Of a stretch of 64,000 bases of DNA, positions 1-64,000 are shown piece by piece. The number at the start of each line of letters is the position of its first letter. Position 1 is the stretch's first letter. The translations under genes were made by a program, and so were the position numbers. Below the pieces are notes generated by a model. The model was not told where the DNA came from, searched no databases, and was given only the letters and a program-made list of their open reading frames with translations. Source of the stretch: a virus; the IMG/VR virus record IMGVR_UViG_3300011008_000186. One strand, written 5' to 3'.

Positions 1-105
1 GAATATAATCCCCCGGAGATTTTTCAAAGACCGCGCCGATCGCCTAGGGGGTGGGTTTTCGCGAGGGCCTCCCCCGGTGCCACCATATGAGTGGTTCCGA
101 GGAAA
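1..105 (-). ncRNA. GC-rich non-coding island, candidate structured RNA; continues past the left window edge
   Basis: No ORF. GC-rich in an AT-rich genome (CCCCCGG twice, GGGGG/CCCCC complementary runs). Read on the minus strand it shares ordered blocks with 32866..33030: CACCCCC, GGCGC, CTTTGAAA, ATTATATTC. Confidence 0.3.
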
Positions 106-299
106 GCAAACTCTTTTTTTGTTTTTTTTTCACTAAAAATTACTATTTTTTCTATTTTTATTTTGTTTTTTTTTCATTTTTTAACTTTTCGAAGTCAATT
201 AATCTATTTTCAATTAAAAACTAGTTTGGAAATGTATGAATCTAGTCCTTAGTTATTCTATCTTCATTTGTTTTTTTCTTTTAAAAGTAATTGTTCGAC

Positions 300-575
300 A
301 CTCAATACAACTTTTCGTTTAAACTTTTTTGTTTAGAATTCAAAGAAAGTTTGAGAAAACTGAAACTTTAAACTTTTTAAAGTTTTTGTAATAAAGTTTG
401 CAAATTCTTTTAATTATTTTTTTGCTAAAAACTTCGAATAATCATTAAAACTTTTTGTTTTTTCGTTTTTGTAAACAAACTTTTAAAAAAGTTTTCGAAC
501 TTTAAGAAACTTTAAAGCTTTAAAACTTTTTTCTTAAAACTTTAAAACTTTTCCAAAAACTAAACTTTAAGCTTT
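300..575. repeat. Field of AAACTTT / AAAGTTT heptamers (about 12 copies, some as inverted pairs)
   Basis: Examples: aaactttttaaagttt at 371-386 and aaacttttaaaaaagtttt at 478-496, plus many direct AAACTTT copies. Non-coding, downstream of the last leftward gene. Could be an origin, a pac/cos region or a protein-binding array. Confidence 0.6.
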
Positions 576-854
576 TTCGAATTCAATTACTTTTTTGTAA
601 TAAACTTTTTCTGCATTCGGCCCAAAAGCGAAACCATAATCGATGATCTCATCAATTGCTCTTTCGATTTCAGCGCTTTGTTCGTCGTCATCCATTTCAT
701 CAGAAACATTTGCAATTCGATCCAAATAATTACAGGTTCCATAACCTTTTTGTGAATCGAAAGTCAACCACTCATCAAACTGAGTCAAAGGATTAAATGG
801 ATTGTCAGTTGTTGTGATGCCAACAAGACGACGCTTTTTAGTTGCATTAGCCAT
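567..854 (-). CDS. hypothetical protein
   Basis: 95-aa ORF with AAGGAGG 7 nt upstream of the ATG. Acidic stretch DEMDDDEQSAEIE. No domain recognised. Confidence 0.6.
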   Translation of the reverse strand: MANATKKRRLVGITTTDNPFNPLTQFDEWLTFDSQKGYGTCNYLDRIANVSDEMDDDEQSAEIERAIDEIIDYGFAFGPNAEKVYYKKVIEFEKA

Positions 855-867
855 CTTTTTACCTCCT

Positions 868-3711
868 TTACGACTCTTTCAAATATTTTCTGATGGTAGA
901 TTCAGAACGTCCCATAACCTCAGCTATTTCTGATACGGTGTAGCCAGATGCATTGAAGCTGCGGATTCTGTTTACTTCTGAATTACTAAGCGTTAATGTT
1001 TGACGAGGAGTTGCAAGCTGCCTGATTAAAGTCGAGTCAGTGTATTTTAGAATTTGCTGGAGCTTATTCTCACTTATAGCCCCATTCCGAATGGCTTCCC
1101 ACTCCTTGTCGGTTATGTCTATAGACGTACGATGCGCACCAACTTTAGATCGGGCCTTATTTAGTTCCACGGTCCTCAATTTAGATTCCTCCTTAGATGA
1201 TAGTTCCAGGGAGGCGGTCTTTTCTTTTACAGCGGAGGTGGCCATTCTTTGTGCCACCCTCTCTTTGGGGGCATTAGCCTGGGCATCCGCCAGCTTATTC
1301 ATAAGGGAGGTAACTTCATTCGAATATTGGGCCTTAGCCTCTTTATTCACCTTCAAATTGCCCGTATTTATCATTTCCAAACGGGCCTTATTCGCTAAGT
1401 CTTTCATAGCATTAGCATAGTCGGCGTATGCTTTTTCTTTTCTTGTACCGGACGATAATGTGTGTGCGTCATTGGTATCTTCCATACGAGTGGTTGTTGA
1501 AAAAGCAGGGCGAGTTATTGTTTTCTCATCCGTCACCTTTACCGTTTCGCCACTTGAATTCTTATAATAAACACCATCTTTTCTAGTTGAACCGGGGATT
1601 TCTTCTTTTGTTACCGGGTCTATTACATTTGTATATTCGCGCCCCGATTGTTTGTAATAAATCTCTCCAGTTTCCTTATTAATCTGTGGCGAACCCTGGC
1701 GTTCTGGAACTCGCACTTCACTTTTGGCTCCTGATATCAATGTAGATGCGCCAGTACTATAATGACCGGTATAAGGATCTATGTGGCCTTGATAAATATC
1801 TTTTAATTCCTTGATATTATTATCTTTTTCCGATTGAACGTAATCTAGTTTATGCTTTTCTGCATCTATAACAACCATTGAATGTCGAATCGCGGCAGCT
1901 AACTCATCTTCGCTCGCGCCTTTGAGAGTCATATCCGTGATCAAATTTGAAACCATACCCATTTGTTTCTGAGTATTATCTTTTGTCATTATCTTGACTT
2001 TTTTGCCGTCTTCGTTCGTATAGATTGTTTTTCCATTTTTATCAGTAGTTTCAATAGTACTATAAGCAGACTTGGGATCAAATCCAACAAGCCCCCTTAG
2101 AGTATTCTTTGATGATATTCGAACTTTGTCGTTTACTGGTATAACCAGGACCGTGTCACCATCGAAATCTGCTCCAGATAACCGATCAGCAACGTGCTTA
2201 TTTATTCCAACCGCATCCGTTGCTGTACCAATTACTGATTTTCCCTCTTTCTGGTTATTATTAACTGTAAGAATTGGGATCTCGGATATTGATCCATGAG
2301 GATATCTCACAAGTGCTACTTTTTCACCGTTATGGTAATTAGGGGCTGCTATTTCATCGTCTTTCAAACTAGTAACTGGTAATATAACTTGCCAATTCTG
2401 TCTAGGAAGAGCTGCGGCTCTCAAATGCACTGCTGCACTATCGCACTCACTGGCGAATGTCTGCAACATATTCTTTTTTACTGTAACATTTGTCAAATTA
2501 CAAATTTTATCAAACTCATCAGCGCTCTCGGCATATGACAAATTCAGCTGTCTTTTTATCAAACTTTCGGGCTGCTTTGATAAAAACTGTGCGGACAATG
2601 TATCTCTGTAATTATCCCAGTCACCTTCTTCTTTAACTTTATTAATAACGCGAAGATGTTTTTCACCATTCGAGTCAGTCCAATATGACTGACCGCCAGG
2701 ATCTTTTATTAAAGCGCCGAATGGGTTATCATTATCAATAGAACCATCAGCATTCGTCTTCATCGGCTTTAATACTTTAGTCATTGGTGTGCCAACATGT
2801 TTGTTGGTATTAAACAAAACGTCAACGCCATCAGGAAGATCGTCAGAATATACGGCCATTCCTTTCAGATAATGAGTTCCATCGACAGCAATTCGAACCT
2901 GAGCATAATTAGAATTTCCAAGCGAAATATCATCCACGCCTCGACGAAGTTCTATTACTCCATCCTTTTGATCGCCACCTTCTTCAGAATATCTTATTTT
3001 TAACCTTGAAGAATCAAGACTCTTTGGTGGCTGGAACGTTCTATACGTCGCCCCACCGTCATCTGAATGATAATCTGTAACCGACTTAATGTCACCAATA
3101 TGCTGATAAACATATCCTTCAGTATATGTCGGATCGGGCGGAGTAATTACTGTCGTTATAGTCTGCTGCCCTTTGTTTGTCAGCTGCCCGACGCCAATTG
3201 GATAGACATTGTACCCTTCGATGTTTAATATCAATAGTGCTTCTTTCATTGTATCGGAAGAAACACCGAGTTCGGCTTCCACACCCTTACCAACATCCAG
3301 CATGCCTTTTTCTTTAATTTGGGCAGCAAGGAGCTCTGCCGTTTTTTCACCTCTATTTGCATTGTATTCTCGCAATGGATTAAGAAGAGATCTAACCGTA
3401 GATTCATTAACACCCAATTCTCGTCCGATTTCGGTTGCTCCCATTCCTTCGGCCTGCATCTTTTTAGCTAAAGCCACATCTTCTCTACGAATAGCATTCT
3501 TTGCAAGACGCTTCATTGTAGCGAGCTGGGATACTGTCATCTTCTGCTCTTCTGCAAATTCTTTTTCGGTTTTTCCCTCAAGGATCGCCTGTTTGTACGC
3601 ATTCATAAATCCCTTCGGATCATGTTGAAAAGGATTTTCTCCACTTCCATAAGGATATCTTCCGGATCTGTACTTCATGCCATAGTGCATAATTACTCGT
3701 CTGTCGCCCAT
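868..3711 (-). CDS. putative single-subunit two-barrel RNA polymerase (YonO / RdRP-like) with terminal HTH domains
   Basis: 947 aa. The central segment KVALVRYPHGSISEIPILTV...VADRLSGADFDGDTVLVIPV matches the R-x-P ... ADFDGD metal-binding loop of double-psi beta-barrel RNAPs (beta-prime NADFDGD; QDE-1-type LSGGDYDGD). HTH-like segments lie at both ends (GATEIGRELGVNESTVRSLL and GYTVSEIAEVMGRSESTIRKYL). Motif-level call only. Confidence 0.55.
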   Translation of the reverse strand: MGDRRVIMHYGMKYRSGRYPYGSGENPFQHDPKGFMNAYKQAILEGKTEKEFAEEQKMTVSQLATMKRLAKNAIRREDVALAKKMQAEGMGATEIGRELGVNESTVRSLLNPLREYNANRGEKTAELLAAQIKEKGMLDVGKGVEAELGVSSDTMKEALLILNIEGYNVYPIGVGQLTNKGQQTITTVITPPDPTYTEGYVYQHIGDIKSVTDYHSDDGGATYRTFQPPKSLDSSRLKIRYSEEGGDQKDGVIELRRGVDDISLGNSNYAQVRIAVDGTHYLKGMAVYSDDLPDGVDVLFNTNKHVGTPMTKVLKPMKTNADGSIDNDNPFGALIKDPGGQSYWTDSNGEKHLRVINKVKEEGDWDNYRDTLSAQFLSKQPESLIKRQLNLSYAESADEFDKICNLTNVTVKKNMLQTFASECDSAAVHLRAAALPRQNWQVILPVTSLKDDEIAAPNYHNGEKVALVRYPHGSISEIPILTVNNNQKEGKSVIGTATDAVGINKHVADRLSGADFDGDTVLVIPVNDKVRISSKNTLRGLVGFDPKSAYSTIETTDKNGKTIYTNEDGKKVKIMTKDNTQKQMGMVSNLITDMTLKGASEDELAAAIRHSMVVIDAEKHKLDYVQSEKDNNIKELKDIYQGHIDPYTGHYSTGASTLISGAKSEVRVPERQGSPQINKETGEIYYKQSGREYTNVIDPVTKEEIPGSTRKDGVYYKNSSGETVKVTDEKTITRPAFSTTTRMEDTNDAHTLSSGTRKEKAYADYANAMKDLANKARLEMINTGNLKVNKEAKAQYSNEVTSLMNKLADAQANAPKERVAQRMATSAVKEKTASLELSSKEESKLRTVELNKARSKVGAHRTSIDITDKEWEAIRNGAISENKLQQILKYTDSTLIRQLATPRQTLTLSNSEVNRIRSFNASGYTVSEIAEVMGRSESTIRKYLKES

Positions 3712-4271
3712 CAGATATCTCCTTCCTGCTCCATTTGTGAAATGACTTTATCGTTAAATTTAATTTTCTCTATGATTTCCTCAATATCATAGTGATCCGG
3801 TTCATGCAGAAGGATTTCATTCTCCTGATATATACGTAATTCCGCACGAATATCTTCCGGACGAATGTGATAATCCAAACAAAAAAGAGCAGCATATACT
3901 TCAAGCTGCTCCATGTGAACCGGTGAAATGCCAGTTTTCAAATCATTGATTCGCAAAACATTTTTGTTAAAACTTATAGCATCAGTTGTTCCAAAACAGT
4001 TCTCACTAAAATATAATGGAACTTCTGGCGTCATCCGATAGCCAAGAGAATCATTAACATACATATTTAATGTTCTCTGTGATCGTGGAAGTTTTTGTCC
4101 AAGCCTAATTGTCTGCGCTGCCCAATCGTGAAGGATCGTTCCGCGCTCTGCTGCCTTAGAAGTACGATATCTTTCTCTAAGCTTTTCTTCAGTGTAGTTC
4201 AACCAGTACGGACTACTTGGAGCTAGAAACGCGTGTCTTCCGATTAGATTTGAATGATTGTGAAAGTTCAT
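3711..4271 (-). CDS. PD-(D/E)xK nuclease, Cas4/RecB-like exonuclease family
   Basis: 186 aa. Pattern GTILHDW ... TDAISF ... LRINDLKTG ... QLEVYA fits a D...(D/E)xK core. GGAGG lies before the ATG at 4271. Confidence 0.6.
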   Translation of the reverse strand: MNFHNHSNLIGRHAFLAPSSPYWLNYTEEKLRERYRTSKAAERGTILHDWAAQTIRLGQKLPRSQRTLNMYVNDSLGYRMTPEVPLYFSENCFGTTDAISFNKNVLRINDLKTGISPVHMEQLEVYAALFCLDYHIRPEDIRAELRIYQENEILLHEPDHYDIEEIIEKIKFNDKVISQMEQEGDI

Positions 4272-4542
4272 CTAAAATCTCCTCCTTGTTTTCTGGGAAT
4301 ATCAATCTCGAAAACGACATGTCATTCATTTTCGAAATATAATATTCTTGGTTTGGTCTTTTGGTGGCTGTGGATGATTTTTTACATTCAAGAGATGCCC
4401 ATTTGTCTTTATACAAAACAAGTAAATCGGGAATGCCCTGAATATAATTCGGATCGTTTTTAAGAACCATGCATCCTGGGAATCTCTGTTTAAGCTCTTT
4501 AATCAAGCCAGCTTGAAATTCGCTTTCTTTTTTATTTGCCAT
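4213..4542 (-). CDS. VRR-NUC domain nuclease
   Basis: 109 aa. GIPDLLVL ... ASLECKK ... Q is the VRR-NUC type PD-(D/E)xK core. The 3' end overlaps the next gene by 59 nt. Confidence 0.6.
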   Translation of the reverse strand: MANKKESEFQAGLIKELKQRFPGCMVLKNDPNYIQGIPDLLVLYKDKWASLECKKSSTATKRPNQEYYISKMNDMSFSRLIFPENKEEILDELSQSFKSNRKTRVSSSK

Positions 4543-4749
4543 GACGATGCTCCTTAAAAATTTTTACAAAAAAAAAGAGAATAGGTTACACGAATTCTCA
4601 AATATCAATATTCGTGGCATTTATACCCTCTCCTCTCCATAAAAGGATAACTTTTTTTCGCGAATCAAACGTAATCTCAAATTCAAACAAAAAAAAAGAC
4701 AGGATCACAAAATTTGACGAAAACGCCTTAATAAAAACTCGCAAAAATT

Positions 4750-5045
4750 GCCTCTGTCCACTTTGCCCACTTTTTTTGGCATTTTTATTTATATATATAA
4801 AAATTTTTTATATAATAAATAGAGAAAAAAAGTGGACAAGTGGGCAGAAACCTCAAAAAAGCCCGTAAAATCAACGTTTTTTCATGTCCACTTTTTGTCC
4901 ACTTTGCCCACTTTTGCCCAAAAATTTTTTATTTGTGACCACAAAAAAAGCAATTTTTTCAAATAAATGTGTCCACAAAAACGAATAAATGTGGCCACAA
5001 ATATTACTAAAAGTGGACAAAAACGAATAAATGTGGCCACAACTA
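4750..5045. repeat. Iteron field around an AT-rich core (candidate origin or RHH-protein binding array)
   Basis: G(T/C)CCACTTT units at 4756-4775 and 4887-4918, and inverted copies (AAAGTGGAC AAGTGGGC) at 4829-4846. These flank the pure A/T stretch 4781-4825. There are three copies of AAATGTG(T/G)CCACAA, two inside a repeated AAACGAATAAATGTGGCCACAA (4978-4999 and 5022-5043). Confidence 0.65.
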
Positions 5046-5054
5046 TTTTAAATA

Positions 5055-5228
5055 TCAATAATCGGTATAACCATATTTTCTGCATCTTTCATCAACACAA
5101 AAACGTAGAAAATCGGATTTACTGATCTGCAATATGTCACAAACAAAATTTAGTTTTCTCTCCTCGGATTTATTCAATCGAACACGAATTGTCACATCTC
5201 TTGGATCCTTAATTTTAGTTCGTCCCAA
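5055..5228 (-). CDS. ribbon-helix-helix (CopG/Arc/MobC-like) DNA-binding protein
   Basis: 57-codon ORF below the ORF-track cutoff. TTG start 8 nt after GAGAGG. The sequence GRTKIKDPRDVTIRVRLNKSEERKLNFVCDILQISKSDFLRFCVDE fits the strand-helix-helix pattern. It lies directly upstream of the iteron field. Confidence 0.5.
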   Translation of the reverse strand: MGRTKIKDPRDVTIRVRLNKSEERKLNFVCDILQISKSDFLRFCVDERCRKYGYTDY

Positions 5229-5229
5229 T

Positions 5230-5550
5230 TTAATTACCTCTCAATCTTAACACTCCATCAATATCAATATTGCCCTGAGCTACTGGCGGAACATCCATTA
5301 GAAAATCCTCAAGATCGGTCATGTCATACTTCCACATGTTCTTATCAGTGAAAGCATATTCAAGAAGATCTTTTTCATCATAAAGCTTTCCATGTTTTCC
5401 AAGATCTTTAAGCGGGCACCAATCAGGACGGCCTATTACATTACTGCAAACTTTTTCACAAAGAATACAAATTCCATTAGGATTAAACGTGCATTCAATT
5501 CCGTTATTTGGAACTTCGATACTAACACCTTCAAGTAAAATATCAGTCAT
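5230..5550 (-). CDS. hypothetical protein
   Basis: 106-aa ORF with an SD-like AGGAGA upstream. Cys cluster CILCEKVC...WCP. Confidence 0.6.
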   Translation of the reverse strand: MTDILLEGVSIEVPNNGIECTFNPNGICILCEKVCSNVIGRPDWCPLKDLGKHGKLYDEKDLLEYAFTDKNMWKYDMTDLEDFLMDVPPVAQGNIDIDGVLRLRGN

Positions 5551-5568
5551 TTTAATTCTCCTTTCTAA

Positions 5569-5829
5569 TCAAAGCGAAAACATCGTGCGATCGTTTTCAG
5601 GATTATTTATTCCGTTGACATATTTTAAAAGACGCTCCGGATGTATAAGAATATATTGTTCCCCATTTGTCGATTCAATATCAAAACCATGTTTTAATGC
5701 AAAACAAATGAGTTTGAACATTTCAAGATCTGAATCCGAATCATAAGGACACTGACGGTTTATTTCAATACGATAAGCTCCTTTTTTCTGAATAGCATTT
5801 TTGACTTTAGAATATAATGTTTTATTCAT
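5569..5829 (-). CDS. hypothetical protein
   Basis: Start moved to the internal ATG at 5829 (MNKTLYSK), which has AAGGAGA upstream and an ATGA overlap with the stop of the previous gene. Confidence 0.6.
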   Translation of the reverse strand: MNKTLYSKVKNAIQKKGAYRIEINRQCPYDSDSDLEMFKLICFALKHGFDIESTNGEQYILIHPERLLKYVNGINNPENDRTMFSL

Positions 5830-6098
5830 CGCATCTCCTTGAGAGTTTGTACCATTTTCTGTATTGCTGCATTCCATCCAGCCTTATACGATTTTTCCCG
5901 CATTTCATTAAAAAGTCGTTCATTTTCTTTAAGACGGTCTTTAATTTCATATGTAGGTGGAGCGTCTTTAAACTTGCTGTAATTTAGTAATATCAATTCG
6001 TTGATGAAGTCATTTACTATTGCTTCGTCGTTTTTTAAATATCTTTCTTCAAGCTCGCTAAGCTGTGTGCTATCGTCTGTCATCGGTTTCCTCCTCAT
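5826..6098 (-). CDS. hypothetical protein
   Basis: 90-aa ORF translationally coupled to its neighbours. Confidence 0.6.
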   Translation of the reverse strand: MRRKPMTDDSTQLSELEERYLKNDEAIVNDFINELILLNYSKFKDAPPTYEIKDRLKENERLFNEMREKSYKAGWNAAIQKMVQTLKEMR

Positions 6099-6333
6099 TC
6101 TTTTTAATCTTTTCTTTCATTTCTGTTACAACTTCATCAAGCATTTTCGCTGCCTCAGTCATCTTTTCGTGCGCCTCATTAATACCTTTTGTCTGGCGAT
6201 ACAGAACACGATATAAGTTAAATATCCAGAACAAACTAGCAATAAGAAGCCCAAAAATCACCCATTCCGAAATCGACGGACCAGACAACTTATTAACAAA
6301 AACAAAGATTGATGCTAATAATACAAATATCAT
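6070..6333 (-). CDS. small membrane protein
   Basis: 87 aa. Two N-terminal hydrophobic helices (IFVLLASIFVFV, VIFGLLIASLFWIF) followed by a charged helical tail. Confidence 0.6.
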   Translation of the reverse strand: MIFVLLASIFVFVNKLSGPSISEWVIFGLLIASLFWIFNLYRVLYRQTKGINEAHEKMTEAAKMLDEVVTEMKEKIKKNEEETDDRR

Positions 6334-6425
6334 TTATCCTTCACCTCTCATATCCGCTCCGATTGCGGAGCAAAATAGCATATAACTTGGCTGTGCAACC
6401 GTCCATCCATCTCGGTAGCTTGGTA

Positions 6426-6677
6426 TCATTCAGCATCATCTCCTCTCATATCTGCTCCACAATTTGGGCAGAAATTTGTTTTCATTGTTTTGCCACGTGC
6501 ATAGTTTCCGTAGTAGTCATCCGCCACAAATATGAATGGAGCATTTTTTCCGCATTCGGAACAATATGTTTGTTTTGTGTAATCCTCTTCTTTGGTTATC
6601 CACTTTCCGATCTTCCGTTTTGGCTGGGCATGCGGCAATATATCAATTGCATCCTGTTTGCTTATTAAGTCATTCAT
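6426..6677 (-). CDS. zinc-ribbon protein
   Basis: 83 aa with CSECG ... CPNCG. Confidence 0.6.
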   Translation of the reverse strand: MNDLISKQDAIDILPHAQPKRKIGKWITKEEDYTKQTYCSECGKNAPFIFVADDYYGNYARGKTMKTNFCPNCGADMRGDDAE

Positions 6678-6882
6678 CCCTCACCCTCCTATTCCATGCT
6701 TTGATGGCTTTTTCGTCGCTTGAATATCCATAACCAACAACAAAAAACTTCGTTGCGGCCGAGCACTCTTTACAACGACATTGACTTGCTGGCTGTGAAC
6801 AACTAATAATATGTTCTAAAACAGCTTCACTACCGCAAAATGGGCAAGGTCTTAATTCATTTATTTTATTGATCATCATCAT
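6670..6882 (-). CDS. Lar-like restriction-alleviation family protein
   Basis: 70 aa. PCPFCGS ... CRCKECSA ... AIKAWNRR matches the CPFCG / C-x2-C / AWNRR signature of Lar-family proteins. Confidence 0.55.
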   Translation of the reverse strand: MMMINKINELRPCPFCGSEAVLEHIISCSQPASQCRCKECSAATKFFVVGYGYSSDEKAIKAWNRRVRDE

Positions 6883-7211
6883 TCCTCCGCTTCTATTATT
6901 GACTTACAGTTCGATACTTCCACCTCGCTGATACATTTTTGTACAGAAAAATCAAGTGGTATCATTCGGCTTTTAACATCGTCAGCATCAATCAGCTGAC
7001 CATGTGGTGTTGGGACTTCTACCAAAGGACATTTAGGATGCCTTGTATCAATATAATCCAATGTCCTTTTAATATTTAATTTTGATCTCACATTACAAAA
7101 TCCGTTTTCTTTTAGTTCGGTTGCTGCCATGCAATCATAGTCTACCCAACGAAGAAAAGGACATTTAATGCAACCACCTGGCATCTTCATTCCTTTAATC
7201 AGTATGCTCAT
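6879..7211 (-). CDS. hypothetical protein (Cys-rich)
   Basis: 110-aa ORF. The KGMKMPGGCIKCPF N-terminus recurs in Firmicutes phage hypotheticals (from recollection). Confidence 0.6.
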   Translation of the reverse strand: MSILIKGMKMPGGCIKCPFLRWVDYDCMAATELKENGFCNVRSKLNIKRTLDYIDTRHPKCPLVEVPTPHGQLIDADDVKSRMIPLDFSVQKCISEVEVSNCKSIIEAEE

Positions 7212-7704
7212 TTTCTTCCTCCTTCACTTTATATCCAAAAGGAACCTCACCATTAATAATAGACTGCCAATGGGCGATCACATCCGGATGGGCATGTTCA
7301 CGATTTAATAAATTATCTTTTGCTTCTTTTTGTAATTGATCCCATGTGTATTTGGAAATTGTATTAGCAAAACGGCGGTCATATTGAGGATAAAGCATGT
7401 CGTCATAGTCAAGTATTTTTAATCCGGATTTATTTTGAGAGTACTGCCATTGTTTTATGAAATCCCACATAACGAAACTTGCTTGAAATCCAGAAATACC
7501 CGCAATCGAAGCTCCCATCGAACCTGCTCCTAATGCAATCGCAGCAACAGCATGCACAATAGTTCCGTAATCGTGGTTGTAATCATTTAATAAATGATCT
7601 GTAAACGTCTGCAGTTCTTCTTGTTTTTTTATTTTTTTCGCCTGTTTGAACCATGCGGCTTTAATATCAATAAATTCTTTGCTTTCTTCATCAAGTGTTA
7701 TCAT
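7195..7704 (-). CDS. hypothetical protein
   Basis: 169-aa ORF with AGGAGA upstream. Central Gly/Ala-rich hydrophobic segment. Confidence 0.6.
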   Translation of the reverse strand: MITLDEESKEFIDIKAAWFKQAKKIKKQEELQTFTDHLLNDYNHDYGTIVHAVAAIALGAGSMGASIAGISGFQASFVMWDFIKQWQYSQNKSGLKILDYDDMLYPQYDRRFANTISKYTWDQLQKEAKDNLLNREHAHPDVIAHWQSIINGEVPFGYKVKEEENEHTD

Positions 7705-7731
7705 TTTTATTGGATCTCCTTTCTTTTAATT

Positions 7732-7855
7732 AACCTCGGGTAAGGATTTGCACCTTACATGATGCGATGTTTTGCTCAGTTTGACTGGAATCATGTATGC
7801 ATCCATGTCGCATCTACCAGAATCCAATGCGTCTACCTATTCCGCCACCGAGGTT
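7732..7855 (-). ncRNA. tRNA-Leu-like element without a recognisable anticodon arm (copy 1)
   Basis: Minus strand reads AACCTCGG-TG-GCGGAATAGGTAGACGC ... GTAAGG-TGCAAAT-CCTTAC-CCGAGGTT. It has an 8-bp acceptor-like stem, a classic tRNA-Leu D-arm and a 6-bp T-like stem with the non-canonical loop TGCAAAT. The 70-nt central part contains the stem GATGCGA/TCGCATC. Paralogue at 38889..38975. Confidence 0.45.
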
Positions 7856-7860
7856 TGTAA

Positions 7861-8328
7861 TTATTCTTTTATTGAATCTTCTAAATAACTTGAAAAATCT
7901 GAAATATCTTGCTGAATTTCATCAGTTGTAAGTCGGACCGGAACAAGTGTTTGCGGCATGAATTCAATCTCATACGCATATCTGGATACACCAACGCCGG
8001 AAATATCTTCAACTGTATACATCGTCCAATCATTCAGATAAATATAATGTTTCTGATAAATGCCTTTTTCTCTGTCTAATTCGACAAGAACAGCAATTCC
8101 GTCAGTTACATCTTCAATTGAGATTTTGCCTGTCATTTGAAGAATGCATTTATCTGTACGAGTGTTGATCACAGTCACTCTTCTTGTTACATTAAAATTA
8201 TCTGCCTGCTTGCTAATGTTGTAAGAAACCTTAGTTGCTTCTCTGTCACAACCAGCTATAGTTAGCGCAACTAAAACCGGTACCATAATAAAAATTGCAG
8301 ATATCAATACTTTAATTCTATTTTTCAT
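7861..8328 (-). CDS. lipoprotein
   Basis: 155 aa. Signal peptide with lipobox LTIAGC. Confidence 0.65.
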   Translation of the reverse strand: MKNRIKVLISAIFIMVPVLVALTIAGCDREATKVSYNISKQADNFNVTRRVTVINTRTDKCILQMTGKISIEDVTDGIAVLVELDREKGIYQKHYIYLNDWTMYTVEDISGVGVSRYAYEIEFMPQTLVPVRLTTDEIQQDISDFSSYLEDSIKE

Positions 8329-8609
8329 TTGTTTTCCTTTCTTTTTTCATTAAGTTCAGATAGCATTTCTTTTAATATAGATTCGAATTTTATAAAATCC
8401 AGGATCATCAAATCATCGAAAGTTCTTCGGATAATCAAAACGTCTTCCGGTTCATCACCATTACTTCGATCGAGCATTGAAAATATAATATGGCCGTTCG
8501 TCACATACCAACAAATAGTAACATTATTAGCCTGCTCAAATGTGGTAATCATTAACTCGGCCATAGTACTGCCCTCAAAAAAGTTATGACCAAGTCGTAA
8601 TTCATCCAT
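8325..8609 (-). CDS. hypothetical protein
   Basis: Start moved to the ATG at 8609 (MDELRLGH), which is preceded by AAAGGAGG. Confidence 0.55.
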   Translation of the reverse strand: MDELRLGHNFFEGSTMAELMITTFEQANNVTICWYVTNGHIIFSMLDRSNGDEPEDVLIIRRTFDDLMILDFIKFESILKEMLSELNEKRKENK

Positions 8610-8631
8610 AGGCCGTCCTCCTTTTGAAATA

Positions 8632-8874
8632 TCAATATTTGTATCCGATAAGATACTGATTCCAAGTATAGGCATGACCATTATCTAACAAAAATGTATG
8701 CGGATACTTAGCAACAACTACCCCCGATATAGTTTCTTCCACGATGGTTTTTACCACATCGTTTTTTCTATTGTTTCTTTTTATTTTTGTGTACCAGCCG
8801 GTACGAAAGCTAACGCTATCGCCGACATGAGTGTAATCTTTTAATCTCTGAGCTTCTTCTATGCAGTTATACAT
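8632..8874 (-). CDS. hypothetical protein
   Basis: 80-aa ORF in the operon. Confidence 0.55.
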   Translation of the reverse strand: MYNCIEEAQRLKDYTHVGDSVSFRTGWYTKIKRNNRKNDVVKTIVEETISGVVVAKYPHTFLLDNGHAYTWNQYLIGYKY

Positions 8875-8876
8875 TT

Positions 8877-10043
8877 CTAATTCTCCTTTATAAAATCAAT
8901 TTCATTAAATTTTTTCTTTTCATTTAAGGCTTTGGTTATAGCTAAATCCAATCCTGATCTGCTTTTTAAATGGTAGTAATAAAGATCTGTATATGGCGTG
9001 TTCAATCTATCAATTCTTCCCGAGGCCTGGGCCATAACTTTATACGAATAGTTTTGAGAGTAAAATATAATCGTATCTGTTTTTACGCAGTTCCAACCCT
9101 CGCAACCCGCCGTATATTGCGTCAAATACACCCAAAAATCGCCATCAGGAAGCTCGTTGTGTTTATGACCATTCCACTCAGCTATCTCGTATTCTGGGCC
9201 ATAATCCAAGCCTCTGAGAAGTTCCAGTTCGTAATCGAAATTGTAAAATATAATTACTTTTTCTTTTTCGTGGACGATGTCCAGAACAGTATTGAGCCTA
9301 CTTTCATCACTGTTTACAACTTTTCTCAGAGCGTAACAGAACGCAGCAGCGTTTTGGAAAGGCTCGCCTGTATCAGGATCTTGTCTTGTTTTGATCACGT
9401 CTTTATACAGCATTCGATCGTAATCGACATAAATATCTACATGATGCGGAACAGTATGCCGTTTGAAATCCATATCTACAAGAACCGCTCTTCGCAGACG
9501 AATCAGCCGTCCAGTATTTAAATATCTATCAACTTTTGGATAATTTGTGTAACGACTGTATACGACGTGATCTCTTAAAAATTGACTGCGATTTCTAAAA
9601 AAGCCATTAGCAATAAACACTGGAGCATAATCCAGCCATGTATCTCCTGGCGTAGCTGATAAAATTATCCAGTTATTGTTTTTAGCGATTTTTAGAAACG
9701 ATTTGACCCAAACACCTTTCCCGGTTACCTTATCTTCGTCAAATATAAAAAAAGCTCTTGAAACGTCTGTATATTTTTTAATATTGTTCCAAGAGTCTAT
9801 CTTTATTTTGTTGTCGTAATAATTAGTTTCTGGATCGGTGCTTAAACCAAATACTGCCAGCTCGTAATCCCATTCACAATTGTCACGTTTCTGAGCAGTT
9901 GTAATAATATAAAGATCCTGAGGATTGAACATTGGTCGAAAAGTTCCTATACGATTGCCACCATTTTCCTTAAAGTAGTAATATAACGCGGTTCTTGACT
10001 TTCCAGATCCAACTGTTCCTTTTAAAATACAGCCATTCCGCAT
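8877..10043 (-). CDS. SF2 helicase (DEAD/SNF2-like)
   Basis: Motif I GTVGSGKS, motif II IFDEDK, SAT-like LSATPG and motif VI QASGRIDR. The in-frame upstream codons encode LIEDFLREHQIDAVRK (the helicase Q/Ia-type motif) but contain no ATG/GTG/TTG. The true start may be the ATT at 10088, 7 nt after GAGGTG. Confidence 0.7.
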   Translation of the reverse strand: MRNGCILKGTVGSGKSRTALYYYFKENGGNRIGTFRPMFNPQDLYIITTAQKRDNCEWDYELAVFGLSTDPETNYYDNKIKIDSWNNIKKYTDVSRAFFIFDEDKVTGKGVWVKSFLKIAKNNNWIILSATPGDTWLDYAPVFIANGFFRNRSQFLRDHVVYSRYTNYPKVDRYLNTGRLIRLRRAVLVDMDFKRHTVPHHVDIYVDYDRMLYKDVIKTRQDPDTGEPFQNAAAFCYALRKVVNSDESRLNTVLDIVHEKEKVIIFYNFDYELELLRGLDYGPEYEIAEWNGHKHNELPDGDFWVYLTQYTAGCEGWNCVKTDTIIFYSQNYSYKVMAQASGRIDRLNTPYTDLYYYHLKSRSGLDLAITKALNEKKKFNEIDFIKEN

Positions 10044-10099
10044 TTTTCTTACCGCATCTATTTGATGCTCTCTAAGAAAATCCTCAATAAGTCATCACC

Positions 10100-10423
10100 T
10101 CACTTTAATGCATTTTCTATAAGCGCCTCAATGACACTCGTGACTAAGCATAATGCCTGGTCTTCATTAAAGCCGGCCTTAAGATAGCAACTATAATGCG
10201 CGTACAGCGTGTCTGCTGCTTTTTGGAGTTTCGCATTATCTCCTATTTCTGCTGCAGTAGTACCTTGTTCGTCTTTGAAAATATTTTCCCAGAATGTTTT
10301 AAACTCTTCGTCGTTCATTTCTAAAGTCTCCTCTTCTTTATTGTCAATAAATATCAATTTAGCGTCGTCAATCGATAAATAGTCATCATCCAGCGGCGGC
10401 ATCATCGTCCTCCTCCGGATCAT
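10100..10423 (-). CDS. hypothetical acidic protein
   Basis: 107-aa ORF. Confidence 0.55.
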   Translation of the reverse strand: MIRRRTMMPPLDDDYLSIDDAKLIFIDNKEEETLEMNDEEFKTFWENIFKDEQGTTAAEIGDNAKLQKAADTLYAHYSCYLKAGFNEDQALCLVTSVIEALIENALK

Positions 10424-11042
10424 AATTTTCTTCGCATTTAATAAATTTTAATTTCCCGTTTTGCTCTTCATAGATAGCCGTATAACCTTCTTCGTATTCG
10501 CATGTGAACAATAACTCGGAACCGGGGAAGTCTTCACACATCTTTTTGAAAATTGGTTCTGGCGCCCGCCAGGCAGTTGTAAATTCAATTGAATTTTCAT
10601 TCCAACAAACTTCAAAAGCATTCCATTTAGTTCCCCAGTTTTTATTACACCATTCATACCAGGTTTTTGCACCATATTTTTTCCAATTATCGACAAGAGT
10701 TCTTCCTGTTTCATAGTTTGGATACTCACCTGCTTTAATACGCTTCACGATTCTCTTGTATATTTCATCGATCCATTCTGTTGAAAAATGATTACTTAAT
10801 AACAGCATTGTCAATGAATGCTTTTTCATTTCCTCTACTGGTATACTTAATTTTTCAGAGAGGTAATAATAAATATCAAGATCATTCGAACTACCGCTTT
10901 CAACATCAAGAGACTCCGGCATTGGTACAAGCTTATTAAAGTCAAAAGGTCTTTCTTCAGATGCGTAATACTTTTTCTTCATTTTTACAATCGTATCAGG
11001 GTTTGCGGAAATATAATTCCATGTATAATTAGGCATTTTCAA
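10386..11042 (-). CDS. hypothetical protein, possibly DUF1281/Api92-like
   Basis: 218 aa. The WYEWCNKNWGTKWNA motif is typical of that family (from recollection). Confidence 0.45.
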   Translation of the reverse strand: MKMPNYTWNYISANPDTIVKMKKKYYASEERPFDFNKLVPMPESLDVESGSSNDLDIYYYLSEKLSIPVEEMKKHSLTMLLLSNHFSTEWIDEIYKRIVKRIKAGEYPNYETGRTLVDNWKKYGAKTWYEWCNKNWGTKWNAFEVCWNENSIEFTTAWRAPEPIFKKMCEDFPGSELLFTCEYEEGYTAIYEEQNGKLKFIKCEENYDPEEDDDAAAG

Positions 11043-11051
11043 TCTCCTTTT

Positions 11052-11306
11052 CTAATTCATCAATTTTGCGTCCCAGTTTTTCCTTACTCCGTTTTCCTGC
11101 CAATCAGCGCACAGGTCTTCATTAACATTTCGACCAAGGCAACATCCATAATTGGTAAACGGTCTGAATGATCCGTCATAGAAATGTACACATATGCAAC
11201 ATTCTTTCTTTGCAATATTATCATCGGCAATGCGCTTTAAAAGTTTAAGGACGGATAAAGTTTGCTTTTTTCTCGGATCTAAATGTATCGTTAAAACAAT
11301 TTTCAA
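11052..11306 (-). CDS. hypothetical Cys-rich protein
   Basis: 84-aa ORF. Confidence 0.55.
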   Translation of the reverse strand: MKIVLTIHLDPRKKQTLSVLKLLKRIADDNIAKKECCICVHFYDGSFRPFTNYGCCLGRNVNEDLCADWQENGVRKNWDAKLMN

Positions 11307-11332
11307 ATTCCATAATCAAACCTTCCTAATTA

Positions 11333-11381
11333 AAAAAGACCGGCTCCCAAACGAGAACCGGCCCGCAATAAATATAATATT
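11333..11381 (-). terminator. intrinsic terminator, copy A of a perfect 49-bp direct repeat
   Basis: Minus strand: GCCGGTTCTCG TTT GGGAGCCGGTC followed by TTTTT. Identical to 12137..12185. Confidence 0.7.
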
Positions 11382-11390
11382 CAGTTAAAG

Positions 11391-11792
11391 TTAATTTGAT
11401 GGAATGGTCTGACTATCGGATGTCTTTTTTAATATAGCCGTAGCATCCTCGGATAATGGTAAACAGAATCTTCCCTGCTCATCTATATAACATCCTTCCA
11501 TGTAGCCAATAGTCAACTTATTTTCGGCATCAAGTTCCCAATCGCCAATATCCGAGCTTCCTCCGCTTCGAACATAAACCGATCCGCCTTTCTTGATCAC
11601 GAGCATCATGTCGCAGAATCCGGCGTCGTCTCCGATTGCCTCTACTTCTTCAATGGCGTATTCGGATCCCCCGAGAATGAGAATATCTGCCTCCCATGTT
11701 CCATAATACTTTTCGGCTGGATCCGAAGAACCGCATGCTGCAAGACTTAATATCATTGCTAACGACATAATAATACAAATAATTTTTTTCAT
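11391..11792 (-). CDS. lipoprotein (moron-like)
   Basis: 133 aa. Lipobox LSLAAC. Bracketed by the two identical terminators. Confidence 0.7.
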   Translation of the reverse strand: MKKIICIIMSLAMILSLAACGSSDPAEKYYGTWEADILILGGSEYAIEEVEAIGDDAGFCDMMLVIKKGGSVYVRSGGSSDIGDWELDAENKLTIGYMEGCYIDEQGRFCLPLSEDATAILKKTSDSQTIPSN

Positions 11793-11859
11793 TTGCTGTT
11801 ACCTCCTATTTGATGTTGATTATTCTATAACAAGTTTGATTAAATATCAATAGTTCTAT

Positions 11860-12108
11860 TTACCGTTTGTTCATGCGATCGCATTCATCGATTCGTTTAA
11901 GAACTTCTATTGCCGATTCACTTACGCGAAAAGTTACCAATTCGTCATTGTCTAGTGCATCTAATGTCACATTGCAATGATCAAATTCGCCGCGTGGTGT
12001 CAAAATATCTATGGCATGAAGTATTTTGCTGCCATCAACAATCACGTCGGTTGTCTGACTATAAACATCCACTATTCCAGTTAATAAAATATGTTTCATT
12101 GGTTGCAA
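11860..12108 (-). CDS. hypothetical protein
   Basis: 82-aa ORF with AAGGAGA upstream. Confidence 0.55.
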   Translation of the reverse strand: MQPMKHILLTGIVDVYSQTTDVIVDGSKILHAIDILTPRGEFDHCNVTLDALDNDELVTFRVSESAIEVLKRIDECDRMNKR

Positions 12109-12136
12109 ATCTCCTTACTATTTTTTATTCTAGTTC

Positions 12137-12185
12137 AAAAAGACCGGCTCCCAAACGAGAACCGGCCCGCAATAAATATAATATT
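12137..12185 (-). terminator. intrinsic terminator, copy B of the perfect 49-bp direct repeat
   Basis: Identical to 11333..11381. It abuts the stop codon of the SSB-like gene. Confidence 0.7.
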
Positions 12186-12717
12186 ACATGTTAAAAGGAT
12201 CATCGCCAGGAGCAAGATCATCCTCCGGCACTTCTTCGAGAGCATACTTTTCGCTAAGTCTATTCTCCTCGACAACTACATAGATGGTATTTGCATATGC
12301 TTTATATGTTCCATCATCTTTGGTGCTGGGGGAAAGGATAATATCAATGTATTTAATCTGTTTATTATCCAGTGTTCCGACTGCATTCTCACTGATAGGA
12401 ACGGCCTTTCCATTGGACTTGACGATGTATACCTGGGGGGGATTCTTCACAGGGTTACCGTAGCGATCCTTGTATTTGACTGTTACTGGTATAAAATACT
12501 TTCCAGTATCTTCCGGATGATCCTCTCTCGGCTCAAGACGACGAACATCCCAACCAGCATCCTTCATACTAATTGCAAGATCGCTATCTTCAATAAACAT
12601 GCAGAAGTTTCTGTTGCCTGCTACATTGAAATCATGTGCTTTACCTGCAAAGTTAGGACTAGTCTTAGAATACATAATTGTTGCATTTTCGATAGTTACT
12701 GAATTTCTGTTTATCAT
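12184..12717 (-). CDS. putative single-stranded DNA-binding protein
   Basis: 177 aa. Sits directly after the polymerase gene. The acidic C-terminal tail EDDLAPGDDPFNM resembles SSB tails (DDDIPF). Fold not verified. Confidence 0.5.
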   Translation of the reverse strand: MINRNSVTIENATIMYSKTSPNFAGKAHDFNVAGNRNFCMFIEDSDLAISMKDAGWDVRRLEPREDHPEDTGKYFIPVTVKYKDRYGNPVKNPPQVYIVKSNGKAVPISENAVGTLDNKQIKYIDIILSPSTKDDGTYKAYANTIYVVVEENRLSEKYALEEVPEDDLAPGDDPFNM

Positions 12718-12741
12718 TTTATAAACTCCTTAAAAATATAA

Positions 12742-15700
12742 TTATTTGTTGATAAATTCATCTACATCACCATGGACACTTATTGCTTTTCTAGCTTCAA
12801 CTACTAAATAATCATAATAATCTCTTGCTATTGGTGTGTTTAGATTGTTTGCTACATCTGCTTCGAGCCATCTATACGTTTTCTTTATTTTTACAATCTT
12901 TCCGTTATGTTCCTCTTCAAGTTCAATGCTGGATCCGGCCACGGAATAATATTTGCCATCTTTACAACGATACAATAATCCGCCACCGCATCCATCTTTT
13001 ACTGGACAGAAACTACTAACGCGTCCTACAAACTGATAGTTATGACCTTTAGCAATTTGATTTGACAATTGATCGAGATCTTCTCTCAAAATATCATTGT
13101 CGTTTTTGTTAAGTTCTTTTAGTTTTTTGTCATACTCTTTTTCAAGCTCACTCACGTCGGGAAGGAACTCGTTCATGTCCAAATATAATGCTGAATCCCC
13201 AGTAACAGATTTAGTTTCGCACATATCGGAAAACTCGATCGGCTCTTTTGAGAACAATGTTTTAAATACATATGGAACTTGGAATTGAGTTCCGGTTGCA
13301 TCCCATTTACCGTCGTGATAGCAAATGTAAACAGCATTATTCGCAAGACACATTTTGTCATATGTAGCTTCGTGCTCGAAGTTGTATCCATAAAGCTTTC
13401 CATAATCCATAACAAATTGAATTATTTCTGGCGTGGCATTAGGAATCTTAATCGAGTCGGTTTTGATATGGGCTACTGTAAAGCCTCTTTTCTGAACCTG
13501 ATGCTTGAGATTTATCATAAACAAAGCACCACGCTTGGCTACGATGTTGTCTTTGTTTCTTGGATCTTTGAATGGATTCTCGAAACTTGCTGAAGTTAAA
13601 CCATAGACCGAATTAATTGCAATTTTCAAAGCCTGGGCCAACTGTTTTGCTTGATCAGGATCATCCAAATACTTGGCTAATTTACCATTAAATAGCTTCT
13701 TAGCCGATTCAAAGTCCTTATGCTTAATGAAAATTCTGGCATTAACTATATCCTGAAAATTCTGAGTATATTTTCCGAATAACCATTCTGCTATAGCTGA
13801 TGACGGATGCATAGATGCAATATCAAGAAGAGCTACATTATAGTAAATTCCAGGTTCTGCGTATACATATCCGCCTTCGCCAACTTCTTCGCCTCGATAG
13901 AGCGATTTAAATGCCCCTTTTTCGGTCTTTCCATTCTTAGACAATATCTTTACGTATTTGTACTCATAACCCGGAAATACGGGCTTCTCATCGCTTGTGA
14001 AGCATGTATACTCATCATCAAATAAGCAATGATCGGCACCTTCCGCCATGTTACGATAATTGAAACTTGATTGCGGATGCCTTTCGTTACCAAATATAAT
14101 CTTTTGAGTCAGTTTAAATACTGCTTCGGTTGCTAATACATCATTGCAGCAATAACTAGCAACTTCTTCCCATCTGCTTTCCGGAACCGGTTCGTCCCAA
14201 GGAATACCAAGTTCTTTATGAACAATAGGCTGATACGGTTTTGAAATATAAAGTTGAACCGTATCTATAGGGATGTCGAGTTTTTTCGAAATTTCTTCAT
14301 CACTTAGTCCGTCTTTATGGAACTTGTTAGCTTTGTCGTAATCGGACTGACATTTATTATTAAGCTCTATCTCCCATTTCTTAAGACTTTGCTTTTTACT
14401 ACAATAATCATAAATATCAGTGTACGACATGTCGTAAGCCGGACCATAAAATACAGACTTACTTTTATTTAGAATAATAGACTGTGATAATTCAAATAAT
14501 CCCTCAAGGGTTAAATGCTGAATACGACCATAAACAATATGATTATCGTATTTTCGACAGTTAAACCCTACCAGTTTCTTTTTAGAAAATTCCAAACATT
14601 CATCTGGTGTAGGATTGATCATAGTGATCACTGGCATATCAACGTCGTAGTATTTCCAACAGATTACAAAAAGATTTTTAAATGTTTCGACATCATAAAT
14701 TGTTACTGGCTCATTATCGTTTTCAACTTCGGCCACAGACCAATCAGTAATTTCTGAAACCTCTTCTTCGTGATCTTTGGACTTAAATTTAATAGTGTCA
14801 AGTAAGCCGAGACAATAATCTGCATGATGAGTGCTATTTGCTGCAAAATCCCAAATAAGTTCGTACATATCTGATAAATCGTATGAAATATCAGAATTGT
14901 AAGCATCTTGAAAAAGCTTTACGATGAAATCCATACTTGGTTTGGTACCAGGTTGGTATTCTTTGTGCATGGAATTAATTATCAATCGTCGTAAATGCTT
15001 TTCGTTTTGTATTTCCTTGCTGTTTACCACCTGGACCTCCTTTTTCAATGGTAAACCACTACTAATTGTTGCTATCGGCTGATCGTTGCATCGTGTGAGT
15101 TTTCGACGTAAAGCCCTCTTGCCTTCGCATATTTTTATCTCTATGTTTTCCGCATATATGTTATCCAGCTTCGACACGTCTCCTGTATAAATATAATGAA
15201 GATGTATTCCGGCATCGGACTTACTTGTTTCTGCATATGTTTTAGGCCAAGTGGATGCTGCTTTCTTATTTAGTTCAAAACTTTTATTTCCGTTTTCGTC
15301 TTTAAGATCAAAGTCAACAAAAATATGTGCCATCCCATTGATTTCCGGAGCTAAAATATAATGAAGCTTCGTAGTATCAAGATCTGATAATTTTGTTTTT
15401 ACTTTATCCCATGCCGTTCTTGGGCGATCACGTCCATCAGCTAATACCGTGGCATATTGTGCAGTACAGTCCTTTAAAATATCATCAAGAATGCTGTCTC
15501 TTAGTTTCAGATCAAGCCAATCGTTTGGGGAAGTTTTTTCTGAATTTTCACCCTGGGAATTTTCTTCAAAACTTTTATAGTTTTTCTTGAAAAGTCCGGT
15601 TTTAAATCCAGAATAGACTGATCTGGTACGAGCATTGTCGTTTGAACGAATATCAAATTTTTCGAAATAATTTTTCAATTCTTCTTTGAACGCTCTTTTA

Positions 15701-16896
15701 GAAAATGGATAAGGTACCTTAGCATCTTCGCAGTATTCTTTGTACATTTCGTAAGCTGTAGCCAATGAGATCGAATCTTCTTTTTTAAAAACGAAATACG
15801 AGTCAAGAACAAAATCGTAGAAATCATTTGATGCATCGATCATAGTTTCGGGAATATAATCATCATATGCACTGGGATCGGATTCATAAACCTGTTTACA
15901 ATGATATGCTATCCCTCCTAATTCGAAGTCAATGTCTTTTATCAAACGCCTGTATTCTTTTGGTGGGATTAATTTTCCGGTTGGACTTACGTCAATCAAA
16001 CGTCTGATGATGCCGGACTTTGCATCGGTAATCCTGACTGGTTTATTAGTTCCCATAAATAAAAAAGAATTAAATCGCATGTTATATAAACCTTTGAACT
16101 TTTCATTCACTGGCATTTCCTCATGTGATGTTAAAGAATTTAATTTGGTATTGTCTTCGATTCGTGATAGATCGCCGTCATGCTGTATGGCGACTAGTGG
16201 ATTGTCTTTCAATGACTCCAAAGCAAATGCGTTTCCTGCTTGTCCCAAAGCCTTTGCGTCGAACGTTCCGTAATATCCAGCGAATAGCTTTTGAATGATA
16301 TTAAGAACAGTTGACTTTCCTGTTCCACTTGCGCCATACAGCACTAAAAACTTTTGAATTTTCTTACTGGCACCATTTATTATAGCACCAATCGCCCATT
16401 CAATTTTCTTACGCTCTTTCTCGGAATATAATACGGACATCAGAGTATCGTATGCTGGCGTTTTACATTCTTCCAAAGCATATTCTACTCTCTTTGATGA
16501 GTAGTCGCTTTTCTCCGTTTTATCGTTTAAGAATATAATTTTTTCATCAAGAGGTTTCCAGTTTTCTCTTAAATCTTTCGTGCAGTATGTATGCCACGAG
16601 TTTATTATTCTTGTTGACGATGCCTTTATATGGAGAACTTTAACTCTGGGAACGTCTTCGTATTTGTTTTTTAACTCCTCCCGATACTTTTCGGCGTAAT
16701 TGTCCAGTTCTCTATCGATAATATCAAGCACATCTTGCTCGTCAGTGCTCCAACGATGTTCTTCCTCCAGCCAAATAGCATAGAAGTCTTTTCCTCGAAT
16801 CATTAAATCTTTCGACTTAATTATCTTAAATTCCGGATAGACTTCCACAACTCCTTTCTTCCCGGGACGGGTTAAAATTTGAAGGAAGTCGAACAC
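12742..16896 (-). CDS. fused SF3 (D5-like) helicase - AEP primase - family B DNA polymerase
   Basis: 1384 aa. Motifs: Walker A GASGTGKST; AEP-like HIFVDFD and SDAGIHLHY; PolB ExoI YDVETF, ExoII FNCRKYD, ExoIII YCCNDV; motif A LDIASMHPS; motif B KIAINSVYG; motif C HIKTDS. Confidence 0.85.
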   Translation of the reverse strand: MFDFLQILTRPGKKGVVEVYPEFKIIKSKDLMIRGKDFYAIWLEEEHRWSTDEQDVLDIIDRELDNYAEKYREELKNKYEDVPRVKVLHIKASSTRIINSWHTYCTKDLRENWKPLDEKIIFLNDKTEKSDYSSKRVEYALEECKTPAYDTLMSVLYSEKERKKIEWAIGAIINGASKKIQKFLVLYGASGTGKSTVLNIIQKLFAGYYGTFDAKALGQAGNAFALESLKDNPLVAIQHDGDLSRIEDNTKLNSLTSHEEMPVNEKFKGLYNMRFNSFLFMGTNKPVRITDAKSGIIRRLIDVSPTGKLIPPKEYRRLIKDIDFELGGIAYHCKQVYESDPSAYDDYIPETMIDASNDFYDFVLDSYFVFKKEDSISLATAYEMYKEYCEDAKVPYPFSKRAFKEELKNYFEKFDIRSNDNARTRSVYSGFKTGLFKKNYKSFEENSQGENSEKTSPNDWLDLKLRDSILDDILKDCTAQYATVLADGRDRPRTAWDKVKTKLSDLDTTKLHYILAPEINGMAHIFVDFDLKDENGNKSFELNKKAASTWPKTYAETSKSDAGIHLHYIYTGDVSKLDNIYAENIEIKICEGKRALRRKLTRCNDQPIATISSGLPLKKEVQVVNSKEIQNEKHLRRLIINSMHKEYQPGTKPSMDFIVKLFQDAYNSDISYDLSDMYELIWDFAANSTHHADYCLGLLDTIKFKSKDHEEEVSEITDWSVAEVENDNEPVTIYDVETFKNLFVICWKYYDVDMPVITMINPTPDECLEFSKKKLVGFNCRKYDNHIVYGRIQHLTLEGLFELSQSIILNKSKSVFYGPAYDMSYTDIYDYCSKKQSLKKWEIELNNKCQSDYDKANKFHKDGLSDEEISKKLDIPIDTVQLYISKPYQPIVHKELGIPWDEPVPESRWEEVASYCCNDVLATEAVFKLTQKIIFGNERHPQSSFNYRNMAEGADHCLFDDEYTCFTSDEKPVFPGYEYKYVKILSKNGKTEKGAFKSLYRGEEVGEGGYVYAEPGIYYNVALLDIASMHPSSAIAEWLFGKYTQNFQDIVNARIFIKHKDFESAKKLFNGKLAKYLDDPDQAKQLAQALKIAINSVYGLTSASFENPFKDPRNKDNIVAKRGALFMINLKHQVQKRGFTVAHIKTDSIKIPNATPEIIQFVMDYGKLYGYNFEHEATYDKMCLANNAVYICYHDGKWDATGTQFQVPYVFKTLFSKEPIEFSDMCETKSVTGDSALYLDMNEFLPDVSELEKEYDKKLKELNKNDNDILREDLDQLSNQIAKGHNYQFVGRVSSFCPVKDGCGGGLLYRCKDGKYYSVAGSSIELEEEHNGKIVKIKKTYRWLEADVANNLNTPIARDYYDYLVVEARKAISVHGDVDEFINK

Positions 16897-16902
16897 ATCG
16901 CT

Positions 16903-17352
16903 TTACCCCCTTTTGTTGAGGTCATCGATTTTGTGATCGAGATAAGAAACTTCACTCTTGAGTTCATCAACATCGGAATTAAGTCTCTCTTTTTCCTTTT
17001 CTAACTTTGTGAGTTGCTTATTGATAACCATAAGACTAATAAAAGTACCAATCATGCCGATGCCCACTCCGATTATTGCTCTATTATGTGCGACAGCTAA
17101 TTTGTTCATGCCTTTCGCCATCGATACGTCATTTGACGATAGTGTCGATGATAGCGTCAGTAAACCTGTGCCAATCACAGCTTGACTTTCTTTGAGATCA
17201 CCGATATCCCTCGTATTAGTGATAACCTGATCACTTAAACTGTTAGGTTTGTCTCCGTTTCCATACGGATATCTTCCAGATTTGGGCTGCTGTATATTGG
17301 TGCTATTCTTATTTTCATTGCTCATTAAAATATCATCCTTTCTAAATTTCAT
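16903..17352 (-). CDS. membrane-anchored coiled-coil protein with N-terminal SGRYPYGNG motif
   Basis: 149 aa. One TM segment (AIIGVGIGMIGTFISLMVI) and a C-terminal coiled coil. Shares SGRYPYGxG(D/E)xP with the N-terminus of 868..3711. Confidence 0.6.
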   Translation of the reverse strand: MKFRKDDILMSNENKNSTNIQQPKSGRYPYGNGDKPNSLSDQVITNTRDIGDLKESQAVIGTGLLTLSSTLSSNDVSMAKGMNKLAVAHNRAIIGVGIGMIGTFISLMVINKQLTKLEKEKERLNSDVDELKSEVSYLDHKIDDLNKRG

Positions 17353-17860
17353 CTAAATAATATTGCATCTGATACCAAATTTCGATTCGTCTCATATCAA
17401 CGTTTCGCGATTTGATTGTAAATAATCCACCTCGACCATTGGCGTCATATTCACGATTTAAAAATCTGGATAAGATAAAATCGACATAATCGTCATTGAA
17501 ATTATCATTAGTCATATCTAACAGTTCCATACTGTCAATCATTTTCCAAAACCATTCGGAAGCTCGATTGCCTATATCCGGATCACTCATAATGTCAATT
17601 TCAATTCGATTAGCTAAAGCCACCATCATTTCGAGAACGCTACACGGCTTTTGTTCTAAATACTCCGGCCAAGTCAACAGTTCCATTTCACGCAGATAAT
17701 CTTTTCGCAAGTCGATTCCATCTTTTATCCGATTCACATCTAACAGAATTTTATATGTGAATTCCGTAGAATATAAAGTTTCTAATAACCTTGAATATTT
17801 ACGAATACTGGAGTTATCGCAAACCAGATTAGTTAACCAAATATAATATTCGTCGTGCAT
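17342..17860 (-). CDS. hypothetical protein
   Basis: 172-aa ORF. Confidence 0.6.
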   Translation of the reverse strand: MHDEYYIWLTNLVCDNSSIRKYSRLLETLYSTEFTYKILLDVNRIKDGIDLRKDYLREMELLTWPEYLEQKPCSVLEMMVALANRIEIDIMSDPDIGNRASEWFWKMIDSMELLDMTNDNFNDDYVDFILSRFLNREYDANGRGGLFTIKSRNVDMRRIEIWYQMQYYLDEI

Positions 17861-18483
17861 TATTCTCCATACGAATCCAGATCAAAGACAATCTTGTAAT
17901 CGGTTTCATACAGATCATTTCTCATGTACAGAATTTCCTGTCCATCTTCGAGATATGAAGCAAAATCAAGGCCGACGAATCGATCAATATCATTAGGGCT
18001 GAGCATTTCATCGTCTTCTGTAAAAAGATGAATCATATCATTGCAGCCCAGCTCAACACATGAATAATCTTCAATTGCTCCATAATCCGATTCGGATATA
18101 GGTCTCGGCAGCTGGCTGAATGAATTCTCAACTACTTCTTCGTCGTCAGGATCCAAATGTGTATATCCCTCCGGAAGATTATCGGTCGGATATTCTTCTT
18201 CGGCAGATGCAGGATCCACTGTCTTCGTATAGTCAACTTTGTTCGTTGAATAGTTTTCATAATATTCTGCCAGAGGCGTCTTATCATCAATGACGTTCGG
18301 TTTTTCTTCTTCCACGCCATTCGAATAGGTTGGTTCGTCTACGCCTAAATACTCGTGCAGCTGCTTTACTTCTTCTGTTAATCTGGATTCAAAATATAAT
18401 TTTTTAGCAAGAACATAACCGGCTGCGACTCCAGCACCCAGTCCGGTTATTCCACTAATTGCTATTAACGCATTTTTGTTCAT
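17860..18483 (-). CDS. membrane-anchored acidic protein
   Basis: 207 aa. N-terminal TM segment (ALIAISGITGLGAGVAAGYVLA). Confidence 0.6.
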   Translation of the reverse strand: MNKNALIAISGITGLGAGVAAGYVLAKKLYFESRLTEEVKQLHEYLGVDEPTYSNGVEEEKPNVIDDKTPLAEYYENYSTNKVDYTKTVDPASAEEEYPTDNLPEGYTHLDPDDEEVVENSFSQLPRPISESDYGAIEDYSCVELGCNDMIHLFTEDDEMLSPNDIDRFVGLDFASYLEDGQEILYMRNDLYETDYKIVFDLDSYGE

Positions 18484-18499
18484 AATTAGATCTCCTTAT

Positions 18500-18570
18500 T
18501 TAAATATAGCCATGGATAATCAAACATATCCTGATTTAAAATATAGCCATGGATAATCAAACATATCCTG
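18500..18570. repeat. tandem 35/36-bp direct repeat upstream of 17860..18483
   Basis: tttaaa(a)tatagccatggataatcaaacatatcctg occurs twice back to back. It contains CCATGG and lies 17 nt upstream of the SD. Confidence 0.7.
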
Positions 18571-18598
18571 TTCAGTTCCGCTCCCGAACCCGGCGATA

Positions 18599-19513
18599 TC
18601 AGGGCAACAATTGCCAAATTGGATGCTTGTCACAATTTAATCTAATCCAAATCCAAGGATCTTTTCCCTTTAAGAAATTGGACCATGATTCCGAGTCACG
18701 CATAAGATCGAAACTAACATGATTTTCAAGATTTGGATCGCTTGTATCATAAATCCAACCATATTTTTGTCCGTATTCAGTGCATTTAACTCTGAGCTTT
18801 TTACGAACATCATTCTGGAAGAGGATTTTGTCAGCTTTCAAATCTCTGTCACAGTCTTTTTCTATTGCCTGAAGCATGCTCAAAATAGATCCCGGATCTT
18901 CATCGTGCATCCAAAATGGATGCTTGCCTTTCTCGATTAAAATCGTATTAGTAATGTCAATCAGATCATTTTTAGGTTTGCGAATTGTAGTTGCGTTGCC
19001 GTCATTATCAACGTCAATATATTCTTCTACCTTATCGCCATCCCGAAGATCGTAATATGCTTCTTCTCCGTACTTTTCTTTGAATTTCTTTACAAATTCA
19101 TCGAACGTTGCAGAAAGCGCAGCATATGCGGATGTAGCAACTGCCAATCGGCCATCGACAATCTTCTTTGCAGAAAGCATGCTAATAATTGACGCCGCCT
19201 GAAGACCAACTGCTGGGGCGAATAAAATGGCTATCTTTCCAAGGTATCTTGCATAAATACGGGTCATTTCACGACCCATATCCCCGGGGTTATCCGAATA
19301 TCTTTCCTGACAATCGATAATCTCTGCTTTGAAGTCTTCAATGATCGGAGGAAGTTTCATGCCACCTCTGATCGCAAATGCCATACTACCGATACCAGTA
19401 GCAATCGATACGCCAGTTAATATCTCTGGCGATTTCTGTTGAACTTTTAACAGAAATTTGTTTTTGGGTACTACTAGATTGTTCAAAATATAATTCTCCT
19501 TTCTATCATTCAT
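18599..19513 (-). CDS. two-TM membrane protein, paralogue family member 1
   Basis: 304 aa. SPEILTGVSIATGIGSMAFAI plus a second TM segment. Similar N-terminal architecture to 20867..21640 and 22086..22757. Confidence 0.6.
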   Translation of the reverse strand: MNDRKENYILNNLVVPKNKFLLKVQQKSPEILTGVSIATGIGSMAFAIRGGMKLPPIIEDFKAEIIDCQERYSDNPGDMGREMTRIYARYLGKIAILFAPAVGLQAASIISMLSAKKIVDGRLAVATSAYAALSATFDEFVKKFKEKYGEEAYYDLRDGDKVEEYIDVDNDGNATTIRKPKNDLIDITNTILIEKGKHPFWMHDEDPGSILSMLQAIEKDCDRDLKADKILFQNDVRKKLRVKCTEYGQKYGWIYDTSDPNLENHVSFDLMRDSESWSNFLKGKDPWIWIRLNCDKHPIWQLLP

Positions 19514-20114
19514 CTAACGGAACAGCTTTGGGTAAATCCAAATACCATTTTCCTCCGGACGAAACAACTCGCGCCTCGTCTTCCGCAAGACTATACCAAC
19601 CATATCTTGCATCGGCCGGACTTCCAACAGGCTTTCCGTTTTCATCCATAGTTTCGGCAAGATCATACATATCTCGTACAGAACATACTTTGTATCTGTT
19701 TATTGCGGCTCGCATATTCATTAACACTTTTTCTGCTTTGCCCATCGAGGTAAATTCGACATCTGCATAATCATATACGGATGTATACTTTTTGTTCAGA
19801 CGAGACGATGAAGAAAGCTGGCTTTGGGTCGACGGCTTCTTATAATATCTTTCATAAGATACCGAATCTTCCCGGCTTCTCGATCTGGATACACCAGACG
19901 AATTACCCCAAAGCAAAGCGTGTGTTCCTTTACTTATAGTGTCATCGAGAAGATTTTTGACAGCTGGTATTAAAATATCTTTTACGATATAGTTTCCAAC
20001 CGACGCCAAACTTTCAGGAAAAAATGTTTTAACTGCACTCCTGGTCGAGTTTCTTTTTACAAGATACGTTTGATCTACTACTGGCTCTAAACGTTTTTCT
20101 TTTTCGTCGGCCAT
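19506..20114 (-). CDS. hypothetical protein
   Basis: 202-aa ORF. Confidence 0.6.
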   Translation of the reverse strand: MADEKEKRLEPVVDQTYLVKRNSTRSAVKTFFPESLASVGNYIVKDILIPAVKNLLDDTISKGTHALLWGNSSGVSRSRSREDSVSYERYYKKPSTQSQLSSSSRLNKKYTSVYDYADVEFTSMGKAEKVLMNMRAAINRYKVCSVRDMYDLAETMDENGKPVGSPADARYGWYSLAEDEARVVSSGGKWYLDLPKAVPLDE

Positions 20115-20315
20115 TTAGTAACTCCTTTCTATTTTTCCAGGTAACTCAATTTTAGTTTTCTGGATTTGATTATTGGATTTCTTAAATTGATACATAAAAT
20201 TCGATTTTGCTTTCTTTTCGGAAGGAGCCATTGTTTCTGCCTTCCAGTTGTAAGCCAATATCTTTCCAAACTGAGTCACCGGACCTGTATAACTATACTT
20301 GTACATTCGATCCAT
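20115..20315 (-). CDS. hypothetical basic protein
   Basis: 66 aa. GGAGG ATTATATTT ATG start context. Confidence 0.55.
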   Translation of the reverse strand: MDRMYKYSYTGPVTQFGKILAYNWKAETMAPSEKKAKSNFMYQFKKSNNQIQKTKIELPGKIERSY

Positions 20316-20346
20316 AAATATAATCCTCCTTCCTAATAAAAAAGCT

Positions 20347-20388
20347 GAAAAAAAAAGAAGAGGGCTCTAAAAAGAGCCGCTCCTCTTA
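20347..20388 (-). terminator. intrinsic terminator
   Basis: Minus strand: AAGAGGAGCGGCTC TTTTT AGAGCCCTCTTC followed by T9. Confidence 0.7.
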
Positions 20389-20418
20389 ATTGCTGAAACT
20401 AATTCTTAATTATTAGAA

Positions 20419-20760
20419 TTATTCTTCTTCGTCATCGGTTACATCATCAACAGAATTGATGATCTTATTGAGTTCTGCTTTTCTGTTGAGAATATCTCGG
20501 TAATCCTTCTCAAGACGTTTCTCTTTCTTCTCAAGCCGCTTATAAGCTCTTCTTGCTTTCTTGTCCTCTGGCGTGAGTTTGTTCACAAGTGTTATCACGC
20601 CATATGCAAGTGCAGGAATAGCTGCTGCTGCTCCGAGACCGCCTACGAGAATACTCTTGGTGTCAGGATGCCACTTTGTTGCTTCATCAACAGGAACCTC
20701 AATCTTTGATTCCATCATCTCTGCATTTACGATTTCTTCGTTAACCATGTTACTTTCCAT
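20419..20760 (-). CDS. single-TM protein with basic coiled-coil tail
   Basis: 113 aa. TM segment ILVGGLGAAAAIPALAYGVITLV. Confidence 0.6.
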   Translation of the reverse strand: MESNMVNEEIVNAEMMESKIEVPVDEATKWHPDTKSILVGGLGAAAAIPALAYGVITLVNKLTPEDKKARRAYKRLEKKEKRLEKDYRDILNRKAELNKIINSVDDVTDDEEE

Positions 20761-20813
20761 TTTTAATTCCTCCTAAAATATAATTAATTTAAATTAGTTT
20801 TGAAGATTGATTA

Positions 20814-20844
20814 TCTTCATATAAGCATATTAATTTTTCGCGAA
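20814..20844 (-). promoter_or_regulatory. TTCGCGAA-box promoter-like motif (copy 1 of 10)
   Basis: Minus strand: TTCGCGAAAAATTAATATGCTTATATGAAGA, 54 nt upstream of the ATG at 20760. Confidence 0.5.
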
Positions 20845-20866
20845 GCATTCTTTTTAATTTAAAATA

Positions 20867-21640
20867 TCAACCATACCGATGCACATAATCAGCATGGAAA
20901 TCCACTCCGATCTCAACTACAATCGCAGCTTCGCCAGTTGCAGGACAAGAAACAGTATAATGTTCAATATCTAACGAGAGATTCTTAAGATCACCCTCAT
21001 CGAGTCCCAATTCCCATCCTATGCGACAATAATCAAGATCAAGAAAGTTTCTCCAATCATTTAATGCAGCATTACCGTTTGCTATTTCATCTTTTAATCT
21101 CGTGAAAGCTTCGGCCACCGCGGCGTGACTGGACCTAAAGAATTTATCACTTTGAGGTTCGTAGAATAGAATCTCTCCATGATTTGTCGTAGCTATATCG
21201 GATACATCGTAATGATCTTTATTGTCCTCAACAATTTCTTTACGAACTTGATCCTCTATAACTTTTGTTGCTTCCTCGCCAATTTGTTTCTTTGTTTCTT
21301 CCAAAAGTTTTTCTTTACTGGCTTCGGCCAAAGCAAGGCCTGCCTGAAGCGTATTAACACGTTTCTCTTGGTCGACATCCGAAACTACTATTGCCGACGT
21401 GGAAGCAATCGCTACGGAGAAGGGAACTACATAGTACTTCCATCCGATTTTAATAATTTGTTTTGGAGTAAGTTTATCAACCCCAAGACGTTCTTTTTCG
21501 GCATCTACTGCTCTCGTAGCTTTAACTGTTCTGCATACAGCCCAGACAGAAGCTCCCCACATGCCGGCAACACCAACGCCGGTTAATATTTTGCTTCGGT
21601 TTTGAGCCATAAACTTAGAAAAGTTACTGCTTGCTTTCAT
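20867..21640 (-). CDS. two-TM membrane protein, paralogue family member 2
   Basis: 257 aa. SKILTGVGVAGMWGASVWAV plus a second TM segment. Confidence 0.6.
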   Translation of the reverse strand: MKASSNFSKFMAQNRSKILTGVGVAGMWGASVWAVCRTVKATRAVDAEKERLGVDKLTPKQIIKIGWKYYVVPFSVAIASTSAIVVSDVDQEKRVNTLQAGLALAEASKEKLLEETKKQIGEEATKVIEDQVRKEIVEDNKDHYDVSDIATTNHGEILFYEPQSDKFFRSSHAAVAEAFTRLKDEIANGNAALNDWRNFLDLDYCRIGWELGLDEGDLKNLSLDIEHYTVSCPATGEAAIVVEIGVDFHADYVHRYG

Positions 21641-21642
21641 TG

Positions 21643-21825
21643 TTACTCCTTCCCTTCGGTGGTAACAGGTTCGTTTTTGTCTTTCTTGGGCAGAAGCTTA
21701 ATATCACAGATTCGCTTTGTCGGATCTATTACTGACGCTCCGATTGTTGCAAATCCGGCTATTGCGCCAAGTGATACAGATAGAATCTGTAGCCCTACTC
21801 CAATAGGCATGTTTTTGATTGACAT
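21643..21825 (-). CDS. small membrane protein
   Basis: 60 aa with a hydrophobic N-terminal half. Confidence 0.5.
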   Translation of the reverse strand: MSIKNMPIGVGLQILSVSLGAIAGFATIGASVIDPTKRICDIKLLPKKDKNEPVTTEGKE

Positions 21826-21857
21826 AGTTACAAATCTCCTTTCAATTAAAAATATAT

Positions 21858-21893
21858 AAAAAAGAAAAGAGGAGACTTTTTTAAATCTCCTCT
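21858..21893 (-). terminator. intrinsic terminator
   Basis: Minus strand: AGAGGAGA TTTAAAAAAG TCTCCTCT followed by TTTTCTTTTTT. Confidence 0.7.
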
Positions 21894-21901
21894 AATCTTA
21901 A

Positions 21902-22021
21902 TTAACCTTTTCTTCCAAATCGCTTGGAAGGATTTACACAAAAGGTACCAATAATAGTTACAATACTGCCCGCACATGTTAATACTGCTCCTGCAATTAA
22001 AACTAATACTACTACTAACAT
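21902..22021 (-). CDS. 39-aa hydrophobic peptide
   Basis: Below the ORF-track cutoff. GGAGG 8 nt before the ATG. Sequence MLVVVLVLIAGAVLTCAGSIVTIIGTFCVNPSKRFGRKG. Has a promoter-like motif upstream and a terminator downstream. Confidence 0.45.
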   Translation of the reverse strand: MLVVVLVLIAGAVLTCAGSIVTIIGTFCVNPSKRFGRKG

Positions 22022-22053
22022 TTTATTAATCCTCCTATTTTGTGAAAGTTTAT

Positions 22054-22084
22054 TCTTATCATAATAGAGGACTAAAATTTCGCG
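22054..22084 (-). promoter_or_regulatory. TTCGCGAA-box promoter-like motif (copy 2)
   Basis: Minus strand: CGCGAAATTTTAGTCCTCTATTATGATAAGA. Confidence 0.5.
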
Positions 22085-22085
22085 G

Positions 22086-22757
22086 CTAATGACAATCCTG
22101 GTAATCCGGTCTCGGCGGCTCCGGATAAGTTAAAATATAATAATACGATCCATCATCTCGAACCACCTTTTGATGCTGAAAGTCTATCCATTTACAAAAT
22201 TCTTTGTCCCAGCAATATACATCTCCTAATGCATTTCTTGGACGATCCTGCTGCAAAGATAAATAAAAATAAAAATCATTAAGATAAACTTTGTCGGACA
22301 ATGCGAATATCCGGTTGATGTCATACTCCGCAGCAAATAAATCCATCAATCGAATCTGAAACCAGCCGGCATTTTCTTCTTCGGATTCTCTTCTAAAATC
22401 TTCAAATATCCATACAAGGTCATCGAGATCTTCATCTATTATGATTTCCTGACGTTCGATCATTTCCTTTAAACCGGATGCAGCAAGTAAACCACCACCA
22501 GCCAAGGTCGACAGTAATGCAGCTTTTTGTTTTCTGTTTAGTACATCAGAAAATATAATAGACGCACCCGTAACACCAAACGATATAGATGTCGGTATGT
22601 AATGTTTCAGAATTTGCTTTTTAGGTTTGCCCGATTCGATATCTGTAAATGCCTTAAGAGTATCATGAATCGCCAAAGCAGTAGTTGTTGCTAAACCCGC
22701 CATGCTGGTTACGGTTAATATCGTCGACAATTTATTATTCATGGTCGTCGTCCTCAT
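22086..22757 (-). CDS. two-TM membrane protein, paralogue family member 3
   Basis: 223 aa. LSTILTVTSMAGLATTTALAI plus a second TM segment. Confidence 0.6.
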   Translation of the reverse strand: MRTTTMNNKLSTILTVTSMAGLATTTALAIHDTLKAFTDIESGKPKKQILKHYIPTSISFGVTGASIIFSDVLNRKQKAALLSTLAGGGLLAASGLKEMIERQEIIIDEDLDDLVWIFEDFRRESEEENAGWFQIRLMDLFAAEYDINRIFALSDKVYLNDFYFYLSLQQDRPRNALGDVYCWDKEFCKWIDFQHQKVVRDDGSYYYILTYPEPPRPDYQDCH

Positions 22758-23220
22758 TAATAGGCGGAGTCATTTTAGTAGAAAAATCTCCTTCCATTGC
22801 GCATATAAAAGCCATATTACATGCAGCATGTTTATAATGCGGAATGCCTGATTCTGAATCGACTCCTGCTGGATCATCAATATACGCAAGAAGATGACGA
22901 AGCAAAGCATCCACGTATCGTTTCTTTTCTACAGTCTTCCAATTGTCTGGATCACCATATTTTTTATTACCATACATTCTGACCTCAGCAATATCACGAA
23001 TGATCTGTGTTGGAACCAAGCTGATCTGAAGCTTTCCTTCATCCGCTTTCGCTGTCTGATTATCCAGAGACAATGACTTTTTAAAATAGTTTTCATATGA
23101 TACCGGTTCGGTTGCTAATACATCATCAAATAAGCAATGATCGGCACCTTCCGCCATGTTACGATAATTGAAACTTGATTGCGGATGCCTTTCGTTACCA
23201 AATATAATCTTTTGAGTCAC
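22735..23220 (-). CDS. dATP/dGTP pyrophosphohydrolase-like (DUF5664-type) protein with a chimeric 5' end
   Basis: The C-terminal 100 aa (LQISLVPTQIIRDIAEVRMYGNKKYGDPDNWK...LLRHLLAY...ESGIPHYKHAACNMAFI) match that family as I recall it. The first 33 codons are a copy of polymerase codons (TQKIIFGNERHPQSSFNYRNMAEGADHCLFDD). The start codon is uncertain (GTG). Confidence 0.5.
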   Translation of the reverse strand: MTQKIIFGNERHPQSSFNYRNMAEGADHCLFDDVLATEPVSYENYFKKSLSLDNQTAKADEGKLQISLVPTQIIRDIAEVRMYGNKKYGDPDNWKTVEKKRYVDALLRHLLAYIDDPAGVDSESGIPHYKHAACNMAFICAMEGDFSTKMTPPINEDDDHE

Positions 23221-23257
23221 GAGCTAAGAAATCGCCTTGAGTATGTTTAAATACTGC
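23107..23257. repeat. permuted copy of a 126-nt internal segment of the polymerase gene (14024..14149)
   Basis: 98-nt identical block (23122..23219 = 14024..14121). The 15-nt block that follows in pol (14135..14149) precedes it here (23107..23121). The 13-nt block 14122..14134 reappears at 23245..23257 after a 25-nt insert. Confidence 0.85.
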
Positions 23258-23587
23258 TTTGCGACATATCGGCGGTATTCCGTATGTAGAATTTAATGCA
23301 TTTATCGGCATGCGTTTTTGCAATTTTAAACTATTTTTGTAATCATTATCTTTTATTGCGGGTACCGCTCGGCCATCCAAATATTTAATAATAAAATCAC
23401 CGATATTAACTGAGTGAATTTGAGGCAAAGCAATAGAGTTAATATCTGGCGAAGATTCATAAAATAAGATCGATACACTAAAATCTTCAAGATGCATATG
23501 AGTTCTAATAAAGCGATCACCTAAAAATTTTTTAACGGAATCCAAATTCTGTCCGGTGTATTCGATTACCTTCAACTTATTATCCAT
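23195..23587 (-). CDS. hypothetical protein (3' end runs into the duplicated polymerase fragment)
   Basis: 130-aa ORF with GGAGG upstream. The C-terminal AVFKHTQ echoes polymerase AVFKLTQ. Confidence 0.55.
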   Translation of the reverse strand: MDNKLKVIEYTGQNLDSVKKFLGDRFIRTHMHLEDFSVSILFYESSPDINSIALPQIHSVNIGDFIIKYLDGRAVPAIKDNDYKNSLKLQKRMPINALNSTYGIPPICRKAVFKHTQGDFLARDSKDYIW

Positions 23588-23611
23588 TTTTCTAATTCCT
23601 CCTAAATATAA

Positions 23612-23800
23612 TTAAGCTTTGGGCTTACCTACTATACCTTCGTCCCATGCTTTCCAAGCCTCTTTCGGCGTTTCATATCCATACGAAGTTCGTTTTCGGC
23701 AGTTTGGACAGCTGATCCAATAAACATCCATACTTCTTTCATCAGCAGAAGTTTTATGATACTCATTTACTTTCGGAACTTTTCCGCAGCACTTTCGCAT
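23612..23800 (-). CDS. small zinc-ribbon protein, Lar-like C-terminus
   Basis: 62 aa. CPNCRK ... EAWKAWDEG. AAAGGAGA lies before the ATG. Confidence 0.5.
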   Translation of the reverse strand: MRKCCGKVPKVNEYHKTSADERSMDVYWISCPNCRKRTSYGYETPKEAWKAWDEGIVGKPKA

Positions 23801-23960
23801 CCGAATCTCCTTTCTTCCAGTGAACCGGTTTATGTGAATTAGTATTCACCGGCTCGTCGAGGCAGTCATCGCATGGGCTGTCTTCTTCTGCTTTGCCGTA
23901 GAATCTGCAAGTAGGACAATAAACATCAAAAAACACTTCCTTGAGTTCGTTTACTTCCAT
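23763..23960 (-). CDS. zinc-ribbon protein
   Basis: 65 aa with CPTCRF ... CDDC. Confidence 0.55.
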   Translation of the reverse strand: MEVNELKEVFFDVYCPTCRFYGKAEEDSPCDDCLDEPVNTNSHKPVHWKKGDSDAKVLRKSSESK

Positions 23961-23962
23961 TA

Positions 23963-24583
23963 TTAATTCTCCTTTTTTCGTATATCGATACGACCGTAGT
24001 CATAAATATCAATAGCAACTTCAAAATCCGCATGTGGCGAATTCAATACAACTTCGTCTATCTGTGTATCGAATATCGGACTATTCGAAAAATTCTCCGT
24101 GAACTTACTAACATTTTCAGCAAATGCCTCTGCGTCTTCTTTCCTTCTGAAGAAATAATAATCTTCAAACGGATCGCCATCATCATATGGGTTATCAGAC
24201 AGTACCGTGCATCGATAAGTTGTAATATCGCATCCATAAAGTGATTGTAAGCGGTTTACATCTTTTGAAGTGTGGCCATCCCAATGCTTAGCTGTTTCGA
24301 GTTCCTGGCATGTAAACTTATACCAATGCTTAAGTTCATAATGATAAGTATATGATCCTCTTGGCGTATCGATCCCGACTATAAAGTATTCACCATTAAA
24401 ACATGGACTTCCATCTTCATGTCTTTTGCTTTTCCAAGATCGCTCAGGATAAGCATCAACTAAAGCTATTGTTAAATATAATCTCTGCTCATAAAGATCG
24501 TTGAATGTATGATAACCATCGGACAACTCTCCGATTCCACCCTCTGGTATTTTTGTTAATAAATCTCTAGCTAACTCTGCCAT
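23963..24583 (-). CDS. hypothetical protein
   Basis: 206-aa ORF with GGAGG upstream. Confidence 0.6.
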   Translation of the reverse strand: MAELARDLLTKIPEGGIGELSDGYHTFNDLYEQRLYLTIALVDAYPERSWKSKRHEDGSPCFNGEYFIVGIDTPRGSYTYHYELKHWYKFTCQELETAKHWDGHTSKDVNRLQSLYGCDITTYRCTVLSDNPYDDGDPFEDYYFFRRKEDAEAFAENVSKFTENFSNSPIFDTQIDEVVLNSPHADFEVAIDIYDYGRIDIRKKEN

Positions 24584-24614
24584 TTTAATTACCTCCTATT
24601 TTTAGACAATAAAA

Positions 24615-24643
24615 AGGAGCGGTTTAAAGTCTCGCTCCAAGAC
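24615..24643 (-). terminator. conserved hairpin element, divergent copy
   Basis: Minus strand: GTCTTGGAGCGAGACTTTAAACCGCTCCTTTTT. The stem GGAGCG/CGCTCC covaries with GAGCA/TGCTC of the other five copies. Confidence 0.5.
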
Positions 24644-24670
24644 TGTTTTAGTGGTTTAAAATATAATTAA

Positions 24671-25006
24671 TTATTCATCGAATGCCGGACAACTCGCTTT
24701 ACATTCTGGATAAGGTCCACCACAATTAGCGCATCCCCATGGGATATCACTAGTGTCTTCATATTCCCAATCGTCTTCGTCCATAGTATATCCGCAATTA
24801 AAGCATTTAAATTCTCGTTCCAAATTGCTGTATCTCATCTCAATACCGCATTCGGGGCAATTTGGACAAAAGCCGGAATAATCAGGAATATCATGATAAC
24901 CTTCGTCATCATCATCGGGACCATATCCGTGAAGTCGATCGTGCGCATATGAGCTTTCCGGATGATCGCCAGAACCAGAAAATATATTACCTAAAAACTT
25001 GAACAT
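24671..25006 (-). CDS. multi-zinc-ribbon protein
   Basis: 111 aa with CPNCPECG, CFNCG and CANCG ... CKASC. Confidence 0.6.
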   Translation of the reverse strand: MFKFLGNIFSGSGDHPESSYAHDRLHGYGPDDDDEGYHDIPDYSGFCPNCPECGIEMRYSNLEREFKCFNCGYTMDEDDWEYEDTSDIPWGCANCGGPYPECKASCPAFDE

Positions 25007-25068
25007 TGTGCAACCTCCTCTTAATTTGTAAGGAGATTATACAATGTTTCAACAAGTTTTACTATATT

Positions 25069-26055
25069 TTATTTCGATTCTTCCAAAATGTTTATTCCGA
25101 TTTTTTCTTTGACTTTTAGCGCAATTTCATTGATCGATTTACGTCCAAGATTCCTAATATTTTGGAGTTGTTCAAGATGAGATTTTCCCGGACGCGAATC
25201 CAAATAGCACAATAGATCGTCAATTGTATGTATCCCTTTCCGGATAAGACAGTTGCGGGATCTTACTGACAGTTCAAGTTCATCGATGGACTCTAAATAT
25301 AAATTTATTTCGTTGACGTCCACATCTTTCGAATTAATTAATTGAGTTTTTCTTTTAATATATTCTTCATACTCTTTTTCAAAAAGCTCAATCTCTTTCT
25401 TTCGCTGACATCCATTATAGCCATATAATATCAATGCGCTACGAGAACTATGACGCATTTTTCGAACAGCTTTGGCAATTATCTGCCGTATTCGCTCTCT
25501 AGTAACATGAAACTTTTTTGCAATTTCATCATACGTCTCATTATTCTGATAGTAGCAAATAATACAATCCCTTTCTCTCTGTGAAAGCATCTGCAGCGCA
25601 TTTGCTAAACCTTGTTCCTGATCGTTAGTAAGCATAGAGTTGCCATTCAAATAATCGCTTCCGTTAAAAATAACATCGAGCAGGTTATAAGGATAAGGAG
25701 CAATAAAACCATCCGGTATTTCAATAGTTTTATTCTTATTCCTTGGAACTTTCTGAGAATAAAGATACTGTTCATATGAATTTCTACGGGCTAAATTGTA
25801 AAAATTAGCAAGTAACATCTTTATATCATGTTCTTCTAATTCGGTCAGGTTCGTTCTTCCTAAAATATAATCTGTCGGAACCATAAAGAAATCGGCCATC
25901 GCCATCAAAGTATTAACAGTCGGAGCTGCGTACATGCCGATGTAATTTTTTAACTGAGTTTCCTTGATTCCTATTTTTCTAGCGAGATCTCTTTGCGAAA
26001 TCTGAGCCAAATCCATTAGTTCTTTTAATTTACTTGAATCCCATTTTTTATTCAT
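25069..26055 (-). CDS. chimeric transcription factor: XRE-HTH + sigma-70 region 4 + RNAP alpha C-terminal-domain-like module
   Basis: 328 aa. Three modules: the N-terminus ISQRDLARKIGIKETQLKNYI (XRE HTH); the middle LSQRERDCIICYYQNNETYDEIAKKFHVTRERIRQIIAKAVRKMR (sigma region 4.2 pattern); and the C-terminus ELELSVRSRNCLIRKGIHTIDDL...NIRNLGRKSINEI, which is nearly the E. coli alpha-CTD pattern [22 protein letters not shown]...NLGKKSLTEI. Confidence 0.7.
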   Translation of the reverse strand: MNKKWDSSKLKELMDLAQISQRDLARKIGIKETQLKNYIGMYAAPTVNTLMAMADFFMVPTDYILGRTNLTELEEHDIKMLLANFYNLARRNSYEQYLYSQKVPRNKNKTIEIPDGFIAPYPYNLLDVIFNGSDYLNGNSMLTNDQEQGLANALQMLSQRERDCIICYYQNNETYDEIAKKFHVTRERIRQIIAKAVRKMRHSSRSALILYGYNGCQRKKEIELFEKEYEEYIKRKTQLINSKDVDVNEINLYLESIDELELSVRSRNCLIRKGIHTIDDLLCYLDSRPGKSHLEQLQNIRNLGRKSINEIALKVKEKIGINILEESK

Positions 26056-26057
26056 AT

Positions 26058-26420
26058 CTAATTCTCCTTATTTTGTTTTTTTTTTTGGCACCAAATCGGT
26101 TGATTATCATTTTCATCAATATCATCGTTCTCTGAAAATTTATGAAGCGTATTCAATCCAAAGCATTCGTTCGTGAATAGATCCATACACCCTAAACATC
26201 CGGAAGGAATGATACTTTTCAATGGTTTTTCGTTATCTCTGATAAGAAAGCCACAATTCTGCATGTCATTAATATACTCTTCGAATACGGTGCCCTGAAA
26301 TAAAGAAGAGAGAGGGATAAATTGATCCCCCTCGTCGTTCATGATTAATCCAAAATTCCGTTTAATTATTGCAAATTGATTACGAAATTCACTTTTATCT
26401 AGTTCTGCTGCTAAAATCAT
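26058..26420 (-). CDS. hypothetical protein
   Basis: 120-aa ORF. Confidence 0.55.
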   Translation of the reverse strand: MILAAELDKSEFRNQFAIIKRNFGLIMNDEGDQFIPLSSLFQGTVFEEYINDMQNCGFLIRDNEKPLKSIIPSGCLGCMDLFTNECFGLNTLHKFSENDDIDENDNQPIWCQKKKQNKEN

Positions 26421-26440
26421 ATTCTAGTCCTCCATTTTTA

Positions 26441-26854
26441 CTATTCATTTTCCCGAAGTACTTTTTCAAAGGCCAGATCAAGACCAACTGCTACAGCCAT
26501 TAATAATTCTTTGGATCCCTGCGGATCTGTGGCTATACTATCTATGAATTCCAATATTTCTTTTTCAGAATTGCTTTTTGAAAGAGCTTCTTTGGTTCCA
26601 ACATCAATTTTCAAACTTTCAAAAATCATTAACATCGTTTCCTTAGCTTTACTCGGATTAATATCTATCAAATCCACAAGCATATTTATCGATTTGTAAA
26701 ACTGCGGAAAACCATCGAAAATCCGGTTCCCATCGGTACTTTTAACTATTCGAGAGACCGATGGATAAACTGAATTTGTAAACTCCATAAGATCATTTGT
26801 GCGAAGATTTCCAGAAGTGAATACCTCGTTAAGTCTTTCCTGTGTTGTTAACAT
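26441..26854 (-). CDS. hypothetical protein
   Basis: 137-aa ORF with GGAGGAG upstream. Confidence 0.6.
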   Translation of the reverse strand: MLTTQERLNEVFTSGNLRTNDLMEFTNSVYPSVSRIVKSTDGNRIFDGFPQFYKSINMLVDLIDINPSKAKETMLMIFESLKIDVGTKEALSKSNSEKEILEFIDSIATDPQGSKELLMAVAVGLDLAFEKVLRENE

Positions 26855-26898
26855 GTTTCTACTCCTCCTAGTTTGAAATATAATTTAAGAAAAATAAA

Positions 26899-26925
26899 AG
26901 AGCAGTTTAAAGTCTTGCTCAGGAC
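26899..26925 (-). terminator. conserved 27-nt hairpin element (copy)
   Basis: Minus strand: GTCCTGAGCAAGACTTTAAACTGCTCT followed by TTTATTTTT. Confidence 0.5.
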
Positions 26926-26945
26926 TTTTTACAATGTAAGGTTTC

Positions 26946-27092
26946 TTAAAATAGAGCTAAGACACCTACTGTTATTATAATTGTAAATATAGTACCTCCC
27001 ATTATTACCCCAGCTATAGTGCCGCTAGTGAATAATATTACAGCAATAGTTACAAATAATACAAATGCTACAATAAATGCTAAAAATCTCAT
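26946..27092 (-). CDS. 48-aa hydrophobic peptide
   Basis: Below the ORF-track cutoff. GAGGAGG before the ATG. Sequence MRFLAFIVAFVLFVTIAVILFTSGTIAGVIMGGTIFTIIITVGVLALF. Confidence 0.45.
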   Translation of the reverse strand: MRFLAFIVAFVLFVTIAVILFTSGTIAGVIMGGTIFTIIITVGVLALF

Positions 27093-27105
27093 TTCATTCA
27101 CCTCC

Positions 27106-27134
27106 TCGTATTAGGGAGTCAAAATTTCGCGAAA
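27106..27134 (-). promoter_or_regulatory. TTCGCGAA-box promoter-like motif (copy 3)
   Basis: Minus strand: TTTCGCGAAATTTTGACTCCCTAATACGA. Confidence 0.5.
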
Positions 27135-27164
27135 AGAAAAAGAGCCTCTTAGAATCGAGACTCT
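27132..27164 (-). terminator. intrinsic terminator
   Basis: Minus strand: AGAGTCTC GATTCTAA GAGGCTCT followed by TTTTCTTTT. Confidence 0.65.
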
Positions 27165-27188
27165 TCGTCTTAAAATATAATCTTCGAG

Positions 27189-27569
27189 TTACTTCTTTAA
27201 TGGTAAGCTGAAAAGATTTCTTTTCATGGTTTTTCCATATTCAGTTGTATCGATCATACCTGCCGCATTAATCGAATCAGCATGCTTAATCGCAAATGCC
27301 TGTGCACCAACACCGATACCAGTTGTTGCCAATGTTGTCGCTATACTAACTTTAGAAATAACATTTTTGGCTTTCTCAACCTCTAATGCATCTCTTTTGT
27401 CTCTGATTTCCGACAATTCTTTAGCATTACTAATAAAGGTATTAGCGTCATCGGGATCACTGCTATTAGCAGCCTTCTCCAATTGCGCAACCATAAGATC
27501 GTCAATCTGGTTACGAATTTCCTGTTCATGTTTCTTTTTTTCTTTCCTTTCTTTAAACCATCTAAACAT
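27189..27569 (-). CDS. hypothetical protein with C-terminal hydrophobic segment
   Basis: Start moved to the ATG at 27569 (MFRWFKERKE), preceded by AAAGGAGG. The upstream 10 codons lie inside the promoter-like motif. Confidence 0.55.
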   Translation of the reverse strand: MFRWFKERKEKKKHEQEIRNQIDDLMVAQLEKAANSSDPDDANTFISNAKELSEIRDKRDALEVEKAKNVISKVSIATTLATTGIGVGAQAFAIKHADSINAAGMIDTTEYGKTMKRNLFSLPLKK

Positions 27570-27593
27570 ATCGTTACCTCCTTTGATTTTATA

Positions 27594-27623
27594 TTTCATA
27601 ATAGTGCTATAATTTTTCGCGAA
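27594..27623 (-). promoter_or_regulatory. TTCGCGAA-box promoter-like motif (copy 4)
   Basis: Minus strand: TTCGCGAAAAATTATAGCACTATTATGAAA. Confidence 0.5.
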
Positions 27624-27659
27624 TACAGAATATAATAAATTGTTGTCACCTGCGTCGGA

Positions 27660-27869
27660 TTATTCGATCAGACTTTGTTCGGCTTTATCTAAACCATCTA
27701 ACCATAACATAAATTTTCTACAGCATGATGGGCATAAGTCAAGTTCGGACTCGTCGTACTTTGCCAGCTCATCATCGCAGAACCGAGCAACACTCGCGTC
27801 AATAGTGACGACGACCCGATGATAGTCGTCTACTATTCTGCGACATTTGTCACAAAAATGTTTTACCAT
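27660..27869 (-). CDS. zinc-ribbon protein
   Basis: 69 aa starting MVKHFCDKC, with CPSCC. AAGGAGG lies before the ATG at 27869. The longer 169-aa track ORF is a read-through artefact. Confidence 0.55.
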   Translation of the reverse strand: MVKHFCDKCRRIVDDYHRVVVTIDASVARFCDDELAKYDESELDLCPSCCRKFMLWLDGLDKAEQSLIE

Positions 27870-27963
27870 ATTTAATCCTCCTTGTTTGAAAATAGTAATA
27901 CAAAAGCGATAAAACCCAAGTTGCCTCCTAAAAGAAATGCAATTGGTAAATACCACCACGGTA

Positions 27964-28230
27964 TCATAATTCTTCTCCTTTCTCTTCGTAGTATTCATCG
28001 TCTTCAAATACTTTTCTAAAATTAACAGCATGGCGAACGTCAGTAGTTCGTTTACAATCCGGAAAGCATTTACCATCTTCGCATCTCTGCCGATCGCAAA
28101 TATAAGTAACTTTAGGACAAATAGGCATATTTTTAATAACTGTAATAACCCAGGTGGGTACATCGGCATTAATTTTTTCAGATATACTAAGTCTTTTTAA
28201 AAGATCATTTTTATCGATATATTCGTTCAT
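27964..28230 (-). CDS. Cys-rich hypothetical protein
   Basis: 88-aa ORF. Confidence 0.55.
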   Translation of the reverse strand: MNEYIDKNDLLKRLSISEKINADVPTWVITVIKNMPICPKVTYICDRQRCEDGKCFPDCKRTTDVRHAVNFRKVFEDDEYYEEKGEEL

Positions 28231-28257
28231 AATGGTAGTTAACCTTTCATTATTTAT

Positions 28258-28605
28258 TTATCCTCTATCGTTTATCATGGTAGTTCCTATAGCATATGTT
28301 CTTCCGCAATAAGGACACATAAATATATGCTTATTGGCGTTCAGTTCTATTGTTCCTCCACAAGAATTGCATTTGTGTTCCAGAACAGGAACTTCTGATA
28401 AAGATTGCATGAATTCTTCGAATAATGCTTTCTTAACATTATCTGACAAATTAATTTCAAATTCTCCTTGCGAAACGCGTATCTTATTAATGAACCGATG
28501 ATCACTCGAAGTTGCTGGCTCATAAATTTTGGAGTTTCTTCTCCCTCCTGGTGTGGTAATTAACGTATTCGACATATCACTTACATTAATTGTAGCTTGG
28601 TCCAT
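28258..28605 (-). CDS. zinc-ribbon protein
   Basis: 115 aa with CNSCGG ... CPYCG. GGAG ATTATATTT ATG start context. Confidence 0.6.
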   Translation of the reverse strand: MDQATINVSDMSNTLITTPGGRRNSKIYEPATSSDHRFINKIRVSQGEFEINLSDNVKKALFEEFMQSLSEVPVLEHKCNSCGGTIELNANKHIFMCPYCGRTYAIGTTMINDRG

Positions 28606-28637
28606 AAATATAATCTCCTTTCATTATTAAAATGAAA

Positions 28638-28709
28638 CAACGGCAGCAGGAATCGAACCTACATATACTGGGTCAAAGCCAGTCACACTCACCATTGTGC
28701 TATGCCGCT
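28638..28709 (-). tRNA. tRNA-Gln (anticodon UUG)
   Basis: Hand-folded cloverleaf. Acceptor AGCGGCA/TGCCGTT; D stem GCAC/GTGT; anticodon stem ACTGG/CCAGT with loop CTTTGAC; T arm GTAGG-TTCGATT-CCTGC; no encoded CCA. Confidence 0.8.
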
Positions 28710-28713
28710 AAAA

Positions 28714-28740
28714 AGAGCAGTTTAAAGTCTTGCTCAGGAC
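28714..28740 (-). terminator. conserved 27-nt hairpin element (copy)
   Basis: Identical core. Its T-run ends 4 nt before the 5' end of tRNA-Gln. Confidence 0.5.
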
Positions 28741-28749
28741 TACTTCGTA

Positions 28750-29265
28750 TTACTCTATTTTTATTCCGGTTATTTCTTCAAAAATATCCGCATCAAAATT
28801 GGGTAATGCCTTGATTTTTTCTTCATCGCCGTCAATAAGTGTTTTATCATTTATGCGGCAGCATAATTTGCAAAAATTATAATCAAGCGCATTCAGCCAT
28901 TCACTTCTTGTCATGTCATATTCCCGGTTAAATGCTCTCAGCTTCGGTTCGTTCGTATTGAATATTCCACTGTTGTAGTTTCCACTGTTGTAGTTTCCGC
29001 TGTTCCAGTTTCCACTGTTGCAGTTTCCGCTGTTGTGTCTTCCACTGTTCCAGTTTCCGCTGTTCCAGTCTCCACTGTTCCAGTGTCCACTGTTGCGCAT
29101 TCCGCTGTTGTAGTATCCACTATTGTGCATTCCGCTGTTGCAGTTTCCGCTGTTGCAGTTTCCGCTGTTGCCGTTTCCGCTGTTGCAGTTTCCACTGTTG
29201 CGCATTCCGCTGTTGTAGTATCCACTATTGTAGTTTCCACCAAAACTTTGTCCCTTCCTGTTCAA
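28750..29265 (-). CDS. pentapeptide-repeat protein (C-terminal part of a split gene)
   Basis: About 20 consecutive x-N-S-G-x pentapeptides (NSGYY NSGMR NSGNC NSGNG ...), followed by a 70-aa tail. No ATG; the track start is TTG. Confidence 0.6.
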   Translation of the reverse strand: MNRKGQSFGGNYNSGYYNSGMRNSGNCNSGNGNSGNCNSGNCNSGMHNSGYYNSGMRNSGHWNSGDWNSGNWNSGRHNSGNCNSGNWNSGNYNSGNYNSGIFNTNEPKLRAFNREYDMTRSEWLNALDYNFCKLCCRINDKTLIDGDEEKIKALPNFDADIFEEITGIKIE

Positions 29266-29470
29266 TATTCCCTAATGCTTCTATTACGGCAATCTTAGTC
29301 TCGCCGTCCATTGGATAATAGCCGAATACGTCTATTGGGTTTGCGCAAAAGTGGAATCCGCATTTGCACATCTTTAACTTTTCTCCCTCGGCAAGTTCAT
29401 ATGTCTTTCCGATTTCATACTGGAAATCTCTACACGTCCAATCTTTGTTAAATGCCTTATACCCTTTCAT
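29225..29470 (-). CDS. N-terminal part of the same split gene (KAFNKDWTCRDFQYEIGKTYE domain)
   Basis: 81 aa with a good SD. As I recall, this domain is normally fused to pentapeptide repeats. The frames are joined by skipping one T of the T4 run at 29242..29245. Confidence 0.6.
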   Translation of the reverse strand: MKGYKAFNKDWTCRDFQYEIGKTYELAEGEKLKMCKCGFHFCANPIDVFGYYPMDGETKIAVIEALGNIEQEGTKFWWKLQ

Positions 29471-29492
29471 TTTTAATTCCTCCTAATTTTTA

Positions 29493-30332
29493 TTAATTCC
29501 AGCAATAAATGCCTCTTTCTGTGTAAATATAATCGTTCGGAATTGTGCAGCCATTACAATATTTACAATACGTAGGATCCTGATAACACATAAGTAAATA
29601 ATCATATGCGTAATCAGCAATTCCAAGACTATCCATCCAGGTTCCATATTGGGTGTCTATTTCGCCAAAAGCAGAATATAAATTTCCATACCCCCAATAG
29701 TCTTCCGTTGCACGAACCCAACAGCAACATGCGACATAATAGCTGAGCATGCTCTCTCCGTAACCTTCATAGGTTATAAGCTTAAGTGTTCTTTCAGTGT
29801 CTAAGTGACTAATACCATACCGATCAAGCCCAAGTTCAAATACATCATCAGATGAATCGAACACAATTGGCTGATCAGGAATCTCGGCATAAGCTAAAGA
29901 TTCTTGTATATTATTATTACTCGCGATTTTAGGGGTAATATGCGAACATAATTCGTCTATTGCTTGCTGCACTTCATCGAATCGATCACCGAGAGCTATT
30001 TTTCTTTCCTCGCCATTGCCAAAAGATCCTTGAAGCACTGCATCAATGAGTTCGTCAATAGTCATGGAAGAAATATAATCTTCCGTTTCGATTTTTACAT
30101 TAACTTCTACATCGGTTTCTTCCACAAAAGTTTCTTCCGAGTCAGATGACGATTCTGGAAATTCTTCGGCAACGGCGACTCTCGGTATCGAGGTCTCCAA
30201 AATAGTTTCGGTTGTTTCTTGAGTCGTTTCCTCGATTAGTTCATTTGAGTTATTATGCTCACTTATAAATACCAATGTTGCAGCTGAGATAATAACTACA
30301 ATAATACATATTACTGCGTACTTTGCTTTCAT
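29493..30332 (-). CDS. membrane-anchored/secreted protein with CW_7 (Cpl-7-like) cell-wall-binding motif and a Cys/aromatic-rich C-terminal domain
   Basis: 279 aa. N-terminal TM segment. AVLQGSFGNGEERKIALGDRFDEVQQAI fits the CW_7 repeat. The C-terminal YEGYGESMLSYYVACCCWVRA is possibly SleB-like hydrolase (weak). Confidence 0.5.
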   Translation of the reverse strand: MKAKYAVICIIVVIISAATLVFISEHNNSNELIEETTQETTETILETSIPRVAVAEEFPESSSDSEETFVEETDVEVNVKIETEDYISSMTIDELIDAVLQGSFGNGEERKIALGDRFDEVQQAIDELCSHITPKIASNNNIQESLAYAEIPDQPIVFDSSDDVFELGLDRYGISHLDTERTLKLITYEGYGESMLSYYVACCCWVRATEDYWGYGNLYSAFGEIDTQYGTWMDSLGIADYAYDYLLMCYQDPTYCKYCNGCTIPNDYIYTERGIYCWN

Positions 30333-30360
30333 GTTTCATACTCCTTTAAATAAAAATAAA

Positions 30361-30387
30361 AGAGCAGTTTAAAGTCTTGCTCAGGAC
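30361..30387 (-). terminator. conserved 27-nt hairpin element (copy)
   Basis: Identical core, 25 nt upstream of the ATG at 30332. Confidence 0.5.
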
Positions 30388-30446
30388 TTATACAAAGGAG
30401 TACGATTATGGACATACTCCTTCTGATCTAATTAAAAAGAAGAGCC

Positions 30447-30536
30447 TTAGTAGGCCCTTCCCTTATGCATAAACTCGATTATTGCTTTTATAATACCCCG
30501 TACTGTTTCTATTGCTAGTTCAATTCTAATCGTCAT
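30447..30536 (-). CDS. 29-aa peptide cassette
   Basis: MTIRIELAIETVRGIIKAIIEFMHKGRAY. AAAGGAGA lies 7 nt before the ATG. Promoter-like motif upstream, hairpin plus T-run downstream. Confidence 0.35.
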   Translation of the reverse strand: MTIRIELAIETVRGIIKAIIEFMHKGRAY

Positions 30537-30573
30537 GGCGTATTCTCCTTTCTGTAAAAAACATAATCTTGTT

Positions 30574-30606
30574 TCTGCATAATAGGACAACTAAAAATCG
30601 CGAAAA
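30574..30606 (-). promoter_or_regulatory. TTCGCGAA-box promoter-like motif (copy 5, TTTCGCGATT variant)
   Basis: Minus strand: TTTCGCGATTTTTAGTTGTCCTATTATGCAGAA. Confidence 0.45.
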
Positions 30607-30641
30607 AAAAAGAGAGCCCACGCCCTCTTAACTATTTGCAA

Positions 30642-30947
30642 TTAATATTCAATGACGCTTATAGTACCGTCATCGTTAATAACTGTCTGATAGTTAGAGT
30701 TCATAGACTCCTCTTTTTTGCTAACAATTTCTTTTGCTTCTTTCAAGACTTTAAGTCCATTCGTTACTCGTTTTGCGTGCCAAGGCAATAAAACTACCTC
30801 AGCGATCGTTGCTGCTGTTAGAACTGCTGCAGTCTTCTTAACTGCTTTTTCATCTGCAAGCATGTCAAACGTTTCTGCAAGATCTTCTGAGGCCTGTTTA
30901 AAATCATCCTCGGTTACTCCAAAACCTAAATATCTTTTAATGTTCAT
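30642..30947 (-). CDS. hypothetical protein
   Basis: 101-aa ORF with AAAGGAGA upstream. Confidence 0.6.
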   Translation of the reverse strand: MNIKRYLGFGVTEDDFKQASEDLAETFDMLADEKAVKKTAAVLTAATIAEVVLLPWHAKRVTNGLKVLKEAKEIVSKKEESMNSNYQTVINDDGTISVIEY

Positions 30948-30986
30948 AATGTTCTCCTTTCATATATAAGCAAACACTAATAGTTA

Positions 30987-31018
30987 TCTTCATATAAGGA
31001 GACCAAAATTTCGCGAAA
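30987..31018 (-). promoter_or_regulatory. TTCGCGAA-box promoter-like motif (copy 6)
   Basis: Minus strand: TTTCGCGAAATTTTGGTCTCCTTATATGAAGA. Confidence 0.55.
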
Positions 31019-31029
31019 AAAAAAAAAAG

Positions 31030-31056
31030 AGAGCAGTTTAAAGTCTTGCTCAGGAC
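31030..31056 (-). terminator. conserved 27-nt hairpin element (copy)
   Basis: Identical core followed by T14, then the promoter-like motif. Confidence 0.5.
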
Positions 31057-31071
31057 TTTGAATATTATTAA

Positions 31072-31386
31072 TTAACTGATATACTCCGATCTTATTTTCT
31101 GAAGCACAATACTTAGTACTCTGTTCTCTGCCATTGTGTTTAGTTTTCTTGTGACAAATGGTGCCAAAGCAAATTGCAGAGCGTAACCAACATTAAACAT
31201 CGCTTCCTCTTCATCTAAGTTTGATATAAGTTCATCAAAATCAAATGTCTCGTCATCGATCATTTGTTGTATTGCATTCTCTGCAGCTTTTGCTGCAACA
31301 TCATTATCCAATAAAACTTTTATAGCATTAAACGGAGTTCCTGGTAAAAATGTTCTGATAATAAATTTTTTAATGCCCTTATTCAT
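31072..31386 (-). CDS. hypothetical protein
   Basis: 104-aa ORF with GGAGG upstream. Confidence 0.6.
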   Translation of the reverse strand: MNKGIKKFIIRTFLPGTPFNAIKVLLDNDVAAKAAENAIQQMIDDETFDFDELISNLDEEEAMFNVGYALQFALAPFVTRKLNTMAENRVLSIVLQKIRSEYIS

Positions 31387-31415
31387 ATCAATTACCTCCT
31401 AAAATATAATATTAT

Positions 31416-31444
31416 TCTTCATATAAGGAGACTAAAATTTCGCG
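31416..31444 (-). promoter_or_regulatory. TTCGCGAA-box promoter-like motif (copy 7)
   Basis: Minus strand: CGCGAAATTTTAGTCTCCTTATATGAAGA. It overlaps the 3' end of the ATPase ORF. Confidence 0.5.
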
Positions 31445-32082
31445 TTCCGATATCTTCTATCTTTTGTTTTCTTGGTCTTTAAAATATAATCTCGATACTC
31501 TTCGTAATTAGCAAAAGTAATATATTTGCCAACTGCTACATCAAGACATTTTTCACCGCGAGCAAGTTCGTATTCATTTGCTGCCGCAACAATATAAATT
31601 GCAACATTTTTATTAGTATCAATAATGGCATCGAACAATTCTTTGAGCTCGATAATGCCATCAATCGAAAAACCAGAATCTACAGAATCCATTAATATCC
31701 ATATTTCCTCAATACCAATGCGAGCACGAATATTTGTACCTATCTTTTTAGCAAATAAATGTAAATTCTGTTTTATACGTTCGCCTTCTGACGACATTAC
31801 TTGATCGGCGAGAAGATCGTAACGTTGAAGTTGCAAGAATTGCTGCCAATTATTTCCGCTGCCATCATGTAAATTATCATATGCTATATATAAAACATTA
31901 TGCTTCTTACATTGTTCCTCTATATTATTTAATAAAGTAGTTTTGCCAATTCCGTTGCACCCGACAAGAACAGTCAGACCGAGCTCAAATTGTATCTCTC
32001 GTTTATAGGTTGTCGAGAATCCAATATCATAAGGATCCCTCCAAGTTTTTATCAGCCCATTTAATTTTCCAAACGAGTTCAT
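31432..32082 (-). CDS. minimal ABC/SMC-type ATPase
   Basis: 216 aa from the ATG at 32082 (AAAGGAGA upstream). Walker A GCNGIGKTT, signature-like SSEGE, Walker B plus D-loop IWILMDSVDSGFS. Confidence 0.6.
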   Translation of the reverse strand: MNSFGKLNGLIKTWRDPYDIGFSTTYKREIQFELGLTVLVGCNGIGKTTLLNNIEEQCKKHNVLYIAYDNLHDGSGNNWQQFLQLQRYDLLADQVMSSEGERIKQNLHLFAKKIGTNIRARIGIEEIWILMDSVDSGFSIDGIIELKELFDAIIDTNKNVAIYIVAAANEYELARGEKCLDVAVGKYITFANYEEYRDYILKTKKTKDRRYRNAKF

Positions 32083-32160
32083 TATGCGATCTCCTTTCTG
32101 CAAAAAAAAAATAAGAAAAGAAAAAGAGGACATCATTTCTAATGTCCTCAACATTTCTAT

Positions 32161-32436
32161 TTAGTCTACTGAGTGAAACTCGATGTTCGTGAAATGCGGA
32201 TCTGATGACATGTTAAATTCGAATTCAATTCCTGCTGCATCAAACGTCATTGATAATTTATCATCTTTTACCAACATACAATAACTACCACCATCGGGCG
32301 TCATCATTGCTACGCCGTAATTTTTCTCATTATCAATAATGTTAATTACAACATTATTGTATTCGCCGTTACTGTCAATAAATCCAGCTTCAACTAAAGA
32401 TGTTCCTCTTTGTACTGAAATAAAATGTTTCTGCAT
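32161..32436 (-). CDS. hypothetical protein
   Basis: 91 aa from the ATG at 32436 (AAAGGAGG upstream). The longer track ORF reads through the repeat elements. Confidence 0.55.
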   Translation of the reverse strand: MQKHFISVQRGTSLVEAGFIDSNGEYNNVVINIIDNEKNYGVAMMTPDGGSYCMLVKDDKLSMTFDAAGIEFEFNMSSDPHFTNIEFHSVD

Positions 32437-32477
32437 TGTTAAGTTCCTCCTTTTCGTTTTTACAAAATTGTTATATA

Positions 32478-32512
32478 TCTTTTCATATAAGGAGACCAAA
32501 ATTTCGTGAGAA
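32478..32512 (-). promoter_or_regulatory. TTCGCGAA-box promoter-like motif (copy 8, TCACGAA variant)
   Basis: Minus strand: TTCTCACGAAATTTTGGTCTCCTTATATGAAAAGA. Confidence 0.5.
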
Positions 32513-32519
32513 AAACAAA

Positions 32520-32546
32520 AGAGCAGTTTAAAGTCTTGCTCAGGAC
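32520..32546 (-). terminator. conserved 27-nt hairpin element (copy)
   Basis: Identical core. Confidence 0.5.
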
Positions 32547-32564
32547 TATACCGATGGTTATAAT

Positions 32565-32780
32565 TTACCAAATAGACATTAAGGTTTCTTTAATAAAAAG
32601 TGCATCTTCATCGCCGTCTCTTATCGAGTCGTTCAACCATTCAATCGTGCAATCTCTATGTTCATCATCGGTGTTTCTTATAGCATCGATGATATCGGGA
32701 TTACAAGCTTTTAAATAATTAATAAACTCTTCTTGCTCGACATTTTCGCAAATATTGTTTGCACATACAGTAATTTCCAT
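32565..32780 (-). CDS. hypothetical acidic protein
   Basis: 71 aa from the ATG at 32780 (AAAGGAGA upstream). Confidence 0.55.
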   Translation of the reverse strand: MEITVCANNICENVEQEEFINYLKACNPDIIDAIRNTDDEHRDCTIEWLNDSIRDGDEDALFIKETLMSIW

Positions 32781-32818
32781 AATGTTCTCCTTTCCCCATT
32801 GACGCAAATTAATATTCA

Positions 32819-32852
32819 TCTTTTCATATAAGGAAACCAAAATTTCGCGAAA
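32819..32852 (-). promoter_or_regulatory. TTCGCGAA-box promoter-like motif (copy 9)
   Basis: Minus strand: TTTCGCGAAATTTTGGTTTCCTTATATGAAAAGA. Confidence 0.55.
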
Positions 32853-32865
32853 AAAAAATAGAGAG

Positions 32866-33030
32866 AAACAAGAATGGCTGGACCGCCACTTATTATGCAC
32901 TTTAACCGAATATAATTCGTAACTCCTTGCGGATATTTATTTCAAAGCTTCGGCGCCCTTACATCTTGGGGGTGCATTACCTGCCCCGAAGGCCAATTAA
33001 CAGTATACATTCCTGTATACCTGACACATT
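32866..33030 (-). ncRNA. ORF-less cassette: GC-rich candidate small RNA (about 160 nt)
   Basis: Lies between promoter-like motif copy 10 and a T9 run. There is no SD-preceded ORF. Local hairpins include GTATAC-AGGAAT-GTATAC, GCC-TTCGG-GGC, GGGG...CCCC and TCC-GCAA-GGA. It shares ordered blocks with 1..105. Confidence 0.4.
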
Positions 33031-33031
33031 C

Positions 33032-33066
33032 TTGTTCGTATAAGGAGACCAAAATTTCGCGAGAAA
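33032..33066 (-). promoter_or_regulatory. TTCGCGAA-box promoter-like motif (copy 10)
   Basis: Minus strand: TTTCTCGCGAAATTTTGGTCTCCTTATACGAACAA. Confidence 0.5.
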
Positions 33067-33093
33067 AAGAGGAGACCAAATCAGGACTCCTCT
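33063..33093 (-). terminator. intrinsic terminator
   Basis: Minus strand: AGAGGAGTCCTGATTTGGTCTCCTCT followed by TTTTT. Confidence 0.65.
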
Positions 33094-33101
33094 GACTACA
33101 T

Positions 33102-33227
33102 CTACTTTATATAGTCTACTGCTTCTTTTATGCCTTCTTTGATCTCCTCTTTAGCATCTTCAATGCCTTCTCCAATTTCTTTTGCTGCATCTTTTACGCT
33201 ATCAATTATTTCTCTTAAAAATCCCAT
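33102..33227 (-). CDS. 41-aa charged helical peptide
   Basis: MGFLREIIDSVKDAAKEIGEGIEDAKEEIKEGIKEAVDYIK. TAATG overlap with the upstream stop codon. Confidence 0.4.
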   Translation of the reverse strand: MGFLREIIDSVKDAAKEIGEGIEDAKEEIKEGIKEAVDYIK

Positions 33228-33331
33228 TATTTCTTCTCCTCTCGACGTATTAATAGATATAATGTTGCTACTGAATTAACTATGGACCCAATAGATCCAA
33301 CAGTCAATCCGATTAATAAACCTAATAACAT
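33227..33331 (-). CDS. 34-aa single-TM peptide
   Basis: Start moved to the ATG at 33331 (MLLGLLIGLTVGSIGSIV...), preceded by AAAGGAGA. Confidence 0.45.
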   Translation of the reverse strand: MLLGLLIGLTVGSIGSIVNSVATLYLLIRREEKK

Positions 33332-33374
33332 ATCGCTATCTCCTTTCTTAATGGTTTTCATTATAGAGCGAGAA

Positions 33375-33782
33375 TTATTCGCGAATCTTATTGAGTATCC
33401 AGAAAAACTTCCTATATTCTTCATAGTAAACATCTCTCGAAATTGAAATATTCGTATTCATTGACAAATATGTATACGATAGACCGTAAATCACAGCTTT
33501 TAAAATATAATCGCCATCTTCTACTTGTGCCGCTGCCCGTTCGACCATTTTCATTCGTGTCTGGTAAAAATCTCTGGCGACTGCGGTCCGTCCTGTAGGA
33601 TCAGAAAATCCGGTGCCTCTAATGCCAGATCCATCGATTATGCGTTTAGACAATCCGTCCAGACTATAATAAGCACTTTGCCATATTGGATACTGCATAC
33701 AAAAATGCTTCAGCTCATAATATCGATGCTTGGGAATATAATATTTATTTTTGTATGAAATCTCTGGTCTAACCTGATTCAT
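33375..33782 (-). CDS. putative early transcriptional regulator (family uncertain)
   Basis: 135 aa. Second gene of the rightmost leftward early operon. The YYELKHFCMQYPIWQ pattern recalls phage ArpU/RinA-like or sigma-like activators (weak recollection). Confidence 0.35.
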   Translation of the reverse strand: MNQVRPEISYKNKYYIPKHRYYELKHFCMQYPIWQSAYYSLDGLSKRIIDGSGIRGTGFSDPTGRTAVARDFYQTRMKMVERAAAQVEDGDYILKAVIYGLSYTYLSMNTNISISRDVYYEEYRKFFWILNKIRE

Positions 33783-33970
33783 TTAAGCGCCCTCCTGTAT
33801 TTCTCATAAAGCACTGGATCGATGAGGAATTTGCTATTCTGAGCAGTCCCCGACCGCATAGTAAATCTTTCTGCATACTCGCTGTGGAGCATTTTGTCTA
33901 CTTGAGTCTTTGGATACCCTCTTTCGATCATTTCTTTTCTCGTGTACCAAACTTTTTGTTTTCCAATCAT
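33779..33970 (-). CDS. Cro/excisionase-like small DNA-binding protein
   Basis: 63 aa. First gene transcribed divergently from the repressor gene. Basic, with an HTH-like YTRKEMIERGYPKTQVDKML. Confidence 0.5.
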   Translation of the reverse strand: MIGKQKVWYTRKEMIERGYPKTQVDKMLHSEYAERFTMRSGTAQNSKFLIDPVLYEKYRRALK

Positions 33971-33989
33971 TATTAATACCTCTTTTCTG

Positions 33990-34019
33990 AATATAATTAA
34001 GTTCAGCTTAATCTGTCAA
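33990..34019 (-). promoter_or_regulatory. leftward early promoter P1 (sigma-A type)
   Basis: Minus strand: TTGACA - 18 nt - TATATT, about 20 nt upstream of the ATG at 33970. Confidence 0.6.
33997..34011. promoter_or_regulatory. operator candidate O1 (TTAAG-N5-CTTAA)
   Basis: Inverted repeat ttaagttcagcttaa inside the P1 spacer. Confidence 0.5.
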
Positions 34020-34024
34020 GCAGC

Positions 34025-34053
34025 ATTTTACAGATGAATTTTTTAAAAGTCAA
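34025..34053 (-). promoter_or_regulatory. leftward promoter P2 (sigma-A type)
   Basis: Minus strand: TTGACT - 17 nt - TAAAAT. Confidence 0.5.
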
Positions 34054-34060
34054 GCGGATT

Positions 34061-34075
34061 TTAAGCAAAACTTAA
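34061..34075. promoter_or_regulatory. operator candidate O2 (TTAAG-N5-CTTAA)
   Basis: Inverted repeat ttaagcaaaacttaa between the divergent promoters, 64 bp from O1. Confidence 0.5.
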
Positions 34076-34085
34076 TCAAATTCAG

Positions 34086-34114
34086 TTGAACTTTACTAAA
34101 AAGTGGAATATAAT
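34086..34114 (+). promoter_or_regulatory. rightward repressor/integrase promoter
   Basis: TTGAAC - 17 nt - TATAAT, then AAGGAGG and a GTG start at 34147. Confidence 0.6.
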
Positions 34115-34146
34115 ACAGCTAAAACAAATTAAAAGGAGGCAAAAAA

Positions 34147-34485
34147 GTGAATAATGATCTATTTTCTAAACGTTTTAATCGGGCTATAAAAAGCAAAAAT
34201 ATAACACAGAAAGAATTAGCTAAATTGACGAATTTATCTCCTGCAGCGATCAATCAGTATGTTAAAGGAATATATCAGCCAAATCGGGAGAATCTTAAAA
34301 AAATAGCAAATGCTCTTGAGGTTGATATTGTATGGCTGCAAGGATACGACAAAGACGAAATACCGCCAAACGGGGAAAAATTTAAAAGAGTAATAGAAAT
34401 TTGCGATCAGTTAAATGCAACAGGGCTTGATCGTCTAATTGAATATGGAAAAGACATTCTCGGAAAATACGGAAAGGAGCAATAA
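34147..34485 (+). CDS. XRE-family (CI-like) repressor
   Basis: 112 aa. ITQKELAKLTNLSPAAINQYVKG is an HTH. Divergent from the Cro-like gene. Confidence 0.75.
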   Translation: MNNDLFSKRFNRAIKSKNITQKELAKLTNLSPAAINQYVKGIYQPNRENLKKIANALEVDIVWLQGYDKDEIPPNGEKFKRVIEICDQLNATGLDRLIEYGKDILGKYGKEQ

Positions 34486-35535
34486 ATGGCCAAATATAGT
34501 AAATATATAACATTAGGGTATAATTCGGACGGAAACCGTGTAAGGAAACGAGCTTACGGCAACACAAAAATCGAATTGGAATCAAATATAGCCAGGTTAA
34601 AAAGAGAATATCTTGAATCGATTGCCAATAATCACGTAACGTTTAAAAAGTATGCACAAACTTGGCTCAACACATATAAAAAAGGGACCTCGCCGAGAAC
34701 TTATGATATGTATGATCAGTTATTGAAGAAGTGCAAAGAGCTCGATCCGTTCGAAATGATGGAGATCAAACGATCCGATATACAAAATCTGATGAATGAT
34801 TTAATAGATAGACCGAATCTGCATAACAAAGTATTAATGTGCCTTAATCAGGTGTTTGAGTCGGCAATAATGGACGAAATCGTTCGAATTAATCCGGTAA
34901 AAGGAATATCAAAGCAAAAAACAATAGTAAAAGAAAAACGTGCGTTGACAACAAACGAGAAAAGAATACTAGCAACTATCAACTTCGAGCCGAAAGAACA
35001 GATGTTTATTGATCTGCTTCTCAATTTTGGATTACGTCCTGGAGAAGCACTTGCGTTAACAAAAGATGACTTCGATTTCGCAAATAATACATTGACCATC
35101 AGCAAGGCGATTACTTTCGTTACTAATGATCCTATATTAAAGGGTACAAAAACCGGGACAGTTAGAACGCTTCCCATCCCGGCTTCATTAGTACCCAAAA
35201 CGAAACAATACCTTGACGAATCTGAAAATATACTTTTTGACATGCAAAAACAAGGAGACTATGGATATATGACAAAAATGGCCTACCGAATATTCAAAAA
35301 TGAAATATTCGAGAAAATTAATATTGCATTAGGAGGTAACAATAATAATGACAAGTTAAACGGTATGACTTTTTATACTTTCCGACATAACAAAGCTACT
35401 GCTTTATACTATGTGGATGGGTTGAGTTTAAAAGCCAAGGCGGAGTATATGGGTCATTCGGTAAGCATGCTTCTTAAAATATATTCTCATATTGACAAGG
35501 AAAAGGAAAATAGCGAAAAATATAATGTGATTTAA
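34486..35535 (+). CDS. int: tyrosine recombinase / phage integrase
   Basis: 349 aa. N-terminal SAM-like core-binding region. Catalytic-domain landmarks GLRPGEALAL, YTFRHNKAT, MGHS and a C-terminal KIYSH (Tyr nucleophile). Confidence 0.85.
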   Translation: MAKYSKYITLGYNSDGNRVRKRAYGNTKIELESNIARLKREYLESIANNHVTFKKYAQTWLNTYKKGTSPRTYDMYDQLLKKCKELDPFEMMEIKRSDIQNLMNDLIDRPNLHNKVLMCLNQVFESAIMDEIVRINPVKGISKQKTIVKEKRALTTNEKRILATINFEPKEQMFIDLLLNFGLRPGEALALTKDDFDFANNTLTISKAITFVTNDPILKGTKTGTVRTLPIPASLVPKTKQYLDESENILFDMQKQGDYGYMTKMAYRIFKNEIFEKINIALGGNNNNDKLNGMTFYTFRHNKATALYYVDGLSLKAKAEYMGHSVSMLLKIYSHIDKEKENSEKYNVI

Positions 35536-35573
35536 GTGAACCAAAATTGAACCACTGAACCAAAAATGCACCA
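35536..35573 (+). repeat. arm-type integrase binding sites (P arm)
   Basis: GTGAACCAAAATTGAACCACTGAACCAAAAATGCACCA contains four TG(A/C)ACCA units. The first 19 nt recur at 35801..35820. Confidence 0.55.
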
Positions 35574-35679
35574 TTATTTAAGCTCGAATCATTTTAAATC
35601 GAACAATGAGAAAAGCACGTAAATACAACGTTTTTGCAAAATATAATCGTTTTTAGATTCGAATAAAAATAGTATTTTT

Positions 35680-35726
35680 TCTGACTCTTAATCAGGGTGT
35701 GCAGGGTTCGAGCCCCTGGAGGTGCA
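35680..35726 (+). other. attP core: 3' portion of a tRNA-Lys(CUU) gene
   Basis: Anticodon arm TCTGA-CTCTTAA-TCAGG, T arm CAGGG-TTCGAGC-CCCTG, 3' acceptor strand GAGGTGC plus A. No D arm or 5' acceptor strand lies upstream. Confidence 0.7.
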
Positions 35727-35737
35727 CGCTAAGAAAA

Positions 35738-35769
35738 GCCCTAGAATTCAATGATTCTGGGGTTTTTTA
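35738..35769 (+). terminator. terminator hairpin following the tRNA fragment
   Basis: GCCCTAGAAT tcaatg ATTCTGGGGT followed by TTTTT. Confidence 0.6.
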
Positions 35770-35800
35770 TTTCTAATTATGAGCGTTCTAATTACGAAAA

Positions 35801-35820
35801 GTGAACCGAAATTGAACCAA
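35801..35820 (+). repeat. arm-type integrase binding site (P' arm)
   Basis: GTGAACCGAAATTGAACCAA, a direct repeat of 35536..35555 with one mismatch. Confidence 0.55.
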
Positions 35821-35848
35821 AGAAAAATATAATTACATATTAAATCAG

Positions 35849-36022
35849 TTAATAATACCAATTAAATTTGCCCTGCCGCGCATCATGCAGGACTCTATAT
35901 ACACCATTAATGGTCGTAGCATTTCTTATTTTATCTACAACCACCGGGGGATAGCCTAATTCTATCGCTGTGTTTTCGGATTCTTTTTTAACCCGTCGAA
36001 GCTCTGCTTTATTTTCATCCAT
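35849..36022 (-). CDS. 57-aa hypothetical protein
   Basis: Below the ORF-track cutoff. GGAG 7 nt before the ATG. Sequence MDENKAELRRVKKESENTAIELGYPPVVVDKIRNATTINGVYRVLHDARQGKFNWYY. Confidence 0.4.
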   Translation of the reverse strand: MDENKAELRRVKKESENTAIELGYPPVVVDKIRNATTINGVYRVLHDARQGKFNWYY

Positions 36023-36278
36023 GTAAAGTCTCCATCAATTCTTACTTATGGTCAAGCGATACGACCACTATTGCCATAAGAAGACAAAATATAATGATTT
36101 TTATTACTAATTCTGACATATAAATACCTCAATAAACGGCCCGCACTAGTAGATGAGCCTTACTGTGGTGGGTGAAAAAAAAGAATGCTAGAGAAAGAAA
36201 GTGCGGACCGCCTATTACAAATATTACAAAATCGGTTTAACGTCACGATTCCTCAGTTGTCGAGCTTTTTGAACGTAT

Positions 36279-36854
36279 TCATTTCTGACAAATATAATCG
36301 CTAATACGATCAATTTTCTCACAATAAAGATCACGCATCTCTTTTTGACACGGAATAATAACGCTTAAATCATAGTCAATAGACTTTGCATTAATATGTT
36401 CGTTTGTAGCGAATGCTAATTCGTCATCAACATCAAGAATATAATCCTCTAGCATTAGAGCATCCGCAACATTTCCAGCAGCGACAAACTCGGCATGCAT
36501 GTTCTCATATAATTCTTTAGTTTCCGACTCCCAGTCGACCCACAACTTCATTCCATGTTCTATTGCCGATCTTTTTGTTTTCGGATCGACATCTTGTTTA
36601 GTATAGTCAAACCAACCATTTGGAATTATTTGTGGGGTCTCGACCTTGCTATTTCGTATCAAGCGATCGTGATGTGACATATAATACTGGCATAATTTGC
36701 GATAAGAAACAGATTCACTGATATAATGATACTCATGACACTTTGCATAGCCCTCCAAATTCAAGAAAGCATAATAATTAGCAAGTAATTCATGAGTCAT
36801 GAACCCTTTTATCATATGTGCAGCCAATTCGGAGAATATGTTTTCTACATCCAT
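36279..36854 (-). CDS. hypothetical protein (possibly ferritin-like helical bundle)
   Basis: 191-aa ORF. The helical H/E/Y-rich N-terminal half is only weakly suggestive. Confidence 0.5.
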   Translation of the reverse strand: MDVENIFSELAAHMIKGFMTHELLANYYAFLNLEGYAKCHEYHYISESVSYRKLCQYYMSHHDRLIRNSKVETPQIIPNGWFDYTKQDVDPKTKRSAIEHGMKLWVDWESETKELYENMHAEFVAAGNVADALMLEDYILDVDDELAFATNEHINAKSIDYDLSVIIPCQKEMRDLYCEKIDRISDYICQK

Positions 36855-36870
36855 CTATTTTTACCAATAA

Positions 36871-37272
36871 TCAGCTCTTTTCAGCTCTAAATGACACATT
36901 AGTAACTACGCCCGGGCCGGCAATAAGCTCGCAAGTGATTGTGGAGAGCGAATCACAGCACTTGTTTCTTATAGTCGCTATCAAAGGAAGTGTCACGGGG
37001 GTATTTGCTGCGGCAGCATATCCAGAAGCAATCGCGCCGGGGATCTGAATGCCATTGCAATATAATACTACAGTTACTTCTCCTGCTGCGGTTGGCTCAA
37101 CTGTTACTGCTGCTTCCATTGGATAATATCCATCGCCGGCCAGTTCTATACCATTTCCGGAAAGTCTGCAATTACAGCCGTAACGTCTCACTACGGAACC
37201 GAAAGAAATATCGCCATTTAGAACGACGTTTTGCGTTGTCTGATTTACTGTTTGAATTAATGATTTTGACAT
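36871..37272 (-). CDS. hypothetical beta-rich Cys-containing protein
   Basis: 133-aa ORF with GGAGG upstream. Confidence 0.55.
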   Translation of the reverse strand: MSKSLIQTVNQTTQNVVLNGDISFGSVVRRYGCNCRLSGNGIELAGDGYYPMEAAVTVEPTAAGEVTVVLYCNGIQIPGAIASGYAAAANTPVTLPLIATIRNKCCDSLSTITCELIAGPGVVTNVSFRAEKS

Positions 37273-37367
37273 ATAGTTTAAATAAACCTCCAGTCTTAAA
37301 TACAGGGGCTGTCACTTAAGACAACCCCCGAAACCTCGCTGTTATTAGCGTAAGGATACGACGATCC

Positions 37368-38018
37368 TCAGATGTTCATCATACATCCATTATTGCATGT
37401 GCAGAACGGGCTTGTTCCAGCATTGTATGTCCAGCTATTAGGATAACGAACAACGTTGCTAGTAGCAGCCTGCAGTTCAAGTGAATTCACTCTTGCCTGA
37501 AGAGCATCCATCTTGTTCTGCGAAATTGCATCGAGAACTTTCTGGGTGTTCATGGCGGCATCATACCTATTCTGAGCGCTTGTTTCTGCAATAAGCATCT
37601 TAATATCGCAGCAACACCGATCCTGGCTGGCCATTCCCTGCTGTTGAGCAAGAGCTACGCCAGCAATATCTCTCTGGAGCTCGGTGTACTTATCTGATAG
37701 CATATTTACAGTGTCATGATAAGTTTGATTTGTTGCTGCAACAGTCTGAGCCGTTCCGTTAGTCACAGCTGCAAGAATCTCACGCTGATTTGCCATGGAA
37801 TTCTGATTGTCGAATCCACGCTGAACTTCGCTGGAAGTTGCAAGATTCTCGTAACCAATCGCATTAGCAAAACCATTATTGCCCCAATTGTTAAATCCGC
37901 CACCGGCAAGAGCAATAAGAGCGAAAAGCCAAATGATAGCGTTTCCGCCCCAATCGTTGTTGCGATCCATAAGAGCAAGATCGCCAGTTGATAATCCTGA
38001 ATCCATAAGAATTACCAT
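37368..38018 (-). CDS. N/Q/A-rich single-TM protein with CCC motif
   Basis: 216 aa. TM segment AIIWLFALIALAGGGF, a long Q/A-rich helical region, and Cys clusters CCCD and CTCNNGC. Confidence 0.55.
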   Translation of the reverse strand: MVILMDSGLSTGDLALMDRNNDWGGNAIIWLFALIALAGGGFNNWGNNGFANAIGYENLATSSEVQRGFDNQNSMANQREILAAVTNGTAQTVAATNQTYHDTVNMLSDKYTELQRDIAGVALAQQQGMASQDRCCCDIKMLIAETSAQNRYDAAMNTQKVLDAISQNKMDALQARVNSLELQAATSNVVRYPNSWTYNAGTSPFCTCNNGCMMNI

Positions 38019-38094
38019 CCTTTCAAAAATTTTATTTATAAACTTTGCGCAAGAGTTTATTTTGAAAGATTAGAAAAAATAGAAAGTTAGAAAA

Positions 38095-38337
38095 TTAGAA
38101 TCTGTTTCTTAACTGATTAAGAATCGTATTCGGATTTACGCCACGTTGACTGGCTCTTTGATAAAACATATCTTTAAGTGTCATGCCGCTTGCTTGGGCC
38201 TCTCGTAATATCTGAGCAGCCATTGGATTCGTACTGGCTATGGCAGTAAATCGCGGATCCGAAGAAAACGAATTATTCGGCGTCTGATTGGATTGATTGC
38301 CACAGCCATTTAATTCGTTATACAGACTGCTTGCCAT
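38095..38337 (-). CDS. hypothetical protein
   Basis: 80-aa ORF. Confidence 0.5.
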   Translation of the reverse strand: MASSLYNELNGCGNQSNQTPNNSFSSDPRFTAIASTNPMAAQILREAQASGMTLKDMFYQRASQRGVNPNTILNQLRNRF

Positions 38338-38689
38338 TGTTATTTCTACCTCCTCGAACTTCTTTTATCGCATTAGCCAGCTCTTCTTTTGTTACATACT
38401 GAGACATGTCGATTGTCGGCATTTCCGGTTGGACAGTAGCAGGAGCCGTGGCATCAAATACCTCGTTATAATGGAATGTTCTGAGTGTGCAGAAACCGAC
38501 ATTATCTGAGATTTTAATGTAAAAGACGCCTTCGTTTTCGCTGTCCATGAGAATAACACTTGCATTCGGAGCCATCATGAATGCTTTGGCGCCTTCAATG
38601 CCCTGAACCCAAATTATTCCAGGATTAAAACGTTGGTATGGATTATTAATATAGTTAGGTTGTGGGAAATAATTATTCATTTTAGTCAT
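38318..38689 (-). CDS. hypothetical protein
   Basis: 123-aa ORF with AAGGAGA upstream. Confidence 0.55.
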   Translation of the reverse strand: MTKMNNYFPQPNYINNPYQRFNPGIIWVQGIEGAKAFMMAPNASVILMDSENEGVFYIKISDNVGFCTLRTFHYNEVFDATAPATVQPEMPTIDMSQYVTKEELANAIKEVRGGRNNNGKQSV

Positions 38690-38712
38690 CTCCTTAAAAA
38701 TATAATCGTGAA

Positions 38713-38859
38713 TTACTTCTGATCAGTATCTTTCTTCAGGACATGCTTTCTGTAAAAATCTTCATCAGTAATTGTCTCAACTACTGCTTCGATCGCCGCA
38801 TCCCATGCCGCTTTATACAGATCTTTAGTTTCGAGTTTTCCAGGATCAGGTTTCGCCAT
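38713..38859 (-). CDS. 48-aa hypothetical protein
   Basis: Below the ORF-track cutoff. AAAGGAG ATTATATTT ATG. Sequence MAKPDPGKLETKDLYKAAWDAAIEAVVETITDEDFYRKHVLKKDTDQK. Confidence 0.45.
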   Translation of the reverse strand: MAKPDPGKLETKDLYKAAWDAAIEAVVETITDEDFYRKHVLKKDTDQK

Positions 38860-38888
38860 AAATATAATCTCCTTTCTTATTTCATATT

Positions 38889-38975
38889 TACATCAGATAA
38901 GGATTTGCACCTTATATGTTCGGTCTTTCCTGTACACCAACTTTCCATGCGTCTACCTATTCCGCCACAGATGTA
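38889..38975 (-). ncRNA. tRNA-Leu-like element without a recognisable anticodon arm (copy 2)
   Basis: Minus strand reads TACATCTG-TG-GCGGAATAGGTAGACGC-(33 nt)-ATAAGG-TGCAAAT-CCTTAT-CTGATGTA. The D-arm and T-loop are the same as in copy 1. The acceptor and sixth T-stem pairs differ in a compensatory way. It starts 8 nt after the endolysin stop codon. Confidence 0.45.
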
Positions 38976-38982
38976 TCGAATA

Positions 38983-39849
38983 TCAACTTTTTCCGAGCCT
39001 AATAACTTTCCAGCTATTCGGGCCTATTTCGCCGTCTACATAAAGCTTATTTGCTTTCTGCCAAGTTTCGGCAGCTGCTTTTGTCGCGGGGCCATAAATA
39101 CCATCAATATCGCCGGTATAATATTTAAACCAAGCAAGATATTGCTGAACGAATACAGTATCAAGATAGTTTGCGCTTCCGACTTTCAGATAATGAGCAG
39201 GGTCATTGATGAACTGATCGACCATCCAATTTTCCTGATACGTTAGTTCTCTAGCTGGCGTAAGATCGTTAGCTATTGGCTTAATCGTCATAGTTGCTTC
39301 TTGCGATAATACAGAACAGTCAATCAGTGAATTCATACTGCCATGTCTTGTCCATTTGGATTTAACATAGCCTCCTTTGTGATTCATTCGATTGCCGGAT
39401 GCATCTACATAGCTAAATATAATCCCATCATGGCCAACGTCTCCGGTCCATGCGGTACACTCGACAACGTTGTATGTATTTCCATACGCTGTAACCTCGT
39501 ATCCAAGATACGTTCCAACATGACCGGACATATAAAGTACATGCGGCTCTTTCTGCAGAAGAATCTTGGAGAAATTCGTTGTTACATTTTCGCATTTACT
39601 AAGTAATCCATATTCTGTAACATCACCGGTAACACTGAGATTGCTCTGATACGATCCTGCTTTTGCATCTTTTATTTCTCTACCATTGACCAATGCCTTT
39701 ATCAGGTTATTGCAATCGGCAGAAAAACGTCCATTACCATAACAATACAATAAATTATATGGCCATTTGTTTTTGTAAAAAGTATCGCTCCAAGCTAATG
39801 TGATTAGATCTTCACAATACTTCTTGGCTGTAGTTTTGAACGTTGCCAT
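38983..39849 (-). CDS. endolysin: Cys/His peptidoglycan hydrolase (Amidase_5 / NlpC-P60-like) + PG_binding_1 domain
   Basis: 288 aa. FSADCNNLIKAL and MSGHVGTYLG are candidate catalytic Cys and His. The C-terminal YTGDIDGIYGPATKAAAETWQKANKLYVDGEIGPNSW matches the peptidoglycan-binding repeat. Confidence 0.75.
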   Translation of the reverse strand: MATFKTTAKKYCEDLITLAWSDTFYKNKWPYNLLYCYGNGRFSADCNNLIKALVNGREIKDAKAGSYQSNLSVTGDVTEYGLLSKCENVTTNFSKILLQKEPHVLYMSGHVGTYLGYEVTAYGNTYNVVECTAWTGDVGHDGIIFSYVDASGNRMNHKGGYVKSKWTRHGSMNSLIDCSVLSQEATMTIKPIANDLTPARELTYQENWMVDQFINDPAHYLKVGSANYLDTVFVQQYLAWFKYYTGDIDGIYGPATKAAAETWQKANKLYVDGEIGPNSWKVIRLGKS

Positions 39850-39863
39850 AAAATATAATCTCC

Positions 39864-41222
39864 TTATCCATGAACGTAATTCGTCCCAGAATCAAAAATG
39901 GATGTTACATCACTTTGTAACACCCATGAATCATTGACTTTTTTATAAGCCGCCGTAATTTCCTTCCAGGAACCATTATTTTTCCAGTATAGTTTTTCCG
40001 ACGCTTGAGTACCGATCACTACTGCTATTACCGAATCTCCAGACACTATATATGTATAAGTGTAATGATCAACTCCGCCACTTCCTGGAACATCGTATTC
40101 GACAAATACAGTGGCGCCATTAATTGCACCACCATAATAGCCTAGTCTGCATTGAAGTTTCATAGCAGCTAATTGTGCTACTGTGGGCAGAGTTTCCGCT
40201 TCGATAGTTTGAGTACTATTTGACGTGCCAACATCTTTGAAATTTAGTTCTTCTGACAGTTCTGTACTTCCGCTAATTAGTTGTGCACACATGTATTCAC
40301 TTGAGTTAGATGTGCTCTCGGCATGCCCATTAACCATAGCGTATAATCTTGTAACATTAGCATTTGACGGGATGGTTATTCCGACATCATATGTAAATAC
40401 CGCAATAGTACTAGAACCACCAGAGTAATAATTGCTGGTAGTTGTCTCCGAAGTATCATGGCCATTTCCAACGATCCCCTGAAACCAACTTTCGCCTGAA
40501 TTAAAACTACCGGAAACAAGAGTATAACTTCCAAGAACTGTATTTGCAGAATTTTCAGTGCCATGAGCTACTAATTGACTGGTTATATCAACTCCATCTT
40601 TGGTCGCCGTGACTGTATCGCTCTTATTAGTTGGAGTAATGGTAAGTGTGTATTCGACGCCTTCGTATGTGGAATATGCTCCGGATGGAGATATGGTTCC
40701 ATCGCCGGTTAAAGTCGAAGTGACCGTTGCCGGATCTGGAACAGTATAATCAACCTCAATCTCGGCACCATAAATATAAACATAACCTGCCGTATTTCTA
40801 CTGGCTCGTCTGCAATCTATTCTTATACCAAAGTTATTACCATATCCAACTATATCTTCCCAACTTGCTGTTAATCCACTAAATGTATAGACCGAAGCCG
40901 ACGTAGTGATGGCCGAACATGAACCGTTGATTGCTGTGGTTCCATTTGCAAGATATGGTTTGTACGAATCAGAAGTTGATACACCACTCTCATAGGCTTT
41001 CAGTTTAACCGTAAAGCTATTGACGACTGCGGAGCTTGGTATATCGTTAAAATTAAAACCTCTTAAATAAATATAATAAGAAGAAGTACCAGTTCTAGAA
41101 TTGTATACAGTCGCATACGTAGTACTGTCGGTATTAGTATACATATTATCAGCATTGCTGACCGACAAATATGATGTACTGCTGAGATAATACGTAGAAG
41201 GAATGAGTCTAGCTGTTGCCAT
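39864..41222 (-). CDS. tail fibre / receptor-binding protein
   Basis: 452 aa, S/T/G-rich and beta-rich, located in the fibre cluster. Confidence 0.6.
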   Translation of the reverse strand: MATARLIPSTYYLSSTSYLSVSNADNMYTNTDSTTYATVYNSRTGTSSYYIYLRGFNFNDIPSSAVVNSFTVKLKAYESGVSTSDSYKPYLANGTTAINGSCSAITTSASVYTFSGLTASWEDIVGYGNNFGIRIDCRRASRNTAGYVYIYGAEIEVDYTVPDPATVTSTLTGDGTISPSGAYSTYEGVEYTLTITPTNKSDTVTATKDGVDITSQLVAHGTENSANTVLGSYTLVSGSFNSGESWFQGIVGNGHDTSETTTSNYYSGGSSTIAVFTYDVGITIPSNANVTRLYAMVNGHAESTSNSSEYMCAQLISGSTELSEELNFKDVGTSNSTQTIEAETLPTVAQLAAMKLQCRLGYYGGAINGATVFVEYDVPGSGGVDHYTYTYIVSGDSVIAVVIGTQASEKLYWKNNGSWKEITAAYKKVNDSWVLQSDVTSIFDSGTNYVHG

Positions 41223-42730
41223 TAGCTCACCACCTTCAAGTAAATATCGCCATTTGATCCTAAACTTGATGCGGGATCGGTTGTTCCCGTATAATACGTA
41301 ACTATCGGAATATACACATTAACCGAAGCATAATTGGTAACATCTTCCGTGCCATTACTATCAACCGTCAATGTTCCGGATACAAGTTCGGATGCAGACA
41401 CACTCACTGCAGTTCCAGTTTTGGTTCCACCGGAAATATAACCAGCGGTATTGGTTACAGATGGTGTGACGGTAACACTATGGTTACTTACCGTTCCTTT
41501 CGAAGCGGTTGGTGTACCTTCTGAACCAGATGCTATGGACTTACTAGCGGCTGTCGCATAGTAACCAGCGGGCACACTAACTGTTGCGCCGGACGTGGTG
41601 AGATCCGTCGAAGATCTTTGTGCCACATCACTGCCAATATAATTAGAATCAATAGCAGCAACAGTAACCTCACCAGTTGTATATACCCCCGAAGCCACTG
41701 CGGTTTGAGCGGATTCAGTTGGTGTCACAGTTTTAGCTACCTGGGTTGTAAGTTGAAGAGTGCTTGTTGTCGTATCTCCATCTTCTATTTGGCCAATTCC
41801 ACCGGTACCAGCAGCATCGACTACCGCAGTAGAGGTTATAAGACCATTAGCATTAATTGATGTGGTAACCTCGTTATGTGCAAAAGGTACCCATAAATCT
41901 ACAATATTCGGATAATACCCCGGCATAATAACAATCTCGTCTCCGCCGAAAGTCGGATACTCAAATAAGTTAGAACTTTCAGGTGCAGTTATACGCTCTA
42001 TTCCCGAACCCACATAAGTAGAACTGATCGCCCCAACTTCAACACTCGACAATCCATCATATCCAGAATCGGCTGTAATGGTTTGTGATGATTCGGAAGG
42101 GATTGCGGTTTTAGATTGAAGACTGGGAACAGTTGCAGGAACCGCCACATCTACAGATGCATAATTAGTTACATCGATTCCAGTACCATTGGTCGCAATA
42201 GATTTTGTTCCGCTAACTAGCTCACTAGCAGCTACAGTAACGGCCGTACCAGTTTTAGTGCCTCCGGAAATATAACCAGCCGTATTGGTTACAGATGGCG
42301 TGACGGTAACGCTATTGTTACTTACAGTTCCCTTCGAAGCAGTCGGAGTACCCTCTGTACCACTAGCTATAGATTTAGTAGCAGACGCAGAGTAATATCC
42401 AGCAGGGGCAGTTACCGTTGCCCCAGACGCAGTGAGATCACTTGAGCTTCTCTGAGTTATGCCACTGCCTACATAAGTAGAACTGATACCCTCAACAGTG
42501 ACCGTATCTAATCCAGTATATCCACTGTCCGCAGTCACTTCTTGTTGAGCTTCAGTAGGCGTTATAGTTTTATTTTGATTATTAATTGCAACTGGAGTAT
42601 AAGATCCAGTTCCTATTGTTCCATCATTTTGATGAAAGGTTTCAGATGCGAGCACCTCATTTTGCTCCGCAGTATCATTAGTGAGGTCAATAAGGGTCGT
42701 ACCGTTTAATATAACTTTTGAAAATGCCAT
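41222..42730 (-). CDS. tail fibre protein with internal duplication
   Basis: 502 aa. Shares the N-terminal MAFSKVILNGTTLIDLTNDT module. An approximately 80-aa block (SSxDLTxSGATVxxPAGYY...TNTAGYISGGTKTGTAV) occurs twice (nt 41420-41625 and 42258-42465). Confidence 0.7.
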   Translation of the reverse strand: MAFSKVILNGTTLIDLTNDTAEQNEVLASETFHQNDGTIGTGSYTPVAINNQNKTITPTEAQQEVTADSGYTGLDTVTVEGISSTYVGSGITQRSSSDLTASGATVTAPAGYYSASATKSIASGTEGTPTASKGTVSNNSVTVTPSVTNTAGYISGGTKTGTAVTVAASELVSGTKSIATNGTGIDVTNYASVDVAVPATVPSLQSKTAIPSESSQTITADSGYDGLSSVEVGAISSTYVGSGIERITAPESSNLFEYPTFGGDEIVIMPGYYPNIVDLWVPFAHNEVTTSINANGLITSTAVVDAAGTGGIGQIEDGDTTTSTLQLTTQVAKTVTPTESAQTAVASGVYTTGEVTVAAIDSNYIGSDVAQRSSTDLTTSGATVSVPAGYYATAASKSIASGSEGTPTASKGTVSNHSVTVTPSVTNTAGYISGGTKTGTAVSVSASELVSGTLTVDSNGTEDVTNYASVNVYIPIVTYYTGTTDPASSLGSNGDIYLKVVS

Positions 42731-42753
42731 GTACTAAACCTTCCTCTATCTTA

Positions 42754-43731
42754 TTATTTTGCTAATTTTTGAATATGTTTGAGCCAATTATCAATCGTTA
42801 CGGCTTCCATCATCATTCCTTCTGCGACACTACGCGACCGTACCTGATTTGATATGACCATCTTGTCATTGACAGGGATTTGGTTCCACATGCCACGCCG
42901 CTTTTTATAATAATTGGCGAATCTTTTTTCCGTGCTATCGCGATATTCTTTGTTTTCCTGGTTGATCCATTCCGGCTTGTTCATTGTATAGTAAGCATCA
43001 AATATCATGAACGCCGTATAAAACATCGCTTTATCTTGAACGCCACGCTTGACGAATTCGTCAATAAGTGCGTCATTACTGTCTATAAGATTTTTGTAAG
43101 TTTTTAGAATATACTTAGGATCATGTCTGCACACACTGTCGTCACGCCACTTCCAAAGGTAGAAAGCGACAGGGCAGTATTTAACATTCTGCGACAGATT
43201 CGAGCATTGTATATTAAAAAAACTATCCTCATGGATAGTTAGTTTTGGATTCCATCTTATTTTATTATCAATTAGATATTTCCTTCGGTGCACCTTTCCA
43301 TGTACGAAGGTACTGTCCATTTCATGATTAATATATGTTATTTCGTTTGAGTTTGGAATGCGGGTCTCTTCAAGAAACATTGAGGTCAGGCTATCAAACC
43401 CCCCATTTTGAATCTCTCTGAATATTATCCACAATCCACAAACATTGCAGAACATGTCATCTATGTCGCAAAACATAACATAGTCTGCGGTCGCTGCATC
43501 TAAACATGAATTGCGGGCAGCCGACACACCATTATGTTTCTGACGGATCTGTTTTATCTCAAATGGATATTCGACTGTGAAATCCAGATCCTGGGCTTCG
43601 TCGCCATCGTGGCAAATGATAACCCCGATTTCACTAAAATCTATATTTTGTTGTAGTGCTAGACTATCCAGCAAAGGTTTAATAACTTCCGCAGGTTCTT
43701 TATAATGCGGAACTAATATTTGTAATTTCAT
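42754..43731 (-). CDS. family 2 glycosyltransferase
   Basis: 325 aa. LVPHYKEP ... VIICHDGDE ... VSAARNSCLD ... FCDIDDMF (DxD). Confidence 0.75.
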   Translation of the reverse strand: MKLQILVPHYKEPAEVIKPLLDSLALQQNIDFSEIGVIICHDGDEAQDLDFTVEYPFEIKQIRQKHNGVSAARNSCLDAATADYVMFCDIDDMFCNVCGLWIIFREIQNGGFDSLTSMFLEETRIPNSNEITYINHEMDSTFVHGKVHRRKYLIDNKIRWNPKLTIHEDSFFNIQCSNLSQNVKYCPVAFYLWKWRDDSVCRHDPKYILKTYKNLIDSNDALIDEFVKRGVQDKAMFYTAFMIFDAYYTMNKPEWINQENKEYRDSTEKRFANYYKKRRGMWNQIPVNDKMVISNQVRSRSVAEGMMMEAVTIDNWLKHIQKLAK

Positions 43732-43828
43732 TTTTATCCTCCATAACGAATAAATAATAATATATAAATACGGCTTGCGTTATGGCGCATTACTCAGCGG
43801 TTCATGAATCCGCCGCTCCCCGTATTAA

Positions 43829-44798
43829 TTAAGTTGGATTATGTGTGCCATAATCTAATACGTTTTGTATTTCTGTATCAGTAAGCGATACAAATCTCTC
43901 AGAAAAATAGCTCCAATTTGTTGATGATATATAAGCATCATATAGTGATGCGGGCACAAATATACTTCCGTAGACACCATCAGTAGAAGTTGTGTATCCA
44001 CCTATAGGAGTTGATACAAAAGTTGTTGAACTAACTGATAATTGATATAAAGTATTTGCCAGTAAATATAAACTTAATAAATGATAACAACTTTGAAATG
44101 CATAAGTATATATTATGCCTTGAATAGTTGATGAATTACTAAAAACAGCAGTAGTTAATGCAGAACAATTTTGAAATGCACTCGCATAAATACTTGTACA
44201 TAATGGAAAACTTACTTCAGTTAATGCAGAACAAGTATAAAACGCATAAGCACGCATAAGCACCAATAGTCGTACATAATGGAAAACTTACTTCTGCTAA
44301 AGCAGAACAATTATAAAACGCATAAGCACCAATAGTCGTAGCACTTCCGCTAATAGTCCCACTAATAGTTCTCATTGCTATCTCATCAACAGTAAATCCA
44401 CCACCACCTTCAACATTAACTGTCACCTCATCATAAGCATGACCACTGCTCGCCGTATAAGTTCCATTACTTGTTATACTTAAAGGCTCTATATAAATCT
44501 CTTCATCAGTAGTTATCTCTCTAATTGTACCGCCGTGGGCATCTATAGTATCTCGAATCACAGCAGTTGCCGAACCACTAACATTAACATCGACACTAGC
44601 ATACTGTGCAACATCTATGCCTGATCCATTTTCAGTTATGGACATGGTTCCTTCCGGGCGAATAGCTGTGCCGACTATCACTGTTCCACTTTTATCATGG
44701 GCTGTTACGCCATTTTGAAGTGTATCAGCTGTCACGGTATCGGATGTTAGATCAATAAACACAGTACCGTTTGCTAATTCTACTTTGTTATAAGCCAA
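43829..44798 (-). pseudogene. BspA-type LRR tail-fibre gene split by a 10-bp tandem duplication
   Basis: cgcataagca occurs twice in tandem (44243-44252 and 44253-44262). The paralogous repeat unit 60 nt away has one copy. Removing one copy joins ORFs 44217..44798 and 43829..44266 in frame (…TTIGAYAFYTCSALTEV…). Confidence 0.7.
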
Positions 44799-45191
44799 TT
44801 AACTCACCTCATCCCATCCATATACTCCAGGCTCCCATACATTGGCGTCTACTGTTGATTCCCAGTGTTTACTATTACGTGTAACCTTGTCACCTTTCTG
44901 ATATGCGTCCTGAGCTCCAGTAGGCTGAATCCACTCAGAAAACTCTTCTATAGAAACTCGTGTCCAAAGCGCAGGAGCAACATCAGGAATCCAGTCCGCC
45001 TGTGACGTATGAGCCTGTACACATTTATATAAAATGTCTGAATACCGGATCCTATCTCCAACAGAATAAGCAGTGCCAACCCGCCACATCGGAAATAGTT
45101 CGATACCCGAGAGTGCTGTCTCATCATACAGAGAAACTGCAGCCCGTTCGATAAGCGCTCTCAACTCGTAAGCTCGTTCTCTACTGATCAT
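44799..45191 (-). CDS. CBM5/12-like carbohydrate-binding protein
   Basis: 130 aa. Two copies of the Y-x-GD-x-V ... W-x-P ... W pattern (YSVGDRIRYSDILYKCVQAHTSQADWIPDVAPALW and YQKGDKVTRNSKHWESTVDANVWEPGVYGW). Confidence 0.55.
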   Translation of the reverse strand: MISRERAYELRALIERAAVSLYDETALSGIELFPMWRVGTAYSVGDRIRYSDILYKCVQAHTSQADWIPDVAPALWTRVSIEEFSEWIQPTGAQDAYQKGDKVTRNSKHWESTVDANVWEPGVYGWDEVS

Positions 45192-45412
45192 GATAAACCT
45201 CCTGTAAGAATATCAACTATTTCCTCCGCGGTAGATTCTGTTCCGCCATCGCCTTCCATGACATTCCCTTCTTCATATAACCTGGCGAATTCTGAAGGAT
45301 CGTTGGCTTCACTATATTCAATGCCATCACGAACTACATATCGATTGGCATCTGAATACGTTTTAGTAAATTCCCTGCCATTAAGCATGTATTTTTCAGT
45401 AACTATTGCCAT
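45188..45412 (-). CDS. hypothetical protein
   Basis: 74-aa ORF with AAAGGAGA upstream. Confidence 0.55.
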   Translation of the reverse strand: MAIVTEKYMLNGREFTKTYSDANRYVVRDGIEYSEANDPSEFARLYEEGNVMEGDGGTESTAEEIVDILTGGLS

Positions 45413-45467
45413 TTTGAATCTCCTTTATTCCTCTTGTGGTATTGGCGTTCCGTCAGCATAATAATGT

Positions 45468-46090
45468 TCATACTCGGAACCTTCTCGGAGTATTCGCAAA
45501 AGCATTGATGTTAGATAAAATGAGGAAACTATTTTCCTGTCTTATTATCAATACATTGAATACAGAACAATTCCGAAATTCAAATTCTTTTATTCTATTT
45601 GCTACTTCATTTGTTCGTAGTGTCAATATATCTACTGACTCAAGTTTAGGATTAGCCTAGAATGCAAAACTAGTACTATTACCAAGATTTACTAATTTCT
45701 CCAAAACTAATATTCTTAATTTTTTGCATTCTGCCAAACAAGCTACTGCGTTATTCGCTGAAGTTAGTGATGAGAAATGTAACACTTCAGCGCCTATGTT
45801 ATCTAATGCATATGCTCCTATACTAGTAACATTAGGAACATCAACATTAGTTATTTTAGTATCGCCATAAAATGCATATGCCCCAATACTGGTTATCTCA
45901 TCATTCTTATAATCCCCTGCATATGTGCGATTCAGTATCTCTTTCTCATAATTCTGTCTGGCGTCGCCTTCAATAGCCTCTCCGCACTTATCGTGAGCGG
46001 TAGCTCCTTCGATCAGATGCCCTGGAATCACAGTTGCACCGCTTAAATCTATCAGTGTAGTCCGTCAAGAGTAACTTTCGATACTCCCAT
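45468..46090 (-). pseudogene. decayed LRR tail-fibre paralogue (frameshift plus in-frame TAG)
   Basis: ATG at 46090 with AAGGAG gives MGVSKVTLDGLH*. One missing base near 46061 restores MGVSKVTLDG-TTLIDLSGATVIPGHL.... The TAG at 45657-45659 is followed in frame by 62 more LRR-like codons (ANPKLESVDILTLRTNEV...FRNCSVFNVL...). Confidence 0.6.
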
Positions 46091-46100
46091 AGTTTACTCC

Positions 46101-46688
46101 TTATCCAATAGTTACAGTTTTGCCTCCAGCTGAGTTATCTGTCTCGGTATAAGGAATAGCATTAACTGTAACCTGTGCCAAATAGTTGTAACCAGTGCTC
46201 GGAGTTACAACCTGAACGCTGGTGGTTGGTGTTACTGTCGGCGATTCGGCGGTAACATCCTCTGTTCCCGACATAGTTCCTTCTACGCCAAGAATCGTAA
46301 TACCCTGCCTGATGTTCTCAGCAATGATCTTGGCCTGTTCGGTTGAATCGATCCCAACCTTACCCGATCCATCATGATAACCCTGCTGAATCGTATACTG
46401 GCCATTGAGAGTGCTGATTGTACCGGTTACAGAGCCACGATTAGGCATAGTACCTGTCAGTTTGGCTCCATTCTTATATGCAGTCTTTGTTGCAAGAATC
46501 TCAGCAGCTGTTGCGGTTGCATCACTGGTATCAGCATCGAACGTACAGGCACCTGTAGCTTCTGCACCACTGGGCAGATGAAATTTCTTACCAGTTAGGA
46601 CATCACTTGTCGTCACATCATCGCCAGTAAGATCAATTATTGTATTTCCACCATATATAACTTTGTTTACATACTGGTTTGTTGCCAT
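46101..46688 (-). CDS. tail fibre protein (shared N-terminal module)
   Basis: 195 aa starting MATNQYVNKVIYGGNTIIDLTGDDVT. Confidence 0.6.
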   Translation of the reverse strand: MATNQYVNKVIYGGNTIIDLTGDDVTTSDVLTGKKFHLPSGAEATGACTFDADTSDATATAAEILATKTAYKNGAKLTGTMPNRGSVTGTISTLNGQYTIQQGYHDGSGKVGIDSTEQAKIIAENIRQGITILGVEGTMSGTEDVTAESPTVTPTTSVQVVTPSTGYNYLAQVTVNAIPYTETDNSAGGKTVTIG

Positions 46689-46702
46689 ATTTATTTATCT
46701 CC

Positions 46703-46966
46703 TTAATCCCCAATAATAAAGGTCATACCTTTTTCGTTTTGCGTTAAATATGTCGGGATCTCCTCGACCACGACATCGTCCTTCATTATCTTGCCATCTG
46801 TTTCAAGAACTTGTTGAAGCTCGACAGCAGGTGTTACGACGTAAGGACCTTCATAGATGTCACGGTCAATTAATTTGGTATTGATGTATTCACTTGTTCC
46901 GAAATGGATGGGATCGTCGTCCACTATTTTTAATGGAATACGATTTTCAATGATCTGAACGTCCAT
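46703..46966 (-). CDS. hypothetical structural-region protein
   Basis: 87-aa ORF. Confidence 0.5.
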   Translation of the reverse strand: MDVQIIENRIPLKIVDDDPIHFGTSEYINTKLIDRDIYEGPYVVTPAVELQQVLETDGKIMKDDVVVEEIPTYLTQNEKGMTFIIGD

Positions 46967-46972
46967 TCATCG

Positions 46973-47299
46973 TCACCCCTCCCGTAGTATCTTTTCGAGC
47001 AGATTTCGGGTGAATAGGATTGTTTTTATCTCGGTGGCATTTCTCTCGCCGTCGAGCATCCAGTTTATTTGCACTTCGCCTTCTTTTTCAGCTTTGAATA
47101 AAGAGGAAAGCTCCTGCGAAAAATGAACGTTTATTACTGTACGATTATTTTCAGCATCATAATTTACACTGACATCGTCGCCAGTAAATGTATGCTCTAC
47201 TCGTCCTTGCTCAAACGTAACATATACCTCGGCAAGGCTGAGATTCACACCCTCAATAATAAATTCTGTTACGGGAGTGGTATATCTTCTTACGCTCAT
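46973..47299 (-). CDS. hypothetical structural-region protein
   Basis: 108-aa ORF. Confidence 0.5.
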   Translation of the reverse strand: MSVRRYTTPVTEFIIEGVNLSLAEVYVTFEQGRVEHTFTGDDVSVNYDAENNRTVINVHFSQELSSLFKAEKEGEVQINWMLDGERNATEIKTILFTRNLLEKILREG

Positions 47300-47326
47300 A
47301 TAGCCCCCTTAGTATAAAATATAATC

Positions 47327-47587
47327 TTATTTCGTTTCATCCTTAAACGGTGTTGTGTAATTTAGAGCTCTGGCGCTATCCGAAATTCCAGAAGTAGTCG
47401 GGTCGATAATAATGCCGGCCAGAACAAGAAGATCAACAATAGCCATCGCAATAGATACTATTCGTTCCTGAGAAAAGGCAGGAACAACTCCAGCGGCATC
47501 CAGGATCTGATAAGCCAAAGTGATAACACCAAGGATTATTGCTACTAGAGTAGCTTTATTTTTAAGTCTGAGTTTCCAATTGATCAT
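47327..47587 (-). CDS. holin, phi-LC3 family
   Basis: From the ATG at 47587 (GGAGG upstream): MINWKLRLKNKATLVAIILGVITLAYQIL...LLVLAGIIIDPTTSGISDSARAL matches the family pattern MINWKVRxKNK ... DPTTxGxSDS. Confidence 0.75.
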   Translation of the reverse strand: MINWKLRLKNKATLVAIILGVITLAYQILDAAGVVPAFSQERIVSIAMAIVDLLVLAGIIIDPTTSGISDSARALNYTTPFKDETK

Positions 47588-47601
47588 TTTGAATTTACCT
47601 C

Positions 47602-47976
47602 CTATACTTTGAACCATTCTGGTTTTGCCAGATCATTATCTTCGAGCCATTTATTGAACAGACTGGTCAAATACCAGTTTCCATTAATGTCTTTAAAATA
47701 ATGCTCAGCAAGTTTCATAATTTCTGAAATTTCGTGCGGATAATCTGCAATAAGCAAAAGAAGTTGCGTTCGTAATTCATCTTTTTCGCTGATCTTTTGC
47801 CGACTTTTTATCTGTTCCATATCAGATTTTAGAGTCTCAAAATTCTGTCGCATATGATCGTCGCGCTCTTTACTTTTGGTTATCCGTTCTCGTATAGGTT
47901 TTATAAAAAGAGCCGCTAACCCGAATATAGTCAGCAGCCCATCCGCAATAAGTACGGCTGTACTAAATATTTCCAT
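47602..47976 (-). CDS. N-terminally membrane-anchored protein
   Basis: 124 aa. TM segment VLIADGLLTIFGLAALFI followed by a coiled coil. Confidence 0.55.
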   Translation of the reverse strand: MEIFSTAVLIADGLLTIFGLAALFIKPIRERITKSKERDDHMRQNFETLKSDMEQIKSRQKISEKDELRTQLLLLIADYPHEISEIMKLAEHYFKDINGNWYLTSLFNKWLEDNDLAKPEWFKV

Positions 47977-47991
47977 GTATTTTCATTCCTT

Positions 47992-49101
47992 TTATGATGC
48001 GATTGCATCGGTTTTAACATAGATCAGTTGTACTGTGACTGTTGCTGATACTGATGCCGATGTAACGTTTCGTAGCGATAAGATTGCAGTTGACGTTCCA
48101 ACGAGACGCGGCTGCATTGATCTTATAACAACACCAGCATTGCCGGTAAGAACATTAGCAAAAGATAATGGAGCATATCCGCTGGGGGTTTCTACTCCAA
48201 GATCCGTACTGGCAATATTAGCACCAGTATTTGCTGCTAAGGTGTACGCATACTGATACTCAACGATCTTGAATAGATCGTCGGCTTTCTTTTCAGCTCT
48301 ATCGCTACTTACAAATCTATAATATGTTCCATCGTACACAAACGTTAATATATCGCCAACATCCCAAAATAAAGTGTTTGTGGCCGATGTAACTGCATTA
48401 TTTGCATACACATCTTTTGCGCCAGTGCTGTTAATGTTAAGAGTGATTTTGGCAGTGGCATAAGTATTTGCGGTGGTACATCTTAAAACCACAAAAGCGC
48501 CAGGCATCAATCTGAAGTTTGTAACAGTACCCACTTTTGCCTGAGTTGTAGCAGTAGTACTACAAGTACCATACCATGTTCCTGCACCGTCAGGAGGAAC
48601 CACAGAAGCTGCTGCTCTTGCTGAAATATAACGATAATATGTTCCATCGTACATAAATGTCAGCAATGTATTAGCACTCCATTTAAGAACATTTGTTGTT
48701 GCGTTTAATGTTCCTGTACCAGCATAAATGGCCAAGGCACCAGTACTATTTACATTTAATGTTGGGGTTGCTGCAGTATTTGCTGTAGAAAATAATACGG
48801 ATATAATAGCACCTTTAACTAAAGAAAAACCAGAGCATGCAACCACTTTTGCTGCTGTGCCTGCAGTGGTATTTGACGTTCCATACCATGTGGTTATTGT
48901 ATCATTGTCTGTTCCGCTTCCGGATACAGTCGCCCAGGTCCCATCACCTCTTAAAAATTTTCCCTCGTCACCAGCGGACGGAGCAGGAACAGCACCTGAC
49001 GAACCAGCATCTGTGCTTGATGCACCAGACATATTAGTAGTCTTCAGATTACAAACATCGCCATTAGGAAGAGATATTTTATTAATATTATATGTTGCCA
49101 T
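47992..49101 (-). CDS. tail fibre-like protein
   Basis: 369 aa, A/T/G-rich. N-terminus MATYNINKISLPNGDVCNLK. Internal duplicated block (...TLLTFMYDGTYYRYIS / ...DILTFVYDGTYYRFVS). Confidence 0.6.
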   Translation of the reverse strand: MATYNINKISLPNGDVCNLKTTNMSGASSTDAGSSGAVPAPSAGDEGKFLRGDGTWATVSGSGTDNDTITTWYGTSNTTAGTAAKVVACSGFSLVKGAIISVLFSTANTAATPTLNVNSTGALAIYAGTGTLNATTNVLKWSANTLLTFMYDGTYYRYISARAAASVVPPDGAGTWYGTCSTTATTQAKVGTVTNFRLMPGAFVVLRCTTANTYATAKITLNINSTGAKDVYANNAVTSATNTLFWDVGDILTFVYDGTYYRFVSSDRAEKKADDLFKIVEYQYAYTLAANTGANIASTDLGVETPSGYAPLSFANVLTGNAGVVIRSMQPRLVGTSTAILSLRNVTSASVSATVTVQLIYVKTDAIAS

Positions 49102-49117
49102 ATAACCCCCTCCTTAC

Positions 49118-50164
49118 TTAGCTAACTGTAATCGTTGCCTGAGTTCCGGTAAATGTAGGATTAGTAACTGTGCCTTCTGGCTTAATATTCAAGTCTACTG
49201 TTCCACCTGTGGAAATATTATTTACATTACCAGAAAGCGAAGTGACTGCATCTTTTGACGAAACTGAAACGCTACCTTCAGTTCCAGTGAATGTTGCAGA
49301 AACAGTGCCGGTTGGGGTGAATGTTCCGGTAGAAGTTAGTTTACTTCTATGATTTGTTATTCGTAAATATTTAGCGGTACCGGTAAATTTTCCGGGTGTA
49401 ACTACAATTGTTGCGTTATCTTCGCTCAAGGCGACACTAGTATCAAGTGTAGGCATAGATCCGGCATCCCACGATATCGCTAACGTTTCATTGTTTGTAT
49501 CGCCAACAGTAAATGTAAGAGTAGGAACCGATCCGTTTGAAGTAACCGCGTGAGGAGTTGGCTGACCTATTATTAGTGATGCTGTAGCTGTTGCAGACAT
49601 ATTACCTACCGAACCAGATGGCGTAATATCGACGTCATCCCCTCCGTTTGTACTATATGCTGCGATATCAACAGTAGTCAATACCGATGGAGCAGTAACA
49701 GTTATATTTTCATCTTCACTTGTTCCAGTAAAAGTCGCGGACACAGTACCAGATGGCGTAAAGTTACCAGTAGAAGTAGTAGTGTCTTTTATTGCTGTTA
49801 TATGAGCATATTTCTGCGTCCCGCTGAATGTTGCGGAAACAGTGCCGGCAGGTGTATAAGTTGCACTGGCTGTATCTTTAAAAGCTAACGCTTTAAGACC
49901 GGACATATCACCAAATTCTTGCCACTCGGAGCCATTAAATATAAATTCTTTACTGCCATAGTTCACAATATTTCCGGTTTTAGCCGTAACACTGCTTCCA
50001 GAAACAGTTATAGGATTCGTCGTAGCTCCGTCTGTTAATGCGGTAGTTGTAACGCCGAGATAGGCCGTATAATTATTGAGATCGGCAATAGCCTGTCGAG
50101 CGGTCGCATCCTTTATGTCATAAGTTGTTCCACTCGGTAATGTAATTTTACTAATATCTGCCAT
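49118..50164 (-). CDS. tail fibre-like protein
   Basis: From the ATG at 50164 (AAAGGAGA upstream): MADISKITLPSGTTYDIKD. Repeated TPxGTVSATFTGT units. Confidence 0.6.
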   Translation of the reverse strand: MADISKITLPSGTTYDIKDATARQAIADLNNYTAYLGVTTTALTDGATTNPITVSGSSVTAKTGNIVNYGSKEFIFNGSEWQEFGDMSGLKALAFKDTASATYTPAGTVSATFSGTQKYAHITAIKDTTTSTGNFTPSGTVSATFTGTSEDENITVTAPSVLTTVDIAAYSTNGGDDVDITPSGSVGNMSATATASLIIGQPTPHAVTSNGSVPTLTFTVGDTNNETLAISWDAGSMPTLDTSVALSEDNATIVVTPGKFTGTAKYLRITNHRSKLTSTGTFTPTGTVSATFTGTEGSVSVSSKDAVTSLSGNVNNISTGGTVDLNIKPEGTVTNPTFTGTQATITVS

Positions 50165-50180
50165 TTTGAAATCTCCTTTT

Positions 50181-50720
50181 CTAATTGGTTGTAAGAACCA
50201 GCGTTTCATCTTCCGTCAATGACAGATACGCACGGTTTTTATTATTCCAGAACTCTCGTTCAGTTTGCGTTATATGGATCGTACTATCATTAATGTGTTG
50301 CTTATAAAGCTTATCCGTAAACGGCAAGTCGACAACGTAAGCATTACCATTACCAATCTTAAATCCAGCCAGATCCAAATTACCAGATTGCTGATAATCG
50401 GTATAAATGTATACTGCGTTTCTCTCACTTACCAACGAAACCTGAGAATTCCAATTAGCCGTCGTGTCATAATATATAGCCACCGGACGTATGCCCAAAG
50501 CAACCAGCTTATCAGAAAGATCGGCTTCTGAAATCAATCCAAGTTGAGACCCGGTTTTGTTTCCGGACAATGTTACATTATTGATAGACGGTTTATTGAT
50601 CAAATCATTGTAATTACTTGTTCCGCCCGGAGAAGGAGAAGGTGTATCTCCACTCGGACTATCGGGTATTTCACCAATTTCGATGTCGGCATCGTTACCG
50701 CCGTAGCCAGGATCAATCAC
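50181..50720 (-). CDS. tail fibre / baseplate protein
   Basis: 179 aa. NYNDLINKPSINNVTLSGNKTGSQLGL is a common fibre N-terminal motif. Confidence 0.55.
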   Translation of the reverse strand: MIDPGYGGNDADIEIGEIPDSPSGDTPSPSPGGTSNYNDLINKPSINNVTLSGNKTGSQLGLISEADLSDKLVALGIRPVAIYYDTTANWNSQVSLVSERNAVYIYTDYQQSGNLDLAGFKIGNGNAYVVDLPFTDKLYKQHINDSTIHITQTEREFWNNKNRAYLSLTEDETLVLTTN

Positions 50721-50741
50721 GAGACCCTTCTCCTTTCATCA

Positions 50742-52520
50742 TCAGTATTTTCTAAATATAACCGGAATAGCACAATTGAGTTTTCCAGTGAAAGAACCGG
50801 AATAAGAATATAGACGAACGTGAGTTGATCCAATATAATCTCCAATTGTGACATCTTGCTTTATCTCGACCAAAACCGAAGCTGCACCATTCTGCGATGG
50901 AACCATTTGCCGAATATTATGCATAGCTAATAAATGATCAAATAGTCCGACTGTAAACCATTTGCCATTAGGTATTGCCGACTTTATATCGAGATGTATA
51001 CTTATATAGCCGAATTGACCACCGGCGCTTCGAGCGACGCAGGAATGTCTGGTACCTATAAACCAATCGGAACTCTCGGGATCGATATCCTCATCATTTT
51101 CATCCAGTAAAACCGGAAGTGAAGTTTCCGTTTGCGATTTGAATGAAGTGTTTGTAGCGGAAATCATAGGTGTCTTTATTCCCTCCGGATTCATGGACAC
51201 CATTGTAGCTTCTTGTTCATCGCCGTTACTATCTTGATAAACCAAAGTAATTTCTACTGGATTATCAGTTGAGTTTGAATGTACTTTAAATTGACCTCGA
51301 ACGACAAGGTTTTCACCGTTTTGCTCCCGCTGTCGTAATTCGCTCACGTCGTTGGCATCAACGTCGCCATCTTTATCCGTATCATACTTGTAAATATAAT
51401 CTGGTGTTCCACTATCGTATTCAGAACTTCCGGCAACATATCGCTGAGCTTCTGTTACATCGGCTTTTGTAACAAGTCTTGAATAAGCTATGTCCGAACT
51501 ATATCCATTTGGATCAACGTTAAGACCGCCTAACGTTCCTTCGTTAAATGCAACAGACCCATCGGTATTTATTTTGAAATACTCATTAGCAGTAACTGCA
51601 CCATTGATGTTGATTTTACTTGCATCTATTTGCAATCCTTCTTGGGATAGATTAATTTGGTTGATGATATCATTTGCCGATACTTTGGCCGAAATCATTC
51701 CATCCATAATACTAATGTTCGTTTCATTGTTACCAATCCGTATAGCAAGAGCTCCAGTCCCATCATGTGTTGACGCATAAGAATGTCGAATCTCGCCCGG
51801 CTCAAGCATTGGATAAAATGTTATACCGTCTTGAGGACATGCATATCCATCTTTTATCTGAGCATAAGCACAAATATATTTATAGCCATAATCTGTAACA
51901 ACTCCTGAGCCGTCTTCTATGAATGGAGTTCCGGTGTCGCCACTTGGATCATCTGTTTCAGCATATAATCTTCCACCTATCCAGTAATTAGGATTGTCTT
52001 CATCCTCGTTTGATGGACAACCACTTATTACATATTTATTAGTCGGATCAATAGTTAATACTGGGACTCGATTGCTGAACTCAGCATTACAGAATAAATA
52101 TCTAGTGATTCCCACAGCGGTTCCGGTTGCAGTAACCGAGCCATCCAGATTAACTGTCCACTTAATACCATGATCGGTGTCATCCCAAACTTTTCCATAA
52201 AGATCTTCATCATGATATACGGTTGGTAAAAGATTGTATCCGCCTTCTCCAGCAGAAATATCTGTATTGTTGCCAATTATTACGGCACTGTGTTTACTAA
52301 TGTTTAAAGTAACCCGATCGCCTTCACGAACCTTGGCAACAGTTGATGCGGGAGTCATTACCGTTGTATTAGAATCATCTAGCTTAACCGCTACACCATC
52401 TCCCGTAATGCTGGACACAGTTCCATATACAACTACTGTATCATCTTTATTATCGGGATTCTTATTACTGTTTACGGCTCGGGCAAAATCCATTAGCAGA
52501 TTATTATTAATCTTACTCAT
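50742..52520 (-). CDS. tail/baseplate structural protein
   Basis: 592 aa from the ATG at 52520, which overlaps the upstream stop codon. Confidence 0.6.
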   Translation of the reverse strand: MSKINNNLLMDFARAVNSNKNPDNKDDTVVVYGTVSSITGDGVAVKLDDSNTTVMTPASTVAKVREGDRVTLNISKHSAVIIGNNTDISAGEGGYNLLPTVYHDEDLYGKVWDDTDHGIKWTVNLDGSVTATGTAVGITRYLFCNAEFSNRVPVLTIDPTNKYVISGCPSNEDEDNPNYWIGGRLYAETDDPSGDTGTPFIEDGSGVVTDYGYKYICAYAQIKDGYACPQDGITFYPMLEPGEIRHSYASTHDGTGALAIRIGNNETNISIMDGMISAKVSANDIINQINLSQEGLQIDASKININGAVTANEYFKINTDGSVAFNEGTLGGLNVDPNGYSSDIAYSRLVTKADVTEAQRYVAGSSEYDSGTPDYIYKYDTDKDGDVDANDVSELRQREQNGENLVVRGQFKVHSNSTDNPVEITLVYQDSNGDEQEATMVSMNPEGIKTPMISATNTSFKSQTETSLPVLLDENDEDIDPESSDWFIGTRHSCVARSAGGQFGYISIHLDIKSAIPNGKWFTVGLFDHLLAMHNIRQMVPSQNGAASVLVEIKQDVTIGDYIGSTHVRLYSYSGSFTGKLNCAIPVIFRKY

Positions 52521-53604
52521 ATGTTTGCTCCCACAAATTCTTAGTATATGTTGCTTTTGCATTGATAGTACATCCAGACTTACAATCAATGTCTTGACTC
52601 ACTATCTTTGCCTTTACATCTCTTAATCCTGCCGAAATATAATTTAATCGAACACAATCACCTATTCGTACCGGACAATAACCGTGACTAAAAGATATGC
52701 TATATTCAAGCGATGACAAATGTCGCAAGAGTCTTTCGGCATAATTTCTAATCTGTGGCTCGGTCGCGACACCAGGAAGACTTGGATTGATTTCTCTATG
52801 AGTGATCACCCGGCCTCTGCTCTGAATCGAGGTTGGACTATTCGGATCATCGTTAACTACAACTGATCTGTAAGTATGATATGAAGTAGAATATAATACT
52901 TCCACCCTGTTCGGAATATTATAGAGATCGCGATCAACTGTAAGATCCGGCAACAATATCGAACTATTGCTGTCATCAAAAGTCCAAACCGGCTGCATTC
53001 TCGACGTCTCGATGATCGGAGCGAATTGTATTCTACCCATATCATCAAGATCAAATCTGTATTTAGCCGTGGAAATAAGAGAAGATAAATATGTAAGCCA
53101 TGTATCACTGGTATCAGCTACAAAATGATTATGCAGCTTCACTGTACATTCACCTTCAGAAAACCTGCTAACCGGAGGTCTACAGTTTTCGTCGGCCAAG
53201 ACAGATGCGTTATACATGACATCTGAATTTTTCATAACCGAGAACCCAAACGGAGGCGGATTCTCTTTTAATTCTAGAAGAGGAGTGTAAGCTTGAAGAC
53301 TATTTGTCACTCGTTTACCGTCGAATCCAAAAGATGGAGTCTGAACTAAAAAAGTTCCCAAAGGAAAACGTTCTGTAACTCCATTTTGAAGGACCACAAG
53401 ATAAATTCGTATATAGCATTCGCCAAGCGCTTCCTCTATCTCAAAATTTGCCGATCCAAGAGTATCTGTATTAAGATCTCTGGTTATCGACGAGCTTATA
53501 GCTGTATCTATTTTTCGTACATTCTGCCAGGTGTCTGGATCGACCACATAATATTCGAAAGTCTGCGACATGCTTGCTGTCCAATCAACGGCCATATCAA
53601 GCAC
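52513..53604 (-). CDS. tail/baseplate protein
   Basis: 363 aa. Position and size fit a siphovirus distal-tail or baseplate component. Confidence 0.55.
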   Translation of the reverse strand: MLDMAVDWTASMSQTFEYYVVDPDTWQNVRKIDTAISSSITRDLNTDTLGSANFEIEEALGECYIRIYLVVLQNGVTERFPLGTFLVQTPSFGFDGKRVTNSLQAYTPLLELKENPPPFGFSVMKNSDVMYNASVLADENCRPPVSRFSEGECTVKLHNHFVADTSDTWLTYLSSLISTAKYRFDLDDMGRIQFAPIIETSRMQPVWTFDDSNSSILLPDLTVDRDLYNIPNRVEVLYSTSYHTYRSVVVNDDPNSPTSIQSRGRVITHREINPSLPGVATEPQIRNYAERLLRHLSSLEYSISFSHGYCPVRIGDCVRLNYISAGLRDVKAKIVSQDIDCKSGCTINAKATYTKNLWEQTYE

Positions 53605-56140
53605 CTCCCTCGACTCTTGTTATATCTATAGAAACTGGTATCACCATATCAAGATGGTTAAGATTGTAACTAAGTTTAATATTTGCCCAAAAGCCAATTC
53701 CGGAAGGTTCTCTTACATAAACATCGCCCATATAGTTCATAAGCGCACGTATTTTAGCAAGAGTTTCTGTATCGCTTTTAACAACATCAGTACTCCACGA
53801 TGTAGTTTCGCCAAGTTGCGTTCCATAATAACTAACCGGATGCTGTCTTCCAACATACTCGACCAATGTAACATCCGGAGAATTACTACTGGAAATGTCT
53901 ATGTTAAATGGAAGCTTTAGTATCGATCCAGCATATGGATAATCTTCCGATCGCATACCTTCAGAATCGCTTTCGTAATAGTCAACCCAGTTCTCATCCC
54001 ATTGAATTACTATTGACTTATCGCCAAGATTAACATCATCTCCATTCGTGTCGAATATCTCGGACAAATAAAAATCAGTATAAGTCATAGATCCACTTAG
54101 TAACGACTTAGCAACCAGTCTGTAGCTTGCGTTATTTAATGCGGGATGAGGATCCACCACACTATGTGCTTCATCATTAGGAATGTTTTCACCGATAAGA
54201 GTAAATGTGCTGTCATAATTTCTTCTGTAAACAGCCATCACAACATCAGACGGAGCAGTATCGGAAGTATCATAAGCCCAAGGTCGTATAGACATGGTTA
54301 GAACTTCCGGATCGCCAGTAAAATCGGCACCAATTGAATATTCGTCGTCGTCAAGATGGACCCAGACTCCTATTGTTTTAGATACTTCGTTTGATGAGCT
54401 CATGATGACGTTCATTGTAATGATGTATCTAATGTTATTTTGAAAGTCTGCATCAGTAGCGGTAATATTCTTGGTAAGAGAATAGACGGTACGACTGCTC
54501 GTCTGCGTTTCGATCGTTCCGGATTTGTCGATAAATGCTGAATACACAATGGAATCTTTAGGAACATATTGCTCACGTCCTAAATAATCTATTGTTGTAT
54601 AGGGCATGTCGTTGGTCACGGTTATGTTATATGAGATTGGCTTTTGTGAATCCGTTACTGTTGTAATCATAGTAAGATCAATAGGAAATCTCACAATTTC
54701 ATACATGTCTTCCTCGCCATAAGCATCGAGATTGGAAGTCGAAAACGAAAACGTAATCTTTCCATAAATCTCAATTGTGCCGGCAACAGAGAAATCGCTT
54801 CGATAATCTGTACCACTGCTTACAACACCCCAAGTAGCAAGAAACCATCTAAGCTTTCCGCCTTTTGCAAAATTTGCTGCCGTGAATTGTTTTATGCCGC
54901 TTGTAGAGTCGACGCTTGAAAATTTCTTGGTAACTCCGAACCATGTGTATTCGCCCGTGGCAGTATTAATAGTAAGATCACTAGTATCATCTATATGCTC
55001 AAGATCAGTAGTATTTTCAAGAGGCAATGTACCGCTTATAGACGTTCCGTCTTTGAAAGTTAATGCGAGATACACCGAAGCTCGTGTCTGACTTGATCCA
55101 TCAGTAGCATTATGCACCCAATACAAATGAATGCTTTCACCAACCTGCATGGCGGTTCTCGAAGACCAGGCAGTCGGAGCAGCTGGTTTACTGCCAAGAA
55201 CAATAGACATAACACTTGAATAAGCGCTAATACCAGTCGAATTGACAGCTGCTACTCGAACAAAGTATCTTTTGCCTGTTTCTAAACCGCTTCTTAAAAA
55301 TAAGTACAGATTAGTATTGTTATCCGTTTCCTGGGATGAAATATAATCTGTAGCATTATCGTCAAAGTATTGCTGAGATGTAGCATACTCAACGCGATAC
55401 TTTTCCGGAGGAACACCATCCGAAGCACTCCACTCTACATAGATTGTTGTAGGATTAACTGTTTCCTGATCGGCATAAGCTTGGACTTTCTTAAGCGCAA
55501 CTGCCTTGGGAACCGAATAAAACGCATCGGAGAATTCACTGTAATCACTCCATACGCCGCTTTTCTTTCGCGCTCTAGCCCTGACTTTGTATTCTCGTCC
55601 GGGTATTAAGGTTAAAGTAAATGAACAACTTCTTGTAGTGCTTACAGCAACAATTTCTGAACTGCATTTGGTTGTATTACTATGGAAAGTCTGAAAATTA
55701 ACGTAGTCAGTATCCGAATTAATATTAGTTAAAGTATAAGTAGCAGTCCCATCAGCATTAATAGTAACAGATGGGACGTCTGGAATTGTAGGGATTGCGG
55801 CATTTTGAATGTTGAAAGATGCCGATACCCACTCATATTGGTATAAGTCTTTACCATTATTATCTTGTTTAGGAACGGGGGCAACTGTAACTCTAACTGA
55901 AATGGCTTCTTCGGGATAAGAATAGGTAAATACCTTTGCAGCACCGACATCGATCGTCTGCTCTTCGTATCCCATTTCTTGTCCATCTGGACGAGTATAC
56001 CACCAGTGAGCTTTCAGCTGATCAGTTTTGCTATTATTCGAAGAATTCCAACTAAATTTAGCTAGTAGTTGCCCCTCATTATACTGGTCAGGGGAGATGC
56101 TCAAACCAGTAACTTTTACTTTTGTAGACACATTAGCCAT
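53597..56140 (-). CDS. large tail protein with fibronectin-III-like repeats
   Basis: 847 aa immediately downstream of the tape measure gene. FN3-like segments (…YKVRARARKKSGVWSDYSE…, …RYFVRVAAVNSTGISAYS…). Confidence 0.6.
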   Translation of the reverse strand: MANVSTKVKVTGLSISPDQYNEGQLLAKFSWNSSNNSKTDQLKAHWWYTRPDGQEMGYEEQTIDVGAAKVFTYSYPEEAISVRVTVAPVPKQDNNGKDLYQYEWVSASFNIQNAAIPTIPDVPSVTINADGTATYTLTNINSDTDYVNFQTFHSNTTKCSSEIVAVSTTRSCSFTLTLIPGREYKVRARARKKSGVWSDYSEFSDAFYSVPKAVALKKVQAYADQETVNPTTIYVEWSASDGVPPEKYRVEYATSQQYFDDNATDYISSQETDNNTNLYLFLRSGLETGKRYFVRVAAVNSTGISAYSSVMSIVLGSKPAAPTAWSSRTAMQVGESIHLYWVHNATDGSSQTRASVYLALTFKDGTSISGTLPLENTTDLEHIDDTSDLTINTATGEYTWFGVTKKFSSVDSTSGIKQFTAANFAKGGKLRWFLATWGVVSSGTDYRSDFSVAGTIEIYGKITFSFSTSNLDAYGEEDMYEIVRFPIDLTMITTVTDSQKPISYNITVTNDMPYTTIDYLGREQYVPKDSIVYSAFIDKSGTIETQTSSRTVYSLTKNITATDADFQNNIRYIITMNVIMSSSNEVSKTIGVWVHLDDDEYSIGADFTGDPEVLTMSIRPWAYDTSDTAPSDVVMAVYRRNYDSTFTLIGENIPNDEAHSVVDPHPALNNASYRLVAKSLLSGSMTYTDFYLSEIFDTNGDDVNLGDKSIVIQWDENWVDYYESDSEGMRSEDYPYAGSILKLPFNIDISSSNSPDVTLVEYVGRQHPVSYYGTQLGETTSWSTDVVKSDTETLAKIRALMNYMGDVYVREPSGIGFWANIKLSYNLNHLDMVIPVSIDITRVEGGA

Positions 56141-56146
56141 AGATTA

Positions 56147-59100
56147 TCACATCCTCCCTTCCACAGTAATTGCGCCTATGAGCGCTGATATAGCATTTGA
56201 AACCGTGCTACCATCGTCATAGGTTATTCCGTTAACGTTATAAGTATTTGTAGGATTGCTAGTTATAGTACGTTTAAGATCATTTATTGCAGAAACAAGC
56301 TGACTATCGCCAGTATTTCTTATACCGGATTGAACATTAGAGCTCAATGCATAAGACATTCCACTTCCTATTGCCATTCCGCTGTACATTCGATTAACCT
56401 CGGAAATACCGCTTCGAATATTACTTGAATCAAACACGGGTCGAATAACCGGTTGCATATCCATATCGCTGTCCATCATAGACATTATCTTGTCTACAGA
56501 TTTAGACATGATCGCGATAGACTCTGAACCAAGTTTATCGCCAGCGTTGCGTATAACCTGAATATTGTCGAGCATACCATTAGCGTAGCCGACATCATTA
56601 TACATGCCGAGACGTGAAAATTCTTTCGAAGGTGACTGAGTCAGAGTGGCTCTGGCTGTTGCATCTAAGGCCGTTTTACCAAGTTGATAAGCTGCATTAT
56701 ATACATCTTGATTTTTGGATTTCATGCCTTCGATATAACCATTAACATTATACTTACCGAGCTGAATCCACCGGAACTGAAGATTCTGTAACGCTTTGAC
56801 TCCATCGGACACAAGAGCGAACAGCGCAGTCTCGAAATCTGTTTTTCCGTCTTTAAATGCATTACAAAAATCTTCAATACTTGTTGTTGCAACTTCCCTT
56901 AAAATATCAGGAAAGTTTGTTGCTCCTTTGTACTCTTGCTGAGAAATGTATACTAATGTGTTTGTAATGCTACGAAATTCGGATAATGCGGTTTCGATTT
57001 TATCTTTATCCATATCTTTAATGTCAAGATAAAATATCCGATATGCTGTTCCGAAATCTGCTAAACGATCACCAAGATCTTTAAATTCTTTACCAGGATC
57101 TTTATTTTCTTTAAAAATTGAGTTTTCAGAGGATACAACCGTATTAGCCGAACTTAATGCCTGTTCTACGTTTGTAGTATCAGCGCCAGAAACACTATTG
57201 ACAAACGATTTGAAATTGCTGCCATAGTTCTTTAAATTATTTCCAATGGTTTTGAGAATTGACAGATCATTATCGCAAACGATTGTTTTTACATCGGTTA
57301 CCATTGTGGCGGCAGCCTTCACAGCATCTATACCCGCTTGAAAATCGACACCCGTTACCAATCCATTATAATCAATTAAACCTTGCCCAAGATCTTTTAG
57401 TTTCTTGCCAAATTGGCCAAAGTCCATCGTACTCTTTCCAAATAATTTTGAAAAGAAACTACCTTCTTCGGGAAGATTAATGTTGGCCAAAGCCACAATA
57501 ACATCTGTAGCGTCTTTAGCGGCTTCAGTATCGATGTTACCTTTAGATATGATATTCGCAAAGCCAACTATACCATTCGCCAAATAAGGCATCTGCGCAC
57601 CGAATGTTTCGAAGTCGATAGATCCGCCAAATATCTTTCCAATAAGTCCTTTATCGACTGGTATATCTTCGGCCAGTGCTGCGATAATTCCTGCCGCATC
57701 TGCCGCTGTATCAACAGCATTAGGATCAACTTTACCAGTGACAGAACTTGAAAAGTCAGCGATTCCTTCGCCAAAGCTCTTAAGCTGATTTCCGAATTTG
57801 CCAAGATCCTTTGTTCCACCGAATAACCATCCAATGACGCCAGTACTATCAGGAATGTCCTTCGCCAACGTAGCCATTATCTCGCCAGCTAATGCTGCAA
57901 CCTGTGCTGATGTAGGATCGACTTTGCCCCGAACCGATTCAGAGAATTTAGCAATTCCGTCACCGAAGCTAGCTAATTGATCTCCGAATTCGCCAAGATC
58001 CTTTTTACCACCAAATAGCCATCCTAAAACTCCAGAACTGTCAGGAATGTCTTTTGCTAATGCGGCCATCATCTCGCCAGCCTCGACAGCAATATTTACT
58101 GCATTAGGATCGACTTTTCCTGATACTTTATCTGAAAACTTAGCTATTCCGGCACCAAAGTCAACTATTTGTCTGCTAAATTCAGAGAAATCTTTGGACC
58201 CTCCGAACAGCCAATCAAGAACACCAGAGCCTTCTGGAATGTCTTTTGCTAATGCTATCAATATTTCACCAGCTATAGCAGCAACAAGAACTGAAGCTAA
58301 ATTAACTCTGCCTTTAACGATCTGCGAGAAATCAGCAATACCATTACCAAACGCAATTAATTTACTAGCCCATAAGTCCATTGCGGTTTTGCCAAATATC
58401 GAATCAATAAAGTTCGAACCAGTAGGCATGTCTTGAGATAATATTCTCGCCACTCCTGCGGCACAGGCCATTAGCAATAGAGCCGTGGCATTCAAACCAC
58501 CGTCACGCATTATATGATAAGCTTCAGTTATGGCCGTAATATACGCCTTTACTTTTTCTCCAAAGACGCCAATATCTGAAGTACCTATTAATTGTTCAAA
58601 GAATCCGCCAGTCAAAGGTATTGTCTGAGCCAGATCACTCATTGCGTGTCCAACATCGGCAGCCATTTTGAACATTGATACATCATCGTCGGATAGACCA
58701 AATGCTCTAAGCCCATTGACACTCATGTTGATAGCTCTAATATATGTTTTTACTTTCTCTCCGAAGTCACCTAAATCTTTTTCGCCAACGAGTTCCTGAA
58801 CAATACCACCAGTTCGAGGAATCGTCTCTGCTAAGTCGGACATAGCCTTGCCCATTGTCGCAGCACGATCGAACAATTCGACGTCCGTATCGGCAATATT
58901 CATGAATCTAAGACCCATGACAGAAAGATTGATCGCTCGTATATATGCTTGTACTTTATTACCAAAGTCGCCTATATCCTGCTCACCAATAATCTTCTGC
59001 AGCCATCCACCCGATCGAGGAATTGATTTGGCTAATTCGGCCATTGCGGTACCCATAGCAGCTGCTCGATTGAACAATTCAACATCGGAATCTTGAAGAC

Positions 59101-62100
59101 CAATAATTCTAATATAATTAGTACAGAGGCCGAGCGCAGCAATAAAGGCCATCATCTTCTTGCCGAAATCATCCATATCCTTTTCGCCGATGATATCCTG
59201 AAGAATACCGCCGGTTCGAGGAATGGCATTAGCAAAAGTGGCCATAGTTACAGCTGCATCCGCTGCCAATTGAGTTTTATTTAAATCATTCTCAGAGAGT
59301 ACGCTTACAGCTGTTGTAAATCCAACAATTGCTGCTGCAAACGAAACCAAGTCGTTCGCAAGATCAGTAAATGAACGTCCTCCACCAAACGTAAGTAATG
59401 GATTATGAGCAAACGCGTCAATTAATTCTGCTACAGATAATGCAAGAAGAACTGCCACAAGGCATTCAACGCCCTTTATAGTACTATCATCGATGTTCTT
59501 TGCACCATTGATAAATGGCTGGAATGCATCCATGAACGCACTAAGAGCTGCGCCAATAGCAGGTAATGCTTCCATAGCAAATCCAGCAACCAAACCGCCA
59601 AAGAATTTGCCGATAGCTGTGGCCAAGGCACCGAGCAGATCACCTAACTGATTAACAGTATCTATGATCTGTGCCATGTCTGTTGCCCCGCCGGAAATAG
59701 CTTTGATGGCTTCGAATATGCCATACGTCGCGGCAATAATAACTCCAACTCCGGCTATCACTATGCCCATTGCAGCTATGCCATATAGTGCGCCAGTTAT
59801 AGCACCGGCGCCAAAAGTATTACCTATTATAGTTAATACTGCAGTCATAGCAGTAAAAGCTAGAAGCGCCATGGTTAATGATATAGCAGCCTTTAGCAAT
59901 TTACCCGAATCAAACATCGTAAGAACACCGAGAATCGCTGCTATCGATGCCATAGCAAGGATCATTATGCCCAGGCTTACCAATGACTTTTGATATACTT
60001 CTCTATTTTTACCTAAGAAATATAACATTGCGCCAAATGCCACAAAGGCACCTGCCAGAATCCCAAGATTCTTTATGCCAATTCCTTTTATACATTCAGC
60101 TAATGCTATAATTATTTCTTGAACAATCTTAAATACTTTTTCTACAATTTCCGGAGCGCGTTCGGTCAATTTATCCAATACCATAGAGATAATATCCATT
60201 ACGAGATCAATGATAGGACCAAGATTATCTCTAATCATCGTTAGACCGGATATAATTAAATTCAAAAGCGCATCGCCAATCTGAGGTATGTGTGCAACTA
60301 ATGACCCAAGAAATGCTTCTATCAATCCGCTAATCAACGCTGCTGCACTCGACTTAAATGTATCTTTTGCCGCAGCTAACCCTTCAGCAATTGTTACTAA
60401 TATTTTTGGAACTTTCCATGCTGATTCATATAAAATATCTATCGCTTTTGCAAATGCTAATAAACCGACGCCAGTGCCGGCTACCAAGATCCCCAAACCG
60501 GCCGCAGCCATTCCGAATCCTTTTAGTCGCTCTTCAATTGCGCCCATTCCCTTAAGCGCAAATCCGATCCCGACCATTATGCTGGCAAATCCAGCTAAAG
60601 CCGCACCAGCTTTTAAAAGATCGTCCCAACTAACTAATGAAAAAGCTTTAACTATAATAACTAATGAGGACATTACGCCAACAAAAGCCAGCATAGGAAG
60701 CAAACTCTTCTTGGTATCGAGAGTGCCCATTACATGAGAAACTCCAGCCAATATTGACGAGAATGCCAATAAAGTAACAGCAAACTTACCAATTCCTTCC
60801 CAAGATATCTTAGCAATCTTTGTGGCGGCAAATGATACTAATACCATGGCTGCACCAAATGTCATTATAGCAAGTGCCGTCTCTCCAAGATTAGAGCCAT
60901 CCACGAATTTCGAAAAGATTGCAAGCGAAACACCAAATCCAACTAATATTGCACCAAATTTGCCAAGATCAGGCCAACTAATTGTAGCTATTATTTTAGC
61001 TGCTATAGCAAACATATTCATGGTTAAACCGAAAGCCATAACTGTTCCAGCAACTTTTGCTAGATCTTGTTCTTTGTATTTTCCAAGCAAAATAACGATC
61101 ATACCCATCGCAGCTAGCATAGCAAGTATAGCATCCAAACCTCTATACATCGATTCAGCATCTATCTTAGCAAGTATTTTTATTGAGAGTGATAAAATTA
61201 AAATCGATACTGAAAGTGCTTCAAGTGCTTGGCCTATGGCTTTAGTCTTTTTGCCAAAAATATCTTTAACATTATCAGCATATAAGAACATTGCGGCCAT
61301 TGCCGCCATAAGTGCTGCGACAATTATGCCTAGTCCTTCAATACCTTGGATAAATTCTCTGGTGTTTAATTTACCTATTATATAAACAGCTCCGGCTATA
61401 ATAGCGATAGCGGCAGCCACTTTCATTAAAGCCGAGCCGAGCATATTCATCTCGATGCCCGTAGCTATCTTATTTAAAAAATTGTTAACTCCATTTGCAA
61501 GGTTATTTACTATATTCTCCCATTTAAACGTACTGTCTTCGCTTTTTTCTATTTTAATATTGACTTTATCGATAATCGCAAACAGCACGGCCAGACCAGT
61601 AAATATAAAACCGAGAATGGCGATTGCTTCGTTTAATCGATCGCTATCGACCAAAGATAATGCAATAACCGAACCTGCTAAAATAGCTACCGCAACGGCT
61701 ATCTTTTTAAGAATATCCGCTTTTATTGTATTTTGATATTCGGTGAGAACGCCTTGAAGACTCTTAAACGTATTAACAACGGCTTCAGTTATTGTACCGA
61801 GAGGTCCTGCTGCGCCTTTTTTCTTAATATCATTGATCAGATCAATAATCTTTAGTATTAATGCGAATGCGCCGCCTTCGACAAGAACCTGAGTAACGCT
61901 CTTTCCGCCCATATAAGTATTCCAAAAGTCTCTAAGATAATCGCTAATTTGCCCAAATAAATCTTTTATAAATCCCCAAACAACTTTCACTACGCTCCAA
62001 ACTTTATCAACAACTTTTTTAAAGTTTTCCCATGCTTTTGAAAGTTTTTCGAGAATTGTGACCCAATCTATATTCTTAATAGATTCTCCAAGATTATCAA

Positions 62101-64000
62101 AGAATGCTTTGATTTTCTTACCAGTCTCACTTTGTTCGATACTATCGTTTATTTTTTTCAGACTGTTGGAAACTCTTTGACCAAATGTTTCGACTCCGGT
62201 TTCTTTCTTTCCGAAAACTTTTGATATAGCATCTTTAATATTATTAAATGCTGTACCAATATTTGAACCGAAATTACGAACGACCGGCCAAACTTTATCT
62301 ATGATTGATTTGATGTGCTCAAGAACATCTGCGAAAGTTGACCAACCGCCACCTTTCTTTTTCATGGTATCGGTAACTTTGCCAAAGAAATCCCCAAAAT
62401 CTTTAGATTCCTTAGTTAAATCAATAATAATATTTAACCATCGGGTAAATGCGTCTATTCCTTTATTAGCGCCTTCGCTTATCTTTTCTATACGTTCCCT
62501 TACTGGTGCTAGGAAATCATTTATTGCTTTAGCTGCATCTTTGAACCAAGTTACACTATCAAGCCAAGTATTAATTCGTTTTACTAAATTGCCGAAATGT
62601 TTTGTTATATTTAATATAACATCAACAATCCCTTTAAATGCGGGACCTAAAGTATTATCAAATATAGCTTTAAGTATTTCTTTTAAACCTTTTGCTAATT
62701 TCCAAATAACTGATAATGGACCGACAATAGCATAAGTTAAGCTTTTTATGTCATCCGCATGACTCTCGATAAATTCGGAGAACTGTTTCATCCTAGCTTG
62801 GAATCTGGTTGTTATATCAAATAAAAGTAGTGCTTGATCGGATGCCTCGCCAGCACCTTCTCCCATTTGATCATAAGCTTCGTATAGTACTTCCAAATAA
62901 TCAGGAACTGTATTAAACTCTTCCTGATATGCGGCTTGAATTTCGAGAATCTTTCCCGAAAGCCGTTCCATAAAAGACTCAGAAGCTTCGCCGACTTTTT
63001 CGGTGGTAGCTAATATAGGGAAAATGTCTGAAAGCGCATTACTAACAGTATCCAAAAAGCTTTTAATCGCATCGCCAAGATAATAAAATGCACCTATATC
63101 CTGATCGAATAAAAACTTTCTTCCACCAATATCTTTCCACTCAGCTATAGCGTCAGAAACAAACCATATAGGATCTACAAATATCTCATATAAATAATTG
63201 GCTAAATCTGTAAATAGTATTTTTGCTTCATCGTAGTTACCAATGATGGTTTTCCATACAAACATCCACCGAGAACTTGCGGCGTCGTTTACGGAGGCTA
63301 TAGCTTCTTCCCATGTTTTGGCCTCTTGCGCGGCGACAGCTGCTGCTTTGGCAGCCTCAGTCCAGCCCCAATCTTCGCCACTCATCTCTTGCATGGTTTC
63401 GGCAAGCTGCTTAGCCTCGCCAAATGTCATACCAAATACGGTTTCCAAGTTCATGATATCATCCATGTACTTGCCAAATCCGTTAAGCGCCTTCATAATT
63501 ACGTCGTTTGAAAGCCACTGGGAACTAAGTGTAGAAGCAAAATTCTTGGTGCTAACGTCGTCGAACTGTTTTTTTGCTTCGGTTACTGTTCGTAAGTATT
63601 CTACTCCGGTTTCTTCATCGACATATCTTTCAAGCGTGCCCAGTGCTTCGCCCGCTTCAATAAATGCTGAGGTCAAAGCCGTACCAGTCATCTTAGCAGT
63701 ACTGAACCATTTCCAGTTATTGTTTGCCAAGTATCCCTGCGCCATACCGCCAACCAGACCAGATAGAGCATGCTGTGCATTTCCGGCATTTACACCCATA
63801 AGAGCCGCTGCAGCATTGAAACCTTCCAACGCTCTAGTCGAATCAGACAAATCTAAATCATAAGTAGTGAATTTTGCAATAGCATCAACCATACTGCTAT
63901 AATCATATGAGGTTTCATCAGCAAAAGTCATTAACTTAGCAAGATTGTGCTCAACTGTATCAAGATCATAACCGGCATTAACCATCATCTGAACTGATGA
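56147..64000 (-). CDS. tape measure protein (5' end open at window edge)
   Basis: More than 2613 aa, with the reading frame still open at 64000. Long central block of hydrophobic helices. Two tandem repeat families. C-terminal region typical of tape measure proteins. Confidence 0.8.
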   Translation of the reverse strand, partial: SSVQMMVNAGYDLDTVEHNLAKLMTFADETSYDYSSMVDAIAKFTTYDLDLSDSTRALEGFNAAAALMGVNAGNAQHALSGLVGGMAQGYLANNNWKWFSTAKMTGTALTSAFIEAGEALGTLERYVDEETGVEYLRTVTEAKKQFDDVSTKNFASTLSSQWLSNDVIMKALNGFGKYMDDIMNLETVFGMTFGEAKQLAETMQEMSGEDWGWTEAAKAAAVAAQEAKTWEEAIASVNDAASSRWMFVWKTIIGNYDEAKILFTDLANYLYEIFVDPIWFVSDAIAEWKDIGGRKFLFDQDIGAFYYLGDAIKSFLDTVSNALSDIFPILATTEKVGEASESFMERLSGKILEIQAAYQEEFNTVPDYLEVLYEAYDQMGEGAGEASDQALLLFDITTRFQARMKQFSEFIESHADDIKSLTYAIVGPLSVIWKLAKGLKEILKAIFDNTLGPAFKGIVDVILNITKHFGNLVKRINTWLDSVTWFKDAAKAINDFLAPVRERIEKISEGANKGIDAFTRWLNIIIDLTKESKDFGDFFGKVTDTMKKKGGGWSTFADVLEHIKSIIDKVWPVVRNFGSNIGTAFNNIKDAISKVFGKKETGVETFGQRVSNSLKKINDSIEQSETGKKIKAFFDNLGESIKNIDWVTILEKLSKAWENFKKVVDKVWSVVKVVWGFIKDLFGQISDYLRDFWNTYMGGKSVTQVLVEGGAFALILKIIDLINDIKKKGAAGPLGTITEAVVNTFKSLQGVLTEYQNTIKADILKKIAVAVAILAGSVIALSLVDSDRLNEAIAILGFIFTGLAVLFAIIDKVNIKIEKSEDSTFKWENIVNNLANGVNNFLNKIATGIEMNMLGSALMKVAAAIAIIAGAVYIIGKLNTREFIQGIEGLGIIVAALMAAMAAMFLYADNVKDIFGKKTKAIGQALEALSVSILILSLSIKILAKIDAESMYRGLDAILAMLAAMGMIVILLGKYKEQDLAKVAGTVMAFGLTMNMFAIAAKIIATISWPDLGKFGAILVGFGVSLAIFSKFVDGSNLGETALAIMTFGAAMVLVSFAATKIAKISWEGIGKFAVTLLAFSSILAGVSHVMGTLDTKKSLLPMLAFVGVMSSLVIIVKAFSLVSWDDLLKAGAALAGFASIMVGIGFALKGMGAIEERLKGFGMAAAGLGILVAGTGVGLLAFAKAIDILYESAWKVPKILVTIAEGLAAAKDTFKSSAAALISGLIEAFLGSLVAHIPQIGDALLNLIISGLTMIRDNLGPIIDLVMDIISMVLDKLTERAPEIVEKVFKIVQEIIIALAECIKGIGIKNLGILAGAFVAFGAMLYFLGKNREVYQKSLVSLGIMILAMASIAAILGVLTMFDSGKLLKAAISLTMALLAFTAMTAVLTIIGNTFGAGAITGALYGIAAMGIVIAGVGVIIAATYGIFEAIKAISGGATDMAQIIDTVNQLGDLLGALATAIGKFFGGLVAGFAMEALPAIGAALSAFMDAFQPFINGAKNIDDSTIKGVECLVAVLLALSVAELIDAFAHNPLLTFGGGRSFTDLANDLVSFAAAIVGFTTAVSVLSENDLNKTQLAADAAVTMATFANAIPRTGGILQDIIGEKDMDDFGKKMMAFIAALGLCTNYIRIIGLQDSDVELFNRAAAMGTAMAELAKSIPRSGGWLQKIIGEQDIGDFGNKVQAYIRAINLSVMGLRFMNIADTDVELFDRAATMGKAMSDLAETIPRTGGIVQELVGEKDLGDFGEKVKTYIRAINMSVNGLRAFGLSDDDVSMFKMAADVGHAMSDLAQTIPLTGGFFEQLIGTSDIGVFGEKVKAYITAITEAYHIMRDGGLNATALLLMACAAGVARILSQDMPTGSNFIDSIFGKTAMDLWASKLIAFGNGIADFSQIVKGRVNLASVLVAAIAGEILIALAKDIPEGSGVLDWLFGGSKDFSEFSRQIVDFGAGIAKFSDKVSGKVDPNAVNIAVEAGEMMAALAKDIPDSSGVLGWLFGGKKDLGEFGDQLASFGDGIAKFSESVRGKVDPTSAQVAALAGEIMATLAKDIPDSTGVIGWLFGGTKDLGKFGNQLKSFGEGIADFSSSVTGKVDPNAVDTAADAAGIIAALAEDIPVDKGLIGKIFGGSIDFETFGAQMPYLANGIVGFANIISKGNIDTEAAKDATDVIVALANINLPEEGSFFSKLFGKSTMDFGQFGKKLKDLGQGLIDYNGLVTGVDFQAGIDAVKAAATMVTDVKTIVCDNDLSILKTIGNNLKNYGSNFKSFVNSVSGADTTNVEQALSSANTVVSSENSIFKENKDPGKEFKDLGDRLADFGTAYRIFYLDIKDMDKDKIETALSEFRSITNTLVYISQQEYKGATNFPDILREVATTSIEDFCNAFKDGKTDFETALFALVSDGVKALQNLQFRWIQLGKYNVNGYIEGMKSKNQDVYNAAYQLGKTALDATARATLTQSPSKEFSRLGMYNDVGYANGMLDNIQVIRNAGDKLGSESIAIMSKSVDKIMSMMDSDMDMQPVIRPVFDSSNIRSGISEVNRMYSGMAIGSGMSYALSSNVQSGIRNTGDSQLVSAINDLKRTITSNPTNTYNVNGITYDDGSTVSNAISALIGAITVEGRM
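57400..59280. repeat. tandem coding repeats inside the tape measure gene
   Basis: About six units of roughly 180 nt (…DIPxxxGVLxWLFGGxKDLxxFG…) at about 57.4-58.5 kb, and four units of about 200 nt (…IPRTGGxxQxxIGEKDxxDFGxK…) at about 58.55-59.28 kb. Confidence 0.75.

Follow-up and report, generated by a model that had tools for sequence, protein, structure and literature searches.

A minus-strand array of small phage genes punctuated by a promoter-like motif and a widespread, covarying RNA element

Results

Organisation of the early region

The window (the whole 64,000-nucleotide stretch of viral DNA that was analysed) carries genes for a tape-measure protein, tail proteins and a lysin, then an integrase and a CI-like repressor, with a DUF5906 replication protein on the far side; the host of this temperate phage is probably a member of the Lachnospiraceae. 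Between 33.4 and 26.4 kb every gene is encoded on the minus strand, and the genes are separated by two repeat families, termed P and T, and by ordinary hairpin/U-run terminators (ten terminator-like hairpins in 26.0–34.3 kb versus 4.4 ± 2.1 in shuffles). This early-gene region comprises about 12–13 expression units, some eight of which contain a single gene:

34486–35535, plus: integrase (Pfam domains)
34147–34485, plus: CI-like repressor (Pfam HTH_3)
33990..34019, minus: near-consensus sigma-70-type promoter (TTGACA-18-TATATT) of the leftward early operon, opposite the CI-like repressor and integrase
33779..33970, minus: ORF, 63-aa cro/excisionase-like protein, first early gene
33375..33782, minus: 135-aa all-helical protein (phrog_11237), head of operon, candidate factor for P
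33227..33331, minus: ORF, 34-aa hydrophobic peptide
33102..33227, minus: ORF, 41-aa charged helical peptide
33063..33093, minus: ordinary hairpin (AGAGGAG..CTCCTCT) and U-run, read from sequence
32870..33034, minus: unit without ORF
32565..32780, minus: ORF, 71 aa, no family
32161..32436, minus: ORF, 91 aa
32126..32149, minus: ordinary terminator hairpin and U-run
31432..32082, minus: 216-aa P-loop ATPase (weak AAA/ABC matches only), no own P
31072..31386, minus: ORF, 104 aa
30642..30947, minus: ORF, 101 aa
30610..30629, minus: ordinary terminator hairpin and U-run
30447..30536, minus: ORF, 29-aa peptide
29493..30332, minus: 279-aa CW_7 cell-wall-binding protein
28750..29470, minus: DUF7666 domain (29225–29470) and pentapeptide repeats (28750–29265), in two frames
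28637–28710, minus: tRNA-Gln (UUG)
27660..28605, minus: four-gene unit (115-aa Zn-ribbon, 88-aa Cys-rich, 31-aa hydrophobic and 69-aa Zn-ribbon-like proteins)
27189..27599, minus: ORF, 136 aa
27139..27166, minus: ordinary terminator hairpin and U-run
26946..27092, minus: ORF, 48-aa hydrophobic peptide

The 34-aa and 41-aa ORFs form one multi-gene unit, as do the CW_7 and DUF7666/pentapeptide genes; in the near-identical relative L089 a single 220-aa ORF takes the place of the two-frame stretch. Host-takeover or anti-defence roles for the cargo are conjectural, and the likeness of the 216-aa ATPase to defence ATPases is confined to the Walker-A region. The unit without ORF (fold z-score −1.1) had no match in Rfam and may encode a small RNA, with an 11-bp closing helix and then a U-run. 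A preliminary description of this DNA had listed a diverse cargo, all of which was recovered (tRNA, CW_7 protein, pentapeptide-repeat protein, Zn-ribbons, peptides of 48, 34 and 29 aa, an ATPase with weak P-loop/ABC likeness and an ORF-less cassette at about 32870–33035), and had taken a peptide shared by two ORFs, EILVSLYEK, as a sign of uniform boundaries; this peptide is the P motif translated within spurious ORF extensions. Its picture of about 14 uniform single-gene cassettes, each with its own start and stop signals, is borne out in that small units are bounded by repeats, with P, T and hairpins at the boundaries, but the units number about 12–13, several hold more than one gene, the ATPase unit is without a P copy and several units lack a terminator.

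A strand-specific promoter-like motif

P is a promoter-like motif (TTCGCG-N17-TATGAA) with a fixed 29-nt frame and a variable spacer. Five copies of TTCGCGAAATTTTGGTCTCCTTATATGAA were found at no more than three mismatches, with none expected in shuffles, and a looser bipartite pattern gave nine copies from 33385 to 27105 plus two at 22086 and 20844:

33357..33385, minus: P copy TTCGCGAATAATTCTCGCTCTATAATGAA, overlapping the stop of the 135-aa gene
33035..33063, minus: P copy
32823..32851, minus: P copy
32482..32510, minus: P copy
31418..31446, minus: P copy, overlapping the stop of the ATPase gene
30989..31017, minus: P copy, exact consensus match
30576..30604, minus: diverged P copy TTCGCGATTTTTAGTTGTCCTATTATGCA
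27595..27623, minus: diverged P copy
27105..27133, minus: diverged P copy
22058..22086, minus: P-like copy beyond the region first described
20816..20844, minus: P copy beyond the region first described

P is always co-directional with the genes and lies 10–60 nt upstream of an RBS; in L096, a more distant relative, a tRNA with no other promoter begins 7 nt downstream of P. The 1.26 Mb surrounding 80 homologues of the 135-aa gene contained 121 matches to P on the gene strand and 0 on the opposite strand, and only two matches were found in 1.48 Mb of other phage loci. P co-occurs with the 135-aa gene and not with the cro-like gene, which is missing in most other P-carrying loci, or with the gene for a 328-aa regulator. 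All P loci come from one phage lineage, so the association between P and the 135-aa protein is confounded by phylogeny.

P showed no fit to the sigma-70 consensus. Because it is confined to phages encoding the conserved 135-aa protein and occurs on the gene strand only, P is most likely a delayed-early promoter. Neither a Pfam domain nor a PDB match was found for the 135-aa protein; its model (pLDDT 83) bears a weak likeness (TM about 0.5, E of 0.1–1) to phage proteins annotated as sigma-70 region 4, ECF sigma, DUF1492 or transcriptional activator. We infer that P is served by, or dependent on, this protein, which would be a small sigma/RinA-like activator. Since TTCGCGAA within P is a perfect palindrome, P could instead be an operator for a dimeric repressor or activator, comparable to stoperators; against this, a conserved second half, always 17 nt away, is more in line with a bipartite promoter than with a lone palindromic operator, and the operators of the CI/cro switch, as read from the sequence, are different.

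A pseudoknot element downstream of stop codons

T is a 27-nt element, AGTCCTGAGCAAGACTTTAAACTGCTC, present in five exact copies, all on the minus strand and with none expected in shuffles, and in a sixth, diverged copy:

32521..32547, minus: T pseudoknot copy, then U-run
31031..31057, minus: T pseudoknot copy, then 13-nt U-run
30362..30388, minus: T pseudoknot copy, nested in an 18-bp helix (30336–30353 with 30388–30405)
28715..28741, minus: T pseudoknot copy, 4 nt upstream of tRNA-Gln
26900..26926, minus: T pseudoknot copy, then U-run
24613..24647, minus: diverged T copy (AGTC-TT-GGAGCG-A-GACT-TTAAAC-CGCTCC) with compensatory changes in stem 2

The boundary repeats noticed earlier are real and far above chance; the P series begins upstream of the extent first given for the array (26855–33230), at 33385, and the sixth T copy lies at 24613–24647. 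Pairing in the 18-bp helix around the copy at 30362..30388 involves the SD of the following gene (z-score −3.1).

As judged from covariation, T is an H-type pseudoknot in RNA. Stem 1 (NNNC/GNNN) was paired in 97.9% of cells, with changes on both sides in 95 cells versus 26 in shuffles, a value reached by 0 of 500 shuffles; stem 2, (U)GAGCA/UGCUC(A), has the compensatory variants GGAGCG/CGCUCC, UAAGCA/UGCUUA, AGGCA/UGCCU and GAUGCA/UGCAUC. Loop 3 has the consensus UUAAAC, of which only AAAC is invariant. The stem-2 hairpin alone (−5.1 kcal/mol) is not better than shuffles. In total, 288 distinct copies were found in 198 viral or metagenomic loci, with matches in 76 IMG/VR contigs, at least 120 metagenome contigs and only 16 places in 596 Gb of genomes; a search of Rfam 15, including an 81-nt query at E ≤ 10, gave no match. 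T recurs with little change in hundreds of contigs from unrelated viruses that otherwise share nothing with this phage, and its presence in two RNA-virus contigs indicates that it acts as RNA.

T starts about 8 nt past stop codons, the stop-to-T distance having a sharp onset at 7–8 nt. Twelve same-strand tRNAs start 3–11 nt after T, as opposed to one within 400 nt upstream, and 12 hammerhead cores lie downstream as opposed to one upstream; in one locus (L006) a type III hammerhead follows T directly (Rfam, E 4.7e-07; 45.1 bits, below the gathering score of 48.5). For most T copies, no tRNA, ribozyme or U-run comes next. This placement after stops and before tRNAs and hammerheads suggests that T is a 3'-end cap for the upstream mRNA.

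Within the window, T fills the same slot as ordinary terminators, and a U-run follows all six copies, as would be expected if T were the intrinsic terminator of this lineage and P carried an operator. We nevertheless consider this combination unlikely: tRNA-Gln begins 4 nt after a T+U5 copy, which leaves no space for a promoter, and that copy must therefore be read through; moreover, a U-rich tail is present in only 62 of the 288 copies, and the T hairpin is weak. A role as a ribosome-directed signal (stop-codon readthrough, frameshifting or termination-reinitiation coupling) appears very improbable. Stem 1 does begin about 5 nt past the stop codon, the usual spacing of recoding pseudoknots, T equals luteovirid frameshift pseudoknots in size, and the commonest loop 3 with the preceding U reads UUUAAAC, a known slippery heptamer; yet stop usage before T is ordinary (45 TAA, 15 TGA and 10 TAG), downstream genes have their own RBS 20–80 nt away (the distances in the window being 11–61 nt), and a tRNA or ribozyme right after T leaves no extended ORF.

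The bias towards positions upstream of tRNAs and hammerheads would also fit a T that insulates folding or binds a universal host factor (RNase P, S1 or the CCA-adding enzyme) and so aids a downstream tRNA, ribozyme or RBS instead of protecting the RNA upstream. The two RNA-virus contigs place T within a lariat-capping-ribozyme-like region, and the T loop sequences are near-invariant over hosts of many phyla, which suggests a universal partner. However, about 85–90% of the copies have no structured RNA downstream, and no neighbouring protein family is common to the T loci, so that we regard this reading as quite doubtful.

Comparison with related phages

Three more distant relatives (L091, L093 and L096) and three near-identical ones (L088–L090) were compared. 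The former share the cro-like gene (L091 and L093 only, 81–86% identity) and/or the 135-aa gene (58–60% identity), and the overlap of P with the stop of the 135-aa gene is kept in L091 and L093. Their punctuation is the same, namely a terminator or T, a U-run and then TTCGCGAAA..TATGAA, whereas most cargo genes are unshared and the shared ones partly reordered; L091 and L093 have homologues of the 136-aa protein (31–37% identity), and L093 a 29-aa ORF 48% identical to that of the window.

The preliminary description had proposed a cassette-exchange platform, in which the repeats mainly provide homology for swapping single-gene cassettes among related phages, and had suggested aligning relatives. 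Boundaries held at about 60% protein identity around mostly different, heterogeneous cargo agree with that proposal. Promoter-leader-RBS modules (70–100 nt) are duplicated whole within the window, such modules and T+P blocks being 67–91% identical in the genome, and the stem-1 variant does not differ among the five main T copies, which points to copying inside the genome. On the other hand, L088–L090 revealed no repeat boundary at which a cassette had been gained or lost, because these, the only near-identical relatives found, carry an identical array, its sole apparent indel being an N run in a scaffold. P, strictly confined to one strand and linked to a single protein family, behaves like a regulatory site, and T is conserved, with covariation of the RNA type, in unrelated viruses, RNA viruses among them; this argues for selection on function rather than homology. 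The repeats are hence not merely homology for shuffling, the proposal finds support only in part, and exchange as their main purpose seems improbable.

As in lambdoid morons, lone accessory genes lie between a promoter-like site and a terminator and content varies among related phages; those morons reportedly have unrelated sigma-70 promoters and differing base composition, while in this array a single motif is repeated as the signal, GC content is uniform over the whole region and no clean presence/absence case was found. Integron arrays likewise have promoterless-looking short genes in series, parted by a repeated element, but attC is a 57–141-bp palindrome, whereas T is 27 nt long and conserved on its RNA-sense strand, with G-U-tolerant covariation, and most units here own a promoter-like site. 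In keeping with the earlier description, no attC-like sites or integron integrase were seen, the only integrase being the phage type beside CI.

Discussion

We consider it somewhat more probable than otherwise that the array is a delayed-early accessory region of a temperate siphophage, made up of minus-strand units that start at P and end at terminators or T. In this model, the near-consensus sigma-70 promoter by the CI/integrase switch would drive the cro-like gene and the 135-aa protein, the latter would activate the downstream units at their P copies, and ordinary hairpin/U-run terminators or T would end the units. T would be a generic viral 3'-UTR module, situated just past the footprint of the terminating ribosome, and our best guess is that it caps the upstream mRNA 3' end against decay once that end is made, in this phage by leaky termination at the U-run, elsewhere possibly by RNase P, where a tRNA lies downstream, or by a hammerhead in that position.

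The proposed scheme resembles the host-takeover module of SPO1, which is said to have tiny early genes in many short operons with similar phage promoters, and the early/middle regions of T4, where middle promoters carry MotA boxes. Common to all is a large set of very small, functionally uncharacterised early genes packed in numerous short operons, each with a highly similar copy of a phage-specific promoter and several with terminators, and an early phage protein that redirects transcription in a cascade (in our phage, promoter and cascade alike are proposed). The P motif is unrelated to theirs, however, and our phage is temperate and has as candidate factor a 135-aa protein without a Pfam domain.

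For T, the nearest functional parallel is T7, whose polycistronic transcript is cut between genes at RNase III sites, the terminal 3' hairpins shielding the upstream mRNA; a protective 3'-end structure is likewise proposed here, but as a compact pseudoknot and with ends generated by RNase P, a hammerhead or termination rather than RNase III. Structurally, T is like small H-type pseudoknots (luteovirid frameshift pseudoknots, exonuclease-resistant RNAs of plant viruses and the preQ1-I aptamer) in its length (about 27–34 nt), two short stems, 1–2-nt loop 1 and A-rich loop 3 with the potential to line the stem-1 minor groove. It differs in having no sequence in common with them and in following stop codons and preceding processing sites, and neither a slippery site nor a ligand-linked gene context was found for it. 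Mycobacteriophage start-associated sequences and stoperators, which are DNA or translation-level sites of one phage cluster, are also short, oriented, near-identical intergenic repeats scattered across a gene array; T, in contrast, is an RNA structure in viruses of many hosts, and P is bipartite and promoter-like. Uniform signals may also ease the shuffling of cargo, then as a by-product.

Layout of the phage genome around the array

The window is a phage genome, with minus-strand tail and lysis genes to the right of 36 kb (among them those for a 2613-aa tape-measure-like protein, an fn3 tail protein and a PG_binding lysin) and an early region that runs unbroken on the minus strand leftwards from 33970 to the gene for a DUF5906 replication protein (12.7–16.9 kb). 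The head of the early region is flanked by the following features:

34486–35535, plus strand: integrase with Phage_int_SAM_3 and Phage_integrase domains, adjoining the CI-like repressor
34147–34485, plus strand: CI-like repressor
34019–33990, facing the early genes: near-consensus σ70 promoter, TTGACA-18-TATATT

The early region opens with the gene for a 63-aa cro/excisionase-like protein, followed by that for a 135-aa protein (33375–33782, minus strand). GC content was 33–41% throughout the array of small genes, and a megablast search with 26.4–34.0 kb returned no match among the INPHARED phages. Just downstream of the array, a 328-aa protein (25069–26055, minus strand) joins a Cro/C1-type HTH, a σ70 region 4 and an RNA polymerase alpha C-terminal domain, an unusual three-part domain fusion in a transcription protein. 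A 947-aa protein (868–3711, minus strand) carries a C-terminal σ70 region 4/HTH_23-type helix-turn-helix domain.

Two repeat families bound the units of the array

Two repeat families, both oriented with the genes, dominated 26.9–33.4 kb: a 29-nt promoter-like motif (P, TTCGCGAAATTTTGGTCTCCTTATATGAA) and a 27-nt element (T, AGTCCTGAGCAAGACTTTAAACTGCTC). T was found in five exact copies within the array and in none elsewhere in the 64 kb, with none expected by chance. P was present in five copies at three or fewer mismatches, and a bipartite pattern (TTCGCGAW, a fixed gap and a TATGAA-like end) recovered nine P copies from 33385 to 27105 and two more at 22086 and 20844. Ordinary hairpin/U-run terminators occupied other boundaries (10 sites, vs 4.4 ± 2.1 in shuffles). 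About 12–13 units could be read along the minus strand.

Units of the array in the order of transcription (minus strand)
Unit 1: P, 34-aa ORF, 41-aa ORF, terminator
Unit 2: P, ORF-less stretch, U-run
Unit 3: P, 71-aa ORF, T
Unit 4: P, 91-aa ORF, terminator
Unit 5: ATPase, without a P of its own
Unit 6: P, 104-aa ORF, T
Unit 7: P, 101-aa ORF, terminator
Unit 8: P, 29-aa ORF, terminator
Unit 9: T nested in a long helix, CW_7 and DUF7666/pentapeptide, T
Unit 10: tRNA-Gln
Unit 11: four-gene block
Unit 12: P, 136-aa ORF, terminator
Unit 13: P, 48-aa ORF, T

The preliminary description had proposed about 14 cassettes of one gene apiece, all bounded by start and stop signals of their own that the repeats define. 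An array of bounded units stands, with less uniformity than that: about eight single genes are flanked by the promoter-like P and by a hairpin/U-run or T. The diverse cargo that it had listed agreed with the predicted genes, domains and tRNA, and the peptide EILVSLYEK shared by two ORFs is the P motif translated within spurious ORF extensions. The array is probably a multi-promoter early/accessory phage region.

Several units showed peculiarities of their own. The ORF-less unit (32870–33034, minus strand) begins directly after a P copy, has an 11-bp closing helix and a U-run at its end, and matched no Rfam family; in the related contig L091, a P-driven position (3289–3400) holds an RNA that resembles a tRNA in having an acceptor-type helix and a canonical T-arm but was not called by ARAGORN when scanning in windows. 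A small RNA gene may be present in each case. In unit 9, the DUF7666 domain and the pentapeptide repeats (28750–29470, minus strand; a 15-nt tandem repeat in 17 copies) lie in two overlapping frames, and the equivalent region of the near-identical contig L089 (8775–9437) is a single 220-aa ORF, which points to a frameshift, an altered repeat number or misassembly. One T copy is enclosed by an 18-bp helix (30336–30405, minus strand), the 3' arm of which holds the Shine-Dalgarno (SD) site and adjoins the CW_7 start codon; this fold (−15.6 kcal/mol, z-score −3.1) may exert translational control specific to the CW_7 unit.

Cargo differs among relatives while the punctuation is kept

The preliminary description had further taken the repeats as homology for cassette shuffling on a moron or exchange platform. 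Three near-identical relatives (L088–L090) have the same protein sequence, represent the same phage as the window and carry an identical array; an apparent 80-nt insertion in L089 was rejected as cassette variation as it is a run of N (scaffold gap), and the 95% identity blocks of this contig were attributed to the gap and to the pentapeptide repeats. Three relatives have a 135-aa protein of 58–60% identity. Two of them, L091 and L093, share the arrangement of the window (integrase, CI, cro, the 136-aa gene, then many small genes), and the third, L096, has an integrase and a 138-aa homologue, with no CI- or cro-like gene detected. The boundary between small genes in all three consists of a terminator or T variant, a U-run and P, in this order. 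Few cargo genes were shared with the window (the 29-aa, 115-aa, 136-aa and 137-aa ORFs, with a weak match for the 91-aa ORF), in partly different order, and in more distant relatives P and ordinary terminators were kept and T was absent. With few cargo genes shared and P and terminators kept, cargo therefore turns over while the punctuation persists. Promoter-leader modules are also duplicated within the window genome.

The part of the exchange proposal that held is the difference in cargo between kept boundaries at 58–60% identity; the near-identical relatives had the same array, and no exchange junction at a repeat was seen among the relatives compared. The repeats are better explained as selected signals than as exchange homology, which narrows the original idea: the uniform boundaries are functional signals here, at which cassettes might also be exchanged. 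Morons are characterised by presence/absence polymorphism among similar phages and by atypical base composition, neither of which was seen here, and by an own promoter and factor-independent terminator per gene; in the array, eight or so single genes lie between P, which is promoter-like but was not listed in a σ70 consensus scan, and a hairpin/U-run or T. As morons, the units are a loose fit. In line with the preliminary description, no integron machinery was seen, and the array is probably not an integron: its boundaries are a 27-nt pseudoknot and a 29-nt bipartite motif, which, judged by reading the sequence, are unlike the 57–141-bp imperfect palindromes (attC) between integron cassettes, and the only integrase of the window carries Phage_int_SAM_3 and Phage_integrase domains and adjoins the CI-like repressor (an integron is headed by an IntI-type integrase with attI and Pc).

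T is an H-type RNA pseudoknot

The 22-nt core of T was found exactly in 10 IMG/VR contigs with unrelated flanks, and freeing three positions of the pattern extended this to 76 IMG/VR contigs. The freed positions covaried with the bases immediately upstream (GTC/GAC, GAC/GTC, ATC/GAT, CAC/GTG, TTC/GAA, AAC/GTT, GGC/GCC, CCC/GGG and TAC/GTA). In a two-stem model, 97.9% of positions were paired across 116 distinct sequences, and 95 cells were changed on both sides vs 26 in shuffles (reached by 0 of 500 shuffles); slid controls of the pairing model collapsed. Stem 1 showed double changes in three of its four pairs. Stem 2 was 99.5% paired with independent compensatory variants, although most of these sequences had been retrieved with a pattern fixing stem 2. 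A covariance-model search then yielded diverged copies with the stem-2 compensatory variants GGAGCG/CGCUCC, UAAGCA/UGCUUA, AGGCA/UGCCU and GAUGCA/UGCAUC. One of the diverged copies lies in the window:

24613–24647, minus strand: sixth, diverged T copy, stem 2 changed on both sides (GGAGCG/CGCUCC), between the 111-aa and WDGH-domain genes

The covariation tolerated G-U pairs and was confined to one strand. The order of the strands (S1-5', S2-5', S1-3', S2-3') makes T an H-type RNA pseudoknot, both stems of which are backed by covariation. Loop 1 has 1–2 nt, a single A forms the junction, and loop 3 has the consensus UUAAAC with an invariant AAAC. The stem-2 hairpin alone folds at −5.1 kcal/mol, no better than shuffles.

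T is rare in cellular genomes and recurs in unrelated viral contexts

A scan of GTDB (596 Gb) gave only 16 matches, all in metagenome-assembled genomes (Alistipes, Saccharibacteria, Nealsonbacteria, Lachnospira, Cloacimonadota, Flavobacterium, Bacteriovoracaceae and others), and metagenomes of freshwater, Tara Oceans and rumen origin contributed at least 120 contigs. The analysis covered 288 distinct copies from 198 loci. With Rfam 15, only the tRNA was matched in 24–36 kb at E ≤ 1, and 81 nt spanning a T copy gave nothing but noise at E ≤ 10. No description of T was found in the literature by sequence string or by topic, and clustering of 2,341 ORFs from T loci revealed no neighbouring protein family common to multiple lineages. 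One T-bearing contig contains a DUF805b RNA motif (L024:6776–6811, plus strand; RF02914, 48.5 bits, above the gathering score). The sequence of T is near-constant across phages of Bacteroidota, candidate phyla radiation bacteria, Firmicutes and freshwater/marine hosts as well as RNA viruses, and must therefore meet a universal constraint.

The presence in RNA viruses refers to two small contigs. In L057, one ORF codes for an RdRp-like protein that has a GDD motif and the RdRp motifs A, B and C in the expected order, and another for a protein with a Viral_coat S domain; the only large ORF of L060 (~710 aa) is related to that of L057 and has no Pfam match. T therefore works as RNA. Both gave sub-threshold matches to the GIR1 lariat-capping ribozyme (gathering score 100) just 3' of the large ORF: L057:1704–2016 (minus strand; 34.3 bits, E 3e-6 in a local search), between its two ORFs, and L060:574–869 (minus strand; 29.2 bits). 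T lies inside the GIR1-like region, at the place expected for the DP2.1 hairpin. The match was confined to L057 and L060, as seven further loci in which T is similarly flanked lacked it, and we found no report of GIR1-type lariat-capping ribozymes in RNA viruses.

Placement of T suggests a possible role at RNA 3' ends

The ORF upstream of T was co-directional in ~93% of cases, and the distance from its stop codon to the CCU of T had a sharp onset at 7–8 nt (22 cases at 8, 13 at 9, almost none shorter), which puts T just beyond the footprint of a terminating ribosome. A ribosome-directed signal is one rival reading of T. As to recoding (frameshift or readthrough, with a slippery site or leaky stop upstream and an extended ORF downstream), stop-codon usage before T was ordinary, no conserved upstream motif was found, and T is followed by a tRNA, a ribozyme or a gene with an RBS of its own; this form of signal is unlikely.

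The surroundings of T were strikingly asymmetric with respect to structured RNAs. Twelve same-strand tRNAs, including the tRNA-Gln of the window, begin 3–11 nt after T vs one within 400 nt upstream, and 12 hammerhead cores lie within 130 nt downstream vs one upstream; in the phage contig L006, a match to the Rfam type III hammerhead follows T directly (E 4.7e-07; 45.1 bits, slightly under the gathering score of 48.5). A U-rich tail was present in 62 of the 288 copies, mostly in Firmicute-type phages, and all window copies carry a U-run, in the slot taken by ordinary terminators elsewhere in the array. These recurring partners would all make the RNA end a few nt after T, by RNase P at the tRNA, hammerhead self-cleavage or U-tract termination. 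Because end-making is what they share, the simplest common reading is that T may protect mRNA 3' ends, as the terminal structure of the upstream mRNA that would shield it against 3'-to-5' decay. RNase III leaves hairpins in T7 early mRNAs, and the proposed role of T would resemble that of these hairpins. A folding insulator and a host-factor site are further rivals to 3'-end protection.

An intrinsic terminator is a stable G+C-rich hairpin with a U-tract directly behind it. T is unlikely to be an efficient terminator in general, given the lack of a U-tract in most copies, the weak stem-2 hairpin and the position of tRNA-Gln: this gene starts 4 nt after T and U5, leaving no room for a promoter, so that T copy must be read through. 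Since T in the window always comes with a U-run in a terminator slot, leaky termination is plausible in this phage. A boxA/nut-like or put-like antiterminator was dropped as a directly downstream hammerhead would sever it from the polymerase. A CRISPR array or solitary CRISPR repeat (regularly spaced 28–37-nt repeats with spacers of constant length) did not agree with a spacing of 669–1815 nt between T copies and coding intervals. Mimicry of a CRISPR repeat, an anticodon loop or a T-loop was considered and dropped, as were pairing with 16S rRNA (a 7-nt match only) and a pistol or HDV-like ribozyme (too short, no Rfam hit).

The element that most merits follow-up is T, a tiny viral pseudoknot that is exceptionally conserved, apparently uncatalogued and suggestively linked to the formation of RNA 3' ends. 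We regard as possible, though on balance unlikely, a larger reading in which T, with its near-invariant loops, represents an undescribed, very widespread class of viral structured RNA, a portable mRNA 3'-end cap teamed here with the private promoter regulon of a new 135-aa transcription factor. Such a class would be common to dsDNA phages with hosts across many bacterial phyla and to tombus/noda-like RNA viruses, and would be paired with any end-maker (U-tract, RNase P at a tRNA, hammerhead or lariat-capping-like ribozyme). T is small enough for direct structural and biochemical study; if it protects 3' ends, it would offer synthetic biology a compact, host-independent mRNA stabiliser and provide a rationale for the positions of phage hammerheads and tRNAs.

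L006, a 71-kb contig, holds two same-strand type III hammerhead matches ~1.5 kb apart (5236–5292 and 6740–6798, minus strand; 45.1 and 42.3 bits, below the gathering score of 48.5), the upstream one beginning 2 nt after a T copy; release or circularisation of the RNA between them could result.

P tracks the gene for the 135-aa protein

The frame of P is fixed at 29 nt, with conserved ends (TTCGCG and TATGAA) 17 nt apart and a spacer that varies among phages. P sits 10–60 nt upstream of SD sites; in L096, a tRNA preceded by a terminator and lacking any other promoter starts 7 nt downstream of a P copy. A σ70 consensus scan (TTGACA-(16–18)-TATAAT, with 9 or more of the 12 positions matched and A2 and T6 of the −10 hexamer required) listed the switch promoters at 34019 and 34053 and no P copy. 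Within 1.26 Mb around 80 genes for the 135-aa protein, the P pattern had 121 matches on the gene strand and none on the opposite strand, vs two matches in 1.48 Mb of other phage loci. L008, a contig fetched via T only, carries P copies together with a homologue of the 135-aa gene, and the cro-like gene and the 328-aa regulator gene do not track P. The exact P pattern had no match in IMG/VR or the JGI metagenomes.

The 135-aa protein belongs to a large family (phrog_11237; 946 database homologues, more than 570 IMG/VR contigs), the sole named source of a homologue being a Lachnospiraceae bacterium. It has no Pfam domain and no PDB match by sequence profile or fold. Its AlphaFold model (pLDDT 83) gave weak BFVD fold matches (TM ~0.4–0.56, E 0.1–1) labelled σ70 region 4, ECF sigma, DUF1492 and transcriptional activator. 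Given the strand bias, the tie to the 135-aa gene and the position before SD sites and, in L096, a tRNA, we infer that P is a delayed-early promoter dependent on the 135-aa protein, an association that is confounded by phylogeny. P also contains a palindrome (TTCGCGAA), which could be an operator instead of a promoter element. The ATG within P was rejected as the start of an upstream ORF, having no SD and being missing from two copies.

Once P and T are recognised, early regions can be divided into units in a large group of gut phages; this also points to a testable early-to-delayed-early switch. The regulon of P and its 135-aa candidate factor merits follow-up as well. The two P copies well downstream of the array (20816–20844 and 22058–22086, minus strand) stand before genes near those for DUF6353 proteins, and the P regulon therefore reaches ~20.8 kb.
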